From an uncultured Dehalococcoidia bacterium (GTDB lineage: Bacteria; Chloroflexota; Dehalococcoidia; Bin125), in assembly GCA_958295515.1 (NCBI GenBank), contig CATQGW010000001.1, positions 777,522 through 841,521 of the forward strand: a stretch of DNA of 64,000 bases, read 5' to 3'. A program made the position numbers and the translations under genes. The notes under the pieces were generated by a model. That model made no database searches and was not told the DNA's origin. It saw only the letters and a program-made list of their open reading frames with translations. The first letter of the stretch is position 1; every line of letters starts with the position of its first letter. Shown piece after piece: positions 1 to 64,000 of this stretch.

Positions 1-1557
1 GGGGGACTCGCGGCGCTCCTGGGTGATGGAGGCCGCCGCGCCGATTTTGCCCGCGACATGGCGGTTGATCGCGTTGATGTAGGCGCGCGCGCTGGCGACC
101 AGGATGTCCTGGTCGGCCGCGCGGCCGGTGTGGATCACGTCCTCGACGCGGATGCGGATGGTCACGTCGCCCTGGGCGTCGAGGCCCTCGGTGATCGACT
201 TGACGCTGTACTCCTCGAGGGCATCCTCGATGCCGATGATCGCGCGCAGCGTGCGGTAGATCGCGTCGACGGGACCGCTGCCCGTCTCGGAGCCCGAGCA
301 CTCCTCGCCGTCCGGCGAGCGGAGGGTGATCGATGCGCTGGGCGTTTCCGCGGTGCCGGTTGAGATTGAGATCGTGACCAGGTCCCAGGCGTTCTCGATC
401 TGGCCCATGCGGTCGAGCACGATCGCTTCGAGGTCGCGGTCGTCGACCACCGTCTTGGTGTCGGCGAGGGACTGAAAGCGCTCGAAGGCGGTGTTGAAGT
501 CGTCGCTCTCCAGCGCGTAGCCGAGGTCTTCGAGGCGCGAGCGGAAGCCGGCGCGTCCGGAGAGCTTGCTCAGCACGAACTGGCTGCCTTCCGTCCAGCC
601 GACCTCTTTGGGGTCCATGATCTCGTAGGTCTCGCGCAGCTTGACCACGCCGTCCTGGTGGATGCCGGACTGGTGGCGGAAGGCGTTCAGTCCGACGATG
701 GCCTTGTTGGGCTGCACGTGCATGCCGGCGAAGTCCTGCACCATGCGCGAGGCGGGGACGAGGAATTGCGGCTGCACGCCGATTTCCACGCCGAGGTGGT
801 CGGCGCGGGTGCGGATCGACATCACGGTTTCTTCCAGCGAGGCGTTGCCGGCGCGCTCGCCGAGGCCGTTGATGGTGCATTCCACCTGGCGCGCGCCGGC
901 GCGCACCGCGGCCAGGCTGTTGGCCGTGCTCAGCCCGAGGTCGTTGTGGCAGTGTACGGAGACGATCACGTTGTCTGCGCCGGGCACATCCTCGAGGATG
1001 CCGCGGATGAACGCTTCGAACTCGTCGGGAATGGCGTAGCCGACGGTGTCGGGGATGTTGATTGTGGTTGCGCCTGCCTCGATCACTTCGGCCAGCATGC
1101 GGCGCACGAAGTCGACATCGGAGCGCGTGGCGTCCATCGGGCTGAACTCGACGTCGTCGACGTGCTGCTTGGCCTGGGCGACCATCGCGCGGGCCTGTTG
1201 GAGCACCGATTCGCGGTCCTTGCGCAGCTGGTGGGCGATGTGGATGTCGCTGCTGGAGAGGAAGACGTGCAGGCGGGGTGCTTCGGCGTCGCGGATCGCG
1301 GCCCAGCCCTGCTCGACATCGTTGGGGACGGCGCGGCAGAGGGTGGCGATCTGGGTGCCGCGCACTTCGCGGGCGATCTGGTGGACGGCGTCGAAGTCGG
1401 CGGGGCTGGCGGCGGCGAAGCCGGCCTCGATGCAGTCCACGCCCATGCGTTCGAGCAGCTTGGCGATTTGCAGCTTTTCGTCGGCGGAGAAGGAGACGCC
1501 GGCGGCCTGCTCGCCGTCGCGCAGGGTGGTGTCGAAGATTCGGACTCGGTCAGCCAT
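1..1557 (-). CDS. leuA: 2-isopropylmalate synthase / citramalate synthase family (LeuA-like), 3' end truncated by window edge
   Basis: Reverse-complement translation from ATG at 1557 gives MADRVRIFDTTLRDGEQAAGVSFS...HCHNDLGL...; HMGL-like TIM barrel plus C-terminal LeuA dimerisation region; the + strand ORF 658..1749 is its antisense shadow. Confidence 0.85.
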   Translation of the reverse strand, partial: MADRVRIFDTTLRDGEQAAGVSFSADEKLQIAKLLERMGVDCIEAGFAAASPADFDAVHQIAREVRGTQIATLCRAVPNDVEQGWAAIRDAEAPRLHVFLSSSDIHIAHQLRKDRESVLQQARAMVAQAKQHVDDVEFSPMDATRSDVDFVRRMLAEVIEAGATTINIPDTVGYAIPDEFEAFIRGILEDVPGADNVIVSVHCHNDLGLSTANSLAAVRAGARQVECTINGLGERAGNASLEETVMSIRTRADHLGVEIGVQPQFLVPASRMVQDFAGMHVQPNKAIVGLNAFRHQSGIHQDGVVKLRETYEIMDPKEVGWTEGSQFVLSKLSGRAGFRSRLEDLGYALESDDFNTAFERFQSLADTKTVVDDRDLEAIVLDRMGQIENAWDLVTISISTGTAETPSASITLRSPDGEECSGSETGSGPVDAIYRTLRAIIGIEDALEEYSVKSITEGLDAQGDVTIRIRVEDVIHTGRAADQDILVASARAYINAINRHVAGKIGAAASITQERRESP

Positions 1558-1867
1558 GGTGGAGGTGCTCCAGAGTGGTGTGGGGTCTGGCGTGGGGGGA
1601 AGGTGGTCGGCGAGGCGTGGCCGCGTCGGACGGTCCGCTTCGCATCAGGGCAGGAGCAACCCGCGGGCAGCATCGGCCCGCGGCAGCATCCCCCTGGTGG
1701 TCGGTCGCGTCAGCATCATCGTTCGCAGTATACGCACATGCGCGGCTAGGCGGCGCGCCCCGACGAACACACCTGTCTCCCCAGCGGCTCAACCATCGCC
1801 TCGACAACAGGATAGAATCGCCCTGCGGAGCTTCTTGTGCTGGCCAACGAACGTCTTCGGGAGATCA

Positions 1868-2008
1868 CGACAGTTGGACATCCACTTCCGCACGAATCGG
1901 AGAGGGCAGCACGCCATCAAGCTCGGGCATCGGGAGCGCTTGATTGTGACCCTCGCAGACGACGGATCATTGACAATCCAAGAAGTGAGCTTGCGTCATT
2001 ATGAGTAG
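1868..2008 (+). pseudogene. higB-like toxin remnant with internal deletion (about 46 codons left)
   Basis: LDIHFRTNRRG...QHAIKLGHRERLIVTLADDGSLTIQEVSLRHYE aligns to the N- and C-terminal thirds of the intact HigB at 3398..3694 but lacks the middle; abuts higA-like gene. Confidence 0.55.
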
Positions 2009-3119
2009 CGCAAGCTTCCCCCAACTGCTGCGGAATCGCGCGATTCATCCGGGCCGAATCTTGGCGGATGAGCTTGAGGCGCGTTGCCTCTCGTCGGAAG
2101 ACCTGGCTCAACTCGTGCGACCGTCATCCGAACACATTGACCGTGTGCTGCGAGGTCGGGCGCGCATTAGTGGACGTTTCGCCGATGACCTGGAGCAGGC
2201 GCTTGACACCCCGTCGCACGTCTGGCGGCGCTTGCAGGCCGGATACGACGAGACTCTGGCGCGCCTGGCGGCTGAGCCCGACATGCGCCACGACATCGAG
2301 CTGCTGGGCAAGATTCCCTGGCGGGAGTTCGTCAAGCAGGGCTGGATCGCGGATCGCAGTACGGATGTTGAGCGGGTCGGCGAACTACGAACGCTCTACG
2401 CCGCGGACACGTTGAACGGCGCGATGCGCGACCAGCTCGCCGTGGCGTTCCGAATCACTGCGAAAACGAATGTCGATCCCTGGGCGCTCGCCGCATGGCT
2501 GCAACAGGGCGAGTGGCAAGTGATCGAGAGTCGACTGGCTGAGGGCAGCAAGCTCGCCCGCACCTTCAAGCCGTCGCTGTTCGCGGAAAACCTCCGCAGC
2601 ATTCGCGGGCTCATTGGCCGCGAGTCGTTCTGGCCTGAGATGCGCTCACTCTGCGCGTTTGCCGGCGTGCATCTGGAGTACGTACCCCACATTCGCAACT
2701 CCGGAGCGAATGGCCTCACACGCTGGCTTGATGACGACCGCCCGCTGATTCAGCTCAGCCTCTTGCGGAAGCGGGCGGACATCTTCTGGTTCAGCTTTTT
2801 TCACGAAGCGGCCCATGTCCTAAAGAAGGACCGGGACAAACTGTTCATCCATGGGAAAGAGCTCGGTCGCTCCAGCAGCGCTGAGCGGGCGGCCGACGAG
2901 TTTGCTGCGGACCTGTTGATTCCGCCGGAGGACTGGCGGGCGTTTGGCGAGGGCGGGGTCTTCACCAATGAGACGATCATCGAGTTTGCGCGCGACATCG
3001 GCGTCCACCCCGGCATCGTCGTTGGGCGGCTTCAGTATGAGAAGAACGTTCCGCAGAACCGCCACAACGAACTGCGCGTCTCCCTCGACCTCGACGCCTT
3101 CTCCACCGACCCTGTCTGA
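2001..3119 (+). CDS. HigA-type XRE HTH antitoxin fused to ImmA/IrrE (M78) zinc-peptidase-like domain, copy 1
   Basis: N-terminal HPGRILADELEARCLSSEDLAQLV... HigA HTH; C-terminal FHEAAHV HEXXH motif; 372 aa; paralog of 3695..4816. Confidence 0.75.
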   Translation: MSSASFPQLLRNRAIHPGRILADELEARCLSSEDLAQLVRPSSEHIDRVLRGRARISGRFADDLEQALDTPSHVWRRLQAGYDETLARLAAEPDMRHDIELLGKIPWREFVKQGWIADRSTDVERVGELRTLYAADTLNGAMRDQLAVAFRITAKTNVDPWALAAWLQQGEWQVIESRLAEGSKLARTFKPSLFAENLRSIRGLIGRESFWPEMRSLCAFAGVHLEYVPHIRNSGANGLTRWLDDDRPLIQLSLLRKRADIFWFSFFHEAAHVLKKDRDKLFIHGKELGRSSSAERAADEFAADLLIPPEDWRAFGEGGVFTNETIIEFARDIGVHPGIVVGRLQYEKNVPQNRHNELRVSLDLDAFSTDPV

Positions 3120-3131
3120 GCGGCTGGGCCG

Positions 3132-3259
3132 CGCAGGGTGGTGTCGAAGATTCGGACTCGGTCAGCCATGGTGGAGGTGCTCCAGAGTGGTGTGGGGTCT
3201 GGCGTGGGGGGAAGAGGGTCGGCGAGGCGTGGCCGCGTCGGACGGTCCGCCGCCGAGTT
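3132..3259. repeat. ~125 bp near-identical direct repeat copy B (copy A at 1519..1646) containing leuA start codon, first 13 codons and 5' leader
   Basis: gcgcagggtggtgtcgaagattcggactcggtcagccatggtggaggtgctccagagtggtgtggggtctggcgtggggggaag... present twice with about 2 mismatches. Confidence 0.9.
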
Positions 3260-3397
3260 GCCTGGCTGCTGTCGGTCTGTGCTCTCCAATGTGCTCCGTG
3301 ATTCAATGGATCATTGAAGAGATGTCTCCGAGATGCTATCGTGACTGTGGAACGCCCCCGATGTCAGCGCAAGTTCCCGACGTGAGGGAGATCTCCA

Positions 3398-3694
3398 TTG
3401 GACATCGAGTTTCGCAACCGGCGCCTTGAGCGGTTCTACTCGGTGAAGAGCGCCGCGCGAAAGCTGCCCGTTCCAGTTGTGGAGGCGTACGTTGACGCGA
3501 TCGACCTACTCAGGGCAGCGCGTGATCTCAACGCTCTGCGGGCAGTCAAAGGATTGCGTCTCGAACAACTTGAGGGATCGCGGAAGGGGCAGTATTCCAT
3601 CCGGCTCAACCGACAGTGGCGGTTGATTTTGAAGGAAGGCGACAGCAGCACGGTTGTGATCGTCTGGGACGTGAACAACCACTATCAGAAGTGA
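3398..3694 (+). CDS. higB: HigB toxin (plasmid-maintenance killer protein family, PF05015-like)
   Basis: MDIEFRNRRLERFY...LRLEQLEGSRKGQYSIRLNRQWRLILKEGD...VVIVWDVNNHYQK matches Proteus-type HigB; immediately upstream of higA with toxin-first order. Confidence 0.8.
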   Translation: MDIEFRNRRLERFYSVKSAARKLPVPVVEAYVDAIDLLRAARDLNALRAVKGLRLEQLEGSRKGQYSIRLNRQWRLILKEGDSSTVVIVWDVNNHYQK

Positions 3695-4816
3695 GTGAAC
3701 GCCATGACTCATCGACTAGCGGCACGGACGCACGGATACCGCGCGACGCACCCCGGCCGGATCTTGCGCCGCGAGCTTGAGGCGCGCGATATGACGCAAG
3801 CTGCTCTCGCCGCGCGAATGGGCCGCCCGACGCAGGTGATCAACCAGATCATCGGCGAGAAAAAGGCGGTCACCGCCGAGACTGCGCGCGGCCTGGAGCA
3901 TGTCTTGGGCATTCCTCGGCATGTCTGGATGAACCTCCAGTCGAACTACGCGCTCGCGCTTGACCGCCTTGCGGAGGAAGAGCGGCTGGAAGATGAGGAG
4001 CATGCACTGCTGGATGCGCTCGGCGCGGCCACGATCCGCGAAATGATTCGACAGGGCTGGATTGAGAAACGCGAGACGGCAGGGGCGCAGCTCTCGGAGC
4101 TGCTCTCGTTCTTCGGAGTGCAGACGCTCCACGGTCTGGAGCGCACGCCAAGCGCCGCCGCTTTCCGTGTGACGGCCGGCGCGAAGGTTGAACCCTGGCG
4201 GCTCGCGGCTTGGATGCGACGCGGTGAAATCATCGCGGACCAGACGGACCTTCCCGCATCTTTCAACTCCGACCGGTTCCGACGCCTGCTGCCCGACCTT
4301 CGCGGCGAAACGCGAAGCGAGAATCCCTGGCCGCAGCTTCGTGCGCGATGTGCGGCTGTGGGTCTCGCTGTGGTTGTGGTGCCGGCGCTGCCCAAGTCGG
4401 GTGCGAACGGCGTCGCCTATTGGCTTGGGCGCGACCGACCGGTGATCCAGCTCAGCTTGCGGAACAAGCGCGCCGACATCTTCTGGTTCAGCTTCTTCCA
4501 CGAGGCCGCGCATGTCCTGGATGGGTACCGCGCAGACGCGGCGATCAACCTCGAGCGTGTGCCGCGAGACGACCCTATGGAGCGGGCGGCGGATCAGTTT
4601 GCTGCGGACCTCTTGATTCCGCCGGAGGACTGGCGGGTGTTTGGCGAGGGCGGCGTCTTCACCAATGAGACGATCGTTGAGTTTGCGCGCGACATTGGGA
4701 TTCACCCGGGCATCGTCGTCGGGCGGCTTCAGTATGAGAAGAAAGTTCCGCAGAACCGCCATAACGAACTGCGCGTCTCCCTCGACCTCGACGCCTTCTC
4801 CACCGACCCGGTCTGA
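3695..4816 (+). CDS. higA: HigA-type XRE HTH antitoxin fused to ImmA/IrrE (M78) zinc-peptidase-like domain, copy 2
   Basis: HPGRILRRELEARDMTQAALAARMGRPTQVINQIIGEKKAVTAETARGLEHVLGIPRHVWMNLQSNYAL is a HigA HTH signature; FHEAAHV HEXXH motif; start abuts higB stop. Confidence 0.8.
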   Translation: MNAMTHRLAARTHGYRATHPGRILRRELEARDMTQAALAARMGRPTQVINQIIGEKKAVTAETARGLEHVLGIPRHVWMNLQSNYALALDRLAEEERLEDEEHALLDALGAATIREMIRQGWIEKRETAGAQLSELLSFFGVQTLHGLERTPSAAAFRVTAGAKVEPWRLAAWMRRGEIIADQTDLPASFNSDRFRRLLPDLRGETRSENPWPQLRARCAAVGLAVVVVPALPKSGANGVAYWLGRDRPVIQLSLRNKRADIFWFSFFHEAAHVLDGYRADAAINLERVPRDDPMERAADQFAADLLIPPEDWRVFGEGGVFTNETIVEFARDIGIHPGIVVGRLQYEKKVPQNRHNELRVSLDLDAFSTDPV

Positions 4817-4895
4817 GCGGCGACGTTATGCCACTTGGCGTGGCGCGATCCGCTGGCGATCCGCTAGCCTTGCGCTGAGCTCAGGAACTGGGATT

Positions 4896-7800
4896 ATGCA
4901 TAGGCGCACGATCGACATGGCTGTGAGCAGCGCCGCCGGGCGGTTGCTGCTGCGGCAATTGCGGGGGGGGGGGGGTGTAATGTCCCTCCCTGTCGGCGTG
5001 CTTCGGCCGACTGCGCTGCTGATCGCGTTGATCGGCGTGCTTGCGCTGGTCGGCGTGGCGCTGCGCTCGGAGGCCGTGGCGCAGACCAACAACGTGACCG
5101 TGGAGTTCACCCGCGTCGCCGTCGCTGAGCGCCTCGTGACCGATCGGTACAGCCAGACAGGTCCGTTCTCGCAGAACAACTACGGAATCATCCTGCGGCC
5201 CAACGACCTGACCATCAGCGGGGCAGCCCGAGTGCGGATCAGGTTCAGCGAGACGGTCAGCAGCTTCACGCTGGCGAACCTGACGGCAACCAACGCGACG
5301 CTCTCGAACCTGCAGGTGGAGACGGCCAACCGGCGTTGGACGTTCGACGTGACGCCGACGGCGGACGGCGCGGTCAGCATCAGCATCGCGGCCGGCGCAG
5401 TGAACGCCGCCGCCGATGCGACGCGCGGCAATGCGTCGGCGCAATTGAGCATGACCGCGGCGCTCGCCGCGCCCAAAGTGGTCTGGACCGACTTCACCTC
5501 GGCGACAACCCGGCTACAACGCACGGGGCCATATAGCGCCGGCACCCAGATTGACCTGAAGGTGATCTTCAGCGAGAACGTGACGGTTAGCGGCGTCCCG
5601 ACGGTCGGTCTGCACACGCCCAGCAAGACGCCGGGGTCGAAGACGTACAACGCGTCGTATCACAGCGGCAGCGGGACATCGGTGCTGCTCTTCCGCTACA
5701 CCGTGCCGTCCGGGCAGAGCTGGCTAGCCGGCCGCACCACGATCAATTCGTCGGCGATCAGCCTGCCGTCGAGCACCTCGATCGCCGACGCGTCGGGCAA
5801 CGCGGCGACGCTGACCCTGCCGCCGCGGGTGATCAAGGTGGAGCGGCACTTGCCCGCGCCCGCGCCCGGCGAACGCGCGCCGGCCGGGGTGGTCGGCGAC
5901 TCCCACGACTGGGTGTTCACCTTTAGCGAGCCGGTCACGGTGACGCAGGCGCCCGGCGCCGCAGCGCCGTTCTTCCTGGTCGGCTTTACCCTCCGGACCC
6001 CCATCAGCCCCACCCGCACCCGGGGAAACGCGCCCGCGAACTACCTGGAGGGCAGCGGCACGAACCAGCTCACCTTCCGTTACACGGTGCGAGCCGCCGA
6101 CGGTGTCGCTACCGATTCCAGCTTCGTCCCCGACAGCTATCCGTATATCCGGGTCCCCGACGGCTCAGGCGTCCGCAACGCGGCCGGGATTGACGTCCAC
6201 GGGCGAGTTCGCGAGGTCGTCAACCTCATCACCGCGCGCGAAGGGACACGGTTCGGGCGCTCACTCAGACTCTCGTTCTCGTCGATCCACGACGTCATTG
6301 TCCATCTGACCAGCAGCGATCCGGCGCGGGCGACGATCGAACCCAGTTCGTTCACGTTCTTGAGCAGCAACACCGACGCCGACCACTGGAGTACCCGGCA
6401 ACCCTTCATCGTCACGCTGCACCGCGACGATGATGAGGACGACAACGAAGTCACGATCTCCTACCGCTTCGAGAGCGATCTCACGATCATTGACGGCCGC
6501 ACCGGCACGTACTTCAAATTTCTCCTCCAGGAAGCCTTGCCCGGGGTGCCGACGGAGGTCCCCAGCGACACCCGGTCCGAAGGGACGCGGTTCACGATTC
6601 CATTCGCGCTGACGGAGTCGTTCGAGCAGGATGTGATCGTCCACCTGAGCAGCAGCCCTCCGGGGCGGATGACGTTCGAGCCCAGTTCGGTCAGGTTCCT
6701 GGGCTTCAACACCGACCCAGACCACTGGATGATCCCGCAGACCGTGACGGTTACGCTGCTCCCGGACAGCGATGCCGAAGACGACGAAGTCAGGATCCTC
6801 TACCGCTACGAGAGCGTTGACCCGTCCGTTCACGAGACCGCGGGAACGCTTACGACCTACACCGCCGCGGACAGCGCCAACGCGGAGTACGACGCGGCGA
6901 GTCTCCCCACGGACCTGCGGCTGGAGCTGGGCCTGGTGGAGGACTCCGACAATGTGGTGCCGCCCGGGGTGGAGCGGCGGGTTGCGGCGAAGCTGATCTA
7001 CAGCGGCGGCTACGTACCGCTGCAGGTCTCGGCGGACAGCTGGCTTCGGATCAGCGGCAGCGTGGAGTGGGAAGACCGGGATCGTCGGCGGCTGGACCTC
7101 GCGCGGCAGGAGACTCAGTACCTGGGCGACGCGCCGCCCTGCACGAGCCGCACGATTAACAACGTCGAGACCTGGAGCTGCGATGTGACGGTTGACGCGG
7201 CCCGCTTCGTGGTCGCGCCGGGCACGCCGGACGGAGCATTCACGATCTCCGGCAACATAGTCGTCAATGGTCGCGACTACCCCGTCGAGCTGGATGTGAC
7301 GGTGGGCACGGTCGCTGAGGTGGCCTCGGCGGAGCTGGGCTTCGCGACCGATATCGCGCCGGGCGACTCGACCGACACGCCGACCAACAACAACATCGCC
7401 GATGATCGTCCGTACCCGGACGCGATTGCGGTTGGGGAGAGCACGACGCTGCAGCTGGCGGTGCTCAACGAGCGGGGCACGGCCTCGCATACCGGCGAAA
7501 TCAGCTCGCTCGTTTTCACCACCACGGGCGGGACATTGAGTCTCGCCAACCCGGTGGGCGACTGCGTGGGCGGCGGCGGCAGCAGCTGCCAGGTGCCGGT
7601 CAACCTGCTGACCACCGACAACGCGGACGACATCCGGGTGACGCTCACGCATCCCGGGCTGGAGCAGCTGGGCGCGGGTGTGGTGCGGGCGCTCGTGGTG
7701 TCCAAAGACGGCGACACAGTCAACGCCGATCCGCTCACGGTGACCTTCCTCGGCCCCGCCGAGTCGATCGCGATCGCCGAGCCCGCCACGGCGGTGCTGA

Positions 7801-8762
7801 ACTACGACCCGCCCGCCCCAGACGGCGGCGGCGCAGATGTCCGCGATCTGCTGAAGCTGTCGGTTATCGGGTCCGATGCCAGCGGCCGTACGGTGCCGCT
7901 GACGGCGCCGTTCGGCAGAGTGATTGTCAGGGATCCCGACGGGCGGCTGGTCTGGAACGGCTCGAGCTACGCGGTGCAGAACGGGATGCGGATCGACTGG
8001 CCGCTGCGGGAGCGGGATGATGACGGGGCGCTCGTGGATGGCGACTCCAGCAAGAGCGGGGTTCAGCCGAAATATATCCGCGATGCGGACGGCAATCTGC
8101 AGGTGCAAGTTGATATTGAGGTGGATGAGGCGGCGCAGCTGACGAAGGGGGAGTACACGATCGAGCTGCGCGCCATCGGGGAGACGGCTGAGCAGACCTT
8201 CTCGGTCGGCGGCGAGCCGGCGGAGGTCGCGCTGGGCGAACCGACAGGCTCGACGGAGGACGGCGGGCGGCTGACCGTGACCGCGACGCTGACTGATGCG
8301 GACGGCAACCTGGTGGGGGAGGGGACGCCGGTGCGTTGGGAAGAGGGCAGCGTGGGGTCGCATGTGGTGTTGGTGCAGATCTCCGCTGAGGCGAGGACGA
8401 GCGGCGGCAGCGCGTCGGCGACGTATCTGGTGGTGGGGCGGGGAACGGCCTGGGTGCGGGCGAGTTCGGGGGAGGCGACGGACACGCGGGTGATGTTCAA
8501 CCTGGGCGCGCCGCCTGCGCCAGCTGCGCTGGCCAACCCCGCGGAGTCGCTCAGCAGTCATAGGCCGGGCGCGTTTGCGTCCTGGCTCGGCAGGGGGGCG
8601 ACGAGCGCTTCCGCGCTGCTGGCGGGGCTCGACGGGATTGATTCGATCTCCGTGTGGCGCAATGGCGCTTGGCTGCGCTATGAGGTGGTGGACGGCGCGG
8701 CGGCGGGCGGTGGGGTGGACTTTGAGGTGCGGCGGGGCGAGATCCTGCGTTTGGGCGGCTGA
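4896..8762 (+). CDS. giant secreted/surface repeat protein, paralog 1 (alternative start ATG 4979 immediately after G13 tract)
   Basis: From ATG 4896 the frame runs through a G13 tract (encoding RGGGGV) into MSLPVGVLRPTALLIALIGVLALVGVALRSEAVAQ signal peptide; internal ~100 aa duplicated domain (..HLTSSDPARATIEPSS.../..HLSSSPPGRMTFEPSS...); C-terminal region shared with 11032..14442 and 17972..21658. Confidence 0.7.
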   Translation: MHRRTIDMAVSSAAGRLLLRQLRGGGGVMSLPVGVLRPTALLIALIGVLALVGVALRSEAVAQTNNVTVEFTRVAVAERLVTDRYSQTGPFSQNNYGIILRPNDLTISGAARVRIRFSETVSSFTLANLTATNATLSNLQVETANRRWTFDVTPTADGAVSISIAAGAVNAAADATRGNASAQLSMTAALAAPKVVWTDFTSATTRLQRTGPYSAGTQIDLKVIFSENVTVSGVPTVGLHTPSKTPGSKTYNASYHSGSGTSVLLFRYTVPSGQSWLAGRTTINSSAISLPSSTSIADASGNAATLTLPPRVIKVERHLPAPAPGERAPAGVVGDSHDWVFTFSEPVTVTQAPGAAAPFFLVGFTLRTPISPTRTRGNAPANYLEGSGTNQLTFRYTVRAADGVATDSSFVPDSYPYIRVPDGSGVRNAAGIDVHGRVREVVNLITAREGTRFGRSLRLSFSSIHDVIVHLTSSDPARATIEPSSFTFLSSNTDADHWSTRQPFIVTLHRDDDEDDNEVTISYRFESDLTIIDGRTGTYFKFLLQEALPGVPTEVPSDTRSEGTRFTIPFALTESFEQDVIVHLSSSPPGRMTFEPSSVRFLGFNTDPDHWMIPQTVTVTLLPDSDAEDDEVRILYRYESVDPSVHETAGTLTTYTAADSANAEYDAASLPTDLRLELGLVEDSDNVVPPGVERRVAAKLIYSGGYVPLQVSADSWLRISGSVEWEDRDRRRLDLARQETQYLGDAPPCTSRTINNVETWSCDVTVDAARFVVAPGTPDGAFTISGNIVVNGRDYPVELDVTVGTVAEVASAELGFATDIAPGDSTDTPTNNNIADDRPYPDAIAVGESTTLQLAVLNERGTASHTGEISSLVFTTTGGTLSLANPVGDCVGGGGSSCQVPVNLLTTDNADDIRVTLTHPGLEQLGAGVVRALVVSKDGDTVNADPLTVTFLGPAESIAIAEPATAVLNYDPPAPDGGGADVRDLLKLSVIGSDASGRTVPLTAPFGRVIVRDPDGRLVWNGSSYAVQNGMRIDWPLRERDDDGALVDGDSSKSGVQPKYIRDADGNLQVQVDIEVDEAAQLTKGEYTIELRAIGETAEQTFSVGGEPAEVALGEPTGSTEDGGRLTVTATLTDADGNLVGEGTPVRWEEGSVGSHVVLVQISAEARTSGGSASATYLVVGRGTAWVRASSGEATDTRVMFNLGAPPAPAALANPAESLSSHRPGAFASWLGRGATSASALLAGLDGIDSISVWRNGAWLRYEVVDGAAAGGGVDFEVRRGEILRLGG
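4963..4975 (+). repeat. G13 homopolymeric tract at translation start of giant protein paralog 1
   Basis: 13 consecutive G counted directly (gcaattgc-G13-tgtaATG). Confidence 0.9.
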
Positions 8763-8869
8763 GCTGCCTTCCACCGAGCCTGCCTGAGCTGCGCAAGCCC
8801 TTGCGGGAATCTTTATGATCGCCTTATTGGCTTGCGCGCCCGTTGGGCGTTCCCTGAAGGAGTCTGAAA

Positions 8870-10600
8870 ATGGCGAAGTTCGATGTCCTGATTCGCGGCG
8901 GCACGGTGGTGGATGGCACGCGCGTGCCGAGGTTCCAGGCCGATGTCGGGATTAAGGATGGGCGGATCGCGCAGATTGGCGGGCGGATGGATCCGGCCGA
9001 CGCGGACCAGCTGCTCGAGGCCGAGGGGCTGATCGTCGCGCCCGGCTTCGTGGACCTGCACACGCACTACGACGCGCAGATTCAGTGGGATCCCTACTGC
9101 ACGATCTCGGGCTGGCACGGCGTGACCTCGGTGGTGCTGGGCAACTGCGGCTTCGGCTTCGCGCCGGTGCGCGAGGAGGAGCGGGACCGCGCGATGCTGA
9201 CGATGTCGCGCACGGAGGCGATTCCGTTCGACTCGATGAAGGCGGGGATGCTCTGGGACTGGGTTTCCTTCCCGGAGTGGCTGGACACGCTGGACCGCAT
9301 CCCCAAGGGGGTGAACTGCCTGTCGTACATGCCGATTGCGCCGCTGATGATCTGGGTGATGGGCCTGGAGGCGGCGAAGAATCGGCGGGCGACGGAGGAG
9401 GAAATCCGCGAGATGCAGCGGCTGCTGCACGAGGCGATGGATGCCGGGGCGTGCGGCTGGTCGACGCAGCGGCTGGGCGAGAACTCGGTGCAGGCGGACT
9501 ACGACGGCACGCCGATGGTGACCGACATCATGAGCGACAACGAATGCCTGGCGCTGGCCGAGGTGCTGCGGGATCGGGATGAAGGGTTCATCCAAATCAC
9601 ACAGGCGACGGGCGACATCAAGAGCGATCTGGCGTTCGAGGCGGAGCTGGCGCGCGTGTCGGGCCGCCCGATTCTGCACAACGTGATCGCGCCCAACGCG
9701 CAGCGCCCGGAGTCGCACACCAAGTCGCTCAAGTGGCTGGCCGACTGCAACGCGCGGGGCGAGCGGATTTTCGGCCAGGCCTTCACGATTCGCTCGGCCT
9801 TCGCCTACACGCTTGAGGACTGGAACCTCTACGACTCGTCGCCGGCCTGGAACTACGCGACCACCGGCAGCGTGGAGGAGAAGCAGGCGAAGTTCGCCGA
9901 TCCCGAGGTGCGCGAGCGGCTCAAGGCGGAGATGGACGACGCGATTGAGAAGCTCGGCCAGACGCAGGCGATCGGCGGCTCGATTGAGAAGGTGATGGTC
10001 CAGCATCTCGAGGCCAAGCCGGAGCTTGAGCAGTACGTCGGCCTGACGCTCGCCGAGGTCGGGGAGCGGATGGGCAAGCACCCGATCGACGCGATGCTGG
10101 ACCTGGCGCTGGCGACCGACCTCAAGGCGGAGTTCCTGACCGAGGTGACGAACGCCAACGAGGATCACATGGCGGAAATCGTCGAGTCGCCCTTCACCAT
10201 CCCGGGCGTCTCCGACGGCGGCGCGCACACCAAGTTCCTGACGGCGGGCTCGTACCCGACGGACTTCCTGATCTGGATGGTGCGCGACACGGGGAAGGTG
10301 ACGCTCGAAGAGGCGCACTACCGGCTCTCCTACCTGCCGGCGCGGGCGGGCGGCTTCATCGGTCGCGGCGCGCTGACGGAGGGCGCGCCGGCGGATGTGG
10401 TCGTCTACGACCTCGACGCGCTGAAGCTGGATCCGGAGTTCCAGGGCGAAATCGTGCATGATTTCCCGGCCGGGGAGTGGCGGCGGATTCAGCGCCCGCA
10501 CGGTTACCGCTGGATTCTGGTCAACGGCGAGGTGACGATGCAGGACGGGGAGGAGACGGGCGCGACGCCGGGCAAGTTGCTCCGCCACGGCCGCGCGTAG
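8870..10600 (+). CDS. D-aminoacylase / N-acyl-D-amino-acid deacylase family amidohydrolase, copy 1
   Basis: MAKFDVLIRGGTVVDGTRVP...GRIAQIGG...LIVAPGFVDLHTHYDAQ metal-dependent amidohydrolase signature; AAGGAG SD 8 nt upstream; 576 aa. Confidence 0.8.
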   Translation: MAKFDVLIRGGTVVDGTRVPRFQADVGIKDGRIAQIGGRMDPADADQLLEAEGLIVAPGFVDLHTHYDAQIQWDPYCTISGWHGVTSVVLGNCGFGFAPVREEERDRAMLTMSRTEAIPFDSMKAGMLWDWVSFPEWLDTLDRIPKGVNCLSYMPIAPLMIWVMGLEAAKNRRATEEEIREMQRLLHEAMDAGACGWSTQRLGENSVQADYDGTPMVTDIMSDNECLALAEVLRDRDEGFIQITQATGDIKSDLAFEAELARVSGRPILHNVIAPNAQRPESHTKSLKWLADCNARGERIFGQAFTIRSAFAYTLEDWNLYDSSPAWNYATTGSVEEKQAKFADPEVRERLKAEMDDAIEKLGQTQAIGGSIEKVMVQHLEAKPELEQYVGLTLAEVGERMGKHPIDAMLDLALATDLKAEFLTEVTNANEDHMAEIVESPFTIPGVSDGGAHTKFLTAGSYPTDFLIWMVRDTGKVTLEEAHYRLSYLPARAGGFIGRGALTEGAPADVVVYDLDALKLDPEFQGEIVHDFPAGEWRRIQRPHGYRWILVNGEVTMQDGEETGATPGKLLRHGRA

Positions 10601-10669
10601 CGGCCGCCGCTGCTCGAGCTGGCACATCGCCGCAGCTGGTCTACGCTTCCGCCAAGGGGGAATCTGCTG

Positions 10670-10930
10670 ATGGCTTCGGATAGTTCTGCCGTCGTGCGGC
10701 TCCGCTTCGGTGTCGATCTGCTGCGTGTGGTCAGCGGACGCGCCCGCGAGATCCTCACCGCATCTGGCCAGCGTGAGACCGGTACCGATTTCGACAAGCT
10801 TGATGCCGCGATCCAGGAGATGTTCGGCCAGATCACCGACGAGGAGTGGGAACAGTTGCCGACAGACGGTGCGCGACGCCTCGATTTCTATCTCTATGGC
10901 CGAGAAAAGCCGTCCGCGCGCGACGCATGA
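10670..10930 (+). CDS. small acidic hypothetical protein (86 aa)
   Basis: ORF with AAGGGGG SD-like sequence upstream; no recognised family. Confidence 0.35.
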   Translation: MASDSSAVVRLRFGVDLLRVVSGRAREILTASGQRETGTDFDKLDAAIQEMFGQITDEEWEQLPTDGARRLDFYLYGREKPSARDA

Positions 10931-11031
10931 GAGAGGTGTTTGTCGACGCCGAATTCCGCGATCTCGGCTGCCGCTGCCTCCTACGCGACGACTGAGTCGC
11001 TGCCACCCTCTCCGCCGCCACGTGGTAGCTT

Positions 11032-14000
11032 GTGCGGAGCGGGTTGGGAAGATGCGGATCCATCCAAATGCTTCACAATGTCGTGCGTTTGTGGCCGCGC
11101 TTGCTGGGGCTGGTGGTGTTGGCGGGACTGCTGGGCGTGGCGGTGGTGACCATTTCGCTTGCTCGGGCTGCGCCGCCTGGGGACCTTGCGCTGACGTTGA
11201 GCCTGGTTGAGGACTCCGACAACATTGTGCCGCCGGGCTCGACGCTGCGGGTTGCGGCGACGCTGACGTATAGCAGCGATTACCACGTGTTTTTGGATGT
11301 CCCGCCCAGCGCGCTGCGCATCGCCGGGGATCTGGAGTGGGATTCGTTGGGGCGTCGCGCGCACCCCTTGACGCGCCAGGGGCACCTGGGCGGACGAGTG
11401 GGATGGGAAGACATCGCAGTGCAGGCGGATCCTGCGGGCGACATCGCTGTGTTCGGGATGTCTTGGGACTCCGGTATATGCTGCGTGGGATCCGCGGATA
11501 TCTACGTGGGTGGCGCGTTTGCGGCGCATTTTTCAGGCGCAGGACCACGGGCCAACCTATTTGGCCACAGCGTTGATGTCGGCGGAGGTGTGATTGTCAT
11601 CGGCGCGCCTGACGGAGAAAACGGCGCAGCGTATGTGTTTGAGCGCAACGCGGCCGGCGTCTGGACCGAGGTTGCCGAACTCACGCCTGGTTCCAACCCT
11701 GCGTACACGGATCCTGCAACTCAGGATAAGCCGCGGTGGTTCGGCCTCGGCGTCGCGATCAGCGACGACGGGAGCACGATCGTTATCAGCAAAGTCCCTT
11801 CACCGGGCTTGGGCGTGGCGCACAATTGGGGCGCGACCGGGCATGTGTTCACCAGGCCCGCCGGCGGTTGGCGCGATATGGACACCAATCACCCGAGTGT
11901 GACTGCGCTGCGATACCACGACGTCGGCGACGGCAACACCGACCCCGACGACATGTTCAGCATCGCGTCACGCAATGACGCATACGGCGATGCGGACATC
12001 GCCGGCAACGGTTCGGTGGTCGCGCTGGGCGGATATCCCCTGCCGCGCACTGCGGATGCGGCCGACCAGCAGGGCGCGGTGCTGATCTTCCGTCGTCCGG
12101 CGGGCGGTTGGGCCGACGCCGGCGGAGCCGATGGCATGCTGGAGCAGGATGCGGTGCTGACGGCGACGGATGACGACAGCAACAACATTCGGCTCGGTCG
12201 GGCGATTGCGATCAATGTTGATGGCAGCGTGGTGCTGGCAGGCGCCCGCGGCACGGTCGGGACGTCACTTGGATCCCTCAGCTGGCCGGGCTCGGCGTTT
12301 GTCTGGGTGCAGCCCGCGACTGGCTGGGCCGATACGAACGATGCAACGGCGACGTTGAGCGATTCGACCGCGAACAACGAAGATCAGTTTGCTGACCACG
12401 TTGCCATCAGCGACTCGGGCGATCGGATCATCGTGTCCGACAGCGGCAGCCGTGCGGCGCATGTGTTCGATAAGCCTGCGCTCGGTTGGCAGGACGACGC
12501 GTCGGCCGACTTGCTGCTTACCTCGCCGAAACCGACCTCGTTGGATCCGGAAGTTGGGACGTTGGGGGTGGGCTTCGGTGGCCACACGGCGTTGGATGGA
12601 GAGTCGACGGCGATCGTTGGGCAGCTGGTGTGGCAGCTGTCAGTCCTCCGCAGTCACGCTGGCGGCTTCGCGTTCGATCTCGCCGCTGCCGACCCGCAGG
12701 CGGGCGCTGAGCGTCTGTTCCCCTGCACATCCAGGAGCGCTGATGGTCTGACTACTTGGACCTGTTCCGTCTACGTCGGCGATACTTCGATCACGATTCC
12801 GCTGGGGACGCCTGACGGGACGTTTACGATTTCTGGCGTGCTTACTGTGGACGGCGTGGAGTACAGCGATGCGCTGGAAGTTACGATCGACGAGGTCAAT
12901 GAAGTGACTGAGGTGCAGTTCAACTTTGCTGAGTATGAGAGCGGGCTGAAGCAGGGCGAGCGGTATCCGGGCGCGATTGCGGCTGGGGAGACTACGCGGC
13001 TGCGGTTGGGTGTGCTGAATGAGCATGGGAAAGCCTCTGCCGGGGGTAGCATTGCTTCGGTGCTGTTTACGACCACCGCGGGCTCGCTGAGCACGAGCAT
13101 CGGCGGCGGCTGCATGGGCGGTGGGGGGTTGGTTTGCCAGATTCCGGTGTCGGCGCTGACGGCGGCGAACGCCGACAAGATCGACCTGACCGTTGCGCAC
13201 CCCGGGCAGGGGAGCTCCGGCGTCGCCGAAATCCGCGCCACCGTACTGGCTGTCGACGGGGAGACCTTTAACGCCGATCCCTTACGAGTGACGTTGACCG
13301 GCGAGGCTGCGTTGCTGGCGATCAGCGAACCGGCGACCAGCGTGTTGAATGTGCATACTGAGGACTTCGGCGCGGAGCGGGATGACCGCGACATGCTGAC
13401 GCTGACGGTCAGGGCGACGGACGAAGAGGGGCGGAAGGCGGCTGTGCCGACGCATTCGCGGCGCGTGGTGATCACGGGTCCCGACGGTCGCCGGGTTGAT
13501 GTGGGAGACATCCCATCCTCACCCGCGTCGGAACACGCGGTGATCGCGGTCTGGCCCAAGGTGCGGGTGACGTTTGCGCCGCACCTCGGCGCTTCGAGAA
13601 CCGCTGCGGAGCTGCTGGGCAACTATGACGTCGTCAACAAGTGGTCCCTCGGCGGCAGCTGGCAGTGGTACAGCGTTGACGCGAACGGCGATCCTGCGCG
13701 CGGGGCGACCAACTTCGTCGCCAATCAGGGCGACGTACTGCGCTTCGACGATCTCGTTCTGGACGCCGACGGCAACCTGCAGGTGGAGCTCGATGTGGAC
13801 GCCGGCCGCGCGAACCCGCTGACGCCCGGCGAGTACACGCTCGAGCTGCGCGCCGGGGCGCTGACTGCGCGACGCAGCTTCAGCGTGGTCGGGGATGCCG
13901 CCGCGCTGACGCTCAGCGAAGCGACAGGCTCGACGGAGGACGGCGGGCGGCTTTCCCTGACCGCGACGCTGACCGACGGGGACGGTAATACCGTGGCGGA

Positions 14001-14442
14001 CGGCACGCCGGTTGTCTGGGAAGAGGGCAACACGGCGGCGCAGGTGGTGCTGGTGCAGCTCTCTGTTGAGGCGAAGACGACCGATGGCCGCGCCTCGGCG
14101 ACGTATCTGGTCGTCGGGCGGGGGAGCGCCTGGGTGCGGGCGAGTTCAGGCGAGGCGGGCGATACGCGGGTGATGTTCAATCTCGGCGCGCCGCCGCCGC
14201 CGCCCGCGCCTGCCAACCCTGCGGAGTCGCTCAGCAGCCGCACGCCGGGCGCGTTCGCGGCTTGGCTCGGAGTCGGCGCGACGAGCGCGTCGGCGCTGCT
14301 GGCGGGGCTGGACGGGATCGACTCGATTGCTGTGTGGCGCGATGGGGTCTGGCTGCGCTATGAGGTGGTGGGCGGCGCAGCGGCGGGCGGCGCGGTGGAC
14401 TTTGAGGTGCGGCGCGGCGAGATCGTGCGTTTGGGCGGCTGA
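11032..14442 (+). CDS. giant secreted/surface protein, paralog 3, with FG-GAP-like repeats (probable true start at ATG 11068, MLHNVVRLWPRLLGLVVLAGLLGVAVV)
   Basis: N-terminal hydrophobic signal; FG-GAP-like motifs (NLFGHSVDVGGGVIVIGAPDGENGAAYVFE, RWFGLGVAISDDGSTIVIS, RLGRAIAINVDGSVVLAG); C-terminal ~600 aa colinear with other two paralogs ending ...VDFEVRRGEIVRLGG. Confidence 0.7.
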   Translation: MRSGLGRCGSIQMLHNVVRLWPRLLGLVVLAGLLGVAVVTISLARAAPPGDLALTLSLVEDSDNIVPPGSTLRVAATLTYSSDYHVFLDVPPSALRIAGDLEWDSLGRRAHPLTRQGHLGGRVGWEDIAVQADPAGDIAVFGMSWDSGICCVGSADIYVGGAFAAHFSGAGPRANLFGHSVDVGGGVIVIGAPDGENGAAYVFERNAAGVWTEVAELTPGSNPAYTDPATQDKPRWFGLGVAISDDGSTIVISKVPSPGLGVAHNWGATGHVFTRPAGGWRDMDTNHPSVTALRYHDVGDGNTDPDDMFSIASRNDAYGDADIAGNGSVVALGGYPLPRTADAADQQGAVLIFRRPAGGWADAGGADGMLEQDAVLTATDDDSNNIRLGRAIAINVDGSVVLAGARGTVGTSLGSLSWPGSAFVWVQPATGWADTNDATATLSDSTANNEDQFADHVAISDSGDRIIVSDSGSRAAHVFDKPALGWQDDASADLLLTSPKPTSLDPEVGTLGVGFGGHTALDGESTAIVGQLVWQLSVLRSHAGGFAFDLAAADPQAGAERLFPCTSRSADGLTTWTCSVYVGDTSITIPLGTPDGTFTISGVLTVDGVEYSDALEVTIDEVNEVTEVQFNFAEYESGLKQGERYPGAIAAGETTRLRLGVLNEHGKASAGGSIASVLFTTTAGSLSTSIGGGCMGGGGLVCQIPVSALTAANADKIDLTVAHPGQGSSGVAEIRATVLAVDGETFNADPLRVTLTGEAALLAISEPATSVLNVHTEDFGAERDDRDMLTLTVRATDEEGRKAAVPTHSRRVVITGPDGRRVDVGDIPSSPASEHAVIAVWPKVRVTFAPHLGASRTAAELLGNYDVVNKWSLGGSWQWYSVDANGDPARGATNFVANQGDVLRFDDLVLDADGNLQVELDVDAGRANPLTPGEYTLELRAGALTARRSFSVVGDAAALTLSEATGSTEDGGRLSLTATLTDGDGNTVADGTPVVWEEGNTAAQVVLVQLSVEAKTTDGRASATYLVVGRGSAWVRASSGEAGDTRVMFNLGAPPPPPAPANPAESLSSRTPGAFAAWLGVGATSASALLAGLDGIDSIAVWRDGVWLRYEVVGGAAAGGAVDFEVRRGEIVRLGG

Positions 14443-14541
14443 GCTGCTTCCCCATCGTCCTGCAAACTCGTTTTGCAATCTCTATCTTTTGCGCATTCCG
14501 GTTGGACGCCCGCGCGGCGCGGGTCGGCAAGGAGCGCTGAG

Positions 14542-16272
14542 ATGGCCAAGTTTGATGTTCTGATTCGCGGCGGCACGGTTGTGGATGGCACTCGCGTGCC
14601 GAAATTCAAGGCCGATGTCGGGATTGCGGATGGGCGGATCGCCCAGGTGGGCGGCAAGATGGATCCGGCCGATGCGGAGCAGTTGCTTGAGGCGGAGGGG
14701 CTGATCGTCGCGCCCGGCTTCGTGGACCTGCACACTCACTACGACGCGCAGATTCAGTGGGATCCGTACTGCACGATCTCCGGCTGGCATGGGGTCACGT
14801 CGGTGGTGCTGGGCAACTGCGGCTTCGGCTTCGCGCCGGTGCGCGAGGAGGAGCGCGACCGGGCGATGCTGACGATGTCGCGCACCGAAGCGATTCCCTT
14901 CGACTCGATGCAGGCGGGGATGATCTGGGACTGGGTTTCGTTCCCGGAGTGGCTGGACACGCTGGATCGCATCCCCAAGGGGGTGAACTGCCTGTCGTAC
15001 ATGCCGCTCGCGCCGCTGATGACGTGGGTGATGGGTCTGGAGGCGGCGAAGAGCCGTCGCGCCAACGACGGCGAGATTGCGGAGATGCAGCGGCTGCTCG
15101 GCGAGGCGATGGACGCAGGGGCGTGCGGCTGGTCGACGCAGCGGCTGGGCGAGAACTCGGTGCAGGCGGACTACGACGGCACGCCGATGGTGACCGACAT
15201 CATGAGCGATAACGAGTGTCTGGCGCTGGCGGAGGTGCTCGCCGAGCGCGACGAGGGCTTCATCCAGATCACGCAGTTCACCGGCGATCTCGACGCGGAC
15301 CTGGAGTTTCAGTCGCGCCTGGCGGCGGCTGCGCGGCGTCCGATTCTGCACAATCTGATCGCGGTGAGCCGCGAGAACGCCGATGTGCATCGCAACCGCA
15401 TGCGGTGGCTTGAGGAGTGCAACGCGCGGGGGGAGCCGATCTTCGGCCAGGCGGCGACGATTCGCGCGGCGTTCACCTTCACGCTCGAGGACTGGAATCT
15501 CTACGACTCGTCGCCGGCCTGGAACTACGCCACGACCGGCACGCGCGAGGAGAAGCTGGAGAAGTTCGCCGACGCCGGGGTGCGCGCCAACATCAGGGCG
15601 GAGATCGACGAGGCGATCAAGAAACTCGGTCAGACCCAGGCGCTGGGCGGGCCGATTGAGGAGCTGCTGATCCAGGATCTGGCGCACAAGCCCGAGTTGG
15701 AGGAATACGTGGGGATGACCGTGGGGCAGGTCGCCGAAGCGCGCGGCGTTCACGCCGTCGATGCGATGCTCGATCTGGCGCTCGAGACCGACCTTGCGGC
15801 CGAGTTCCTGACGCCGATGCGCGAGCAGAACGACGAGTGGACGGCGGAGATGATGTCCTCGCCCTATGTGGTGCCGGGCGTCTCCGACGGGGGCGCGCAC
15901 ACGAAGTTCCTGACGGCCGGCTCCTACCCGACCGATTTCCTGATCTGGCTGGTGCGGGATACGCAGCGGCTGACGCTGGAGGAGGCGCACTACCGGCTCT
16001 CCTACCTGCCGGCCCGTGCGGCGGGTTTCCGGGACCGCGGCGCGATTATCGAGGGCGCGCCGGCCGATGTGGTCGTCTACGACCTCGACGGGCTGAAGAT
16101 CACGCCGGAGTGGACGGGCGAGGTTGTCCACGACTTCCCGGCGGGGGAGTGGCGGCGGGTGCAGCGTCCGGACGGCTATCGCTGGATTCTGGTCAATGGG
16201 GAGGTGACGTTCGAGGACGGCAAGGAGACGGGCGCGACGCCGGGCAAGCTGCTCCGCCACGGCCGCGGCTAG
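14542..16272 (+). CDS. D-aminoacylase family amidohydrolase, copy 2
   Basis: MAKFDVLIRGGTVVDGTRVPKFKADVGIADGRIAQVGG... about 85% identical to 8870..10600; AAGGAG SD. Confidence 0.8.
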   Translation: MAKFDVLIRGGTVVDGTRVPKFKADVGIADGRIAQVGGKMDPADAEQLLEAEGLIVAPGFVDLHTHYDAQIQWDPYCTISGWHGVTSVVLGNCGFGFAPVREEERDRAMLTMSRTEAIPFDSMQAGMIWDWVSFPEWLDTLDRIPKGVNCLSYMPLAPLMTWVMGLEAAKSRRANDGEIAEMQRLLGEAMDAGACGWSTQRLGENSVQADYDGTPMVTDIMSDNECLALAEVLAERDEGFIQITQFTGDLDADLEFQSRLAAAARRPILHNLIAVSRENADVHRNRMRWLEECNARGEPIFGQAATIRAAFTFTLEDWNLYDSSPAWNYATTGTREEKLEKFADAGVRANIRAEIDEAIKKLGQTQALGGPIEELLIQDLAHKPELEEYVGMTVGQVAEARGVHAVDAMLDLALETDLAAEFLTPMREQNDEWTAEMMSSPYVVPGVSDGGAHTKFLTAGSYPTDFLIWLVRDTQRLTLEEAHYRLSYLPARAAGFRDRGAIIEGAPADVVVYDLDGLKITPEWTGEVVHDFPAGEWRRVQRPDGYRWILVNGEVTFEDGKETGATPGKLLRHGRG

Positions 16273-16343
16273 GGATCGCTCCACCCGCTCCGGCTCTTGC
16301 ACGAATCCCCGCCGCAAGGCGGGGGTTCGGGTACCGTACAGAA

Positions 16344-17168
16344 ATGGATCCGCCCAGCAAGAGCGCGCTCAATCGCCTCGGTAGTCGGCTGAGAAAATCT
16401 GATCCGCCCTCGGCGGAAGATCGGGAGGTTTACCGCGAGTACGCGGCCACGTTTCTTCCTCCGCTCAATGAGGCGATCGAGGCGGTCGTCGAGAACTCCG
16501 GGTCTGTGAACTTGGCCGAGCTCGGGGCGCGAATCAAGAAATTCGAGTCAGTCGTCGCCAAGCTCCGTCGTCAGCCAACGAAGTTAGCCAGCATTGAGGA
16601 CATCGGTGGATGTCGTCTGGTTGTGCTCACGCTGGGAGACATTGAAGATGTTCATCAGTCCTTGGATCGGACATTGAACATCGTGCGGTTCCGCGATTAC
16701 CGCGAGGATGCCCACGATGGCTATCGGGCAGTCCATCTGGTTGCGCAAATGACGCCAAGACACCGCATCGAGATCCAGATTCGGACCGAACTTCAGAACG
16801 AGTGGGCCAACCTCTCCGAGCACTTGTTCCAAAGGGTTGACCCGGAGATCAAATACGGTGGCGGGCCACGAGGCGTTCGTCAGAGGCTTGATGCGCTGTC
16901 GGACGAGGGGTGGGAGCTGGATCGTCTGAGACAACGTCTGGCTGATGGGGACCTAGACTACCGCACGCTACGCCAGGCCGCGTTGTCCTCAGCGAGATTT
17001 GGCGTGGAGTGGAACGCTGAGATGATGGAGAGAGTGAGACACGTTGAGCAAGAGATGGGGCGGATCTTTGAACAGCTAAACATCTCGCTCGGCGATTTTC
17101 GCGCTAGAATAGATGCGCTGAGGCACGATGGGAGTTTGACCGATGAAGCACTTCGTCCTCCTCTATGA
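16344..17168 (+). CDS. RelA/SpoT-domain (alarmone synthetase-like) protein, small stand-alone; toxSAS-like candidate
   Basis: DIGGCRLVVLTLGD...DGYRAVHLVAQ...IEIQIRTELQNEWA matches RelA/SpoT synthetase core (D-x-G-x-R, GYxSxH, EIQIRT..W); 275 aa; 3' end overlaps next gene by 26 nt. Confidence 0.7.
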   Translation: MDPPSKSALNRLGSRLRKSDPPSAEDREVYREYAATFLPPLNEAIEAVVENSGSVNLAELGARIKKFESVVAKLRRQPTKLASIEDIGGCRLVVLTLGDIEDVHQSLDRTLNIVRFRDYREDAHDGYRAVHLVAQMTPRHRIEIQIRTELQNEWANLSEHLFQRVDPEIKYGGGPRGVRQRLDALSDEGWELDRLRQRLADGDLDYRTLRQAALSSARFGVEWNAEMMERVRHVEQEMGRIFEQLNISLGDFRARIDALRHDGSLTDEALRPPL

Positions 17169-17451
17169 CCACCTGACCCACGAGGTACAACTGGACGAGT
17201 TCACCGACCAAGGCGCTGCGTTGGATGCGCTTCGCACAGCAGAGTTGGCGCTGAAACCACACAAAGAAGTCGTGCTTTTTCTGGCAGAGTCGGAGAGAGC
17301 GTTGAAGATCACGCACTCCTCGTATTTCAGCAACGGACGCGGCAACGGCGCGACACAGGATGCGCCCGTCGATCTCGAATCACTCACGAGATTGGTCGAG
17401 CGAGCTGAGTCCGATTTGCAGAGTGCGCACGATGCGCTCGCGGCCAGATAG
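17143..17451 (+). CDS. small acidic protein (102 aa) overlapping 3' end of RelA/SpoT gene; candidate antitoxin-like partner
   Basis: MKHFVLLYDHLTHEVQLDEFTD...EVVLFLAESERALKITHSSYF; start inside upstream gene; paralog at 17610..17861. Confidence 0.5.
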   Translation: MKHFVLLYDHLTHEVQLDEFTDQGAALDALRTAELALKPHKEVVLFLAESERALKITHSSYFSNGRGNGATQDAPVDLESLTRLVERAESDLQSAHDALAAR

Positions 17452-17609
17452 ATGAACAAACCTGGCAGAATGCGCTCGCGCTGTTTCCGCACTGCCCATG
17501 ATCTCGGCTCAGGCGACGAGGGGTCCCGCAGCCACCGGTCTGAGCGGCTCAAAGATGCGTTCATCGCCCGCTTGAGCGCGATGGGCCTTGTGGGACGGGA
17601 GGACGAATC

Positions 17610-17861
17610 ATGAAGTGGATTTTGCTGCACTGCGACCACGACACCGACGAGGTGACGCTGACTGAGTTTGACCGCGAAGACTCCGACGCGGCGATCGCCG
17701 CGCTCAACGCGGCTGAGCGGGGCAAGCGGCCGCAGGACGAAGTTGTGCTCTTCTTCTCCGAAGGTGAAGAGTCGCTCCGCCGCACCCACTCCCGCTATTT
17801 CTACGATGAGCGCGAAATTGCCGAGCAGCTCCGCAAGACGCTCGCCGCTATCCGCCGCTAG
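17610..17861 (+). CDS. small acidic protein (83 aa), paralog of 17143..17451
   Basis: MKWILLHCDHDTDEVTLTEFDRED...EVVLFFSEGEESLRRTHSRYFYDE; same motif set as upstream paralog. Confidence 0.5.
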   Translation: MKWILLHCDHDTDEVTLTEFDREDSDAAIAALNAAERGKRPQDEVVLFFSEGEESLRRTHSRYFYDEREIAEQLRKTLAAIRR

Positions 17862-17956
17862 CCTTACGCTGGGCTCGGGAATTGGGACTATGCGTAGGGG
17901 CACGATGGACATGGCTGTGAGTAGGGCTGCCGGGCGGTTGCTGCTGCGGCAATTGC

Positions 17957-17969
17957 GGGGGGGGGGGGG
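17957..17969 (+). repeat. G13 homopolymeric tract at translation start of giant protein paralog 2
   Basis: 13 consecutive G (gcaattgc-G13-taATG); upstream conserved leader ORF from ATG 17890 is out of frame with the main ORF at this tract length. Confidence 0.9.
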
Positions 17970-17971
17970 TA

Positions 17972-20900
17972 ATGCGCCTCTGGCGGCGCGTGTTTCGGCC
18001 GACTGCGCTGCTGATTGCGTTGATCGGCGTGCTCGCGCTCGGCGGCGTGGCGCTGCGCTCGGAGGTTGCCGCGCAGACCAACGACGTGACCGTGGAGTTC
18101 ACCCGCGTCGCCCACATGAAGCGAAACCAGATCCATGGCTTCCTCCAAGGCACCACCACGCGTCCGAACGACCTGGCCATCAGCGGGGCAGTCCGAGTGC
18201 ACATCAGGTTCAGCGAGGAGGTCAGCGGCTTCACGCTGGCGAGCCTGACGGCGAGCAACGCGACGCTCTCGAACTTGCACATGCGGCAGACCAACTGGCG
18301 TTGGACGTTCAGCGTGACGCCGACGGCGGACGGCGCGGTCAGCATCAGCATCGCGGCGGGCGCGGTGCAGGCCGCCGCCGACGCGACGCGCGGGAATGCG
18401 TCGGGGCAATTGAGCATGACCGCCGCGCTCGGCGCGCCCAAAGTGATCTGGGCCGACCTCACCACCTCGGGGTCAACCTGGCAACGCCATAGGCAGCGGT
18501 ACAGCGCCGGCACCCGGATTGACCTGACGGTGATCTTCAGCGAGTACGTGACGGTCAGCGGCGTCCCGACGGTCGGTCTGCACACGACCAGCAAGCCGGC
18601 GCCCAAGGCGTACGATGTGCCGTTTGCCGCAAGCGACGGGTCGGTGCTGCTCTTCAGCTACACCGTGCCGGCCGGGCAGAACTGGTCCCGCGGCTGGACC
18701 ACGATCACTTCGTCGGCGATCAGCCTGCCGTCGAGCGCCTCGATCACCGACGCGGATGGCAACGCGGCGACGCTGACCCTGCCGCCGCGGGTGATCGAGG
18801 CCGAGCGGCTCTTGGCCATGCCCGCGCCCGGCGAACGCGGGCCGCAAGGCGTGGTCGGCGACTCCCACGACTGGACGATCACCTTTAGCGAGCCGGTCAC
18901 GGTGACTCAGGCGCCCGGCGCCGAAGCGCCGTGGATCGCGATCAGAGCCACCCTCCAGGACGGCAACTCGGGAACGGTGCGCGCGAACTACCTGGAAGGC
19001 AGCGGCACGGATACGCTCACCTTCCGTTACACGGTGCGCGCCGCCGACAACGTCGCTACCGATGCCAGCTATGGCTTCGACAGCGCACGGTATGTCCGCG
19101 TCCCCGACGGCGCAGGCGTCCGCAACGCGGCGGGGCTTGATGTCAGCGGGCGATTTGCCACTGCCGCCAACGTCGCCATCCAGCGCGAAGGGACGCAGTC
19201 CGTGCGCGGAGCCAGACTCTCGTTCTCGTCGGTCCACGACGTCACCTTCCACCTGACCAGCAGCGATCCGGACCGGCTGACGATCGAACCCAGTTCGCTC
19301 ACGTTCTTGAGCAGAAACACCGACGCCGACCACTGGAGGACCTGGCAGGCCGTCACCTACACGGCGCACAGTGACGATGATGAGGAAACCAACGAAGTCA
19401 CGGTCTCCTACCGCTTCGAGAGCGATTACACGGCCATCGACGGCCTCACCGGCAGGTACCTCCTGTTTCGCATCCAGGAAGCCGCAGTCGGGGCGCCGAC
19501 GGAGGTCCCGAGCGGCACCCGGTCCGAAGGGACGCGGTTCACGATTCCATTCGCGCTGACGGAGCCGTTGGAGCAGGATGTGATCGTCCACCTGAGCAGC
19601 AGCGATCCGGCGCGGATGACGTTCGAGCCCAGCGCGGTCAGGTTCCTGGGTACCAACACCGACCCCGACCACTGGATGATCCCGCAGACCGTGACCGTTA
19701 CGCTGCTCCCCGACAGCGATGGCGAAGACGACGAAGTCATGGTTCTCTACCGCTACGAGAGCGTTGACCCGCCCGTTCACGGCACCGAGGGAACGCTCGC
19801 GACATACACCGCCGCGGACAGCGCCAACGCGGACTACGACGCGGCGAGTCTCCCGGCGGACCTGCGGCTGGAGCTGGGGCTGGTCGAGGATTCCGACCAG
19901 ATTGTTCCGCCCGGGGGCGAGCGGAAGGTTGCGGTGAAGCTGATCTACAGCGGCGGCTACGTACCGCTGCAGGTCTCGGCGGACAGCTGGCTACGGATCA
20001 GCGGCAGCGTGGAGTGGGAGGACCGAGATCGGCGGCGGCTCGGTCTCGCGCGGCAGGAGACTCAGTACCTGGGCAGCGCGCCGCCCTGCCAGAGCAGCAC
20101 GATCGACACAGTCGAGACCTGGAGCTGCGATGTGCTGATCGACGCCGCGCGCTTCGTGGTGCCGCCGGGCACGCCCGACGGAGCATTCACGATCTCCGGC
20201 AACATAGTCGTCAATGGTCGCGACTACCCCGGCGAGCTGGAGGTGACGGTGGGCACGGTCGATGAGGTCGCCTCGGCCGAGCTGGACTTTGCGACCGATA
20301 CCGCTGATGATCGTCCGTATCCCGACGCGATTGCGGTTGGTGAGAGCACGACGCTGCAGTTGGCGGTGCTGAACGAGCACGACAAGGCCTCGCATACCGG
20401 CGAAATCAGCTCGCTCGTGTTCACCACCACGGGCGGGGCATTGAGTCTCGCCCACCCGGTGGGCGAGTGCGTGGGCGGGGGCGGCAGCAGCTGCCAGGTG
20501 CCGGTGGATCTGCTGACGACCGACAACACGGACCAGGTGCGGGTGACGCTCACGCATCCCGGGCTGGAGCAGCTGGGCGCGGGTATCGTGCGTGCGCTCG
20601 TGGTGTCCAAAGACGGCGACACCATCAACGCCGATCCGCTCACGGTGACCTTCCTCGGCCCCGCCGAGTCGATCATGATTGGCGAACCTGCCACGGCAGT
20701 ACTTAACTACGACCCGCCGGAGCGGGACGGCGGCGGCGAAGATGTCCGCGATCTGCTGAAGCTGTCGGTCATCGGGTCCGATGACAGCGGCCGCACGGTG
20801 CCGCTGACGGCGCCGTTCGGCAGAGTGATCGTTAGAGCCCCGGATGGCATGGTTGTCTGGAGCGGCTCGAGCTATGAGGTGCAGAACGGGATGCGGATCG

Positions 20901-21658
20901 ACTGGCCGCTGCGCGAGCGGGACGATGACGGGGCGCTCGTGGACGGCGACTCCAGCAAGAGCGGGATTCAGCCGAAATATATCCGCGATGCGGACGGCAA
21001 CCTCCAGGTGCAAATCGATATTGAGGCGGACGAGGCATCGCAGCTGACGAAGGGTGACTACACGATCGAGCTGCGCGCTATCGGGGAGACGGCCGAGCAG
21101 ACCTTCTCGGTCGGCGGCGCGCCGGCGGAGATTGCGCTGAGCGAACCGGGAGGCTCAACGGAAGACGGCGGGCGGCTGACCGTGACGGCGAGATTGACCG
21201 ACAGGGACGGCAACCCGGTGGGGGACGGGACGCCGGTTCGCTGGCAAGAGGGCAGCGTGGGGTCGCATGTGGTGTTGGTGCAGATCTCTGCTGAGTCGAG
21301 GACCAGCGGCGGCAGCGCGTCGGCGACGTATCTGGTGGTTGGGCGGGGCACCGCTTGGGTGCGGGCGAGCTCAGGCGAGGCGGCGGACACGCGGGTGATG
21401 TTCAACCTCGGAGTGCCGCCGCCGCCGCCTAACCCTGCGGAGCAGCTCAGCAGCCGTCGGCCCGGCGCGTTCGCGGCCTGGCTCGGCAGGGGCGCGACGA
21501 GCGCGTCGGAGCTGTTGGCGGGGCTTGACGGGATCGACTCGATCACCGTTTGGCGCGACGGGGGCTGGCTGCGCTATGAGGTGGTGGACGGTGCAGCGGC
21601 ATCCGGTGGGGTGGACTTTGAGGTGCGGCGGGGCGAGATCGTGCGTCTGGGCGGCTGA
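17972..21658 (+). CDS. giant secreted/surface repeat protein, paralog 2
   Basis: MRLWRRVFRPTALLIALIGVLALGGVALRSEVAAQ signal peptide; colinear with paralog 1 throughout including duplicated ~100 aa domain and C-terminal ...VDFEVRRGEIVRLGG. Confidence 0.75.
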   Translation: MRLWRRVFRPTALLIALIGVLALGGVALRSEVAAQTNDVTVEFTRVAHMKRNQIHGFLQGTTTRPNDLAISGAVRVHIRFSEEVSGFTLASLTASNATLSNLHMRQTNWRWTFSVTPTADGAVSISIAAGAVQAAADATRGNASGQLSMTAALGAPKVIWADLTTSGSTWQRHRQRYSAGTRIDLTVIFSEYVTVSGVPTVGLHTTSKPAPKAYDVPFAASDGSVLLFSYTVPAGQNWSRGWTTITSSAISLPSSASITDADGNAATLTLPPRVIEAERLLAMPAPGERGPQGVVGDSHDWTITFSEPVTVTQAPGAEAPWIAIRATLQDGNSGTVRANYLEGSGTDTLTFRYTVRAADNVATDASYGFDSARYVRVPDGAGVRNAAGLDVSGRFATAANVAIQREGTQSVRGARLSFSSVHDVTFHLTSSDPDRLTIEPSSLTFLSRNTDADHWRTWQAVTYTAHSDDDEETNEVTVSYRFESDYTAIDGLTGRYLLFRIQEAAVGAPTEVPSGTRSEGTRFTIPFALTEPLEQDVIVHLSSSDPARMTFEPSAVRFLGTNTDPDHWMIPQTVTVTLLPDSDGEDDEVMVLYRYESVDPPVHGTEGTLATYTAADSANADYDAASLPADLRLELGLVEDSDQIVPPGGERKVAVKLIYSGGYVPLQVSADSWLRISGSVEWEDRDRRRLGLARQETQYLGSAPPCQSSTIDTVETWSCDVLIDAARFVVPPGTPDGAFTISGNIVVNGRDYPGELEVTVGTVDEVASAELDFATDTADDRPYPDAIAVGESTTLQLAVLNEHDKASHTGEISSLVFTTTGGALSLAHPVGECVGGGGSSCQVPVDLLTTDNTDQVRVTLTHPGLEQLGAGIVRALVVSKDGDTINADPLTVTFLGPAESIMIGEPATAVLNYDPPERDGGGEDVRDLLKLSVIGSDDSGRTVPLTAPFGRVIVRAPDGMVVWSGSSYEVQNGMRIDWPLRERDDDGALVDGDSSKSGIQPKYIRDADGNLQVQIDIEADEASQLTKGDYTIELRAIGETAEQTFSVGGAPAEIALSEPGGSTEDGGRLTVTARLTDRDGNPVGDGTPVRWQEGSVGSHVVLVQISAESRTSGGSASATYLVVGRGTAWVRASSGEAADTRVMFNLGVPPPPPNPAEQLSSRRPGAFAAWLGRGATSASELLAGLDGIDSITVWRDGGWLRYEVVDGAAASGGVDFEVRRGEIVRLGG

Positions 21659-21689
21659 GCGAGAGGCCGGCTACGCCGAGTTCTGAGCC

Positions 21690-21765
21690 GCCTTCCTTTC
21701 GCTGCTTCTACGATGCGCGCGGGATCGCCGAGCAGCTCCGCGAGGCGCTCGCTGCTATTGACTGC
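21690..21765 (+). pseudogene. 3'-end remnant of the small MK(H/W)-family gene (…FYDARGIAEQLREALAAI…)
   Basis: cttctacgatgcgcgcgggatcgccgagcagctccgcgaggcgctcgctgct parallels the 3' end of 17610..17861 (SRYFYDEREIAEQLRKTLAAIRR). Confidence 0.5.
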
Positions 21766-21769
21766 CGCG

Positions 21770-23371
21770 CTAGGGGCGGATGATGCGCTTGGGGCGCTGG
21801 GCGAGGCGCTTGAGCATCGGCTGGGCGGCTTCGATGAAGCGGAAGGCGATGCGGCGCGTTTCGCGCGGGTCGATCAGGTCGATCACGTCGAAGTTGTGGG
21901 CGGCTTTCATCGGCGAGCGCAGGCGCAGGAGGCGGTTTTCGATCATCTCGCGGTGCGCTTCGGGGTTCGGCGCGTTCTCGATCTCGCGCTTGTAGGCGGC
22001 GGCGACGCCGCCTTCGATGGGGATGCCACCCCACTCGCCGGCGGGCCAGCCAAAGCGCATGTTGACGCCGAGCGGCTCGCCCATGCTGTTGGGGGCGTCG
22101 GCGGCGACGCCGTAGGACTTGCGGATGTTGAACTCGACTTTGGGCACTTCGGCCTCGTAGGCGGCGATCAGCGCCCGCGTGCCGCGCCGCATTGTGGCCT
22201 GCTTCTCCGCCTGCGAGCCGAGCATGAAGCCGGGCATATCGAGGAAGATCACCATGGGCAGGTTGAAGCCGTCACAGAGGTCGACGAAGTGGGTGAACTT
22301 GTCGGCGGCGTCGCCGTTCATCGCGCCGGCCATGACCAGCGGATCGCTGGCGACCACGCCGACGCTGTAGCCGCCGATCCGGGCGAAGCCGGTGATGATC
22401 GCGCCGCCCCAGTGGGGGCGCATCTCGAAGAACTCGCCGTTGTCCACGACCAGGCGCACCAGCTTGCGCGGGTCGTAGGCGCGCTTGCGGTTTTCGGGGA
22501 TGATTCGCAGCAGTTCTTCGACGCGGCGGTGCGGGTCGTCGCCGGTCTCAATCCGCTCGGGCACTTCGTTGGTGGTGTTGGGCAGGTAGGAGAGGAACTG
22601 CTTGATCTGGTCGAAGGCGTCCTCTTCGGACTCGGCCTCGTTGTCGACCTGACCGCTCTGGTGGACATGCACGGCGGCGCCGCCCAGCTCCTCCTTGTTG
22701 AAGGTCTCGCCGATGGCGCGGCGCACGACGGGGGGTCCTGAGGGGAAGATCTGGGACTGGCCTTTGATCATGACGGTGAAGTGGGAGAGCAGGGCGAAGG
22801 CGGCGGGCGCGCCGGCGACGGAGCCCATGATCCCTGCGGCGACGGGCACCTTGTTGAGCAGCTGGATGTGGCGCCACCAGGTCTGACCGCCGGGCAGCGC
22901 CATGCGGCCCTCTTCCTCGTCGCGCTTGGCGCTGTGCCCCACGCCCTCGATCAGCTGCACGTAGGGCAGCCCGTACTGCGCTGCGAACGGTGTGGCAAAC
23001 TGCGACGCGCCCTTCGAGACGTTGTGCGGGCTGCCGCCGGAGATCGTGAAGTCGTCGCCGCCGATCACGATGTTGCGCCCGTCGATGGAGCCCATGCCCA
23101 TCACGAACGCGCCGGGGGTGAAATCGCGCAGGTTGCCGTCGCCGTCGTACTCGTAGGCGCCGACCAGCGGTCCGGCTTCGAAGAAGGAGTCGGGGTCGAG
23201 GAATCTGTCGATTCGCTCGCGGATGGTCTGGCGCCCGCCGGCGTGCTGGCGGGCGACCCGATCGGGTCCGCCCATCTCGCGCGCCAGCTCCTTGATGTAG
23301 TTGATCTCGTCCACTGCGCCCTGCCAGTCCTGGCCGGGCTTCCACGATTCGCGCGTCTGGTCCGCAGGCAT
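21770..23371 (-). CDS. acyl-CoA carboxylase carboxyltransferase beta subunit (propionyl-/methylmalonyl-CoA carboxyltransferase family)
   Basis: 533 aa; carboxyltransferase N and C subdomains (..GGAMNGDAADKFTHFVDLCDGFNLPMVIFLDMPGFMLG..). Confidence 0.8.
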   Translation of the reverse strand: MPADQTRESWKPGQDWQGAVDEINYIKELAREMGGPDRVARQHAGGRQTIRERIDRFLDPDSFFEAGPLVGAYEYDGDGNLRDFTPGAFVMGMGSIDGRNIVIGGDDFTISGGSPHNVSKGASQFATPFAAQYGLPYVQLIEGVGHSAKRDEEEGRMALPGGQTWWRHIQLLNKVPVAAGIMGSVAGAPAAFALLSHFTVMIKGQSQIFPSGPPVVRRAIGETFNKEELGGAAVHVHQSGQVDNEAESEEDAFDQIKQFLSYLPNTTNEVPERIETGDDPHRRVEELLRIIPENRKRAYDPRKLVRLVVDNGEFFEMRPHWGGAIITGFARIGGYSVGVVASDPLVMAGAMNGDAADKFTHFVDLCDGFNLPMVIFLDMPGFMLGSQAEKQATMRRGTRALIAAYEAEVPKVEFNIRKSYGVAADAPNSMGEPLGVNMRFGWPAGEWGGIPIEGGVAAAYKREIENAPNPEAHREMIENRLLRLRSPMKAAHNFDVIDLIDPRETRRIAFRFIEAAQPMLKRLAQRPKRIIRP

Positions 23372-23438
23372 CGGCGATCCTCCTCACACAGTGCTTCAGT
23401 TGAAGGTCGCGCTCAGTGTACGAGCAGGGCGCGCGGGG

Positions 23439-24335
23439 TCAGGTGACCGCGATCACAACTCCCAGGATCGTGGCAATGGCGATCATCGCGGCGATTGTGA
23501 TGGACATCACCAGTGTGATTCGGTCGTGGACGCCGACGATTGACTTCTGTATCTCCAGCTGAGACTCCAGCACCGATGTCCGCATTTTGCCCTCGACTTC
23601 GGCCAGAGCGTTCTGCGTCTCAACCCGGGCTCCCTTGAGTTCGGCGCGCATTTCGGCGAGGTCTTTCTGGGTTTCGGTGCGCATTTCGGCGAGGTCTTTC
23701 TGGGTTTCGGCGCGTGCCTCTGCCAGCATCGCCTGCATTTCGGCGCGGTCTTTTTGGATTTCGGCGCGCATTTCGGCGAGGTCTTTCTGGGTTTCGGCGC
23801 GTGCCTCTGCCAGCATCGCCTGCATTTCGGCGCGCATTTCGGCGAAGCCTCTCTGGGTTTCGGCGCGCATTTCGGCGAGGTCTCTCTGGGTTTCGGCGCG
23901 CGCCTCTGCCAGCATCGCCTGCATTTCGGCGAAGTCTCTCTGGGTTTCGGCGCGCGCCTCTGCCAGCATCGCCTGCATTTCGGCGAGGTCTTTCTGGGTT
24001 TCGGCGCGGGTCTCTATCAGCATCGCCTGCATTTCGGCGAGGTCTTTTTGGGTTTCGACGCGGGATTCCCTGAGTTCGGCGCGCATTTCGGCGAGGTCTT
24101 TTTGCGTCTGCGCCTGGGATTCCGCGACCAGGGCGCGCATCTCCGCCACCGCCACGCTGATTCCTGATTCAATCCGCTCCAGCGCCCGGTCCTGGTCTTC
24201 CTGCCGCACGAGATCGTTCTGCGAGGCCTCGACCTGCTCGGCGAGCACATCCACCACCTCCACCGCCGCCGCTTCGTCGGCGAGGCCGCGGCGCACCAGC
24301 ACATCGCGCAGTCTCGGCCTGTCGAGGATCGCCAT
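23439..24335 (-). CDS. coiled-coil tandem-repeat protein with C-terminal transmembrane anchor
   Basis: Repeats of AETQKDLAEMQAMLAEAR over about 200 aa; C-terminal LVMSITIAAMIAIATILGVVIAVT; underlying DNA 23640..24110 is a degenerate tandem repeat. Confidence 0.6.
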   Translation of the reverse strand: MAILDRPRLRDVLVRRGLADEAAAVEVVDVLAEQVEASQNDLVRQEDQDRALERIESGISVAVAEMRALVAESQAQTQKDLAEMRAELRESRVETQKDLAEMQAMLIETRAETQKDLAEMQAMLAEARAETQRDFAEMQAMLAEARAETQRDLAEMRAETQRGFAEMRAEMQAMLAEARAETQKDLAEMRAEIQKDRAEMQAMLAEARAETQKDLAEMRTETQKDLAEMRAELKGARVETQNALAEVEGKMRTSVLESQLEIQKSIVGVHDRITLVMSITIAAMIAIATILGVVIAVT

Positions 24336-24363
24336 GCCTCACCCCCACCGCATCATAGCCCGC

Positions 24364-25947
24364 CTACCACCACTCGACATCGGCCTCGATCTGGAGCAGC
24401 GCCGCCGCGAGATCGTCGGCGGTCGCGGCGTCCCCGGCGACGAGTACCCACGCCGTGCGGAGGTGGTCGACCACGCGGATCGCTCCATGCGGGGTGTCCC
24501 AGCCGATTACCCGCTTGTCGGCTGCGCCCCAGGCTTGGCCGTTGGAGAAGGCGACCAGCCACTCGCGCAGGCCGGCGATGCCCTCGGTGTGCTCGCCGGC
24601 ATCGTCGAATGCCAGCGCCCAGAGTGTGAGCCACTCGTCTTGTCCTCCGCCGTCGCGCTGGAACGCGTACAAGCGGTCGCCGCCCCAGCCCGCCGCCGCC
24701 GCGCTCGCCTCCGCCTGCCTGCCGGTCGAAGCTGAGATCAGCAGTCGCAGATAGTACTCGCCGAGCGTGTCCTGGTACGGCGTTACGAGCGACGGCTCCT
24801 GACCGATCACCCTCCATGCTTCCCGCGGCAGCGCTCTTTCGATCAGCGTGTCGAGTACGGTCATGTCCAACGCCGACTCGCGCGACTCGTACTTGTCGAC
24901 ATGCAACAGCTGTTCCATCGTGTCCGGCGGATCGCGCAATCGGTCGTTCAGTGCATCGGGACCGCCTTCGAGCAACAGCTGTGCGACGAACTCAGCGCTG
25001 TCGCGCTCCGGCGACACAAGCCAGTCGGAAACTTCGCTCGCGAGGTCGGAGTAGCGAGGCAGCCCGTGGCCGTCGTCGCTTGTCTCTGGTTCGAGCTGAT
25101 CGATCGCGCCCTGAATCGCCGTGTGGTCCGGCTGAAGCGTCGCACGGGATGCGTCCGCTTCGCGGAGCCACCACAACGACATCCAGCGATCCATCTCTAC
25201 CCGCCAAGGCAGCCGACGCAACTCGCGCCCATCGAGCAAACCACGTTGCAGATACGACGCGACCTGGTGCGAGAGCGCTTGCGCCAGGTTGGCCGTCGAT
25301 GCCGACGCGACCAGAGTGATCGATCCTTGCATCCCGGGGTGGTACACGTGCCAACTCGACTGATCTGCGGTGCTCAATACATCCAACAGTTCGGGCGTCC
25401 AGTCCGACTCGAGCAATCCCAGCCCCACGTGCCAGAGGTGCCATACCCTCGATCGTGCGGGATCGAACTCGCCACGCCGTGGATACCAGTATCCGCACTG
25501 CGACGCGCGCATCCAATCAAGCGACATCATCTGAATCGCCGGCGTTGCGTCAAGGGGTAACCCTCGCGCCTCAGCGGTCGCATGTATCACCGCTCCGATC
25601 CAGGGATGGGTGCTCTGGTCAATGAGCGTCGGTCCGTCCAACTCCTCCCACCGCCCGCTTGCCGTCGGGGTGCCCCAACGGGCGCCGTTCTGCTCGTAGA
25701 GCCGCAACGATTCAGCGCACCATTCCACCTCGCGCTCAATCCGCCGCTGCAAGTCGGCGTTGTCGCGCGCAACCTCGGCCAGCGGACGCCAGCTGTCCCT
25801 CGGCCAACGCGGCGAGAGCGTTGTGCGCTCAACAGGCGACGGCGACGCCGACGCGGAGTTGGCCGTTGCCGCCGGCTCAACGGTGTCCTGCTGCGCAATC
25901 GCGTCGTCCGAGTCTTGGTCCGGCGGCTGCTCAGCGCCTTGACTCAC
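24364..25947 (-). pseudogene. putative lipoprotein (paralog of 26089..27582 with degenerate HExxH) separated from its signal-peptide exon by a C15 homopolymer; phase-OFF or frameshifted in this assembly
   Basis: Upstream minus-strand segment 25984..26044 encodes MRWIATTICLVLLAMIVAC (lipobox IVAC) then a C15 tract (25969..25983); a tract of 14 or 17 would put it in frame with VSQGAEQPP... body; HELVH of the paralog replaced by LAQALSHQ. Confidence 0.55.
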
Positions 25948-25968
25948 CGCCTGCGCTTGCTGTAACGC

Positions 25969-25983
25969 GGGGGGGGGGGGGGG
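25969..25983 (-). repeat. C15 (plus-strand G15) homopolymeric tract between signal peptide and mature domain of lipoprotein gene
   Basis: 15 consecutive G counted on plus strand. Confidence 0.9.
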
Positions 25984-26088
25984 CTGAGCACGCCACGATC
26001 ATGGCGAGCAACACAAGGCAGATCGTCGTCGCTATCCATCGCATGACCAGATCCTACCATCACTCTTTGAGCTGCGGTGGTTCGCCGC

Positions 26089-27582
26089 CTAGTTCCACCA
26101 GCCGGGCTCCTCGGTGAGCAGTAGTGCGTCCCGGGTGATCTTGTCGGCGGTGCGGCGATCGGTGGAGACGATTAGCCAGGCGGTTTGCGCGCTGTTCACG
26201 ATCCGAATTGCGCCTGCTGCGCCGTTGTAGGCGAGCGCCCGCCCGCTGGAATCCGTAACGGCGGAGCTGTTGGACCAGGCGATCAGCCACTCGCGCAGGC
26301 CGCTCACGCCTTCGCGGTGCTCTTTGGCGTTATCAAACGCGATCAGCCAGATTGCAGTGGTGCTGCGGCGTCCGTTCACGACTGACCAGACCGCCAGTTC
26401 GTCGCCGCCCCAGCCGGCCGCCGCCTCGGCTGCCAGCGCCGGCGTGGACAGCCCGATCAGGTTGGCCAGATACTGTTCGCCCATCGTGGTGGCCGACGGT
26501 TCCTCGCGCGGCTCGAATATTTGCCGCCGCAGTTCGGCCAGGCGCTCCGCGTCGATTGGCGGCTCGCGTGATTCGAGCTTGTCGGGGTGCAGAATCTGTT
26601 CCGACGACTGCGGCGGGTCGGCGAGCAGCGCGTTCACCCGCGCCCAGCCGCCCGCGTTCTGCTGCTCCCGCACATAATCCGCGCCGCTGATGTAGGGGGC
26701 AAAGAACTCCTGGCCAATCAGCGGCGCAATACCCAGCGACAGCCCGTTGCGCTCGGGGAGCCAACCTCCATCCTCTCCCCAGTCATACGTTCGAAGCAGC
26801 GCCAGCACTCCGGCCGAGTAGATCACCGCCTCTACGGTGCTGGCGTCTCCTTCAATGATCCAGGAGATGGCGCTGGCATGGTCGCTGGTTACATCTTCGC
26901 GTAACGCTTCGATTCCGCCCTCCAGGTACTGATCCTGCATTGCATGTACGAGCTCGTGTGTAATCATATAGAACTGATGCGACGCGAGCGGCGTATCGCC
27001 GACGAGTGTGACTGCCTTGGTTTCGGTCGAGTACCAGCCGCCCACGCTGTACGCCCAGAGCGCGTTGAGCACGCTCGGCGTCCAATCCTGGTGGTTAATC
27101 CCCAGCGCGCGCTCGAACAGCCAAAAACCCCCCTCGTTCGCGCCCTGATCTTCGTGCAGCAGCGCGTGGCAGGCGACGATGCGCAGGTCGTCGTGCGAGA
27201 TGATCCGAAACTCCGGCAGCGGGTCGAGCGGCAGCTCGCGCAGCTGCGCGGTTGCCGTCGCCAAATCCGTAATCCAGGCCATCTCCGCGTCGCCCAGCGG
27301 GTCGAAGAAGCGCCGCTGGTCGCGCTCCGACGCATCCTCGCCGAAGATCGAGCCCGGGCCGCCGTCGGGCAGCAGCCCCGCGTTGGCGCGGCACCAAACT
27401 CGCTCGGCAAGCACCAGCTCGTGCTGATCGACCAGATACTCGGCCAGTTCGTCCGCGGTGAACCGGAACCCGAGCGGCCATTCGCCCACGACCGGCTCGT
27501 CGCGCCACTCGACGGGCGCGCCTGAGCAGGCCGTGGCGATCAGCGCCGCGACCGCCAGCGCCACTGTCAACCATGTCCGCAT
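26089..27582 (-). CDS. putative secreted/lipoprotein zinc metallopeptidase (HExxH)
   Basis: GGAGGTGGATAC-ATG start at 27582 (MRTWLTVALAVAALIATACSG signal); HELVHAMQ motif; C-terminus ...EEPGWWN similar to paralog ...EADVEWW. Confidence 0.65.
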   Translation of the reverse strand: MRTWLTVALAVAALIATACSGAPVEWRDEPVVGEWPLGFRFTADELAEYLVDQHELVLAERVWCRANAGLLPDGGPGSIFGEDASERDQRRFFDPLGDAEMAWITDLATATAQLRELPLDPLPEFRIISHDDLRIVACHALLHEDQGANEGGFWLFERALGINHQDWTPSVLNALWAYSVGGWYSTETKAVTLVGDTPLASHQFYMITHELVHAMQDQYLEGGIEALREDVTSDHASAISWIIEGDASTVEAVIYSAGVLALLRTYDWGEDGGWLPERNGLSLGIAPLIGQEFFAPYISGADYVREQQNAGGWARVNALLADPPQSSEQILHPDKLESREPPIDAERLAELRRQIFEPREEPSATTMGEQYLANLIGLSTPALAAEAAAGWGGDELAVWSVVNGRRSTTAIWLIAFDNAKEHREGVSGLREWLIAWSNSSAVTDSSGRALAYNGAAGAIRIVNSAQTAWLIVSTDRRTADKITRDALLLTEEPGWWN

Positions 27583-27648
27583 GTATCCACCTCCGCCTGT
27601 GAGCCTATCGCCAGACACGCTGGAATCGTTGGCGGAGAGGCGGGCCGG

Positions 27649-28002
27649 ATGGTGGCTGAGCCGTGGCGCGCTGAGGACCTGCCGTCGGCGGCGATCGAGG
27701 CCAATGAACGCCCGATAGAGGTGGGCGTCATCGCAGTCGGGGACGCTCGCTTGGCCGCCGTGCCTCCGCTCCGTTTCGATGCCGCCTTTGATGCGAACGG
27801 CGGAGTCTACGAACTTACCGGCGAATTCGATATCGTGCTGGCCTCACCGCCCCGCCGCGAACTCGAAGACGCGCTCGACGACACGCTGGCGATGCTCTGG
27901 CGCGAGTACGCGGAGGAGGACCCCGCCGCACTTTCGCCGAAAGCTGCGGCGCTGCGGCGCGAACTTCGCAGCCGATTTGTGCTGGAGCACAATGCCGCTT
28001 GA
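27649..28002 (+). CDS. hypothetical protein (117 aa); possible frameshift continuation to about 28130
   Basis: ORF; protein-like +1 frame continuation LIDGLVRVIARQCKLTRREFDDLVACPLSRDQYEAKLRDADAI immediately after the stop. Confidence 0.3.
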   Translation: MVAEPWRAEDLPSAAIEANERPIEVGVIAVGDARLAAVPPLRFDAAFDANGGVYELTGEFDIVLASPPRRELEDALDDTLAMLWREYAEEDPAALSPKAAALRRELRSRFVLEHNAA

Positions 28003-28198
28003 TCGACGGCCTGGTGCGCGTCATCGCGCGGCAATGCAAGTTGACGCGGCGCGAGTTCGACGATCTGGTCGCCTGCCCGCTCTCGCGGGACCAGTACGAA
28101 GCCAAACTCCGCGACGCCGACGCGATCTGATCCTCTGCGAAGATTGCGGCGGGAATGAGTAGCGGCGTCAGACGCCGAAGAGGCGGCATCGCGTACGG

Positions 28199-29134
28199 TT
28201 AGTCTTGGAAGGTTGGCATTACCTCGGTGGACCAGGCCGCTAGCGCTTGCCAGTCGAGCGGGGGGCGTAGGGCGATGTTGATCCGCTCGACGCCTGCTTC
28301 GGCGTAGGGGGTGAGCTGCGCGATTGCTTCCGATGGTATGCCCGTAACGGCGCCGCGGGTGCGGAAAGCGTCGCCTGCTGCGCCGAAGACTTCGGCGAAA
28401 TGCGCTTCGGCGCGGGCGCGCTGCGCCTCGCCGGCGGCGAGGTGAAACGAGAGGTTGACGTCGCGGCGAATCTGGGACGGATCGCGCCCGACCGCCTCGC
28501 AGTGGCGGTCCAGCACCGCCGACAGCCGCCGCCATTCTTCGGCGGTCACGTAGGGCGAGTTCCAGCCGTCGGCGTGTTGGGCGATCAGCCGCAGGGTGCG
28601 GCGCTCGCCGTTGCCGCCGATCCAGATTGGTACGTGCGCCTGTAGCGGCTTGGGCTCGCAGAGCGCGTCCTGCAGCTGGAAGTACTGCCCCGCAAAGTCG
28701 GCGCGCTGCTGGGTGAATAACAGTTGGATGACCTGCAAGCCCTCTTCGAGGACATCGAGCCTGCGGCCGATTGGGGCGAAGGGGATGCCGTAGGCGTTGT
28801 ATTCCTGCCGGTTCCAGCCCGCGCCGAGGCCGACCTCGAGCCGCCCGTCGGACAGGTGATCAATCGCCGCCAGCGCGTTGGCGAGCACGGCCGGATGGCG
28901 GTAGTCCATGGCCAGCACGATCGTGCCGATTCGCATTCGCTCGGTATCGCAGGCGAGGGCGGTGAGGCAGGCCAGGCACTCGAGGTACGCGCCCTGTTTC
29001 TCGGTCATCGGCGACTCATAGAAGTGGTCGGAGACATCGAACCAGTCGAAGCCCGCGCCATCGGCCCAGCGCCACAGCCTGCGGCATTCGGCGATCGCGA
29101 TGTTCTGCTGGATCAGGTGGATGCCGAATTTCAC
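28199..29134 (-). CDS. LLM-class (luciferase-like) F420-dependent oxidoreductase
   Basis: 311 aa; MKFGIHL... TIM-barrel flavin/F420 oxidoreductase pattern. Confidence 0.7.
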   Translation of the reverse strand: MKFGIHLIQQNIAIAECRRLWRWADGAGFDWFDVSDHFYESPMTEKQGAYLECLACLTALACDTERMRIGTIVLAMDYRHPAVLANALAAIDHLSDGRLEVGLGAGWNRQEYNAYGIPFAPIGRRLDVLEEGLQVIQLLFTQQRADFAGQYFQLQDALCEPKPLQAHVPIWIGGNGERRTLRLIAQHADGWNSPYVTAEEWRRLSAVLDRHCEAVGRDPSQIRRDVNLSFHLAAGEAQRARAEAHFAEVFGAAGDAFRTRGAVTGIPSEAIAQLTPYAEAGVERINIALRPPLDWQALAAWSTEVMPTFQD

Positions 29135-29196
29135 GACTCGCCGTCGCCTTCACTGCGCCTGCGGTTATCATCGGACAGCCTACCTGGGCGCTCTCC

Positions 29197-29763
29197 GTGC
29201 AAAGGAGCTGGTCAATGGCCTCGCCTACCGGCCGTCCCATCCGCGAAGCCGAGTTCGACCGCCGCGTGATGGGCTACGTGCGGATGGTCGTCTCGCTGCT
29301 CTTGGTGATCACCGTGGTCGGCATTCCGCTGATCCCGTTCTGGCTGATCTGGAGTCTCAGCTATGCGCCGCGCGCGCTGGATCGGCTCTCGGCGCGCCTC
29401 ACGGCGCGGGCGCTGGAAGTCGAGACGGGTGTGTATTTCCGCAAGGAGAGCACGATTCCGCTGGACCGGATCACCGACATTCGGCTGCATGACGACCCGA
29501 TTATGCGCCGCTACGGGATACGCGGCATTCGCGTGGAGACGGCCGGCCAGGCCGGTTCCAGCGCTTCCGCAGAGGGCAATCTGGTCGGGATTGTCGACGC
29601 CGAAGATTTTCGCAATGCGATTCTCGCTCAGCGCGAAGCGCTGCTGGACGCGCCGGCGGGCGCCGGCGCGGCTGCGCCGAGCTCCGCGCCGGCGGCAGTC
29701 GGCGATGTCGCGCTGCTGACCGAGATCCGCGACCTGCTGCGGAGCATCGAGCGCAAGACGTAG
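29197..29763 (+). CDS. PH-domain (bPH_2/YdbS-like) membrane protein
   Basis: N-terminal two-TM hairpin (MVVSLLLVITVVGIPLIPFWLIWSL) followed by membrane-flanked PH-like domain (..TIPLDRITDIRLHDDPIMRRYGIRGIRVETAG..). Confidence 0.55.
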   Translation: MQRSWSMASPTGRPIREAEFDRRVMGYVRMVVSLLLVITVVGIPLIPFWLIWSLSYAPRALDRLSARLTARALEVETGVYFRKESTIPLDRITDIRLHDDPIMRRYGIRGIRVETAGQAGSSASAEGNLVGIVDAEDFRNAILAQREALLDAPAGAGAAAPSSAPAAVGDVALLTEIRDLLRSIERKT

Positions 29764-29818
29764 CGTTGGGCTGCCTCCTGCGGAGGGAGCGTTGCACAGC
29801 GGTCTCGCACGCTCTTCG

Positions 29819-30940
29819 TCATTTCCGACCCACGCGGGCCAGCCGGTCCAGCCAGCTGGAGACTTGCTGCTCGAAGCGCGCCCACCACTCGCCCGCCTGC
29901 GTATGTGACGCCGCGAGCTCTGTGCGTAATGCTCGCAGCTCCGCCCTGACCTCGACCAACTCGCTGCGCAGCGCTTCTAACGTTGGCCGACTGTCCGACT
30001 CGCTCTGCCGCTCGCCGACCAGCGCCAGTTGTTTGTCCAACTCTGCGACCCGCACGCCGAGGCCCTGCAGCCCGGCGATTTGTTCCGCGTGCGAGACCTT
30101 TTGCGCCGCCTCCACCGCCCCGATCACCTCCTTCGACTCGCCGCGCATCGCCTCGATCTCGCTCCGCGCCTGCTGCAATTGCTCCGTCAGCGTCAGCACG
30201 CCGTCGCGCACCAAGCTCATCAGCTTGTTCTCGCTCGCCTCGAACCGCTCATTCAATGCGGTCCGATTGGCCGCTCGCGTCTCCGCCGCCGCGGCGCGCG
30301 CATCTTCAAGCTGGCGGTACACATCCGAAACCAGCTCCAACATCTGATTCAGCACCCCCGACAACTGCTCGGTCGGCATGCCGCGCTGTTCCAGCGCCGC
30401 GTGGAGCCGCTCGATTTGCTCGGCGAGGTCCGACGGCGTTGGTGAGTCGAGGTCTGCTTCGCCCACCTCGCGCACCGCATCGGCCGCCTCTTCGTCGAAG
30501 ACCCGCAGCACTCGTTCGCAGAGGTCCACCGCCTTCAGGACATCGTTGCGCGAAAGGTCGCGCAGCGGAGGGTGCGCCCAGGTGTTGCGCAGCTGGTAGA
30601 CGGCGTAGATCGCGTTCGTCGTCTCGGGCTCCGTGAGTTCACCGAACAGATCGCTGCGCGACTTCACGGCCTCCAGGAACATTGCAATGTCGACCAGGAA
30701 CTCGTTCTCCTCCTCTTTGGAACGCGCGACTCCACCCTCGGCGCGCTGCGTGTCCAGCGTCTCTCGCGTGTTGCGGATCTCCTCCTGCTGATGTCCCGTG
30801 AAATATGAGTACAGCTCGTCGAACCACGACTCTGCGTACTTTGCGCGCCACTGATTGGCGATGTGGCGGCGCATGGCGCTGCGGTAGATGTTCAGCACCC
30901 GGGTCAGGCGCTCGTGCTGCGGAAACTCGCTGGCGGCCAC
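29819..30940 (-). CDS. hypothetical protein with N-terminal HEPN-like Rx4H motif and C-terminal coiled coil
   Basis: AVYQLRNTWAHPP (R-x4-H) in N-terminal helical domain; C-terminal 200 aa strongly coiled-coil. Confidence 0.4.
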   Translation of the reverse strand: MAASEFPQHERLTRVLNIYRSAMRRHIANQWRAKYAESWFDELYSYFTGHQQEEIRNTRETLDTQRAEGGVARSKEEENEFLVDIAMFLEAVKSRSDLFGELTEPETTNAIYAVYQLRNTWAHPPLRDLSRNDVLKAVDLCERVLRVFDEEAADAVREVGEADLDSPTPSDLAEQIERLHAALEQRGMPTEQLSGVLNQMLELVSDVYRQLEDARAAAAETRAANRTALNERFEASENKLMSLVRDGVLTLTEQLQQARSEIEAMRGESKEVIGAVEAAQKVSHAEQIAGLQGLGVRVAELDKQLALVGERQSESDSRPTLEALRSELVEVRAELRALRTELAASHTQAGEWWARFEQQVSSWLDRLARVGRK

Positions 30941-30943
30941 GGG

Positions 30944-32500
30944 TCAGTCCAGCCCCAGCTTCTCCGCGAGGCCGATGCGCTGCACTTTGCCTGTCGCCCC
31001 TTTCGGAATCTCATCGAGGATGACGATCCGGCGCGGCGTCTTGAAGTCTGCGAGACGCTCGCCGACGAAGCGGCGGAGCTCGCGCTCTTCGGCTTCGGCG
31101 CCGTCGCGCAGCACGACCGCGGCGGCGACCTCCTCGCCGAGGCGCTCGTGCGGCATGGCGAAGGTCACGGCCTGCCCCACCGCGGGATGTTGCAGCAGCG
31201 CCTCATCGACCTCGCGGGGCGAGATCTTTTCGCCGCCGCGGTTGATGATTTCCTTGAGCCGGCCGGTGATCGTGAGATAGCCCTTGGCGTCGAGTTCGCC
31301 CTGGTCGCCGGTGCGGAACCAGCCGCGGGTGTAGGCCTCGGCGTTGGCTTCGGGGTTGTTGCGGTAGCCGTCGGTCACGTTGGGTCCGCGAATGACGACT
31401 TCGCCGCGCGCGCCGAGCGCCTGGATTGCGCCGTCGGCGTCCATGATTGCGATCTCCGGCCCCGCCGGCAGGCCGACGCTGCCCGGCTTGCGGGCCAGCG
31501 GGGGCATGGGGTTCGAGGTCATCTGGTGCGCCGCCTCGGTCATGCCGTAGGACTCGATGACGGGCGCGCCGAAGGTGGACTCGAGTTCGGCCATCACGGT
31601 CGGCGGGAGCGAGGAGGAGGAGGAGCGGATCAGGCGCAGTTCGGTCTCGGCCAGGATTTCGGCGTTGCGCTCGGCGCGGGTGAGGATCAGCTGGTGCATC
31701 GTGGGCACGGCGGTGTACCAGGAGGGGCGCGCCTCGCGCAGCCAGGCGAAGACTTGCATCGCGTTGAAGCCGGGCGAGCACCAGGTGCAGCCGCCCGCGC
31801 CGAGGCTCGCCAGCACGCCCGCGATCAGCCCGTGAATGTGGAAGAGCGGCATGATGTTCATGCAGCGGTCGTCCGGCGTCAGCGAGAGCGTGTCGCGGAT
31901 GTGGCGCGCCGAGGCGCAGACGTTGCGCTGGCGCAGCGGCACAATCTTGGGGCGCGAGGTGGTGCCCGAGGTGTGCAGCACCAGCGCGGTGTCGTCGGGC
32001 TCGGACGCGCCCGGGGCGGTCGGCGCGCCGCGCAAGTCGGACTCCAGCGCGAATCCGCCGGCTGGTCCGTCGCTCAGCGGGGTGAGCTCGATCAGCGGCA
32101 CGCCTTCGGCGGCGGCTGCTGCGCGCACCGGCGACTCTTCGCCGCGCTGCACCACCACCGCGCGCGCCTCCAGGTCCGAGAGGTAGAAGCTGAACTCGTC
32201 GGTTCGGTAGCCGGGATTGAGCGGCGCGGCGGTCGCGGCGGAGGCGACGCTGAGAAACGCTGCGGCCATTTCAGGCCCGTTGGGCAGCACGATCGCCACC
32301 GGGTCGCCGCGCCCCAGTCCGAAGCCGTTCAGCGCGGCGGTGGTCTGCTCGATCAGCGCCCGCAGCGCGGCGAAGCTGAGCGGCTCGCGGGCCGGCGCGC
32401 CCAGCGCGGGGCTGGCGGCGTCGTGCGCGGCGAGCAGCTCGGCGATGGTGGATGCGGCGGGCGATGCAGTCACGGTCGGCCTCCCTGTAAAGCCCCACAC
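30944..32500 (-). CDS. AMP-forming acyl-CoA synthetase/ligase
   Basis: LHTSGTTSRPKIV AMP-binding motif; ...GEVVIRG...YRN....T......WFRTGD; 518 aa. Confidence 0.8.
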   Translation of the reverse strand: MWGFTGRPTVTASPAASTIAELLAAHDAASPALGAPAREPLSFAALRALIEQTTAALNGFGLGRGDPVAIVLPNGPEMAAAFLSVASAATAAPLNPGYRTDEFSFYLSDLEARAVVVQRGEESPVRAAAAAEGVPLIELTPLSDGPAGGFALESDLRGAPTAPGASEPDDTALVLHTSGTTSRPKIVPLRQRNVCASARHIRDTLSLTPDDRCMNIMPLFHIHGLIAGVLASLGAGGCTWCSPGFNAMQVFAWLREARPSWYTAVPTMHQLILTRAERNAEILAETELRLIRSSSSSLPPTVMAELESTFGAPVIESYGMTEAAHQMTSNPMPPLARKPGSVGLPAGPEIAIMDADGAIQALGARGEVVIRGPNVTDGYRNNPEANAEAYTRGWFRTGDQGELDAKGYLTITGRLKEIINRGGEKISPREVDEALLQHPAVGQAVTFAMPHERLGEEVAAAVVLRDGAEAEERELRRFVGERLADFKTPRRIVILDEIPKGATGKVQRIGLAEKLGLD

Positions 32501-32551
32501 TAAAGCCGCTCCTGCGCTGTGTCAGTCGAATTCGCTTGTACACTTGGAGGT

Positions 32552-32643
32552 GGAGAGGTGTCCGAGTGGCCGAAGGAGCCGATCTCGAAAATCGGTAGGT
32601 GCGGTGACGTGCCTCGTGGGTTCGAATCCCACCCTCTCCGCCA
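32552..32643 (+). tRNA. tRNA-Ser (anticodon CGA)
   Basis: GGAGAGG/CCTCTCC acceptor stem, anticodon loop cTCGAaa, long variable arm, GTTCGAATCC T-loop, encoded CCA. Confidence 0.85.
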
Positions 32644-32694
32644 GTCATCCCGTCCTTCCCGCCGCCGCGCGGGAAGTGGACCGCGCACACGCCC

Positions 32695-32784
32695 GGAGAG
32701 GTGCTGGAGTGGCCGATCAGGCACGCCTGGAAAGCGTGTAGGGGCGCAAGTCCCTCGTGGGTTCGAATCCCACCCTCTCCGCCA
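32695..32784 (+). tRNA. tRNA-Ser (anticodon GGA)
   Basis: Same acceptor stem; anticodon loop cTGGAaa; long variable arm; encoded CCA. Confidence 0.85.
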
Positions 32785-32883
32785 GCCCCCTCTGTCATTC
32801 CCGCCCTCAGATCCGTCATACCCGCCCGCCCCACCTTGCAACCAGGCGAATACCTGTTCTATCATCGCGGCAGGAGCGGCCCG

Positions 32884-33621
32884 ATGCAGCGTTCGCAGAT
32901 CGAGTGGACCGATGCGACCTGGAACCCGGTGACCGGCTGCACGCAGATCAGCCCGGGCTGCGGCCACTGCTACGCGAAGACCTTCGCGGAGCGCTTTCGC
33001 GGCGTGCCCGGCCACCCGTATGAGCGCGGCTTCGATTTGCAACTGCGCCCCGAACGGTTGGACCAGCCGCTGCGCTGGAAGAAGCCGCGCACGATCTTCG
33101 TCAACTCGATGAGCGATCTGTTCCACGAGGAGGTGCCCGACGACTACGTGCATGAGGTTTTTGAGGTGATGGCAGCCGCCAGCCAGCACCGGTTCCAGGT
33201 GCTGACCAAGCGGGCGGAGCGGCTCGCCGAGCTTGCGCCGTCGCTGCCCTGGCCGGAGCACGTGTGGATGGGCGTCTCGGTTGAAAGCCAGCATTGGACT
33301 TCGCGGATTGAACACTTGCGCGAAACGTCGGCGGCGATCAAGTTTCTCTCCTGCGAGCCGTTGCTGGGTCCGCTGGAGCTCGATCTTGAGGGGATTGACT
33401 GGGTGATCGTCGGGGGCGAGAGCGGACCGGGAGCAAGGCCGATGCAGCCGGATTGGGCGCGCGGGGTTCGAGATCGGTGTGTTGAGGTGGCGGTTCCGTT
33501 CTTCTTCAAGCAGTGGGGGGCGCACGACCGCGAGGGTCGGCGCGTCGGCAAGAAGCGGGCGGGGCGGACGCTAGATGACAAATTGTGGATCGAGAAACCG
33601 CAAATGCATACCTTCGTATAG
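32884..33621 (+). CDS. phage Gp37/Gp68 family protein (DUF5131; three-Cys C-x5-C-x2-C motif)
   Basis: MQRSQIEWTDATWNPVTGCTQISPGCGHCYA... hallmark N-terminus of PF07505; CAGGAG SD. Confidence 0.75.
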   Translation: MQRSQIEWTDATWNPVTGCTQISPGCGHCYAKTFAERFRGVPGHPYERGFDLQLRPERLDQPLRWKKPRTIFVNSMSDLFHEEVPDDYVHEVFEVMAAASQHRFQVLTKRAERLAELAPSLPWPEHVWMGVSVESQHWTSRIEHLRETSAAIKFLSCEPLLGPLELDLEGIDWVIVGGESGPGARPMQPDWARGVRDRCVEVAVPFFFKQWGAHDREGRRVGKKRAGRTLDDKLWIEKPQMHTFV

Positions 33622-33690
33622 CCTCAAGTGCAGCTGATCAATGAGCCTCGAGTCGCCTACTGACTGTGTGGTACCCCGAGTCTTGACGTG

Positions 33691-34953
33691 CTACGTGCAG
33701 TTCCGGCACGCGCACAGAGGTGCGCCTCTCACCAATTCGCTCGCCGAGGGAGTGTCAAAGCCCGAATACACAAAGTCTGTAGAATAAGCAGGGAAGAACC
33801 GGTATGCTTTGTGCAAAGCTTTTTTCTCGTCGGGCGACTTGGCCCAATTGACCACTTGGATTCGCGAGATGGTCTCGTTCTCGCCGACGTTTAGCCACTC
33901 GTCGGAATCGGGGGCGATAGGCTCATGCAAGCCGTAGTTTTCAGGATCGAACATCGCGTCTTCGTAACCATTGACGAGATTGTAAATCGCTTGGCGTGCG
34001 TGTGAGTCACCCTTGGGAATCGAATAGCCGATAAAGGCTAGACCAGAGATGTCGTACGGCAGATCACCGAGAATGCGCCACAGCGGTGCGAAACGTGCGC
34101 CGTACGCCAGTTTAGCGTAGGACGGTGCCAGTATCATCGGCGGATGGCGGAAAGGGGCCGCAGGTCCCGATTCGAAGTATTTCATCGGGTCCGACAAGAC
34201 TCGAATTGAACCCAGCGGGTTATCTGGACCTTCTCCACTATCGACTAGCGGTTCCGTCGGATGCGAGCCGAGCGGGTTGTAATCGAGCGCATGCTCGTAT
34301 GCATCCCGCGTATCGTATTGTTGCGCGATCCATTCGATGCCTGCATCAAAGTAGTGTTGGTCTACCCAATCAACCGATCCGTGAAGCTTCATGACCACGA
34401 TTGGGGGATTGGGTTCGGAAGAGAGGTGACTTGGCATATTCCTATTCCGTTTTTCGTCGCCGTAGTCCAGTGGGTACCGTTGATACCGCCGGTTGTATAG
34501 ATCGAGCAGCGACTCGATGATGAGGTCGTAGTTGAATGTGAGTACCACATCACCGGGACGCAGACCGGTTGCGAAGACATGGTAGGCCTTAGGCAGGTCT
34601 TCGGCGGGCGGGGTGTGGCGTAAGAGGGTGAGTGCAGTGGCTTGGCGCAGCAAGCGCTGGTCCGCGTTAGCTTCCGTGTTGGTCTCTGCTCCGTTGAATT
34701 GCAGGAAGTGCCTGTGATCCATGTATTCGACAAATTGTTCCAAGTCGATCTTCGGATCTTGCACGCAAGTTGTGTGTTCTCGATATCGCTTGTACGACGA
34801 AAGCGACCGTTCTAGGGGATTGTCCGGCCCCACGAGATTGCGGGCTTCAGCTCGGACATGATGTAGTAAGTTTTGTGCGGTAGGCAGGCCGGCAAGTGCT
34901 GAGAAGCCAGCTCCAAGGACGAATGCTCTCGGGCGGTAGGGAATGTAGATCAC
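33691..34953 (-). CDS. SIR2-like domain protein (SIR2_2 family, defence-associated type)
   Basis: AFVLGAGFSALAGLP near N-terminus and VVMKLHGSVDWV motif typical of SIR2_2; 420 aa; start overlaps upstream MTase stop (ATGA). Confidence 0.6.
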   Translation of the reverse strand: MIYIPYRPRAFVLGAGFSALAGLPTAQNLLHHVRAEARNLVGPDNPLERSLSSYKRYREHTTCVQDPKIDLEQFVEYMDHRHFLQFNGAETNTEANADQRLLRQATALTLLRHTPPAEDLPKAYHVFATGLRPGDVVLTFNYDLIIESLLDLYNRRYQRYPLDYGDEKRNRNMPSHLSSEPNPPIVVMKLHGSVDWVDQHYFDAGIEWIAQQYDTRDAYEHALDYNPLGSHPTEPLVDSGEGPDNPLGSIRVLSDPMKYFESGPAAPFRHPPMILAPSYAKLAYGARFAPLWRILGDLPYDISGLAFIGYSIPKGDSHARQAIYNLVNGYEDAMFDPENYGLHEPIAPDSDEWLNVGENETISRIQVVNWAKSPDEKKALHKAYRFFPAYSTDFVYSGFDTPSASELVRGAPLCACRNCT

Positions 34954-36320
34954 GGAGGAGCCGCCTCTCGTCGCTGCGATCGCTGCATGCCATGCTGATC
35001 TCTAGTGTAGCTGGGGCACCGGTGCGGAGTTGGAAGGCTAGGTTCGCAGTCGCGCCAGCGCAGGAGCAGGACCTCTTCGTTGAGCTCAGAGCGGGTTGCT
35101 GTGGCTGCGCGCGTGCGGAAGAGGTCCTTGCCCACCACCTCATACCCCAGACGCTCCGCAATCCCCGCCAGCAGATCTGCGGTGCGGATCATGACGCGCA
35201 GGTAGGACGCCTGGTCCCCCACCACGTAGGCCAGCTGCGCGCCTGGTTTCAGCACGCGGCGGAGGGAGGCGAAGTGGCGCGCCATGCCGCCGAAATATAG
35301 GGCGGCGACGCGGTGATACATGCGCTCGAAGCCGGAGGTTTTGCCGAGCTCCAGCCGCGTCTGCTCGATTTGTGCGGCCAGCGCCTGCACTTCGGGGTGC
35401 GCGGCGACCCAGGCATCGTCGTCGTCGCCTTTGTAGACGCCGCGGCTGTTGGAGCGGAGCAGGCCGCGTTTGATGGCGCGCAGCTCGTTGTTGTCGGCGA
35501 GCAGTCCGAGAATCACCGACTCCAGACGGACGGCGCGCGTGTAGTCCTTTTCGTTGGGATACGGGGGCGAGGTGATCACGCAATCGATTGAGCGTTCGGG
35601 AACCGACGCTGCAACGTCCCGCGCGTCTGCTTGCACGACGGAGGCCGGAGCGTCGCCGATCTCGCGCAGGTCGTCCAGATCGCGCGCGAACACTTGCATG
35701 CGGTTGTGCCAGGCGAAAATTGCGGCGATGTCCTCCTTTTTCGCTCCCAGGCCGACCTCGGGGCCGAAGCGCAGATTGCCGATGGTGGTCGGCAGCTCGC
35801 GCGCCAGCGCGAGGCGCAGATGGGCGGGGTGCGCGGAGCCTGATTGCTCGATGGCGTTGCGCAGGACGAGCGCTTTGTGCAGGGGGAGCGGGGAGATCGA
35901 GTTATGCAGCAGCAGGCGCTGCTGCTCGGGCGGCAGCGTCAGCAGCGGCGACGGCGCAGCCGCGCCCGGTTCGTCGCGCCCGCCGTCCCGCTCCAGCCGC
36001 GCGTGGGCGCGCTCGGCGATGGTGTCGGCGTCGCGGCGCAGGGCGTCGCCCTGGGGCGACCAGTCGAGCTTTGTCGCGGCGGCGAAGGCGGACATCGGCA
36101 GCGCTTCGATGCCGACTGAGGCGACGCCCAGTTTCCTGGCCTCGACCAATGTCGTGCCCGTGCCGCAGAACGGATCGAGGATCGTGGCTCCGGCGTCCAG
36201 CCCGAAGCGCTCGACGTAATCGCGCACCAGATGCGGCGGAAACGAGAGCACGAAGCGGTACCAGTCGTGTACCGGGCGGTCGCTCGCCAGCAGCTGGTTG
36301 CGCTCGCGCCCCGATGGCAT
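34950..36320 (-). CDS. DNA methyltransferase (N4/N6 amino-MTase; motif I then SPPY)
   Basis: ILDPFCGTGTTLVEA (motif I) and CVITSPPYPNEKDY (motif IV); 456 aa; translationally coupled to SIR2-like gene. Confidence 0.7.
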   Translation of the reverse strand: MPSGRERNQLLASDRPVHDWYRFVLSFPPHLVRDYVERFGLDAGATILDPFCGTGTTLVEARKLGVASVGIEALPMSAFAAATKLDWSPQGDALRRDADTIAERAHARLERDGGRDEPGAAAPSPLLTLPPEQQRLLLHNSISPLPLHKALVLRNAIEQSGSAHPAHLRLALARELPTTIGNLRFGPEVGLGAKKEDIAAIFAWHNRMQVFARDLDDLREIGDAPASVVQADARDVAASVPERSIDCVITSPPYPNEKDYTRAVRLESVILGLLADNNELRAIKRGLLRSNSRGVYKGDDDDAWVAAHPEVQALAAQIEQTRLELGKTSGFERMYHRVAALYFGGMARHFASLRRVLKPGAQLAYVVGDQASYLRVMIRTADLLAGIAERLGYEVVGKDLFRTRAATATRSELNEEVLLLRWRDCEPSLPTPHRCPSYTRDQHGMQRSQRREAAPP

Positions 36321-36322
36321 GG

Positions 36323-36523
36323 CTACTCGTCGTCGGGCAGATGGCCCTCGCGGCGGGCGGCGGCGTGACGCGCGCGCAGCTGCGCCTCGCGCTCAGCGGC
36401 CGCCGCTTCGGCCTCGCTGCGCGCGGCCTGCCACTGCTCGGTGCGGTCGTCTGCCGACAGAATTCGCCCCACCAGCGCGGCCAGCACGCCCAGCAGCACG
36501 CCCAGCTTGAACCCGCGCCACAT
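36323..36523 (-). CDS. small membrane protein (66 aa)
   Basis: single TM helix LGVLLGVLAALVGRIL; low confidence ORF. Confidence 0.3.
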   Translation of the reverse strand: MWRGFKLGVLLGVLAALVGRILSADDRTEQWQAARSEAEAAAAEREAQLRARHAAARREGHLPDDE

Positions 36524-36529
36524 CTGCCG

Positions 36530-36847
36530 CTAGCCGTCCCGGCGGCCGAGCGTCCGCAGCGCGCGCTGGATGCCCGCCGCCGCGCCGTAGGCCCGAATGA
36601 CCGGCCCCGCCGCCGACTCGCCCAGGAATTCCGCGGTTCCCTTGACCGATTGCATCGTCTCCCGCGCCTGCTCCAGAAGCGGCGGCACGCCCTCGCCGAA
36701 GGTCTGGCGTGTGGTGCGCAGCAGGCGGAACGTCATCCAGCCCAGGACGATCGTGAAGAGCAGAAAGACGGCCGCGGAGACCACGCCGATCAGCCCCATC
36801 ACGATGATCACGATGTCGCGGATGTCGGTGATCGTGCTCAGCGCCAT
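36530..36847 (-). CDS. small membrane protein (105 aa, DUF948-like topology)
   Basis: N-terminal TM VIIVMGLIGVVSAAVFLLFTIVLGW then helical region. Confidence 0.4.
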   Translation of the reverse strand: MALSTITDIRDIVIIVMGLIGVVSAAVFLLFTIVLGWMTFRLLRTTRQTFGEGVPPLLEQARETMQSVKGTAEFLGESAAGPVIRAYGAAAGIQRALRTLGRRDG

Positions 36848-36872
36848 GATTTGGTCATCCTATCGCACGCGC

Positions 36873-37938
36873 TCAGCCGGCTCGCTGCACCGTGCCGCCG
36901 CCCAGCACCTGCTCGCCGTCGTAGAAGACGGCGGCCTGGCCGGGCGCGACCGCCCGCGCCGGCTGGTCGAGATGCAGCACCGCCGTGTCCGCGTCTGCGA
37001 GTTCCACACGGCAGGCGGTGGGCGCGGCGCGGTAGCGCAGCTGCGCGGCGACCCGCTCGCGCGGCTCGCACAGCCAGCGGCAGTCGGTCAGCTCCAGCCG
37101 ACGCGCCAGCAGCGCATCTTCTCCGCCCAGCGTCACGGTCTGCGTCTCCGCGTCGACGGCGGTGACATAGCGGCGTTCGCCGCCGCCGCCCGCGCCCAGC
37201 CCGCGGCGCTGCCCGATCGTGAAGTGCTGCACGCCCTGATGCCGCCCGACGACCGCGCCGGTGGCGTCCACCATCGGCCCCGGCCGCGCTTCGAGCCGCT
37301 GGTCCACGAACGCGCGGTAATCGCCGCCGGGCACGAAGCAGATGTCCGCGCTGTCGGGCTTGTCGGCCACTGCCAGCCCGTGGCGCTCGGCAATCCGCCG
37401 CACCTCGCGCTTCTGCAGGCCGCCGACGGGAAAGCGCGTCATCGCCAGCGCGGCGTCGCTCAGGGTGTAGAGGAAGTAGGACTGATCCTTGTCGGGGTCC
37501 AGACCGCGCAGCAGCGCCGGCCGGCCGCCGCGCGGCGCAATGCGCGCGTAGTGGCCGGTCGCCAGCCAGTCCGCGCCCAGCGCCCGCGCCTGCTCGAGGA
37601 AGCGGTCGAACTTGATGTAGGTGTTGCAGTTTAGGCAGGGGTTGGGGGTGCGCCCGCGCCCGTACTCGGCGACGAACGGCTCGACGACCTGCTCGAGGAA
37701 CGGGCGCTCCATGTTCAGCGTGTAGTGCGGGATGCCCAGCCGGTGGGCGGCGCGGCGGGCGTCCTCGACATCCTCAATCCCGCAGCACTGGGTGCGGCCG
37801 GACAGGCCCGGCGGGCGCGCCTCGGTCCAGAGCCGCATCGTGATCCCGATCACCTCGAAGCCCTGCTCGACCAGCAGTGCGGCCGCGACCGAGGAGTCGA
37901 CGCCGCCGCTCATGCCGACCACGACGCGCTCAGGCATG
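36873..37938 (-). CDS. mnmA: tRNA-specific 2-thiouridylase MnmA
   Basis: [24 protein letters not shown]-loop; ..CLNCNT..; start taken at ATG 37938 rather than the longer ORF. Confidence 0.85.
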
Positions 37939-37977
37939 GTTCGCTCCGCTTCCCGCCGCGTTGCTAGACTGCGCGAT

Positions 37978-38346
37978 GTGCAGACCGAAACCGCCCCGGC
38001 CGCCGCCTCCCCCGAATCGGAGCGGCTGGCGCGGACCATCGTCGAGCGTCTCTCGGAGCGGCAGGCCGAAGCGATCGTGCTGCTCGAAGTCGCGCCGATC
38101 ACCGACCTGGCCGACCACTTTGTGATCGCCACCGCGACCTCGCGGCGGCATTTCGGCGCGCTCGAAGACGCCCTGCGCCACATCCCCGATGCGCCCCAGG
38201 CGCGCCGCGAAGGCGCGGCCGACGGCGGCTGGCAGCTGTTCGATTTCGACGCCGTCGTGGTGCATCTCTTCGACCCTGAAACCCGCGCCTACTACGACCT
38301 CGACGGCCTCTGGTCCGCCGGCCGCACGCTCCTGCGCGTGGAATAG
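37978..38346 (+). CDS. rsfS: ribosome silencing factor RsfS (Iojap)
   Basis: ...[31 protein letters not shown]...[28 protein letters not shown]; GTG start chosen. Confidence 0.75.
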
Positions 38347-38362
38347 CGCGCTGCTGCTGAGC

Positions 38363-38818
38363 CTACTCGTAGATCCAGCGCTCGGTGTCGCGGGTCCAGT
38401 CGAGCAGCTCCTCGGGGGCGAAGAACAGCGCGCTCTCGCGCTCGCCCGACGCGGGCGAATCGGAGCCGTGGATCACGTTGCGGCCCAGATCGACGCCGAA
38501 GTCGCCGCGAATCGAGCCCGGCGCGGCGTCCAGCGGATGCGTCGCGCCCATCGCGTTGCGGGTCAACTGCACGGCGTTTGCGCCCTCGAAGACGGCGGCC
38601 ACGAGCGGTCCGGAGGTGATGAAGTCGCGCAGGCCGGGGAAGAAGGGCTTGTCGACGTGCTCGGCGTAGTGGCGGCGCGCCAGAGCGTCGTCCATCCGGA
38701 GCAGTTTGAGGCCGATCAGCTTGAGCCCGCGCTGTTCGAGGCGCGCGAGGACGGCGCCGACCAACCCGCGCTGCACCCCGTCGGGCTTGACCAACACCAA
38801 CGTTCGTTCGGTCGCCAT
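38363..38818 (-). CDS. ndk: nucleoside diphosphate kinase
   Basis: MATERTLVLVKPDGVQRGLVGAVLARLEQRGLKLIGLK...NVIHGSDS catalytic His. Confidence 0.9.
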   Translation of the reverse strand: MATERTLVLVKPDGVQRGLVGAVLARLEQRGLKLIGLKLLRMDDALARRHYAEHVDKPFFPGLRDFITSGPLVAAVFEGANAVQLTRNAMGATHPLDAAPGSIRGDFGVDLGRNVIHGSDSPASGERESALFFAPEELLDWTRDTERWIYE

Positions 38819-38904
38819 CGTTCGTCCGCTCCTTGCGCATTCGCCGACCCGCTTGTCCGCATTATCCCAGCCGATCGGCGTTCAGCGTCGCCGGCGGACG
38901 GATT

Positions 38905-39873
38905 TCAGTCGAACGACACCGCGTCGGGCAGGGGTTCGGTTTCGGCGTCGTCGAACAGGTCCAGCTGTCGGCTGTCGGCTGCGGCGCGCACGCGATCCTC
39001 ATCGATGATGATGTTGTGCGAGCCGATCCGCTCGGTGCGCAGCCGCTGTTCGGCGTACGCGCAATATTCGGGGTGAAGGTCGATGCCGATCCAGCGCCGA
39101 CCGGTCGATTTTGCCGCGAGCGTGGTCGCGCCCGAGCCGTTGAACATATCGAGCACGATATCGCCCGCGAACCCGGCCTCAGGGTTGGCGCTGAAGGTGT
39201 ACATCATGATCAGGCGTTGCGGCAGCACGGTGGGGAACGGCGCGGGGTGGCCGCCGGCGCGCTTCACGTCCTGCGGATAGATCGGCCAAATCTGCATCGA
39301 GAGGTTGAGCCATTCGGACTGTGAGAGTTTGCTCGGCTCTTTGGCCGCCTTTGCAATTCGCGGCGGCGGTCCATCTTTGACGTAGACGTTGATGAACTCG
39401 ATGGTGTTGTCTTCGTAGATGTTGGGCGGGAACGGGTAGCTGCCGAACATTTTGGTGGTCGTCTGCTTCTTCCAGACGAAGATGCTGAAGCGATGCAGCT
39501 CCGGCAGCTCCAGCAGAATCGAGGACTCGATATCGGCAGCGATGTTCTTCAGGTGGCGCGTATGCTGATCATTGATCTGCGCTTTGGGAATCGGCATCAC
39601 CGGCGTCACGACGGCCAGCTTGCCGTTCGGGATCAGCACGCGCGTCGTTTCGCGCCAGACCTCGACCAGATCGTCGATATATTGCGCGTAGGACGTGTGC
39701 CCGATCTGGCCGTCGACGCCGTAGTCCACCACGTTCCAGTACGGGGGGCTGGTCACCGCGAGCGCGATGCACTCATCGGGCAGCCCACGCAATCGCTCCA
39801 GCGCGTCGCCCTGGATGATGCGGTCCACGTGAGCGGCAGGCCAGTGGGACGGATCGGGAATGCGGTACTCCAT
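38905..39873 (-). CDS. DNA methyltransferase (beta-class amino-MTase, motif IV SPPY before motif I), R-M system M subunit
   Basis: LAVTSPPYWN then DIVLDMFNGSGATTLAA; 322 aa; immediately downstream of nuclease gene. Confidence 0.8.
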   Translation of the reverse strand: MEYRIPDPSHWPAAHVDRIIQGDALERLRGLPDECIALAVTSPPYWNVVDYGVDGQIGHTSYAQYIDDLVEVWRETTRVLIPNGKLAVVTPVMPIPKAQINDQHTRHLKNIAADIESSILLELPELHRFSIFVWKKQTTTKMFGSYPFPPNIYEDNTIEFINVYVKDGPPPRIAKAAKEPSKLSQSEWLNLSMQIWPIYPQDVKRAGGHPAPFPTVLPQRLIMMYTFSANPEAGFAGDIVLDMFNGSGATTLAAKSTGRRWIGIDLHPEYCAYAEQRLRTERIGSHNIIIDEDRVRAAADSRQLDLFDDAETEPLPDAVSFD

Positions 39874-39876
39874 CGT

Positions 39877-41340
39877 TCATACCTCCTCAACCGCGAAAGC
39901 GTGGCGGCGAAACTTCAAGTGCTCGTTCGCATCGTCGCGCATCAACCCGGTCCGCGAGTACTGCGCCTTATCGGAGAACTCGCTGGCGAGAATGATTCCG
40001 CGCACGTTGTCCGCGCCGTCCTCATAGTTCCGGTGAATCCAGCCCATGTACCGCAGAATCTGGCCAAACACCGCGTCGTCCGCAGGCCGCGCCTTGACCT
40101 CGATCACCACGTACTTCCCGTCGGACCCGCGGCAAAGCAGGTCTATCTGGCCAATCGGCGTCTTGACCTGGCGATTCTCGAATTGCAGCGACGGTTCGAG
40201 CGTGTGCAGCAGGTCGGGTTGCGAGGCGTACGATTCCTCGATTGCCCGCTCGATCTGCAGCCGCCGCACTTCGCGGTGTTGCTGTGTGGACAGTTCCGCG
40301 GCGTGCGCCTCAATCTCCTCAGTGGCGGCTGATGAATTCTCGGCGTTCATCACCTGGTGCGCGACATAGGTGAACCACGACGGCTCCTGACTTGGATCGC
40401 CGAAGTATGCGAACCAGTCCTCCCGCTGTTCGAACGCCGTGATCTTGTTCTCACCAAGTCCTGCTTCCAGAATCTCTCTGGCGGCTGCGGCATCCGTGCA
40501 GCGGATGGTCTGGCTGTCGGTGTCGTGTTCGGTGTACTGGGGGAAGCAGAAGATTGAGCGCTGGTAGGAGGCCGTTCGGCTGATGAGCAGCGCGCGTTTC
40601 GATGCCTTTGGATTGTCCGGGTTCGCGCCCCACATCGGGATCGTCGCAAACCGCTCGCGCAGTGTGTGCTGCTGTGACTCGCTGAGTGAGCGCCAGGCCT
40701 CGATGTAGTTGCAAATCCGCTCAGCATCTGCGTGAGACGCAGCTAGGTTGAGGAACAGGTTGTATTCATCGAACGTAATGGCGTCGCCCATGCGTTCGAG
40801 GGCATCAAGGAGAAAGAAGTGCGGGAGAATCCCAATGAAACTGCTGCGGTATTTGTTCGGCATCACCGGATTCGGATACTGGAGCTTGGATACCTGCTGA
40901 GCGATAATGTCGCGCGCTGTGCTCCGATCGTCAGCCGCGTCGATCAGCCGCAAGCCTGCACTGGTCACGACCGGCGTCTGGTTTTGAGCGATCCAGAGCA
41001 GCCCCAATGTCTCGAATAAGTCTTTGGTGATCCGAACGAGCGCTGTGCGGTCTGCTTGGGTCGCGTTGCGCGTCCGCGGCTTCAACAGGCCGGCAGCCGT
41101 GAGCCTGGCGAGCAGCGCATCTTGCGTGTCGCGGTCCCACAACGCGGCGCTGAACTCCGCATCGATGATCGCGAGCGTCTGCGCGCAGACGCTAATGTTC
41201 TGATCGGTCAGTGTGCGGACCTTCGGGACATACCAGAAGGTGCGGCACTCCGCGTACTCGCGGAGCGCGTCGCGTAGGACGGCGCGGTTCGGGTAACCGC
41301 GCGGGATCGAGGGAATTCGCAGGCGTCGTCGATTCGGCAT
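39877..41340 (-). CDS. putative restriction endonuclease (C-terminal PD-(D/E)XK / NucS-DUF91-like nuclease domain)
   Basis: C-terminal IDLLCRGSDGKYVVIEVKARPADDAVFGQILRYMGW; 487 aa; 3 bp from MTase start. Confidence 0.6.
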   Translation of the reverse strand: MPNRRRLRIPSIPRGYPNRAVLRDALREYAECRTFWYVPKVRTLTDQNISVCAQTLAIIDAEFSAALWDRDTQDALLARLTAAGLLKPRTRNATQADRTALVRITKDLFETLGLLWIAQNQTPVVTSAGLRLIDAADDRSTARDIIAQQVSKLQYPNPVMPNKYRSSFIGILPHFFLLDALERMGDAITFDEYNLFLNLAASHADAERICNYIEAWRSLSESQQHTLRERFATIPMWGANPDNPKASKRALLISRTASYQRSIFCFPQYTEHDTDSQTIRCTDAAAAREILEAGLGENKITAFEQREDWFAYFGDPSQEPSWFTYVAHQVMNAENSSAATEEIEAHAAELSTQQHREVRRLQIERAIEESYASQPDLLHTLEPSLQFENRQVKTPIGQIDLLCRGSDGKYVVIEVKARPADDAVFGQILRYMGWIHRNYEDGADNVRGIILASEFSDKAQYSRTGLMRDDANEHLKFRRHAFAVEEV

Positions 41341-41393
41341 TGCACCTCGCCCCGCGTCTCACTTTAGCGCGGCAGCGCAGCGGCCTCCCTCGC

Positions 41394-42092
41394 TCACTGG
41401 GGCTGGGGGCCGATGGCGGGGTCGCGTAGGTAGAGGGGTTCGAGGGCTGCGGGGGGGACGGCGCCGCCGGACTGCCAGCGGCGGCGGCCCAGCTCGGCCA
41501 GCAGCGCGGCGCGGCGGATGTTGAGCGCCGGCGCGCCCATTACGGCGCTGCTCGCCGCCAGACGCTCACGCTGCGCCTCCTCCAACAACTCCGTGTCGCC
41601 GCAGATCACTGCGGCTGAGGATGATTCGAGAGTCTCCAGCAGCTCCTCCACGCTGCCCAGCGACGCTTCGGCGGCGGCTTCCCAGCCGCGCGGCGATGCG
41701 GCGAACGTTTGCCAGACCCAGGAACGGCGGCTGGCGCGATGGATCGCGGTCGCCGAACCGGCGGCGGCGTGCGCGTAGCTCTGCAACTCCAGCCGGCCGA
41801 CGCCCACGCACTGCAGATCGAGCGCCGTGGCCAGGCCGATCGCCGCCGCCATCCCCGCGCGGATGCCGCCGTACGCGCCCGGGCCGACATCCACGATCAC
41901 CACCTCCAGCCGGCTCCGCGTGGCCGTCGCGTCGCCCGCCGGATCGGCCAGCGCGCAGACCCGCTCGATCATCGGCACCAGCGACGGCGTGTGGCGGCGT
42001 CCGGACGCCCAGGTGATTTCGCCGAGCAGTTGGCCGTCGTCGCTGACTGCGACGCTCGACAGCTCGCCGACCGTCTCGATTGCGAGTTCCAT
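41394..42092 (-). CDS. tsaB: tRNA threonylcarbamoyladenosine biosynthesis protein TsaB
   Basis: MELAIETVGELSSVAV...VGPGAYGGIRAGMAAAIGLA YeaZ pattern. Confidence 0.8.
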   Translation of the reverse strand: MELAIETVGELSSVAVSDDGQLLGEITWASGRRHTPSLVPMIERVCALADPAGDATATRSRLEVVIVDVGPGAYGGIRAGMAAAIGLATALDLQCVGVGRLELQSYAHAAAGSATAIHRASRRSWVWQTFAASPRGWEAAAEASLGSVEELLETLESSSAAVICGDTELLEEAQRERLAASSAVMGAPALNIRRAALLAELGRRRWQSGGAVPPAALEPLYLRDPAIGPQPQ

Positions 42093-42095
42093 AGG

Positions 42096-42599
42096 TCAGG
42101 CGAGCACCGTCGCGGCGCGTTCCACCGCTTGCAGCGCGGCGCGCGCGATCGGCCCGCTCGCGGACAGTTCGAGGCGGCGCGGCGCAGCGTCGCCGGCGGC
42201 GTCCGTCAGCGGCGTAATCCGCACCAGCAGATGATCGGCGGGCAGCGCGCCGTCGGCGCGCTCCGGCCACTCGACCAGCAGCACCCCGTCCTCGGCCGCC
42301 TCGAACAGCCCCAACTCGGCGATCAGGTCGGGATCATCGAGCCGGTAGAGGTCGGCGTGACGCAGCGGCAGCCGCCCGCCGAGGTGCTCGTTGACCAACA
42401 CGAAGGTCGGGCTGTTGACCACCGAGGGCGCGGCGAGCCCTGCGCCGACGCCCTGCGCGAAGACCGTCTTGCCCGCGCCCAGCTGGCCCTGCAGCAGCGC
42501 CGCCGTGCCGGGCGCTGCGGCGCGCCCCAGCGCCGCGCCTACCCGGCGCGTCGCGTCGGCGTCCTCGCAGCGCAGCTCGAGCTCAAGCGTCTCGCTCAT
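42096..42599 (-). CDS. tsaE: tRNA threonylcarbamoyladenosine biosynthesis ATPase TsaE
   Basis: LQGQLGAGKTVFAQGV Walker A; ...SPTFVLVNEH...ADLYRL; start at MSETLEL. Confidence 0.8.
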   Translation of the reverse strand: MSETLELELRCEDADATRRVGAALGRAAAPGTAALLQGQLGAGKTVFAQGVGAGLAAPSVVNSPTFVLVNEHLGGRLPLRHADLYRLDDPDLIAELGLFEAAEDGVLLVEWPERADGALPADHLLVRITPLTDAAGDAAPRRLELSASGPIARAALQAVERAATVLA

Positions 42600-42673
42600 C
42601 CACTCAGTATACGAAAGCCTGTCGATCCGCCCAACGGGGCGTATTCTGTAGGCAGCACGACGGGAGACTTGGC

Positions 42674-43696
42674 ATGGACCGCATTCAGATCGCCTCATTC
42701 CTACCCGTGCCCGAGGAGGCGCTGGAGACGATCCGCGCGGTCGATCCGCGCATCGACATTCACCGCGTCAGTCAGAACCTGGCGCGCTACATCCGCGAGC
42801 CGCGCCATCCGCGCGTCGACTCGGCGGCGGCGCTCGCCGAGGCGCGCGAAATCCGCAGCCGCGACGCGATCTGGTTCACCTTCGGCTTCGGCGACCTGGC
42901 CATCGGCGCGCCGGCGCTGGAGTGGGTCGCGCTGGCCAGCGCGGGCGCCGACCAGGCGCTCCGCTTCCCGCCGGACGAACATGTGCAAATCACCAAAATG
43001 CCCGGCCTCGCCGCGCGCGTGATCGCCGAATGGGTGCTCGGCTTCATGCTGATGGATTGCAAGCGCTTCCCGCAGTACCTCGAACAGCAACGCCTCGCGC
43101 AATGGCGCTCCGGCAGCCCGGTTTCGCTCGAAGGCGCGACCGTCGGCGTGATCGGCTACGGCGCGATCGGCGCGGAAATTGCCCACCTCTGCCAGGGCTT
43201 CGACGCGGAGGTGGTCGGCATCCGCCGCCGCGCCTGCGCGGACGGAGCACCGCCCGAGGACGCGCCGCCCTGCGTCCGCGCCGTCTGGCCGCCCGATCGC
43301 CTGCACGCGGTGCTCGCCGAGTCCGACTACGTCGTGCTCGGCACGCCCTTGACGGAGGCGACGCGGCAGATGATCGGCGCGGACGAGCTGGCCGCGATGA
43401 AGCCCGGCGCGGCGCTGATCAACATCGCGCGCGGGGAGATCGTCAACTGGGAGGCGATGATCGCGGCGCTCAACGACGGCTCGCTGCGCGCCTGCTACAC
43501 CGATGTCGCCTCGCCCGAGCCGCTGCCCGACGGCCATCCGGACTGGTCGACCCCGAACCTGATCGTCACGCCGCACAACAGCGGCTTGCAGCCCGACTAC
43601 TTCGGCAAAGCGGCGCATCGCTTCGCCGAGAACCTGCGGCGCTACATCGACGGCGAGCCGCTGCTCGACCCCGTCGACCGCGCCGCGGGGTACTGA
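42674..43696 (+). CDS. D-isomer-specific 2-hydroxyacid dehydrogenase family protein
   Basis: GVIGYGAIGAEIA NAD-binding; ..NIARGEIV.. ..TPHNSG.. Confidence 0.75.
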   Translation: MDRIQIASFLPVPEEALETIRAVDPRIDIHRVSQNLARYIREPRHPRVDSAAALAEAREIRSRDAIWFTFGFGDLAIGAPALEWVALASAGADQALRFPPDEHVQITKMPGLAARVIAEWVLGFMLMDCKRFPQYLEQQRLAQWRSGSPVSLEGATVGVIGYGAIGAEIAHLCQGFDAEVVGIRRRACADGAPPEDAPPCVRAVWPPDRLHAVLAESDYVVLGTPLTEATRQMIGADELAAMKPGAALINIARGEIVNWEAMIAALNDGSLRACYTDVASPEPLPDGHPDWSTPNLIVTPHNSGLQPDYFGKAAHRFAENLRRYIDGEPLLDPVDRAAGY

Positions 43697-43700
43697 GCGC

Positions 43701-44627
43701 ATGCCGCCCGCCGCGCGACACGGCATCCGCATGCCCGAACGGGGCCGCCTGCTGCATGCGCGCGGCAGCGCCCCGGCGCGGCTGCCCACGCCGGAAATCC
43801 ACTTCGGTGTGGCGCTCTGGCCCTACGACCTGCTGCTGCGCTTCGCCTGGGACCTGCCCGAACACGAGCATGTCTGGCCCGACGACTGGTTCGACGACGT
43901 GTTCGAGGCCGCCGCCGTGCGGCTGCGCCAGACCGCGCCCAAGCTGTTGCACGCGCTCAGCGCGATCCAGCCGCCGCTCGAAGCGCTCAAGGACGCCGCG
44001 CTGGCCGACGAACTGACGCGCGAGGCGGTCGAGCGCGTGCCGCTGCAGGTCGACCTGGCATTCATGTACGTCGGGCACATGCTCGACGACTTGGCGGCGA
44101 TAATTCCGCACTGCTACGGGGCGGAGGGGCGCGCGCTGGCCGAGGCGCGTTCGAGCTTGCCGGCGCTCGCCGCCGCGCCGCTCGCGGAGCTCGATGCCGC
44201 CTTGCCCGCGCTGCTCACTCCGGGCGGGGAGCTGCCGCCGGCGGTGCGCGCCTTCAGCGCGCCGCCGCCGACTCACTCGCGCGACATCTACGCGATCGTC
44301 AACGCGCCGGGCTTCGACGCGGCGCTGCCCAAAGCCGCGGCGCGCGCGCTGCGCGAGAGCGCCGCCGCGACGATCGCGGCGGCGGACCGGATCGACGCTC
44401 AGCTGCCGGCGCTGTGCCGCTGGCTCGACGCGCTGCTGGAGCACCTGCTCGACGCCGTCTGCCGCCGCGCCGACGACGGGGAGGACCTGCGCGAGCGCTG
44501 GTCGGAGTTGAACTGGTCGCGGCTGCAACCGCTCAGCTTTGCCGACACTTCGTCGGCGCTGGCGCTGACGCGCGCCCTGCCCGCGATTGCCGACGGTCCA
44601 TTTTTGCCCGGCACCGAGGAGGACTGA
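43701..44627 (+). CDS. hypothetical protein (308 aa)
   Basis: ORF following dehydrogenase; no recognised family. Confidence 0.4.
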   Translation: MPPAARHGIRMPERGRLLHARGSAPARLPTPEIHFGVALWPYDLLLRFAWDLPEHEHVWPDDWFDDVFEAAAVRLRQTAPKLLHALSAIQPPLEALKDAALADELTREAVERVPLQVDLAFMYVGHMLDDLAAIIPHCYGAEGRALAEARSSLPALAAAPLAELDAALPALLTPGGELPPAVRAFSAPPPTHSRDIYAIVNAPGFDAALPKAAARALRESAAATIAAADRIDAQLPALCRWLDALLEHLLDAVCRRADDGEDLRERWSELNWSRLQPLSFADTSSALALTRALPAIADGPFLPGTEED

Positions 44628-44830
44628 CGCCGCGCCGCCCGCCGCCGCCTCACCGCAACCTCCAACACACCCGCCCCTTGCAAAATTTCCCTCGCGGGTG
44701 TCCAATAGAGAACATGAGTGCTCAAGTGCCGCCCCGCCAACTCCGCGAAACCGGTGCTCTGATCCGTTCCATCGCCCGGACCCTCCGCCTCTCCCACTCC
44801 ACACTCGCCGCCTACGCCGCCGACCTGGTC

Positions 44831-44970
44831 ATCGAACGCAATCGATCACAATCGATCACAGTCGATCACAGTCGATCACAGTCGATCACAGTCGATCACA
44901 ATCGATCACAATCGATCACAATCGATCACAATCGATCACAATCGATCACAATCGATCACAATCGATCACA
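44831..44970. repeat. 10-bp tandem repeat TCGATCACAR x13 (+1 degenerate unit), intergenic between convergent genes
   Basis: Directly visible perfect tandem array; units differ only at position 10 (A/G) in a non-random block pattern. Confidence 0.95.
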
Positions 44971-45073
44971 GCCGAACACGCCCCACGCCGACCAGCGCCT
45001 GCTGAACCTGACCAGCCCGCAGCCGCCCGACCAGATAGGGAAGCGCCGCAAACCCCTGAAAACCGCCAAGCCC

Positions 45074-46257
45074 CTACACCACGCAGGCCGCCGCCAGCGT
45101 GCCGATCTCGGCCGTCCGCGCGCGAATCTGCTCGTCCTGCTGGAAGCTGTTGGTCAGGAAGGCGACCGAGAGGCCGGTCTCCGGATCGCCCCAGGTGACC
45201 TGCCCGCCCGCGCCGCCGTGTCCGAAGGCGCGCGGCGATGCGCCGCTGCCGAAGCCCCGCTCGGCGGACAGCCCGTCGTCGCCGGCGAGCACCACGGTCA
45301 GGGCGCGGTTGACCGGGATGCCGCTCAGCGGATCGGTGTGCCGCGCGGGATCCGTCGCCACCGTCGTGCCCAGCTCGATGGTTTCGGGGCGCAGCGGCGT
45401 GGCGGGGCGATCCTCGCCGTCGCCGGCCGGCGCGACCAGCGCCTGGTAGAACATCGCCGCGTCGGCTGCGGTGGCGAACGCGCCGCCGCCGGGGCAGCCG
45501 GCGCGCCGCTGCGAGGCCAGGTTGAAGTGCAGGATCGTCTGCGGGAACACCTCGCCGCCCTCCGGCGGCAGCGGCTGTTCGGTGTAGATGATCGAGGCGG
45601 CGCGCGCGTGCTCGTCGTCGGGCAGGCCGACGAACAGGTTGTCCAGCCCCAGCGGGTCGAGCAGCCGCTCGCGCAGCCATTCGCGGAAGTCGCGCCCGGT
45701 GCGCTGGTTGATGATCTCGGAGAGCACCCAGTGCGCCGAGGTGGCGTGGTATTCCCACTGCGAATCGGGCTGCCAGTTGAGCCGCCAGCCCATCATCCGG
45801 CGCAGCCGCGCCTCGCGATCCTCCCAGAGCCGCGGGTTCATCGGCGCGTGCGGGAAGCCGCCCGTGTGCAGCATCACCTGCTGCACGGTGATCGTCTCGT
45901 AGCCCTCGCCGCCGCCCTCCGCGCACCAGCCCGGGATGATCTCCACCACCCGCTCATCCAGCGAGAGCAGGCCGTCCTCGATCAGGCACCAGGCGCCCAC
46001 CCCGACAATCGCCTTGGTCGAGGAGAACATGCAGAAGAGCGTGTCGTCGGTCGCGGGCTGGAGTGATGCGCCCTGGTGGGACATGCCGTAGGTGCGGAAG
46101 CCGGCCAGCCGCCCCTGCGAGCCGATCGCCAGCTGCGCGCCCTGCAGCCGGCCGCTCTCCACTTGCTGCTCGGCGAAGCTGAACAGCTCCTCAAGCTTGC
46201 TTTCGTCGATTCCGATTTCGCCGGGCGGCGCGAGCCGCGGGTCGCTGCTGGTCATCG
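45074..46257 (-). CDS. serine hydrolase (beta-lactamase/esterase family)
   Basis: FSSTKAIVG (S-x-x-K); start taken at MTSSDPRLAPP. Confidence 0.7.
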
Positions 46258-46347
46258 TTGCTCTCCCTCGTAGTCGTCGTTCGCAGGGAGTGTAGGGATT
46301 TACACGGCGGGGCACTGCGCGCACAGCCGCGCCCTACGATCCGCGCC

Positions 46348-47283
46348 ATGCCTCCCGCCATCGAAGTCCGCGGACTGGTCAAGCGCTACGGCGAGATCCG
46401 CGCCGTGGACGGCGTCGACCTGACCATCGAGTCGGGCCAGGTCTACGCGCTGCTCGGTCCGAACGGAGCGGGCAAGACGACGCTGGTGGAGATCATGGAG
46501 GGCTACCGCGACCGCGACGCGGGCGAGGTGGCCGTGCTCGGCCTGGATCCCGGCAGCCAGCGCGATGCGCTGACGCGGCGCGTGGGCATCGTGCTGCAGC
46601 GCAGCACGCCGATGGAGGGCTTGACCCCGCGCGAGCTGCTCAGCTTCACGGCCAAGCTCTATGAGCATCCGATGGCGGTCGATGAGGCGCTCGAGCTGGT
46701 CGGGCTGACCGAGCACGCGGATCGACGCGGCAGCAAGCTCTCGGGCGGTCAGAAGCGCCGCCTGGACCTCGCCACCAGCGTGATCGGCAACCCGGACCTG
46801 ATTTTCCTCGACGAGCCGACGACCGGCTTCGACGCGGCTGCGCGTCGCCAGGCCTGGAACGTGGTGCAGGGGCTCACGGAGCGCGGCGCGACCGTGCTGC
46901 TGACCACGCACTACCTCGACGAGGCGGAGCATCTCGCGCGTGAGATCGGGATGATCAAGGACGGCAAGATCATCTTCGAGGGCGGCATCGCCGCGCTGCG
47001 CCGCGAGATGCAGACCGATACGCGCATCTCCTGGCTGCCGCCGGCGGGGCTCGAGCTGGATAATCTTCCCGCCGCCTGGTCGGAGCTGCGCCGCGCCGCC
47101 GATGGACACATCGCGCTGCCGACCCAGACGCCCACCCGCGACCTGCGCGAGCTGATTGCCTGGGCGGACGAACGCGGCCTCGCCGAACTGCCGGAGCTGG
47201 TTGTGGAACGCCCCGACCTCGAGCAGATGTACCTCGAACTGGTCGAAGATGCCGCCGCCGATGCCGAGCGAGCGCCGCTGTGA
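46348..47283 (+). CDS. ABC transporter ATP-binding protein (ABC-2 exporter type)
   Basis: GPNGAGKTT Walker A, LSGGQKRRLDLA signature, LDEPT Walker B. Confidence 0.85.
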   Translation: MPPAIEVRGLVKRYGEIRAVDGVDLTIESGQVYALLGPNGAGKTTLVEIMEGYRDRDAGEVAVLGLDPGSQRDALTRRVGIVLQRSTPMEGLTPRELLSFTAKLYEHPMAVDEALELVGLTEHADRRGSKLSGGQKRRLDLATSVIGNPDLIFLDEPTTGFDAAARRQAWNVVQGLTERGATVLLTTHYLDEAEHLAREIGMIKDGKIIFEGGIAALRREMQTDTRISWLPPAGLELDNLPAAWSELRRAADGHIALPTQTPTRDLRELIAWADERGLAELPELVVERPDLEQMYLELVEDAAADAERAPL

Positions 47284-48119
47284 TCGCCGCCGCCGCCGAC
47301 TACAGCCGCTGGCTGCGCGTTCTTCGCCTCGGCTACGCCTATATGCGGCTCCAGCTCAAAGTGATCGTGCGCGAGCCGGCCGCGCTCTTCTTCGTCGCCA
47401 TCTTTCCGGTGTTGTTTCTCGTCATCTTCTCCTCGTTGCTGACCTTCTCGATTGAGCTGCCGCCGGCGGCGGCGGGCGCGGGCGAGATCCGGTTCAGCCA
47501 GTACTTCGTCGCGGGGATCATGGGCGTCGCGATCTTCGGCACCTCGTTCAACCTGCTGGGCAACTCGCTGGCGGTGCAGCAGTTCGACGGCACGCTGAAG
47601 CAGCTCGCCGCCACGCCGCTGCCCAAGACGTCGTTCTTTCTGGGGCAGATCGGCGCGTCGCTGGTGATCACGCTCGGTCAGCTGATCGTGATGCTGATCC
47701 TCGGCGTGCTCGCCTACGACGTGCAGCTGCCCGACGCGGGCGGCTGGTTGACGCTGATCTGGATCCTGCTGCTCGGGGTGCCGGCGGGCTGCGTGATGGG
47801 CATCGCGATCACCGCGATCATCCCCTCGGCGCGCGCCGCGCCGGCGGTCATTCAGGCGCCCTTCATCCTCTTTCAGTTCATCTCCGGCGTCTTCTTCACG
47901 CTCGCCTCGCTGCCGACCTGGCTGCAATGGGTGGCGGGGCTCTTTCCGCTTCGCTGGGTCGCGCAGGGCCTGCGTTCGGTCTTCCTGCCCGACGCCTACA
48001 AGTACGCCGAAGCGGATATGACCTGGCAACTCGACCTGGCGGCGATCGTGCTCGTCGTGTGGATCGTGCTCGGCCTGGCCGTCGCAGCGTTCACATTCAA
48101 GTGGGACCGCTCAGGCTGA
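47280..48119 (+). CDS. ABC-2 family transporter permease
   Basis: 6-TM permease; start overlaps ATPase stop. Confidence 0.75.
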   Translation: MIAAAADYSRWLRVLRLGYAYMRLQLKVIVREPAALFFVAIFPVLFLVIFSSLLTFSIELPPAAAGAGEIRFSQYFVAGIMGVAIFGTSFNLLGNSLAVQQFDGTLKQLAATPLPKTSFFLGQIGASLVITLGQLIVMLILGVLAYDVQLPDAGGWLTLIWILLLGVPAGCVMGIAITAIIPSARAAPAVIQAPFILFQFISGVFFTLASLPTWLQWVAGLFPLRWVAQGLRSVFLPDAYKYAEADMTWQLDLAAIVLVVWIVLGLAVAAFTFKWDRSG

Positions 48120-48175
48120 GCGCCGTTGGCGATGTTGCCCGCGGCAAGCGCGGGTATGACGAGCGGGACGCCCGA

Positions 48176-48643
48176 TCAGCCCCGCCGGCGCAGATTGCGG
48201 CTGCTGCGCTGCTCGCGGGCGCGGCGTAGGCGCTGCGCTTCCAGCATCGCTTCCTTCATCTGCTCCGAACGCGGGGCTTCCACATCCGACGCTTCTACGC
48301 GCTTCGGGCCGCGTTGCAGCTGCTCCTGGCCGGGCAGGTGCCGCTGTTGCTGGGACAGGTCCGCCCCGACGGTGCGACGCGCGCGCTCCGTCGCATCCAG
48401 TGTGTCTTTGGGCATGTGCTGCGACGCATCGATCGCCCCGCTGGCCATGTAGGCGCGGTTGCTGGCGCTTTTCTCAATCTCGTAGATCGTCTGCGCCTCC
48501 GCGCCCATCGCATGCACCTCGCGCAGCACCGCGTCCTCCCAGCGCTTGACCCGCGCCGCCGCGCCCTGGCCGAACAATCGCGCCAGCAGCTTGAGCGGAG
48601 GGAAGATGAGCAAGATCAGGATTTCAAAGATCACGACGGCCAT
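48176..48643 (-). CDS. hypothetical membrane-anchored protein (155 aa)
   Basis: N-terminal TM MAVVIFEILILLIFPPL then charged helical region. Confidence 0.35.
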   Translation of the reverse strand: MAVVIFEILILLIFPPLKLLARLFGQGAAARVKRWEDAVLREVHAMGAEAQTIYEIEKSASNRAYMASGAIDASQHMPKDTLDATERARRTVGADLSQQQRHLPGQEQLQRGPKRVEASDVEAPRSEQMKEAMLEAQRLRRAREQRSSRNLRRRG

Positions 48644-48684
48644 TGTGGTTCCTTTCGCGCGCGGTCGGTCGGGCTACAGACTAG

Positions 48685-51600
48685 CTAGCGGCGCGTGGCC
48701 GCGACCTGGCGGCGCACCAGCCGCGCGTAGAGGCCGTCCTGCGCGGCCAACTCCTCGTGCCGCCCGACCTCGGCGACGCGCCCATCCTCGAGCACCACGA
48801 TCTGGTCTGCGTCGCGCACCGTCGAGAGGCGGTGCGCGATCACCAGGGTGGTGCGGTCGGCCATCAGCTCGTCCAGCGCGCCGCGCACGAGGCGCTCGTT
48901 GTAGCCGTCGAGGTGCGAGGTCGCCTCATCGAGCACCAGCACCGGCGCGTCCTTGAGCAGGGCGCGGCCGATCGCGACGCGCTGGCGCTGCCCGCCGGAG
49001 AGTTGCGCGCCGCGCTCGCCGACCTGCGTGTCCAGGCCGTCGGGCAGCGACTCGACGAACTCCGCCAGACCGGCGCGGGCGATTGCCAGCCGCAGCTCGT
49101 CCTCGTTCGCCTCCGGCCTGGCGATCAGCAGGTTGTCGCGAATCGAGGTGTTGAAGAGGTAGGTGTCCTGCGCGACCAGCGCGACCTGCCCGCGCAACTC
49201 ATCGAGGCGGAAGGTGCGCAGGTCGGCGTCGTCGAGCGAGATGATGCCCTCCTGCGGGTCCCAGAAGCGCAGCAGCAGGTGGGCGGCGGTGGTCTTGCCC
49301 GCGCCGGACGGTCCGACCAGCGCGACGGTGCCGCCCGCTCGGAGGTCGAACGAGACGCCGTTCAAGGCCGTGCGCGGCGTGTCCTCGTAGCTGAACCGAA
49401 CGCCGGCCAGCGCGGCGGCGCTGGGCTGCGCCGACTCCACAGCCTGCGCGCCGGGGCCGTCGATCACCGAGGGCTGCTCGCTGTGTACGGAGGTCAGCCG
49501 CCGCGTCGCGCCGAGCGTGTCGCCCAGCCGCCGCCCGACCTGGGCCAGCTCGGCGACCGGCAGGAACGCGCCCATCGCCAGCAGGGTGAGCAGCGGGGCG
49601 AGGATGGGATTGATCTCGCCTTGCACCGCCAGCGCGCCGCCGATCGCCAGCACGGCGAGGCCGCCGAAGCCGGTCAGCCCTTCGAGCATGATGCGCTGGA
49701 CGGTGATCTGGCGGTTGAAGGCGCGGCGCACGGGCGCGTACTCGCGCATCCGCTCGGCGAACTCGACGCCCCGCGCCTGTTCGCGCTGGAACGCCGTCAC
49801 CTCGCGCAGCCCCTGCAAGGTGTCGACCATGTGCGCGTTGAGATTGCCCAGATGGTCGCGCGAGCGCGAGCCGAGCTGATCGACGATCTGGCGCGTGAAG
49901 AGCGGGCTGAGCGCGGCCAGCAAGAGCAGCGGCGCAAGTCCCAGCCCCAGCCGCCAGTCCACCGCGAAGAGGGTGATCAGCGCCGCCGCCGGGACCACGA
50001 CGGTGACGACCACGTTGGCGATCGTGTGCGCGAAGAAGTATTCGACCGTCTCCACATCCTGGGTGGCCATCGAGACCAGGTCGCCGCTGCGCCGGCGCAG
50101 CAGATAGGCGGGCGCGAGCTGGTCGAGCTTGCGGAACAGCGCGACGCGCAAATCCGCGAGCAGGCGGAAGGCCATGTCGTGCGAAATCCAGTTCTCGAGG
50201 AAGCGGCAGACGCCGGTCAGCACCGCGACCAGGATCAGCAGGGCGGTCAGCAGGGTGATGCTCTCGCCGTCGCGCACCGCGCCGACCATCAGCGCGCCGA
50301 TCACGCCCACCGCGATCGCGCCGAAGAAGTGCGCCACGCCGGTCACGAAGGAGAGCGAGGTCTTGCGCCAGTAGGGCGCGGCCATGGCCAGCAGGCGCAG
50401 CGTGGTTTCGCGCCAGCCCATCCCCTCCGCGCGGACGATCGCCTCGGTATCGCCCTGCTGCGCTCCGTTCAGCGCGGCGGGAGTTGCGGCGGCGGGCGCG
50501 GCCGTATCGAAGTCGGCCAGCGTTTCGCCGCCGCCGATTGTGGGATCGTCCGCGGTCTGCGCGGCCATCAGCTCGGCATACGCGCCGCCGGCCGCGAGCA
50601 GCGCGGCGTGATCTCCGCGCTCCACCAGCCGCCCTTCGTCGAGCACCAGAATCTCGTCGCAGCCCATCACGCTCGACAGCCGGTGCGCCATGATCAGCGT
50701 CGTGCGCCCCGCCATCAAGCGGTCCAGCGCCTCCTGAATGGTCGCCTCGTTCTCCGCGTCGACGCTCGACAGCGCCTCGTCGAGAATCAGAATCGGGGCG
50801 TCGCGCAGCAGCGCGCGGGCGATGGCGATGCGCTGCCGCTCGCCGCCCGAGAGCCGATGCCCGCGCTCGCCGATCACCGTCTGGTAGCCGTCCGGCAGGT
50901 TGGAGATGAATTCGTGCGCGTTGGCCGCCTGCGCGGCGGCGATGATCTGCGCGTCCGTCGCCTCCGGCTGCCCGAAACGCAGATTGTGCAGCACCGTTCC
51001 GTGGAACAGATAGGTGTCCTGCATCACCACCGCCATCCGGCCGCGGATCTGCGCGAAGCTGAGCGTGTTCAGGTCGCGTCCGCCCAGCCGAATTGCGCCC
51101 TGCTGCGGCACGTACATCCGCTGGAGCAGCCAGAGCAGGGTGGATTTGCCGGAGCCGGAGCGCCCCACCACGCCGACCCGCCGGCCGGGCGAGGCGGAGA
51201 AACTGACCCCGCTCAGCGCGTCGCGGCGGCCGGTCGGGTAGGCGAAGGTGACCGAGTCGAACTCGATCTCGGCGCTCAGCTCGCCGTCCAGCTCGCCGGC
51301 GGCGGCATCGGGCACCAGCGGCTCGGCGTCGGCCACTTCGAGCACGCTCTGGGCGGCGGCGACGCCCAGCAGTCCCTGGTGGAAGAGTTGGCTCAGCTCG
51401 CGCAGCGGGCGGAAGACTTCGACGCCGAGCATCAGCACGACGAGCAGCTCGGCAATCTCCATCGCCCCGCTCTCGACGCGCAGCGCGCCGACACTGAGCG
51501 CGACCGCCGCGCCCACCGTGATCGCCAAGATCGTCAACCCCTGCGCCATCGCGTTGTGCAGCAGCACGCCCATCGTGGTGCGGAAGACTTCCTGCGCGCG

Positions 51601-52269
51601 CGCCGCCAGCGCGTCGCCGCGGCGGCGGCTCTGGCCGAACGCCTTGAGCGTCGCCAGCCCCTGGATCGAGTCGAGGAAATCCGCCGCGAAGGAGCCGTAG
51701 GCCTCGCGGCGGCGCAGGCTGGCGACCGCGTTCTGCTTCTGCAGCAGCGAGGGCAGCGCCAGCGTGAACAGCGCGAAGCCGAGGAAGATGCCCGCGACCG
51801 GCAGGTCCAGGAAGGCCATGAAGATGAAGATGCCGATCGGGGCGATCGCGGCGACGACCAGCTGAGGGAGGTATTGGCCGAAGAATGTTTCGAGCTGCTC
51901 GACGCCCTCGACCACGCCGACGGTGACATCGCCGGTGCGGCGGCGGTCGAAGTAGGCGGGTCCGAGCGCCATGACGCGCTCGAAGAGGCGGCGGCGCAGG
52001 CTGAATTGCACCTGCACGGCGGTGCCGTTGGCCAGCTCCTCCTTGGCGTAGAGCAACGCGGAGCGGGCCAGAGTGGTCAGCGCGACGGCGATGATCAGCG
52101 GGGTGAGCGAGCTGAACGCGTCGCCCTCGAAGATGCGCGCGCCCATCCAGCCCAGCAGCGCCAGCCGCGACACGCCGGCCGCGACGGCGAGCAGACCGAG
52201 CACCACGGCCGCCGCGATCCGCGCCCGCACCCCGTCGGTGAACTGCCACAGTTCCCAGGAAAAGGTCAT
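48685..52269 (-). CDS. fused ABC transporter permease/ATP-binding protein (TMD-NBD-TMD-NBD; CydDC-like thiol exporter architecture)
   Basis: Two Walker A (GRSGSGKST, GPSGAGKTT) and two signature/Walker B sets (LSGGERQRIAIARALL..ILILDEA; LSGGQRQRVAIGRALL..VLVLDEA); start at MTFSWELWQF overlapping upstream gene stop as ATGA. Confidence 0.8.
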   Translation of the reverse strand: MTFSWELWQFTDGVRARIAAAVVLGLLAVAAGVSRLALLGWMGARIFEGDAFSSLTPLIIAVALTTLARSALLYAKEELANGTAVQVQFSLRRRLFERVMALGPAYFDRRRTGDVTVGVVEGVEQLETFFGQYLPQLVVAAIAPIGIFIFMAFLDLPVAGIFLGFALFTLALPSLLQKQNAVASLRRREAYGSFAADFLDSIQGLATLKAFGQSRRRGDALAARAQEVFRTTMGVLLHNAMAQGLTILAITVGAAVALSVGALRVESGAMEIAELLVVLMLGVEVFRPLRELSQLFHQGLLGVAAAQSVLEVADAEPLVPDAAAGELDGELSAEIEFDSVTFAYPTGRRDALSGVSFSASPGRRVGVVGRSGSGKSTLLWLLQRMYVPQQGAIRLGGRDLNTLSFAQIRGRMAVVMQDTYLFHGTVLHNLRFGQPEATDAQIIAAAQAANAHEFISNLPDGYQTVIGERGHRLSGGERQRIAIARALLRDAPILILDEALSSVDAENEATIQEALDRLMAGRTTLIMAHRLSSVMGCDEILVLDEGRLVERGDHAALLAAGGAYAELMAAQTADDPTIGGGETLADFDTAAPAAATPAALNGAQQGDTEAIVRAEGMGWRETTLRLLAMAAPYWRKTSLSFVTGVAHFFGAIAVGVIGALMVGAVRDGESITLLTALLILVAVLTGVCRFLENWISHDMAFRLLADLRVALFRKLDQLAPAYLLRRRSGDLVSMATQDVETVEYFFAHTIANVVVTVVVPAAALITLFAVDWRLGLGLAPLLLLAALSPLFTRQIVDQLGSRSRDHLGNLNAHMVDTLQGLREVTAFQREQARGVEFAERMREYAPVRRAFNRQITVQRIMLEGLTGFGGLAVLAIGGALAVQGEINPILAPLLTLLAMGAFLPVAELAQVGRRLGDTLGATRRLTSVHSEQPSVIDGPGAQAVESAQPSAAALAGVRFSYEDTPRTALNGVSFDLRAGGTVALVGPSGAGKTTAAHLLLRFWDPQEGIISLDDADLRTFRLDELRGQVALVAQDTYLFNTSIRDNLLIARPEANEDELRLAIARAGLAEFVESLPDGLDTQVGERGAQLSGGQRQRVAIGRALLKDAPVLVLDEATSHLDGYNERLVRGALDELMADRTTLVIAHRLSTVRDADQIVVLEDGRVAEVGRHEELAAQDGLYARLVRRQVAATRR

Positions 52270-53114
52270 GCTGCGCCCATCGAACGGAAGCGTAGGGCGA
52301 TCGCCATTGGGAGTTCGGGCAGCACGTTCCACATCAGCTTGGACTGCTCGTAGGGCTGCTGCGTCGCCGCCAGCTCCTCGATCCCGTCCAGCGCCAGCCC
52401 GCAGCTGAAGGCGTCCTGCAGCAGCTCGCCGAGCGGGCGGTGAAAGTAGATCTGCTTCTCTTTCTGCTGCACGTTGGTGACGCCGTGGGTGACGAAGCGC
52501 GAGAGGTAGCGCGAGATCGTCAGGCCGTGCGGCTGCTCGTCGTCCTTGCCTTTGGCGAAGCTGTTGGCGGCGGTGGCGTAGGCCGGGTGCAGGGTGACGA
52601 CGACGAACGCGCCGCGCGGCTTGAGCGCCCGCCGCACACCGCCGAACATCGGGCGCAGCAGCGGCATCGACATCACGCCCATCACGCAGACGGCGGCGTC
52701 GAAGGGCTCATCCGAAAGCTCCACAATCGCCCGCTCGTCCGTCGCGTCCAGCACGCGATAGGTCACATCCATTGCCTGATAGGCAATCGTCTCCGTGCGC
52801 TGCTGCGCGCGCTCGATCAGGCGCGGCGAGAGGTCCGTCGCCAGCACCTGCATGCCATCGCGCGCCAGCCGCCGCGCAAACGCACCGTTGCCGCAGGCCA
52901 GTTCCAGCACCCGCGCGCCGCGCGACAGCCCCAGCAACCGCTCCGCCGCCGGCCCGAACAGCTCCACGTGGAACTCATCCCCCTGATCGCCCCAGCGCTC
53001 GTCGAAGAAGTCCGCGCCCGCCTCCCAGCCGCGCAGGATTTCCTGCTTGAGCTGGGCAAGCTGCGCCTCGGGCTGCGCTTCGGGGTCCGGCGGAGTCTGT
53101 TGGGTTTCAGTCAC
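52266..53114 (-). CDS. class I SAM-dependent methyltransferase
   Basis: VLELACGNGAFARRLARDGMQV motif I; alternative ATG start at 53171. Confidence 0.7.
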   Translation of the reverse strand: MTETQQTPPDPEAQPEAQLAQLKQEILRGWEAGADFFDERWGDQGDEFHVELFGPAAERLLGLSRGARVLELACGNGAFARRLARDGMQVLATDLSPRLIERAQQRTETIAYQAMDVTYRVLDATDERAIVELSDEPFDAAVCVMGVMSMPLLRPMFGGVRRALKPRGAFVVVTLHPAYATAANSFAKGKDDEQPHGLTISRYLSRFVTHGVTNVQQKEKQIYFHRPLGELLQDAFSCGLALDGIEELAATQQPYEQSKLMWNVLPELPMAIALRFRSMGAA

Positions 53115-53189
53115 CCGCGAATGGTAGTGGTCGCGCTGCGCAGGGTGTGCGCTACAATCCGAACACGACATGGCGACAGGAGGCCACGG

Positions 53190-55196
53190 ATGAGCAACGA
53201 GCGAAACTATTGGCAGCGAATGCGGCGGTCGCGGATGAGCCGTCGGGCGCTGCTGCGCGCCTCGGGGCGCGCCGGCGTCGGCGCGGCCGGGCTGGCGCTG
53301 GTGGGCTGCGGCGACGATGACGACGACGACGCGCAGCCGTCCACGACGCGGACGGCGAGCCAGCAGCAACAGCAGCAGGACCAGCCGGCGCAGCAGACGG
53401 CGATGCAGCAACAGCAGCAGCAGACGGACGCTGATCAGCAGGCGCAGCAGGCCGACCAGCAGCAGCAGACGGTCGCTGAGCAGCAGCAGGAGCAGCAGCA
53501 GACCGTCGCGCAGCAGACGGGCCCGGCCCGCACCCACGGCGGCACGCTGCGCTTCTCGACGCCGGCGGCGACGCACGACTTCTTCGACCCGCACCGCGGC
53601 GTCTTCGGCCCCACCCAGTACTGGATGGGGTTCTACATGAACTACATGATCCGCTGGGCCAACAAAGAGGCCGGGATCATGGAGGCGGACATCACCTCGC
53701 TGCCCGAGACGCCCGACGGCCAGACGTACATCTTCAACGTCGATCAGGGCGCGCGGTTCTGGGACCAGTACCCGACCGAAGGCGGCCGCGACGTCACCGC
53801 CTCCGACATCGTGATCAACTTCGACCGCCAGATCGCCGCGCTGGACGCGGACGGCAACCCCGACGCGCGTTTCCGCGGGCAGGACGCCTTCCGCAAGACG
53901 AGTTCTTACGAGGCGACGGACGAGCAGACCTTCATCGCCAAGACCGGCGGCCCCGACGCGACGTACCTGGGCGGCACGATCCTGCGCCCCTTCTCCTGGC
54001 TGACCTCGCCCGAGGCGATTCAGGAGTTCGGCTCGCGCTGGCGCGACGAAACCGCGAACGTTGAACTCTCTTCGGGCACCGGGCCGTTCATCCCGCAGAC
54101 CTACGACCCGGACATCGGCATCTTCCTCGAGCGCAACAACGGCTACTGGAAGAACGGCCCCGACGGCGGGCAGCTGCCGTATCCGGACGCGGTGGAGTTC
54201 ATCAACCTGACCGACGCGACGGCGGTCGACGCGGCCTACCGCGCGAAGGGCATCGACATCGGCGGCTTCCCGCTCTCGTCGGTGCAGGTGGAAGAGCTGA
54301 CCGGCGACTTCCCCGACCACGAGACGGCGGAGGGCGCGTTCGGCTTCACGATCGTGACCGTGATGGGCACCTACGAGCCGGGCTGGGAAGGCTCGGATGG
54401 TCTGGGCAACCCGTACCTCGACCGCCGCTTCGCCTACGCGATGCAGGTGGCGGTGGACCGCGACCTGCTGATCGACGCCGTGTACCTGGGCGCGGCGAAG
54501 CCGTCGGCGACGCACTTCTGCCCCTGGTTCAGCACCTACTGGACGGTTCCGCCCGAGGAGCTGCGGACGGTGCCGGGCTTCCGGATCGACCGCGATGCGG
54601 ATATTGCGCTCTGCCGCGAGCTGATCGCCGCCTCCGGCTTCGACACCGACCGCACGGTCACGATCTACATCCCCGACCTCTGGGAGAACACCTACCCGGG
54701 CATCTCGGAGACGACGCGGAACATGTACCGCGAGGCGACGGGGATCAACGTTGAGCTGGACATCCAGCCGTACACGGTGATGCAGGACCGCTACGACAAC
54801 AAGACCTTCCCGGGCCGCGCGCCGACGTGGACGAACCCGCCGGCGGACCTGGATCCCACGGCGCAGTTCACGCTGTCGCTGAAGGTGGGCGGCGCGTCGA
54901 ACCTGACGCAGTACAACTACCCGGCGGTCGAGGAGATCGTGGACGAGATGACGGTGACGCTGGACGCTGAGCAGCGGCGCGACATGGCGCTGCAGGTGCA
55001 GCGGATCGGCCTCGGCGTGGACCCGGATCATGGGCTGGAAGGCATCTTCGGCTGGTTCGGCGTGATGAACGGCGTGGCGCCGCAGATTTGGTGGCCGTAC
55101 GTGAACCGCGACGACAACACGTGGCAGTTCGCGCACGACTCGCACAACCACGACGACACCTGGCTGGACACGACGCACCCGGAATTCCCGGCCTAG
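53190..55196 (+). CDS. ABC transporter substrate-binding lipoprotein, family 5 (peptide/oligosaccharide type), paralog 1
   Basis: Tat-like SRRALLRASGRAGVGAAGLALVGCG lipobox; DDDDDD and Q-rich linker; SBP_bac_5 body. Confidence 0.8.
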   Translation: MSNERNYWQRMRRSRMSRRALLRASGRAGVGAAGLALVGCGDDDDDDAQPSTTRTASQQQQQQDQPAQQTAMQQQQQQTDADQQAQQADQQQQTVAEQQQEQQQTVAQQTGPARTHGGTLRFSTPAATHDFFDPHRGVFGPTQYWMGFYMNYMIRWANKEAGIMEADITSLPETPDGQTYIFNVDQGARFWDQYPTEGGRDVTASDIVINFDRQIAALDADGNPDARFRGQDAFRKTSSYEATDEQTFIAKTGGPDATYLGGTILRPFSWLTSPEAIQEFGSRWRDETANVELSSGTGPFIPQTYDPDIGIFLERNNGYWKNGPDGGQLPYPDAVEFINLTDATAVDAAYRAKGIDIGGFPLSSVQVEELTGDFPDHETAEGAFGFTIVTVMGTYEPGWEGSDGLGNPYLDRRFAYAMQVAVDRDLLIDAVYLGAAKPSATHFCPWFSTYWTVPPEELRTVPGFRIDRDADIALCRELIAASGFDTDRTVTIYIPDLWENTYPGISETTRNMYREATGINVELDIQPYTVMQDRYDNKTFPGRAPTWTNPPADLDPTAQFTLSLKVGGASNLTQYNYPAVEEIVDEMTVTLDAEQRRDMALQVQRIGLGVDPDHGLEGIFGWFGVMNGVAPQIWWPYVNRDDNTWQFAHDSHNHDDTWLDTTHPEFPA

Positions 55197-55323
55197 AGAG
55201 AACCGCTCAGCCGCGGCGCGGCGCCCCTGCGCGGGCGCCGCGCCGCGCCGAGCGCGCTTCACGGCGGGTCGCCGCTGATCGGTTCTGGCAGGTTGCGCCG
55301 CCTCTGCGCGGCCGGAGCGCGAG

Positions 55324-56805
55324 ATGCAGAAGTATCTAATCAACCGCTTCCTGCTGGTGATCCCCACCCTGTGGTTGGTGATCTCGATCCTCTTCGTCGC
55401 GCTCAACCTGCTGCCCGGCGACTACGTCACGATCAAGCTCTCCAATCTGGAGGCTTCGGGTGCGACTACCCAGCCGGCCGAGATCGTCGGCGAGCTTGAA
55501 GTCGAGCGCACGCTGCACCGCGTGGTCGGCGGCAACACGCTCGAATCGGTCGCGCTCCAATACGGGATCACGGTGGAGGAGCTGCTGGCCAACAACCCCT
55601 CGCTCGATTCCAGCGCGGAGCTGCGGCCCGGTTCAACGCTGATCGTGATCGACGGGCAGCTGCTCTCGGCGATCTCGCGCCGCGAGCGGATGGCCTTGCC
55701 GGAGAACACCGCGGACGGCGTCGCGCTGCTGATCGAGCGCAACCCGCAGATTGAATTCGGCAGCGTCGCCGGCGAGCCCTACGCGCCGTCCGGCGAGACG
55801 CTCACGCTGCGCACCAGCACGACGATCAACGAGCTCGCCGCGGTCAACCGCGTCACCCCCGAGGACTACCTCAACGTCAACATCCGCGGCACGCCCTCCA
55901 ACGAAGACGGATTGCTCGCGGCCGACACGCTGCTGCTGCCCGGCGTCACGATCATCGCGCCCACGCGCGAGATCACCGAAGCCAGCATCAAGAACCAGCT
56001 CGGCATCGACAAGCCGTTGGGCATTCAGTACGTCGAGTTCCTCTGGGACACGATCCGCTTGCAGTTCCGCCCCTCTTTCCAGACCAACGAAGCCTCGATG
56101 GACATCTTCCTGCGCGCGCTGCCGCGCACGCTGCACCTCAACGGCTACGCGCTGATCGTGGCCGTGCTCGTCGCCCTGCCGGTCGGCATCCTCTCGGCGA
56201 TGCGCCAGGACCAGGCGGTTGACTACTTGCTGCGCGGCTTCGCGATCCTCGCGCTCGCGGCCCCGCCCTTCTGGATCGCGACGATGCTGATCTTCGTAGT
56301 GTCGCCGGGCGGGATTTTCGACGGTGGGGTCTGGTCGATCCCACTTACGGAGCAGGACGCGCGCAGCATCTTCAGCTCGGTCAGCGGTTTCTTCGCGCTC
56401 TACACGATCCCTGCGGTCGCGGGCGGGATCGCGGCTGGAGCGAGCCTGATGCGGATCACCCGCTCGGAGCTGCTCGAAGTGCTGCGCCAGGACTACGTGC
56501 GCACGGCCTGGTCCAAAGGGTTGCGTGAACGCGCCGTGATTCGACGCCACGCGCTGCGCAACGCGATGGTGCCGGTGCTGAGCGTCTTCGGCCTGCTGAT
56601 CGCGGCGCTGGTCGGCGGCAACATCATCCTCGAAGTGCTCTTCGCCATCCCCGGCATCGGCCTGCTGCTGCTGCAACGCATCTATCAGGCCGATGTCCCC
56701 GTGATCCAGACGATGTTCTTCTTCATCGCGCTGTTCGTGATCGTGCTGAACATCATCATCGATGTCAGTTACGCGCTGATCGACCCGCGAATCCGCTACA
56801 ACTAG
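55324..56805 (+). CDS. ABC transporter permease (DppB/OppB type) with LysM-like insertions in first periplasmic loop
   Basis: HRVVGGNTLESVALQYGITVEELLANNPSLDSSAELRPGSTLIV LysM-like motif; C-terminal half is a typical BPD_transp_1 permease. Confidence 0.75.
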   Translation: MQKYLINRFLLVIPTLWLVISILFVALNLLPGDYVTIKLSNLEASGATTQPAEIVGELEVERTLHRVVGGNTLESVALQYGITVEELLANNPSLDSSAELRPGSTLIVIDGQLLSAISRRERMALPENTADGVALLIERNPQIEFGSVAGEPYAPSGETLTLRTSTTINELAAVNRVTPEDYLNVNIRGTPSNEDGLLAADTLLLPGVTIIAPTREITEASIKNQLGIDKPLGIQYVEFLWDTIRLQFRPSFQTNEASMDIFLRALPRTLHLNGYALIVAVLVALPVGILSAMRQDQAVDYLLRGFAILALAAPPFWIATMLIFVVSPGGIFDGGVWSIPLTEQDARSIFSSVSGFFALYTIPAVAGGIAAGASLMRITRSELLEVLRQDYVRTAWSKGLRERAVIRRHALRNAMVPVLSVFGLLIAALVGGNIILEVLFAIPGIGLLLLQRIYQADVPVIQTMFFFIALFVIVLNIIIDVSYALIDPRIRYN

Positions 56806-56856
56806 GCGCGCTTGTGAGGGCAGCGTCCATGGATCGGGCAGAAGTGAACGCCATGA

Positions 56857-58107
56857 GTGAGCATCATGAGTGAACGATCGGGCGGCGTGGGCAGCGCTGA
56901 CAACGTTGAGCAGTATGCCTCCGCCGAGGGGCTGCGCGTCGCCGAAGCGAGCCGCTGGCGGCGCGCGGCGCGCGGCCTCGGCACGTTCATGCGCACCAAG
57001 CAGCTCGGCGCATTCGGGCTGATCGTGGTGGTCTTGTGGAGTGTGATCGCGGTGGGCACGGTGGGCGACGGCGGGGGCTGGCTCGGCCTGGGCCGCTACG
57101 ACTCCCGCGCGGTCTTCGAGATCGCCTCGGTCTCCTACGCGGACGACAAGCTGGCGAACGCGCTCGACGGGCTGGACGCAGATATCTCGACGGCTGCGCA
57201 GCGGGAGCTCGTCTCCGATCCGCAGATTTTCGGCCAGGTGGCCATCGACAACGCCGTCGCCGGCGAGATGGTCGACTACGGGCTGGAGCTGATCGCGGAC
57301 GGCATCCTGCTGGACACCCTGATCGATGCTGAGCAGATCGAGATCGAGGACGGCCAAATCAAGGATGTGGACGCGCTGCTCGCCACCGGTACGGATAACC
57401 CGCTGATTACGGCCTCGCTGCTGGACCCCTCGGGCAAGCACTGGTTCGGCACCGACCGCGCCGGCCACGACCTCTTCTCGCGCGTCACCGAAGGCGCGCG
57501 CCTCTCGCTCTACATCGGCTTCTTCGCCACCCTGATCGGGGTCGGAATCGGGACGGTCGTCGGCTTGCTGGCCGGCTCGTTGGGCGGCGCCGTCGACCTG
57601 ATGGTGAACCGGGTCATGGACGCCATCCAGGCCTTCCCGCCGATCGTCTTCCTGCTGCTGATCGCCTCGGTCACCGACCCCTCGGCGCTCTGGGTGACGC
57701 TCTCCCTGGCGGTGCTTGGAGTTGCGCCAACCAATCGGATTGTGCGCGGCAGCGTGATTCAGATCCGCGAAATGCCGTACGTGGAGGCGGCGCGGACGAT
57801 TGGGGCCACGGCGGGGCGGATCATGGGCTTCCACATTCTGCCCAACATCTTCGCGCCGCTGATCGTGATCTTCTCGATCACGATCGGCGCGTTCATCCTC
57901 GCCGAAGCCGCGCTCAGCTTCCTCGGCCTGGGCACGCTCGATGTGTCGTGGGGCAAGATGATCGCCGACGGGCGGCAGTTCATCGTGTACTCGCCCTGGA
58001 CTTCGCTCTGGGCCGGTCTCGCCCTCACGTCGCTCGTCTTCGGCTTCAATGTGCTCGGCGACGCGCTGCGCGATGTGCTTGACCCGCGTCTGCGCGGCTC
58101 GCGCTGA
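56857..58107 (+). CDS. ABC transporter permease (DppC/OppC type) with extended periplasmic loop
   Basis: C-terminal BPD_transp_1 with ..EAARTIGAT.. motif; 416 aa. Confidence 0.75.
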   Translation: MSIMSERSGGVGSADNVEQYASAEGLRVAEASRWRRAARGLGTFMRTKQLGAFGLIVVVLWSVIAVGTVGDGGGWLGLGRYDSRAVFEIASVSYADDKLANALDGLDADISTAAQRELVSDPQIFGQVAIDNAVAGEMVDYGLELIADGILLDTLIDAEQIEIEDGQIKDVDALLATGTDNPLITASLLDPSGKHWFGTDRAGHDLFSRVTEGARLSLYIGFFATLIGVGIGTVVGLLAGSLGGAVDLMVNRVMDAIQAFPPIVFLLLIASVTDPSALWVTLSLAVLGVAPTNRIVRGSVIQIREMPYVEAARTIGATAGRIMGFHILPNIFAPLIVIFSITIGAFILAEAALSFLGLGTLDVSWGKMIADGRQFIVYSPWTSLWAGLALTSLVFGFNVLGDALRDVLDPRLRGSR

Positions 58108-58179
58108 TCCCCAGCGCGCCCCGCACCCCAAATTTGCCACCAGCGCCCCATCGGGGCGACTCGGACGCAGGAGGACACG

Positions 58180-60174
58180 ATGAGCAGCGAGCGAAACTAC
58201 TGGCAGCGGATGCGGCGGTCGCGGATGAGTCGGCGCGCGCTGCTGCGCGCCTCGGGGCGCGCCGGCGTGGGCGCGGCAGGTCTGGCGCTGGTCGGCTGCG
58301 GCGACGATGACGACGATGACCAGCAGACGGTCGCGCAACGCGCGCCGCAGCAGCAGGATCAGCCGGCGCAGCAGCCGGCGATGCAGCAGCAACAGACGAC
58401 GCAACAGCAGCAGCAGGCGGCGGACACGCAGGCGCAGGCGGCGGATCAGCAGGACGCGCCGGCCGACGACGAGCAGTCCGACCCGCAGCAGACGGTATCG
58501 CAGAGCAACATCGTGCGCGGCGGCGACCTGCGCTTCTCGACGCCGGCGGCCACGCACGATTATTTCGACCCGCACCGCGGCGTCTTCGGCCCTACCCAGT
58601 TCTGGATGGGCTTCTACATGAACTACCTGATCCGCTGGCGCAACAAGGAGCAGGGCATCCTGGAGGCGGATGTCGCCTCGCTGCCGGAGATTCCCGACGA
58701 GGAGACCTACATCTTCGCCGTGGATCAGGGCGCCCGCTTCTGGGACCGCTACCCGACGGAGGGCGGGCGCGAGGTGACGGCGGAGGACGTGCAGATCAAT
58801 TTCCAGCGGCAGATCGACGCGGTCGACGCGACCGGCACGGAGGACGGCACATTCCTGGGCGCCTCCTCCTTCCAGAAGACGGCGTCGACGGACGTGCCGG
58901 ACAATCAGACCTTCATCGCCCGCACGGCGGGACCGGACGCGACCTGGATGGGCGTGCCGCTGCGCCCGTTCAGCTGGATCACGTCGCCCGAGGCGATTCA
59001 GGAGTTCGGCGACCGCTGGCGCGACGAGCCGACCAACGTCGAGCTCTCCAGCGGCACCGGGCCCTTCATCCCGATCAGCTACGACGCGGATATCGGCGTC
59101 GACATGATTCGCAACGAGAACTACTGGAAGCTGGGCGTCGATGGGCGGCCGCTGCCCTACTACGACAGCGTCACCCACTCCAACCTGACCGACCCGACGG
59201 CGGTGGAGGCGGCCTACCGCGGCAAGGAAATCTTCGTCGGCGGCTTCCCGCTCTCGACTGTGCAGGCGGATGCGATCCTGGCCGATTTCCCGGACCACCG
59301 CTCGGGGCAGATCGCGTTCGGCTTCACGATCATCACGGGCGGCGCGAACTTCAACCCCGACTGGGCCGGCGAGGACGGTCTGGGCAACCCCTGGATTGAC
59401 CGCCGCTTCGCGCAGGCGATGCATGTCGCGGTGGACCGCTACCTGATGATCGACGCGGTCTACCTCGGCTCGGGCAAGCCCAGCGGGATGGGCGAGACGC
59501 CGTGGTACAACGCCTTCTGGGCGGTTCCCGAAGAGGAGCTGCTGGCCACGCCGGGCTTCCGGCCGGACCGCGCGGCGGACATCGAAGAGGCGCGCGCGCT
59601 GCTGGACGCGAGCGGCTACGACCGCAGCCGCTCGCTCACGCTGATCGCGCCGGACATCTGGGAGGGCACCTACCCGGGCATCCTCGAGACCGAAGTGGGG
59701 ATGTACCGCGAGGCGCTGGACATCGACGTGACCTTCGATGTGCAGCCCTACACGGTGATCCTGCAGCGCTGGATCGAGGGCACCTATCCGGGCCAGGGTC
59801 CGCAGTGGACCAACCCGCCTTCGGACCTCGATCCGACGACCTCCTACAACAACAACTACGTGCCCGGCGGCAGCACGAACAACCTCTACTACGACTTCCA
59901 GCCGATGACGGACATCGCGCAGGAGATGCAGACGACGCTGGATCTGGAGCAGCGCCAGTCGATGGCGCACGAGGCGCAGCGGATTCTGCTGGGCACGCAC
60001 CCCGACTACGGGCTGGAGGGGATCGCCAACAGCCCGGCGGTGATGAACGGCATCTCGCCGGCGCTCTGGTGGCCGTTCGTGGAGCGCCCCGACGACAGCC
60101 TGCAGTTCGCCCACGCCTCGCACCGCTACGACGAGGGCTGGATCGATGTGAACCACCCCGACTACCCGGCCTAG
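58180..60174 (+). CDS. ABC transporter substrate-binding lipoprotein, family 5, paralog 2
   Basis: MSSERNYWQRMRRSRMSRRALLRASGRAGVGAAGLALVGCGDDDDDD...Q-rich linker. Confidence 0.8.
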   Translation: MSSERNYWQRMRRSRMSRRALLRASGRAGVGAAGLALVGCGDDDDDDQQTVAQRAPQQQDQPAQQPAMQQQQTTQQQQQAADTQAQAADQQDAPADDEQSDPQQTVSQSNIVRGGDLRFSTPAATHDYFDPHRGVFGPTQFWMGFYMNYLIRWRNKEQGILEADVASLPEIPDEETYIFAVDQGARFWDRYPTEGGREVTAEDVQINFQRQIDAVDATGTEDGTFLGASSFQKTASTDVPDNQTFIARTAGPDATWMGVPLRPFSWITSPEAIQEFGDRWRDEPTNVELSSGTGPFIPISYDADIGVDMIRNENYWKLGVDGRPLPYYDSVTHSNLTDPTAVEAAYRGKEIFVGGFPLSTVQADAILADFPDHRSGQIAFGFTIITGGANFNPDWAGEDGLGNPWIDRRFAQAMHVAVDRYLMIDAVYLGSGKPSGMGETPWYNAFWAVPEEELLATPGFRPDRAADIEEARALLDASGYDRSRSLTLIAPDIWEGTYPGILETEVGMYREALDIDVTFDVQPYTVILQRWIEGTYPGQGPQWTNPPSDLDPTTSYNNNYVPGGSTNNLYYDFQPMTDIAQEMQTTLDLEQRQSMAHEAQRILLGTHPDYGLEGIANSPAVMNGISPALWWPFVERPDDSLQFAHASHRYDEGWIDVNHPDYPA

Positions 60175-60244
60175 GCCGCACGGCGGCGCGCCGAATTCGC
60201 TACCATCGCGCCTCAATCCGAACGACTCGGATGAGGAGGACACG

Positions 60245-62245
60245 ATGAGCAGCGAGCGGAACTACTGGCAGCGGATGCGGCGGTCGCGGATGAGTCGGCG
60301 CGCGCTGCTGCGCGCCTCGGGGCGCGCCGGCGTGGGCGCGGCCGGTCTGGCGCTGGTCGGCTGCGGCGACGATGACGACGACGATGACCAGCAGCAGGCG
60401 GTCGCGCAGACGGCGCGGCAGCAACAGCAGCAGGCCGACGCCGTCCAGCAGGCGCAGCAACAGCAGCAGGCGCAGAGCCGCGCCGATCAGCAGGCGCAGC
60501 AGGCCGATCAGCAGGAGCAGAGCGCCGACGCGCAGGCCGACCAGCAGCAACAACAGCAGGAGCTGGTCGCCGAGAGCAACATCGTGCGCGGCGGCGACCT
60601 GCGCTTCTCGACGCCGGCCGCCTCGCACGACTACTTCGACCCGCACCGCGGCGTCTTCGGGCCCACCCAATACTGGATGGGCTTCTACATGAACAACATG
60701 ATCCGCTGGCGCAACAAAGAGCAGGCGGTCATGGAGTCGGACATCTGCGCGCTGCCGGAAATCCCCGACGAACTAACCTACGTCTTCACGCTCGATCAGG
60801 GCGCGCGCTTCTGGGACCAATACCCCACCGAAGGCGGCCGCCTGGTGACCGCCGAGGATATCCGCGCCAACTTCCAGCGCCACATCGACGGCCAGGACGC
60901 GACGGGCGCGGAGGACGGCTCGTTCCTGCACCAGGACTCCTACGCCAAGACCTCATCAATGGAGACGCCCGACGACATCACGTTCATCGCCAGGACGGAG
61001 GGTCCGGACGCGACCTGGATGGGCGTGCCGCTGGGACCGTTCGCCTGGGTCACCTCGCCGGAGGCGATCTCGGAGTTCGGCGACCGCTGGCGCGACGAAT
61101 CGACCAATGTCGAACTCTCCTCCGGCACCGGCATGATGATCCCGCTCTCCTACGACCCCGATCTGGGGATCGACATGAAGCGCAACGAGAACTACTGGAA
61201 GATGGGCGCGGACGGGCTGCCGCTGCCCTACTTCGATCAGGTCACCTTCGCCAATCTGACCGACCCGACCGCCGTTGAAGCCGCTTACCGCGGGCGCGAA
61301 ATCATCATCGGGGGCTTCCCGCTCTCCTCGGTGCAGGTTGATGCGATCACATCCGACTTCCCCGATCACCCGCGCGGCAACCTCGCCTTCGGCTTCACGA
61401 TCATCACCGGGCTCTTCAACCTCAGCCCCGACTGGAACGGCTGGGACGGGCTGGGCAACCCCTACCTCGACCGCCGCTTCTGCCAGGCGCTGCATGTGGC
61501 GGTGGACCGCTACCTGATGATCGACACCGTGTACCTCGGCTCGGGCAAGCCGAGCGGCCAGGAAGACACGCCCTGGTTTAACACCTACTGGGCGATCCCC
61601 GAGGACGAGCTGCTGCAAACGCCGGGCTTTCGGCCCGACCGCGAGGCCGACATCATGGAGGCGCGCGCGCTGCTCGACGCCTCGGGCTACGACATCAACC
61701 GCCACTTGCAGCTGATCGGCCCGGACATCTGGGAGCAGACCTACCCCGGCATCTTCGAGACCGAGATCAACATGTACCGCGAGGCGCTGGGGCTGGACAT
61801 CTCGTTCGATGTGCAGCCCTACACGGTGATCCTCCAGCGCTGGATTGAGGGCACCTACCCGGGCAGCGGTCCGCAGTGGACCAACCCGCCGGTGGAGTTG
61901 GATCCGACCACGGCCTACAACAACCGCTTCATCCCGGGCGGCAGCTGGAACAACCTCAACTACGAGTACCAGCCGATGGAGGACCTCGCGCGCCGGATGC
62001 GGGTCACGCTGGATCAGGAAGAGCGCCGCGAGATGGCGCACACCGCCCAGCGGATCGCCTTCGGCACGCACCCCGATCACGGCCTCGACGGCATCTCCCC
62101 CACCCCGGCGGTGATGAACGGCATCTCGCCCGCCGTCTGGTGGCCCTTCGTCCACCGCGGTGAGGACACGCTCCAGTTCGCCCACGCCTCGCACCGCATG
62201 GACGACACCTGGATCGATGTGAACCACCCCGACTACCCGGCCTAG
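60245..62245 (+). CDS. ABC transporter substrate-binding lipoprotein, family 5, paralog 3
   Basis: Same leader/lipobox; conserved 5' UTR with GAGGAGG SD. Confidence 0.8.
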   Translation: MSSERNYWQRMRRSRMSRRALLRASGRAGVGAAGLALVGCGDDDDDDDQQQAVAQTARQQQQQADAVQQAQQQQQAQSRADQQAQQADQQEQSADAQADQQQQQQELVAESNIVRGGDLRFSTPAASHDYFDPHRGVFGPTQYWMGFYMNNMIRWRNKEQAVMESDICALPEIPDELTYVFTLDQGARFWDQYPTEGGRLVTAEDIRANFQRHIDGQDATGAEDGSFLHQDSYAKTSSMETPDDITFIARTEGPDATWMGVPLGPFAWVTSPEAISEFGDRWRDESTNVELSSGTGMMIPLSYDPDLGIDMKRNENYWKMGADGLPLPYFDQVTFANLTDPTAVEAAYRGREIIIGGFPLSSVQVDAITSDFPDHPRGNLAFGFTIITGLFNLSPDWNGWDGLGNPYLDRRFCQALHVAVDRYLMIDTVYLGSGKPSGQEDTPWFNTYWAIPEDELLQTPGFRPDREADIMEARALLDASGYDINRHLQLIGPDIWEQTYPGIFETEINMYREALGLDISFDVQPYTVILQRWIEGTYPGSGPQWTNPPVELDPTTAYNNRFIPGGSWNNLNYEYQPMEDLARRMRVTLDQEERREMAHTAQRIAFGTHPDHGLDGISPTPAVMNGISPAVWWPFVHRGEDTLQFAHASHRMDDTWIDVNHPDYPA

Positions 62246-62315
62246 GCCGCACGGCGTCGCGCCGAATTCGCTACCATCGCGCCCTAATCCGAGCAACTCG
62301 GATGAGGAGGGCACG

Positions 62316-64000
62316 ATGAGCAGCGAGCGGAACTACTGGCAGCGGATGCGGCGATCGCGGATGAGTCGGCGCGCGCTGCTGCGCGCCTCGGGCCGCGCCG
62401 GTGTGGGCGCGGCCGGTCTGGCGCTGGTCGGCTGCGGCGACGATGACGACGACGATGACCAGCAGCAGGCGGCCGCGCAGACGGCGCGGGAGCAGCAACA
62501 GCAGCAGGCTCAGCCCGCCGCCGCGCAGCAGGCCGCGCAGCAGCAGCAGGCGGAGGCCGCCGCCGACCGCGCCGACCAGCAGGAGCAGCAGCAGAGCAGC
62601 GCCGATCAGGACGCACAGGCTCAGCAGACGGTCTCGCAATCCAACATCACGCGCGGCGGCACGCTGCGCTTCTCGACGCCGGCGGCGACGCACGACTACT
62701 TCGATCCGCACCGCGCGGTGTTCGGCCCCACCCAGTTCTGGATGGGGTTCTACATGAACTACCTGATCCGCTGGCGCAACAAGGAGCAGGGCATCCTCGA
62801 GAGCGATATCGCCTCGCTGCCCGAGATTCCCGACGCGGAGACCTACATCTTCTCGATCGACCGCGGCGCGCGCTTCTGGGACCAGTACCCGACCGAAGGC
62901 GGCCGAGAGGTGACGGCGCAGGACATCGAGGCCAATTTCCAGCGCCAGATCGACGCGGCCGACGCCTCGGGTGCGGAGGACAGCACCTTCCTCGGCGCCT
63001 CGGCCTTCCGCAAGACCGCTGCGATGGAGACGCCCGACGAGCTCACCTTCATCGCCAAGTCGGACGGGATCGACGCGACCTGGCTGAGTGTGCCGCTGCG
63101 CCCCTTCGCCTGGATCACCTCGCCCGAGGCGATCTCCGAGTTCGGCGACCGCTGGCGCGACGAGGCCGGCAATGTCGACCTGTCGTCGGGCACCGGGGCC
63201 TACATCCCGTTGACCTACGACCCCGACCTCGGCATCGACATGGCGCGCAATCCGAACTACTGGAAGATGGGCGCCGACGGCCAGCCGCTGCCCTACATGG
63301 ACTCCGTGGACATGAAGAATTTGACCGATCCGACGGCGGTCGAAACCGCCTACCGCAGCAAGGAGATCGATGTCGGCGGCTTCCCGCTCTCGACCGTGCA
63401 GGCGGCGGCGATCGGCAACGACTTCCCGGACCACCCGCAGGGCCAGATCGCCTTCGGCTTCACGATCATCACCGGCATCTTCAACTACAACCCCGACTGG
63501 CCCGGCGAAGACGGGCTCGGCAACCCATTCCTCGATCGGCGCTTCTGCTACGCGCTGCACCTCGCGGTGGACCGCTACCTGATGATCGACGCCGTCTATC
63601 TCGGCTCCGGCAAGCCCTCCGGCCAGGAGCACACGCCCTGGTACAACACCTACTGGGCGATCGACGAGGAAGAGCTGCTCGCTACGCCGGGCTACCGCCC
63701 GGACCGGGAGGCGGACATCGCCGACGCCCGCGCCTACCTCGACGCCTCGGGCTACGACAAAGAACGCGAGCTGCTGCTCTACGCGCCCGACATCTGGGAG
63801 GGCACCTACCCGGGCATCCTGGAGACCGAGAAGAACATGTTCGAGGAGGCGCTGGGCATCCCCGTCTCCTTCAACATCCAGCCCTACACGGTGCTGCTCC
63901 AGCGCTGGGTCTCGAAGACCTACCCCGGCGGCGGGCCGCAGTGGACCAACCCGCCCGACGACCTCGACCCGACGACCTCGTATCTGCAGAACCTGACGCC
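62316..64000 (+). CDS. ABC transporter substrate-binding lipoprotein, family 5, paralog 4 (3' end beyond window)
   Basis: MSSERNYWQRMRRSRMSRRALLRASGRAGVGAAGLALVGCGDDDDDDD...; open to window end. Confidence 0.75.
   Translation, partial: MSSERNYWQRMRRSRMSRRALLRASGRAGVGAAGLALVGCGDDDDDDDQQQAAAQTAREQQQQQAQPAAAQQAAQQQQAEAAADRADQQEQQQSSADQDAQAQQTVSQSNITRGGTLRFSTPAATHDYFDPHRAVFGPTQFWMGFYMNYLIRWRNKEQGILESDIASLPEIPDAETYIFSIDRGARFWDQYPTEGGREVTAQDIEANFQRQIDAADASGAEDSTFLGASAFRKTAAMETPDELTFIAKSDGIDATWLSVPLRPFAWITSPEAISEFGDRWRDEAGNVDLSSGTGAYIPLTYDPDLGIDMARNPNYWKMGADGQPLPYMDSVDMKNLTDPTAVETAYRSKEIDVGGFPLSTVQAAAIGNDFPDHPQGQIAFGFTIITGIFNYNPDWPGEDGLGNPFLDRRFCYALHLAVDRYLMIDAVYLGSGKPSGQEHTPWYNTYWAIDEEELLATPGYRPDREADIADARAYLDASGYDKERELLLYAPDIWEGTYPGILETEKNMFEEALGIPVSFNIQPYTVLLQRWVSKTYPGGGPQWTNPPDDLDPTTSYLQNLT

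Follow-up and report, generated by a model that had tools for sequence, protein, structure and literature searches.

Probable tandem Opp/Dpp-type uptake units with putatively tethered family-5 receptors and a LysM-bearing permease in an uncultured Dehalococcoidia bacterium

Gene content of the locus

The window (the whole stretch of 64,000 nucleotides that was analysed) ends in a nutrient-uptake locus that is conserved in a clade of uncultured Dehalococcoidia (Chloroflexota), and the region described here is the first two-thirds of that locus. The clade is probably sponge-associated, as the isolate names of several MAGs suggest. Open reading frames and their translations identify four genes for family-5 substrate-binding proteins (SBPs) and a single pair of permease genes, B1/C1, situated between SBP1 and SBP2 (Table 1). 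For C1, the ATG is the start called in relatives. SBP4 is truncated by the window end; its full-length ortholog has 664 aa in strain L001 and 663 aa in strain L086. The long minus-strand reading frames over the region (e.g. 55633-60243) are stop-poor shadow frames of DNA with a G+C content of 67-69%; the plus-strand frames have a GC3 of 0.87-0.93. A scan for terminators and promoters called no consensus element of either kind between genes across the window.

Table 1. Coordinates of the features, in window positions
Feature	Position	Strand	Description and evidence
Exporter ATPase	46183-47280		Walker-A and LSGGQ motifs
Exporter ATPase	48688-52332		Walker-A and LSGGQ motifs
SBP1 (alpha type)	53190..55196	+	668 aa, predicted family-5 lipoprotein; ORF, Pfam SBP_bac_5 E 5.3e-34
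SBP1 leader	53190-53309	+
SBP1 Asp run and Gln-rich linker	53310-53537	+
SBP1 body	from 53538	+
Stem-loop	55210..55249	+	G+C-rich, in the 127-nt spacer between SBP1 and B1; perfect core stem of 14 bp; RNA fold
Permease B1	55324..56805	+	493 aa, OppB/DppB-like; Pfam BPD_transp_1 9e-37
First LysM unit of B1	55516-55647	+	Residues 65-108; Pfam LysM
Second LysM unit of B1	55798-55962	+	About residues 159-213; fold support
Permease C1	56857 (GTG) or 56866 (ATG)..58107	+	416 aa or 413 aa, OppC/DppC-like
SBP2 (gamma-2 type)	58180..60174	+	664 aa; linker 58300-58518; ORF, Pfam
Hairpin	60216..60232	+	ATCCGA/TCGGAT, 6 bp, SBP3 5' UTR; RNA fold z -2.0
SBP3 (gamma-3 type)	60245..62245	+	666 aa; linker 60365-60589; ORF, Pfam
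Hairpin	62287..62303	+	7 bp, same as that of SBP3, SBP4 5' UTR; RNA fold z -2.45
SBP4 (gamma-4 type)	62316..64000 (cut at window end)	+	561 of about 664 codons; linker 62436-62654

Substrate-binding proteins

All four SBPs match Pfam SBP_bac_5 (E 5e-34 to 4e-28), and the SBP profile matches the PDB structure of DppA with an E-value of 9e-16. The AF2 model of the SBP2 body has the cluster-C SBP fold, with TM-scores (normalised on the target) of 0.6-0.75 against OppA, DppA and MppA, and Foldseek retrieves OppA/MppA/DppE-type structures at E-values of about 1e-19 to 1e-21. The closest structural neighbours of the body bind oligopeptides, murein tripeptide, nickel, opines, sialic acid or chitooligosaccharides, at no more than 18% identity. 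The SBPs reach only 18-36 bits against the NCBIfam equivalogs OppA, DppA, NikA, GsiB, SapA and Opp4A, the cutoffs of which are 393-1005, and by these scores they are members of no named NCBIfam equivalog. In an uncertain profile alignment at ~15% identity, DppA residue D408, the alpha-amino anchor of peptide binders, aligns to Pro546 of the motif QWTNPPxDLDPT; an invariant Asp551 lies five residues past it in the same alignment, beside an indel. The body of SBP1 is 60-63% identical to the others, and those of SBP2, SBP3 and SBP4 are mutually 74-76% identical.

The leader of 41 residues is identical in all four SBPs, save for an N/S difference at position 3. It contains a twin-arginine motif (S17-R-R-A-L-L-R) and a lipobox (L37-V-G-C40), which are kept in 113 of 118 homologs, and on these motifs the SBPs are assigned as putative Tat-exported lipoproteins. 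Neither Pfam (at E<=0.01) nor NCBIfam (at E<=0.001) listed a TAT-signal model among the matches of the SBPs. An xYWxR motif in the n-region is conserved across Chloroflexota SBP clades. The sequence-only reading had described the proteins as paralogous family-5 SBP lipoproteins sharing a Tat-type leader and Asp/Gln linkers, in agreement with the Pfam matches and motifs found here.

The leader is followed by a run of 6-7 Asp residues, slightly shorter than the 6-8 given earlier, and by a linker rich in Gln (35-43%), Asp (14-18%) and Ala (13-25%), in which ~90% of the Gln codons are CAG. From the residue after the lipobox Cys to a conserved GGxLR the linker has 76, 73, 75 and 73 aa in SBP1 to SBP4, respectively. 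The linkers thus differ in sequence between the copies, as had been stated, and are near equal in length, where a difference in length had also been stated. Across the 118 homologs the median length is 74 aa (sd 6), with 36% Gln, 18% Ala and 14% Asp. The pLDDT of the SBP2 model is below 50 over residues 1-109. Linker length is constrained, with indels of 1-2 aa between strains. To that extent the linkers do recombine and vary in length, as had been proposed; to call them hypervariable was an overstatement, because their strain-level divergence is 0.5-3.9% compared with 0.9-1.6% in the bodies and the indels are so small.

Tat/lipobox-anchored SBPs with low-complexity tethers are found in haloarchaea and monoderm bacteria, and these share the twin-arginine motif, the lipobox Cys and an acidic or low-complexity spacer ahead of the body with the proteins described here. 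The present spacer differs in being rich in Gln, Ala and Asp, in its fixed start of D5-7, and in its tightly kept length of ~74 aa.

Permeases and LysM domains

The transmembrane domain of B1 resembles the E. coli and M. tuberculosis DppB/OppB chains determined by cryoEM (Foldseek), and the best NCBIfam match of B1 is Opp2B/NikB-like. C1 matches Pfam BPD_transp_1 (2.2e-27) and is Opp2C/Opp4C-like. Both NCBIfam matches fall under the equivalog cutoffs. The sequence of the EAA region is intact in both permeases when aligned with relatives.

B1 has an enlarged extracytoplasmic TM1-TM2 loop of about 230 aa, which contains two LysM units. The first is recognized by Pfam (9.6e-10, 38.7-41.6 bits, gathering cutoff 20.9), and the second is supported by its fold rather than by an HMM. 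The AF2 model of the ectodomain (pLDDT about 80-89) consists of two beta-alpha-alpha-beta units. Foldseek matches the insert to the tandem LysM of structure 4uz2 with probability 1.0 and 29% identity, and to single LysM domains with an rmsd of 1.1-1.2 Å. One relative has a third LysM repeat and is matched by Pfam in two stretches (62.9 bits). In C1, TM1 is followed by an extracytoplasmic insert of some 130 aa that has no significant Pfam match. The LysM domains do not figure in the sequence-only reading.

The LysM-bearing permeases form an Opp-type family of more than 120 sequence clusters, all from Chloroflexota and with only generic annotations. No description of LysM domains in an ABC importer permease was found in the literature searched. 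The same tandem beta-alpha-alpha-beta fold occurs in the LysM (CBM50) domains of cell-wall hydrolases, such as the NlpC/P60 protein of T. thermophilus (4uz2); there it is attached to an enzyme (or to a receptor kinase), whereas here it is inserted into the TM1-TM2 loop of an importer permease. The LysM pair would most likely bind a GlcNAc-containing glycan, belonging either to the cell's own envelope or to the substrate class. Situated in the loop that would contact the receptor, it offers a testable hint to the substrate class of abundant uncultured Dehalococcoidia, which may be sponge symbionts.

A probable second permease pair beyond the window

The loci of two near-identical strains, L001 (98.2% nucleotide identity to the window, with 5 gaps) and L086 (98.2%), are collinear with the window. 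Their gene order is S-B-C-S-S-S-S-B-C, SBP4 being followed by a fifth SBP and by a second LysM-permease pair, B2/C2. L001, whose flank extends far enough, also has a degenerate third pair. Across some 15 related species of Dehalococcoidia, two permease pairs are combined with 2-6 SBPs at the locus. Of 14 further loci at species level, all that are well covered contain two B/C pairs, the minimal form being S-B-C-S-B-C. The ratio of SBPs to intact pairs is 5:2 in L001 and L086, 4:2 in L005, and 2:2 in L015 and L017; L002 has at least six SBPs with one permease pair in the stretch fetched. The earlier statement that SBPs outnumber permease sets in the locus is thus borne out.

Throughout the ~15 species, genes of the SBP1-type orthogroup are invariably the immediate upstream neighbours of pair 1, and those of every other SBP type come ahead of pair 2. 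Loci with the units in reversed order keep the same association, non-alpha SBPs being found ahead of the type-2 pair and the alpha SBP ahead of pair 1. The SBP genes come before the permease genes in every unit observed. This synteny, together with the pair read in the two 98%-identical strains, suggests that SBP2, SBP3 and SBP4 most likely serve a pair that would lie just past the window end.

The sequence-only reading had all four SBPs delivering to the single B1/C1 translocon and so broadening its substrate range. One pair is indeed all that the window contains, SBP2 starts 72 nt past C1 in the same orientation and without a terminator call in between, and the four genes share a conserved start of the body (88-96% nucleotide identity over its first 120 nt). 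Furthermore, the two pairs are 68-70% identical, so that promiscuous cross-docking of SBPs on either pair is plausible. Against this arrangement, both near-identical strains have a further pair after SBP5, the SBPs of types 2, 3, 4 and 5 move with the type-2 pair in genomes with unit 2 in front, where pair 1 keeps the SBP1 type, and the SBP genes consistently precede their own permeases. Delivery of all four SBPs to B1/C1 is therefore unlikely. The downstream set, the finding of which would have spoken against sharing, is present in L001 and L086, although it does not pair one-to-one with the SBPs.

ATPases

Opp/Dpp-type systems have two ATPases (D and F), normally encoded within the operon. 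A search of all six frames of the window for Walker-A and LSGGQ motifs found only two exporter ATPases, and no importer (Opp-type) ATPase in the window including the 53 kb upstream, in agreement with the earlier claim. Similarly, no Opp-type ATPase lies within ±10 kb at the relatives' loci L001-L019 and L086; in L005 the complete locus is flanked by unrelated genes, with no ATPase. Most related Dehalococcoidia Opp-type loci are without linked ATPases, whereas the proteobacterial controls show two. Because such loci mostly lack them, the missing ATPase is uninformative as to SBP sharing. It also calls for caution when the completeness of transporters is judged from MAG annotation.

MsiK of Streptomyces and MsmK of streptococci are unlinked ATPases shared by SBP-permease operons that have no ATPase gene. 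However, the importers that they energise are CUT1 sugar importers, which use a single type of ATPase, while the modules described here are Opp-type and no ATPase candidate was identified in the loci.

The lack of a linked ATPase, the unusually long spacers (73-76 aa) and the degenerate third permease pair, evidence that the locus can partly decay, would fit the idea that some of the SBPs are stalked surface proteins for binding or sensing, in host-matrix adhesion or signalling, rather than transport receptors. Nevertheless, the complete cluster-C fold is preserved in every copy, and every copy belongs to a permease operon; other Opp-type SBP clades, adjoining ordinary permeases, have leaders and linkers of the same design; and long tethers of low complexity are typical of lipoprotein SBPs in monoderm cells, which also counts against this idea. 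It is extremely unlikely.

Age of the paralogs and gene conversion

In a tree of the SBP bodies, SBP1, 2, 3, 4 and 5 each cluster with their orthologs from other genomes. The bodies of SBP2, SBP3 and SBP4 are 85-91% identical to those of their orthologs in other species (up to 91% for SBP2). SBP2, SBP3 and SBP4 are old, retained paralogs.

The 5' ends of the genes have a different history. The leader DNA of SBP2-4 is 96-99% identical, compared with only 74-76% (aa) in the bodies, while orthologs elsewhere with bodies 89-94% identical share only 77-89% of the leader nucleotides. A 100-nt tract is free of differences between SBP1 and SBP5, the bodies of which are 45% identical. SBP3 and SBP4 are 91-98% identical from -70 to +169, and a comparison of the three strains shows a strain-specific conversion, in the strain of the window, of the start of the SBP3 linker to the SBP4 version. 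Leaders and linker starts are thus kept alike within a genome by gene conversion. The result is a mosaic of concerted evolution, in which the leader, the ribosome-binding region and the linker start are homogenised while the ligand-binding bodies diverge independently.

Redundant amplification for dosage, giving more receptor and not more specificities, would account for the common architecture, the near-identical leaders and ribosome-binding sites, and the variation in SBP copy number from 2 to 6 between species. It is very improbable, given that the bodies are only 60-76% identical, that SBP2, SBP3 and SBP4 each have orthologs of their own elsewhere and have been individually retained, and that homogenisation is limited to the 5' ends.

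Proposed organization and comparison with known systems

The locus is best explained, with a probability of roughly 70%, as two tandem Opp/Dpp units of the PepT family, TC 3.A.1.5, with a variable set of lipid-anchored receptors. The first unit would consist of SBP1 and B1/C1, wholly in the window, and the second of SBP2, SBP3, SBP4, the fifth SBP and B2/C2, the pair lying beyond the window end. The SBPs would be exported by the twin-arginine signal and lipidated at Cys40, and the acidic run of D6-7 with a disordered Gln/Ala/Asp spacer of ~65 aa would hold them off the membrane. A ligand-loaded SBP would then dock on the enlarged extracytoplasmic domains of its own B/C pair, transport being powered by ATPases presumably encoded elsewhere in the genome. 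The old copies SBP2-4 probably partition the substrate range; their separate orthogroups point indirectly to differing receptor specificities. The SBP array would be a further example of a multi-receptor importer, an ordinary principle rather than a new one.

In P. aeruginosa the paralogous SBPs DppA1-A5, which differ in specificity, feed one DppBCDF (PMC4206461, PMC12728205). There, too, several paralogous family-5 SBPs are clustered upstream of the permease genes. However, those SBPs are soluble periplasmic Sec substrates and dppDF is in the operon, whereas the SBPs here appear to be Tat/lipobox-tethered with long Gln-rich spacers, and there are two pairs, LysM permeases and unlinked ATPases. 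The cluster-C fold is common to E. coli OppA and MppA, which share OppBCDF, and to B. subtilis DppE (3o9p, 4toz, 8ay0). Among these murein tripeptide binders a second SBP re-targets an Opp translocon to a peptide derived from peptidoglycan. This would fit a LysM permease, but the identity to the present SBPs is no more than 17%, and muropeptide binding is only a candidate function here. The permeases of the Opp-type importer that works with the Vibrio chitooligosaccharide-binding protein CBP are not known to carry a LysM domain. The Vibrio CBP importer (1zu0, 7ebi, 6lzq) uses the family-5 fold for GlcNAc oligomers, the ligand class bound by LysM domains, and is a structural neighbour (E about 5e-20 to 9e-20); at 14-18% identity it is no closer than the peptide binders.

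It is conceivable, although rather doubtful, that the LysM translocon is a dedicated machine for the uptake of GlcNAc-containing fragments, which might be muropeptides released from digested bacteria or host-derived chitooligosaccharides. The LysM domains would capture or orient the glycan part, a set of stalked SBPs would recognise different peptide or sugar moieties, and many Opp-type modules would draw on one pool of unlinked ATPases. The machine would work in a symbiont lineage that, as reported for SAR202, lacks peptidoglycan synthesis (PMC6306507). If true, an ABC importer would here pre-select its substrate through its membrane subunit, a design not previously described.

Untranslated regions and RNA elements

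The stem-loop between SBP1 and B1 is a candidate intra-operon attenuator or mRNA stabiliser. It has no T tract and was not called by the terminator scan. L005 and L004 have a long perfect stem in the corresponding place, with a different sequence.

All four SBP genes have GGAGG 6-8 nt ahead of the ATG. The 5' UTR consensus proposed earlier for all four is essentially exact for SBP3 and SBP4; SBP1 and SBP2 match it only in part. As judged from RNA folding and the alignment of the upstream regions, the SBP3 hairpin lies in a larger fold, in which CCUC is paired with the GAGG of the Shine-Dalgarno sequence.

The system is a variation on the well-known multi-SBP importer, and its interest lies mainly in a LysM-bearing permease and in mosaic concerted evolution, less in the array of substrate-binding proteins (SBPs). 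The sequence-only reading had assigned four tandem family-5 SBPs with hypervariable Gln linkers to a single permease pair. That finding is real, and its interpretation is partly right.

Substrate-binding lipoproteins

The four same-strand genes (SBP1 to SBP4) are confirmed, as is their near-identical leader. All four match the Pfam family SBP_bac_5 (E 5e-34 to 4e-28). Residues 1-41 are identical save for N or S at position 3, and contain a twin-arginine motif (S17-R-R-A-L-L-R) and a lipobox (L37-V-G-C40). Cys-Gly is followed by a run of 6-7 Asp (6-8 had been reported) and by a Gln/Ala/Asp-rich stretch. The linkers are indeed rich in Gln (35-43%, with CAG making up about 90% of the Gln codons), but their lengths, which had been described as differing, are nearly equal: 76, 73, 75 and 73 aa in SBP1 to SBP4, respectively, from Cys+1 to the conserved GGxLR. 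The body of SBP1 is 60-63% identical to those of SBP2-4, which are 74-76% identical among themselves. GGAGG is situated 6-8 nt 5' of the ATG in all four genes; the longer 5' UTR consensus proposed earlier is exact for SBP3 and SBP4 only. The plus-strand frames have a GC3 of 0.87-0.93, and the long minus-strand ORFs over the region are shadow frames of GC-rich DNA.

In the AF2 model of SBP2, residues 1-109 are disordered (pLDDT < 50) and the remainder forms a cluster-C SBP body. Its Foldseek neighbours are OppA, MppA, DppA/DppE, NikA, opine and sialic-acid binders and a Vibrio chitooligosaccharide binder, all with at most 18% identity and similar scores. A profile search with the SBPs matched E. 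coli DppA (E 9e-16), whose Asp408 is opposite the Pro of the invariant QWTNPP motif of the family in a profile alignment that is uncertain at that point. None of the SBPs reached the NCBIfam equivalog level. Naming a ligand was rejected, because comparison of sequence and fold with solved SBPs gives no split among peptide, muropeptide, opine, nickel and chitooligosaccharide binders.

Positions of the features in the window and, where a locus is named, in its relatives
Feature	Position	Strand	Remarks
SBP1	start 53190	+
SBP2	start 58180	+
SBP3	start 60245	+
SBP4	start 62316	+	ORF cut by window end
Permease B1, OppB-like	55324-56805	+	Pfam/NCBIfam
LysM-fold units in B1 TM1-TM2 loop	55516-55647; 55798-55962		Pfam for LysM, AF2 fold for two units
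Permease C1, OppC-like	56857/56866-58107		between SBP1 and SBP2, 3' of B1; Pfam/NCBIfam
Hairpin	55210-55249		directly 3' of SBP1 stop codon
Exporter ATPases	46183-47280; 48688-52332		six-frame motif scan
Identical tract, SBP1 and SBP5	53298-53397; L001 14271-14370		100 nt
Third B/C pair	L001 19438-21767; L010 12789-15247; L019 12782-15249		3' of unit 2
Promoter-like sites, examples	upstream of L001 14163; L019 7943; L015 7939 and 12856; others
Gln-linker SBP clades elsewhere	L023-L028, L032, L033, L037, L041, L045, L051, L052, L082
Alternating-gene block	4641-8762; 8870-10600; 11032-14442; 14473-16272; 17972-21658
373-aa ORF	29819-30940	-	Swt1-like HEPN domain (weak)
Two tRNA-Ser genes	32552-32784
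Serine beta-lactamase-family gene	45074-46324	-
ABC-2 exporter	46258-48119
155-aa ORF	48176-48643	-	no Pfam match
Fused two-half ABC exporter	48685-52332	-	between 155-aa ORF and methyltransferase
SAM methyltransferase	52266-53171	-

The LysM-bearing permease

The extracytoplasmic loop between TM1 and TM2 of B1, the first of the two permeases following SBP1, is enlarged to about 230 aa. Pfam finds LysM, which the sequence-only reading had not mentioned, in this loop with 38.7 bits against a cutoff of 20.9, and in the AF2 model the ectodomain consists of two beta-alpha-alpha-beta units with a pLDDT of about 80-89. Foldseek matches the loop to the tandem LysM of a T. thermophilus NlpC/P60 protein (4uz2) with a probability of 1.0, single LysM domains superpose on the units with an rmsd of 1.1-1.2 Å, and the membrane part resembles DppB/OppB of E. 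coli and M. tuberculosis. The B permeases of relatives have two or three LysM units, the third being found in a 541-aa form. The combination of LysM with BPD_transp_1 occurs in more than 120 sequence clusters; the few with a named source come from Chloroflexota MAGs, and their protein names are merely generic. A homolog search with the LysM loop as the sole query returned ten gene fragments, and full-text literature searches found no description of LysM-containing ABC permeases.

Two roles are proposed for the LysM domains: they would anchor the translocon to an envelope layer that contains GlcNAc, or they would bind a glycan-carrying substrate ahead of transport. For SAR202 symbionts, an absence of genes for peptidoglycan synthesis has been reported (PMC6306507). 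If it extends to the genome of the window, it would favour the substrate reading.

In the partner permease C1, about 130 extra aa are inserted on the extracytoplasmic side (approximately residues 75-185); this insert is kept in all relatives of the locus and has no Pfam or family match.

Two permease modules

Two near-identical strains, L001 and L086, are collinear with the window over 50244-64000 and 46867-64000, respectively, both with 98.2% nucleotide identity. The content 3' of SBP4 was read from these strains and not from the window's own contig. In both of them SBP4 is followed by a fifth SBP (SBP5, 675 aa), a LysM-bearing B permease (492 aa) and a C permease (414 aa). The latter two form a second, type-2 pair (B2C2), which together with SBP2-5 makes up unit 2; B1C1 is the type-1 pair of unit 1. 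The second C permease of L001 is followed by a small UPF0150 gene and then by a third B/C pair. Deletions have removed the EAA/coupling-helix region from both of its proteins, and its B copy has no first LysM; the pair is probably a duplicate in decay.

The SBP and permease homologs come from Chloroflexota MAGs. Dehalococcoidia is the label of nearly all GTDB species representatives in which the LysM permease is full-length, and L018 bears only the label Chloroflexota. We take the isolate names PNGco, IRC2 and SB0665 to suggest sponge metagenomes. In the stretches carrying the locus (L001-L019), the same methyltransferase lies upstream and usually a metallo-beta-lactamase-fold gene downstream, and two B/C pairs are present wherever the stretch spans the whole locus. 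The number of SBP copies varies from 2 to 6, with a minimal form S-B-C-S-B-C in L015 and L017.

A neighbour-joining tree of the SBP bodies has clear orthogroups: alpha (SBP1), beta (SBP5), delta, and three gamma groups that hold SBP2, SBP3 and SBP4, respectively. Each includes members from other species, with body identity of up to about 91%. A recent tandem duplication of the SBPs is ruled out by the orthologs that each of them has in other genomes. The alpha SBP is always directly upstream of the type-1 pair (B 77-89% identical to B1), and the non-alpha types all precede the type-2 pair (B 58-70% identical to B1). This pairing is kept where unit 2 precedes unit 1 (L002, L004, L008, L010, L012, L013, L016). 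Because the SBP types stay upstream of their own pair even when the order of the units is swapped, the most economical reading of the gene order is that SBP1 would work with B1C1 and SBP2-5 with B2C2. The proposal of several SBPs per translocon would thus still hold, applied to B2C2 beyond the window end instead of to B1C1. One permease set for each SBP downstream had been named as evidence against that proposal; more sets do follow in L001 and L086, but not one per SBP.

ATPases and transcription signals

As had been stated, the window contains one permease pair (55324-58107) and no importer ATPase: the only ATPases found by a six-frame motif scan of the whole window belong to exporters. There is no importer ATPase in the 53 kb upstream of SBP1, and the ATPase genes sought downstream are absent within ±10 kb of the locus in any relative. 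In L005 the complete locus lies between unrelated genes, without an ATPase. The same scan of 66 further Opp-type loci (L020-L085) found adjacent ATPase pairs in proteobacterial loci and in one Rokubacteria locus, and no ABC ATPase within ±10 kb at nearly all Dehalococcoidia and most Rokubacteria, Tectomicrobia and Spirochaetia MAG loci. The lack of linked ATPases is characteristic of the lineage and not specific to this locus, and is therefore no evidence for translocon sharing.

Rfam found only two tRNAs in the window, and the SBP 5' UTRs matched none of its RNA families. Within 52200-64000 the promoter scan called no promoters, and terminator-like sites were at or below shuffle expectation. 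The window has only weak -10-like hexamers, TACAAT before SBP1 and TACCAT before SBP3 and SBP4. In relatives, TTGACA-N17-TAnAnT-like promoters are situated about 40-50 nt 5' of the ATG of many SBP genes, and individual SBP genes there may have their own promoters.

The hairpin that follows SBP1 is G+C-rich, with a perfect core stem of 14 bp and no T tract. In L005 and L004 the SBP1-permease spacer also has a hairpin, just as strong but differing in sequence. The hairpin suggests a conserved attenuator or mRNA-stabilising element, which would raise the SBP:permease ratio.

Evolution of the leader and linker

The leader peptide and Asp run are kept in 118 of the 120 best homologs, 113 of which (of the 118) also have the twin-arginine motif. 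The linkers of the homologs have a median length of 74 aa (sd 6) and contain 36% Q, 18% A and 14% D. A freely varying sequence of narrow length fits a spacer of selected length.

The leader DNA of SBP2-4 is 96-99% identical within the genome, whereas orthologs in other genomes, with bodies 89-94% identical, share only 77-89% of the leader nucleotides; leaders are homogenised within genomes at the DNA level. SBP3 and SBP4 are 91-98% identical from -70 to +169, dropping to 56-75% in the linker. SBP1 and SBP5 share 100 nt without a difference, spanning the Cys codon, the Asp run and the first half of the linker. Outside this stretch there are 13 synonymous differences in the flanking leader, and the bodies are 45% identical; the stretch is a sharply bounded gene-conversion tract. 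Comparison of three strains revealed linker length polymorphism, as indels of 1-2 aa, and showed that the start of the SBP3 linker was converted to the SBP4 version in the window's strain. Divergence between strains is 0.5-3.9% in linkers and 0.9-1.6% in bodies. The homogenised leaders, conversion tracts, small indels and low divergence show that the leader and linker regions are recombination-prone, as had been claimed for the linkers, mainly via gene conversion between paralogs, and not dramatically hypervariable. Selection at the RNA level was rejected as the main cause of leader conservation across species, since the leaders of different genomes encode a conserved peptide with many synonymous differences.

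The leader design xYWxR...SRRxxL...LALVGCGDDDDD is also present on other Chloroflexota and Rokubacteria SBP clades, with Pro/Thr/Ala linkers, and is thus not special to this locus. Both the leader design and the Gln-rich linker chemistry are lineage conventions. Literature searches found nothing relevant on Gln-rich lipoprotein linkers.

The same leader, Asp run and long Gln-rich linker occur on other family-5 SBP clades of related Dehalococcoidia MAGs, beside permeases of normal size. Two of these genomes also carry the present locus.

Proposed mechanism

The analysis establishes which components are present and in what order, as well as paralog ages, gene-conversion tracts and LysM folds. 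By analogy with Opp/Dpp importers and lipoprotein SBPs, the SBP would be exported by the Tat pathway, lipidated at Cys40 and tethered by its spacer. The closed, liganded SBP would dock on the B/C ectodomains, and import would be driven by ATP through unlinked D/F subunits. E. coli OppA/MppA is a functional analogue. The closest one is P. aeruginosa DppA1-A5/DppBCDF (PMC4206461, PMC12728205). The present system differs in having Tat/lipobox tethering through a long spacer rich in Gln, two tandem membrane modules, LysM-bearing, enlarged permease ectodomains and no linked ATPases.

Other features of the window

The block upstream of the SBP locus (45074-53171) is kept in relatives. Its fused ABC exporter is found at the same position in the nearest relatives (L001, L005, L007, L086) and is absent there in L002 and L004. 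Between 4641 and 21658, very large proteins (1136-1373 aa, with Big_12 or FG-GAP matches only) alternate with paralogous Amidohydro_3 genes. The HEPN match of the 373-aa ORF (E 6.6e-06) is just under the Pfam cutoff. The two adjacent tRNA-Ser genes, with anticodons CGA and GGA, are about 50 nt apart.
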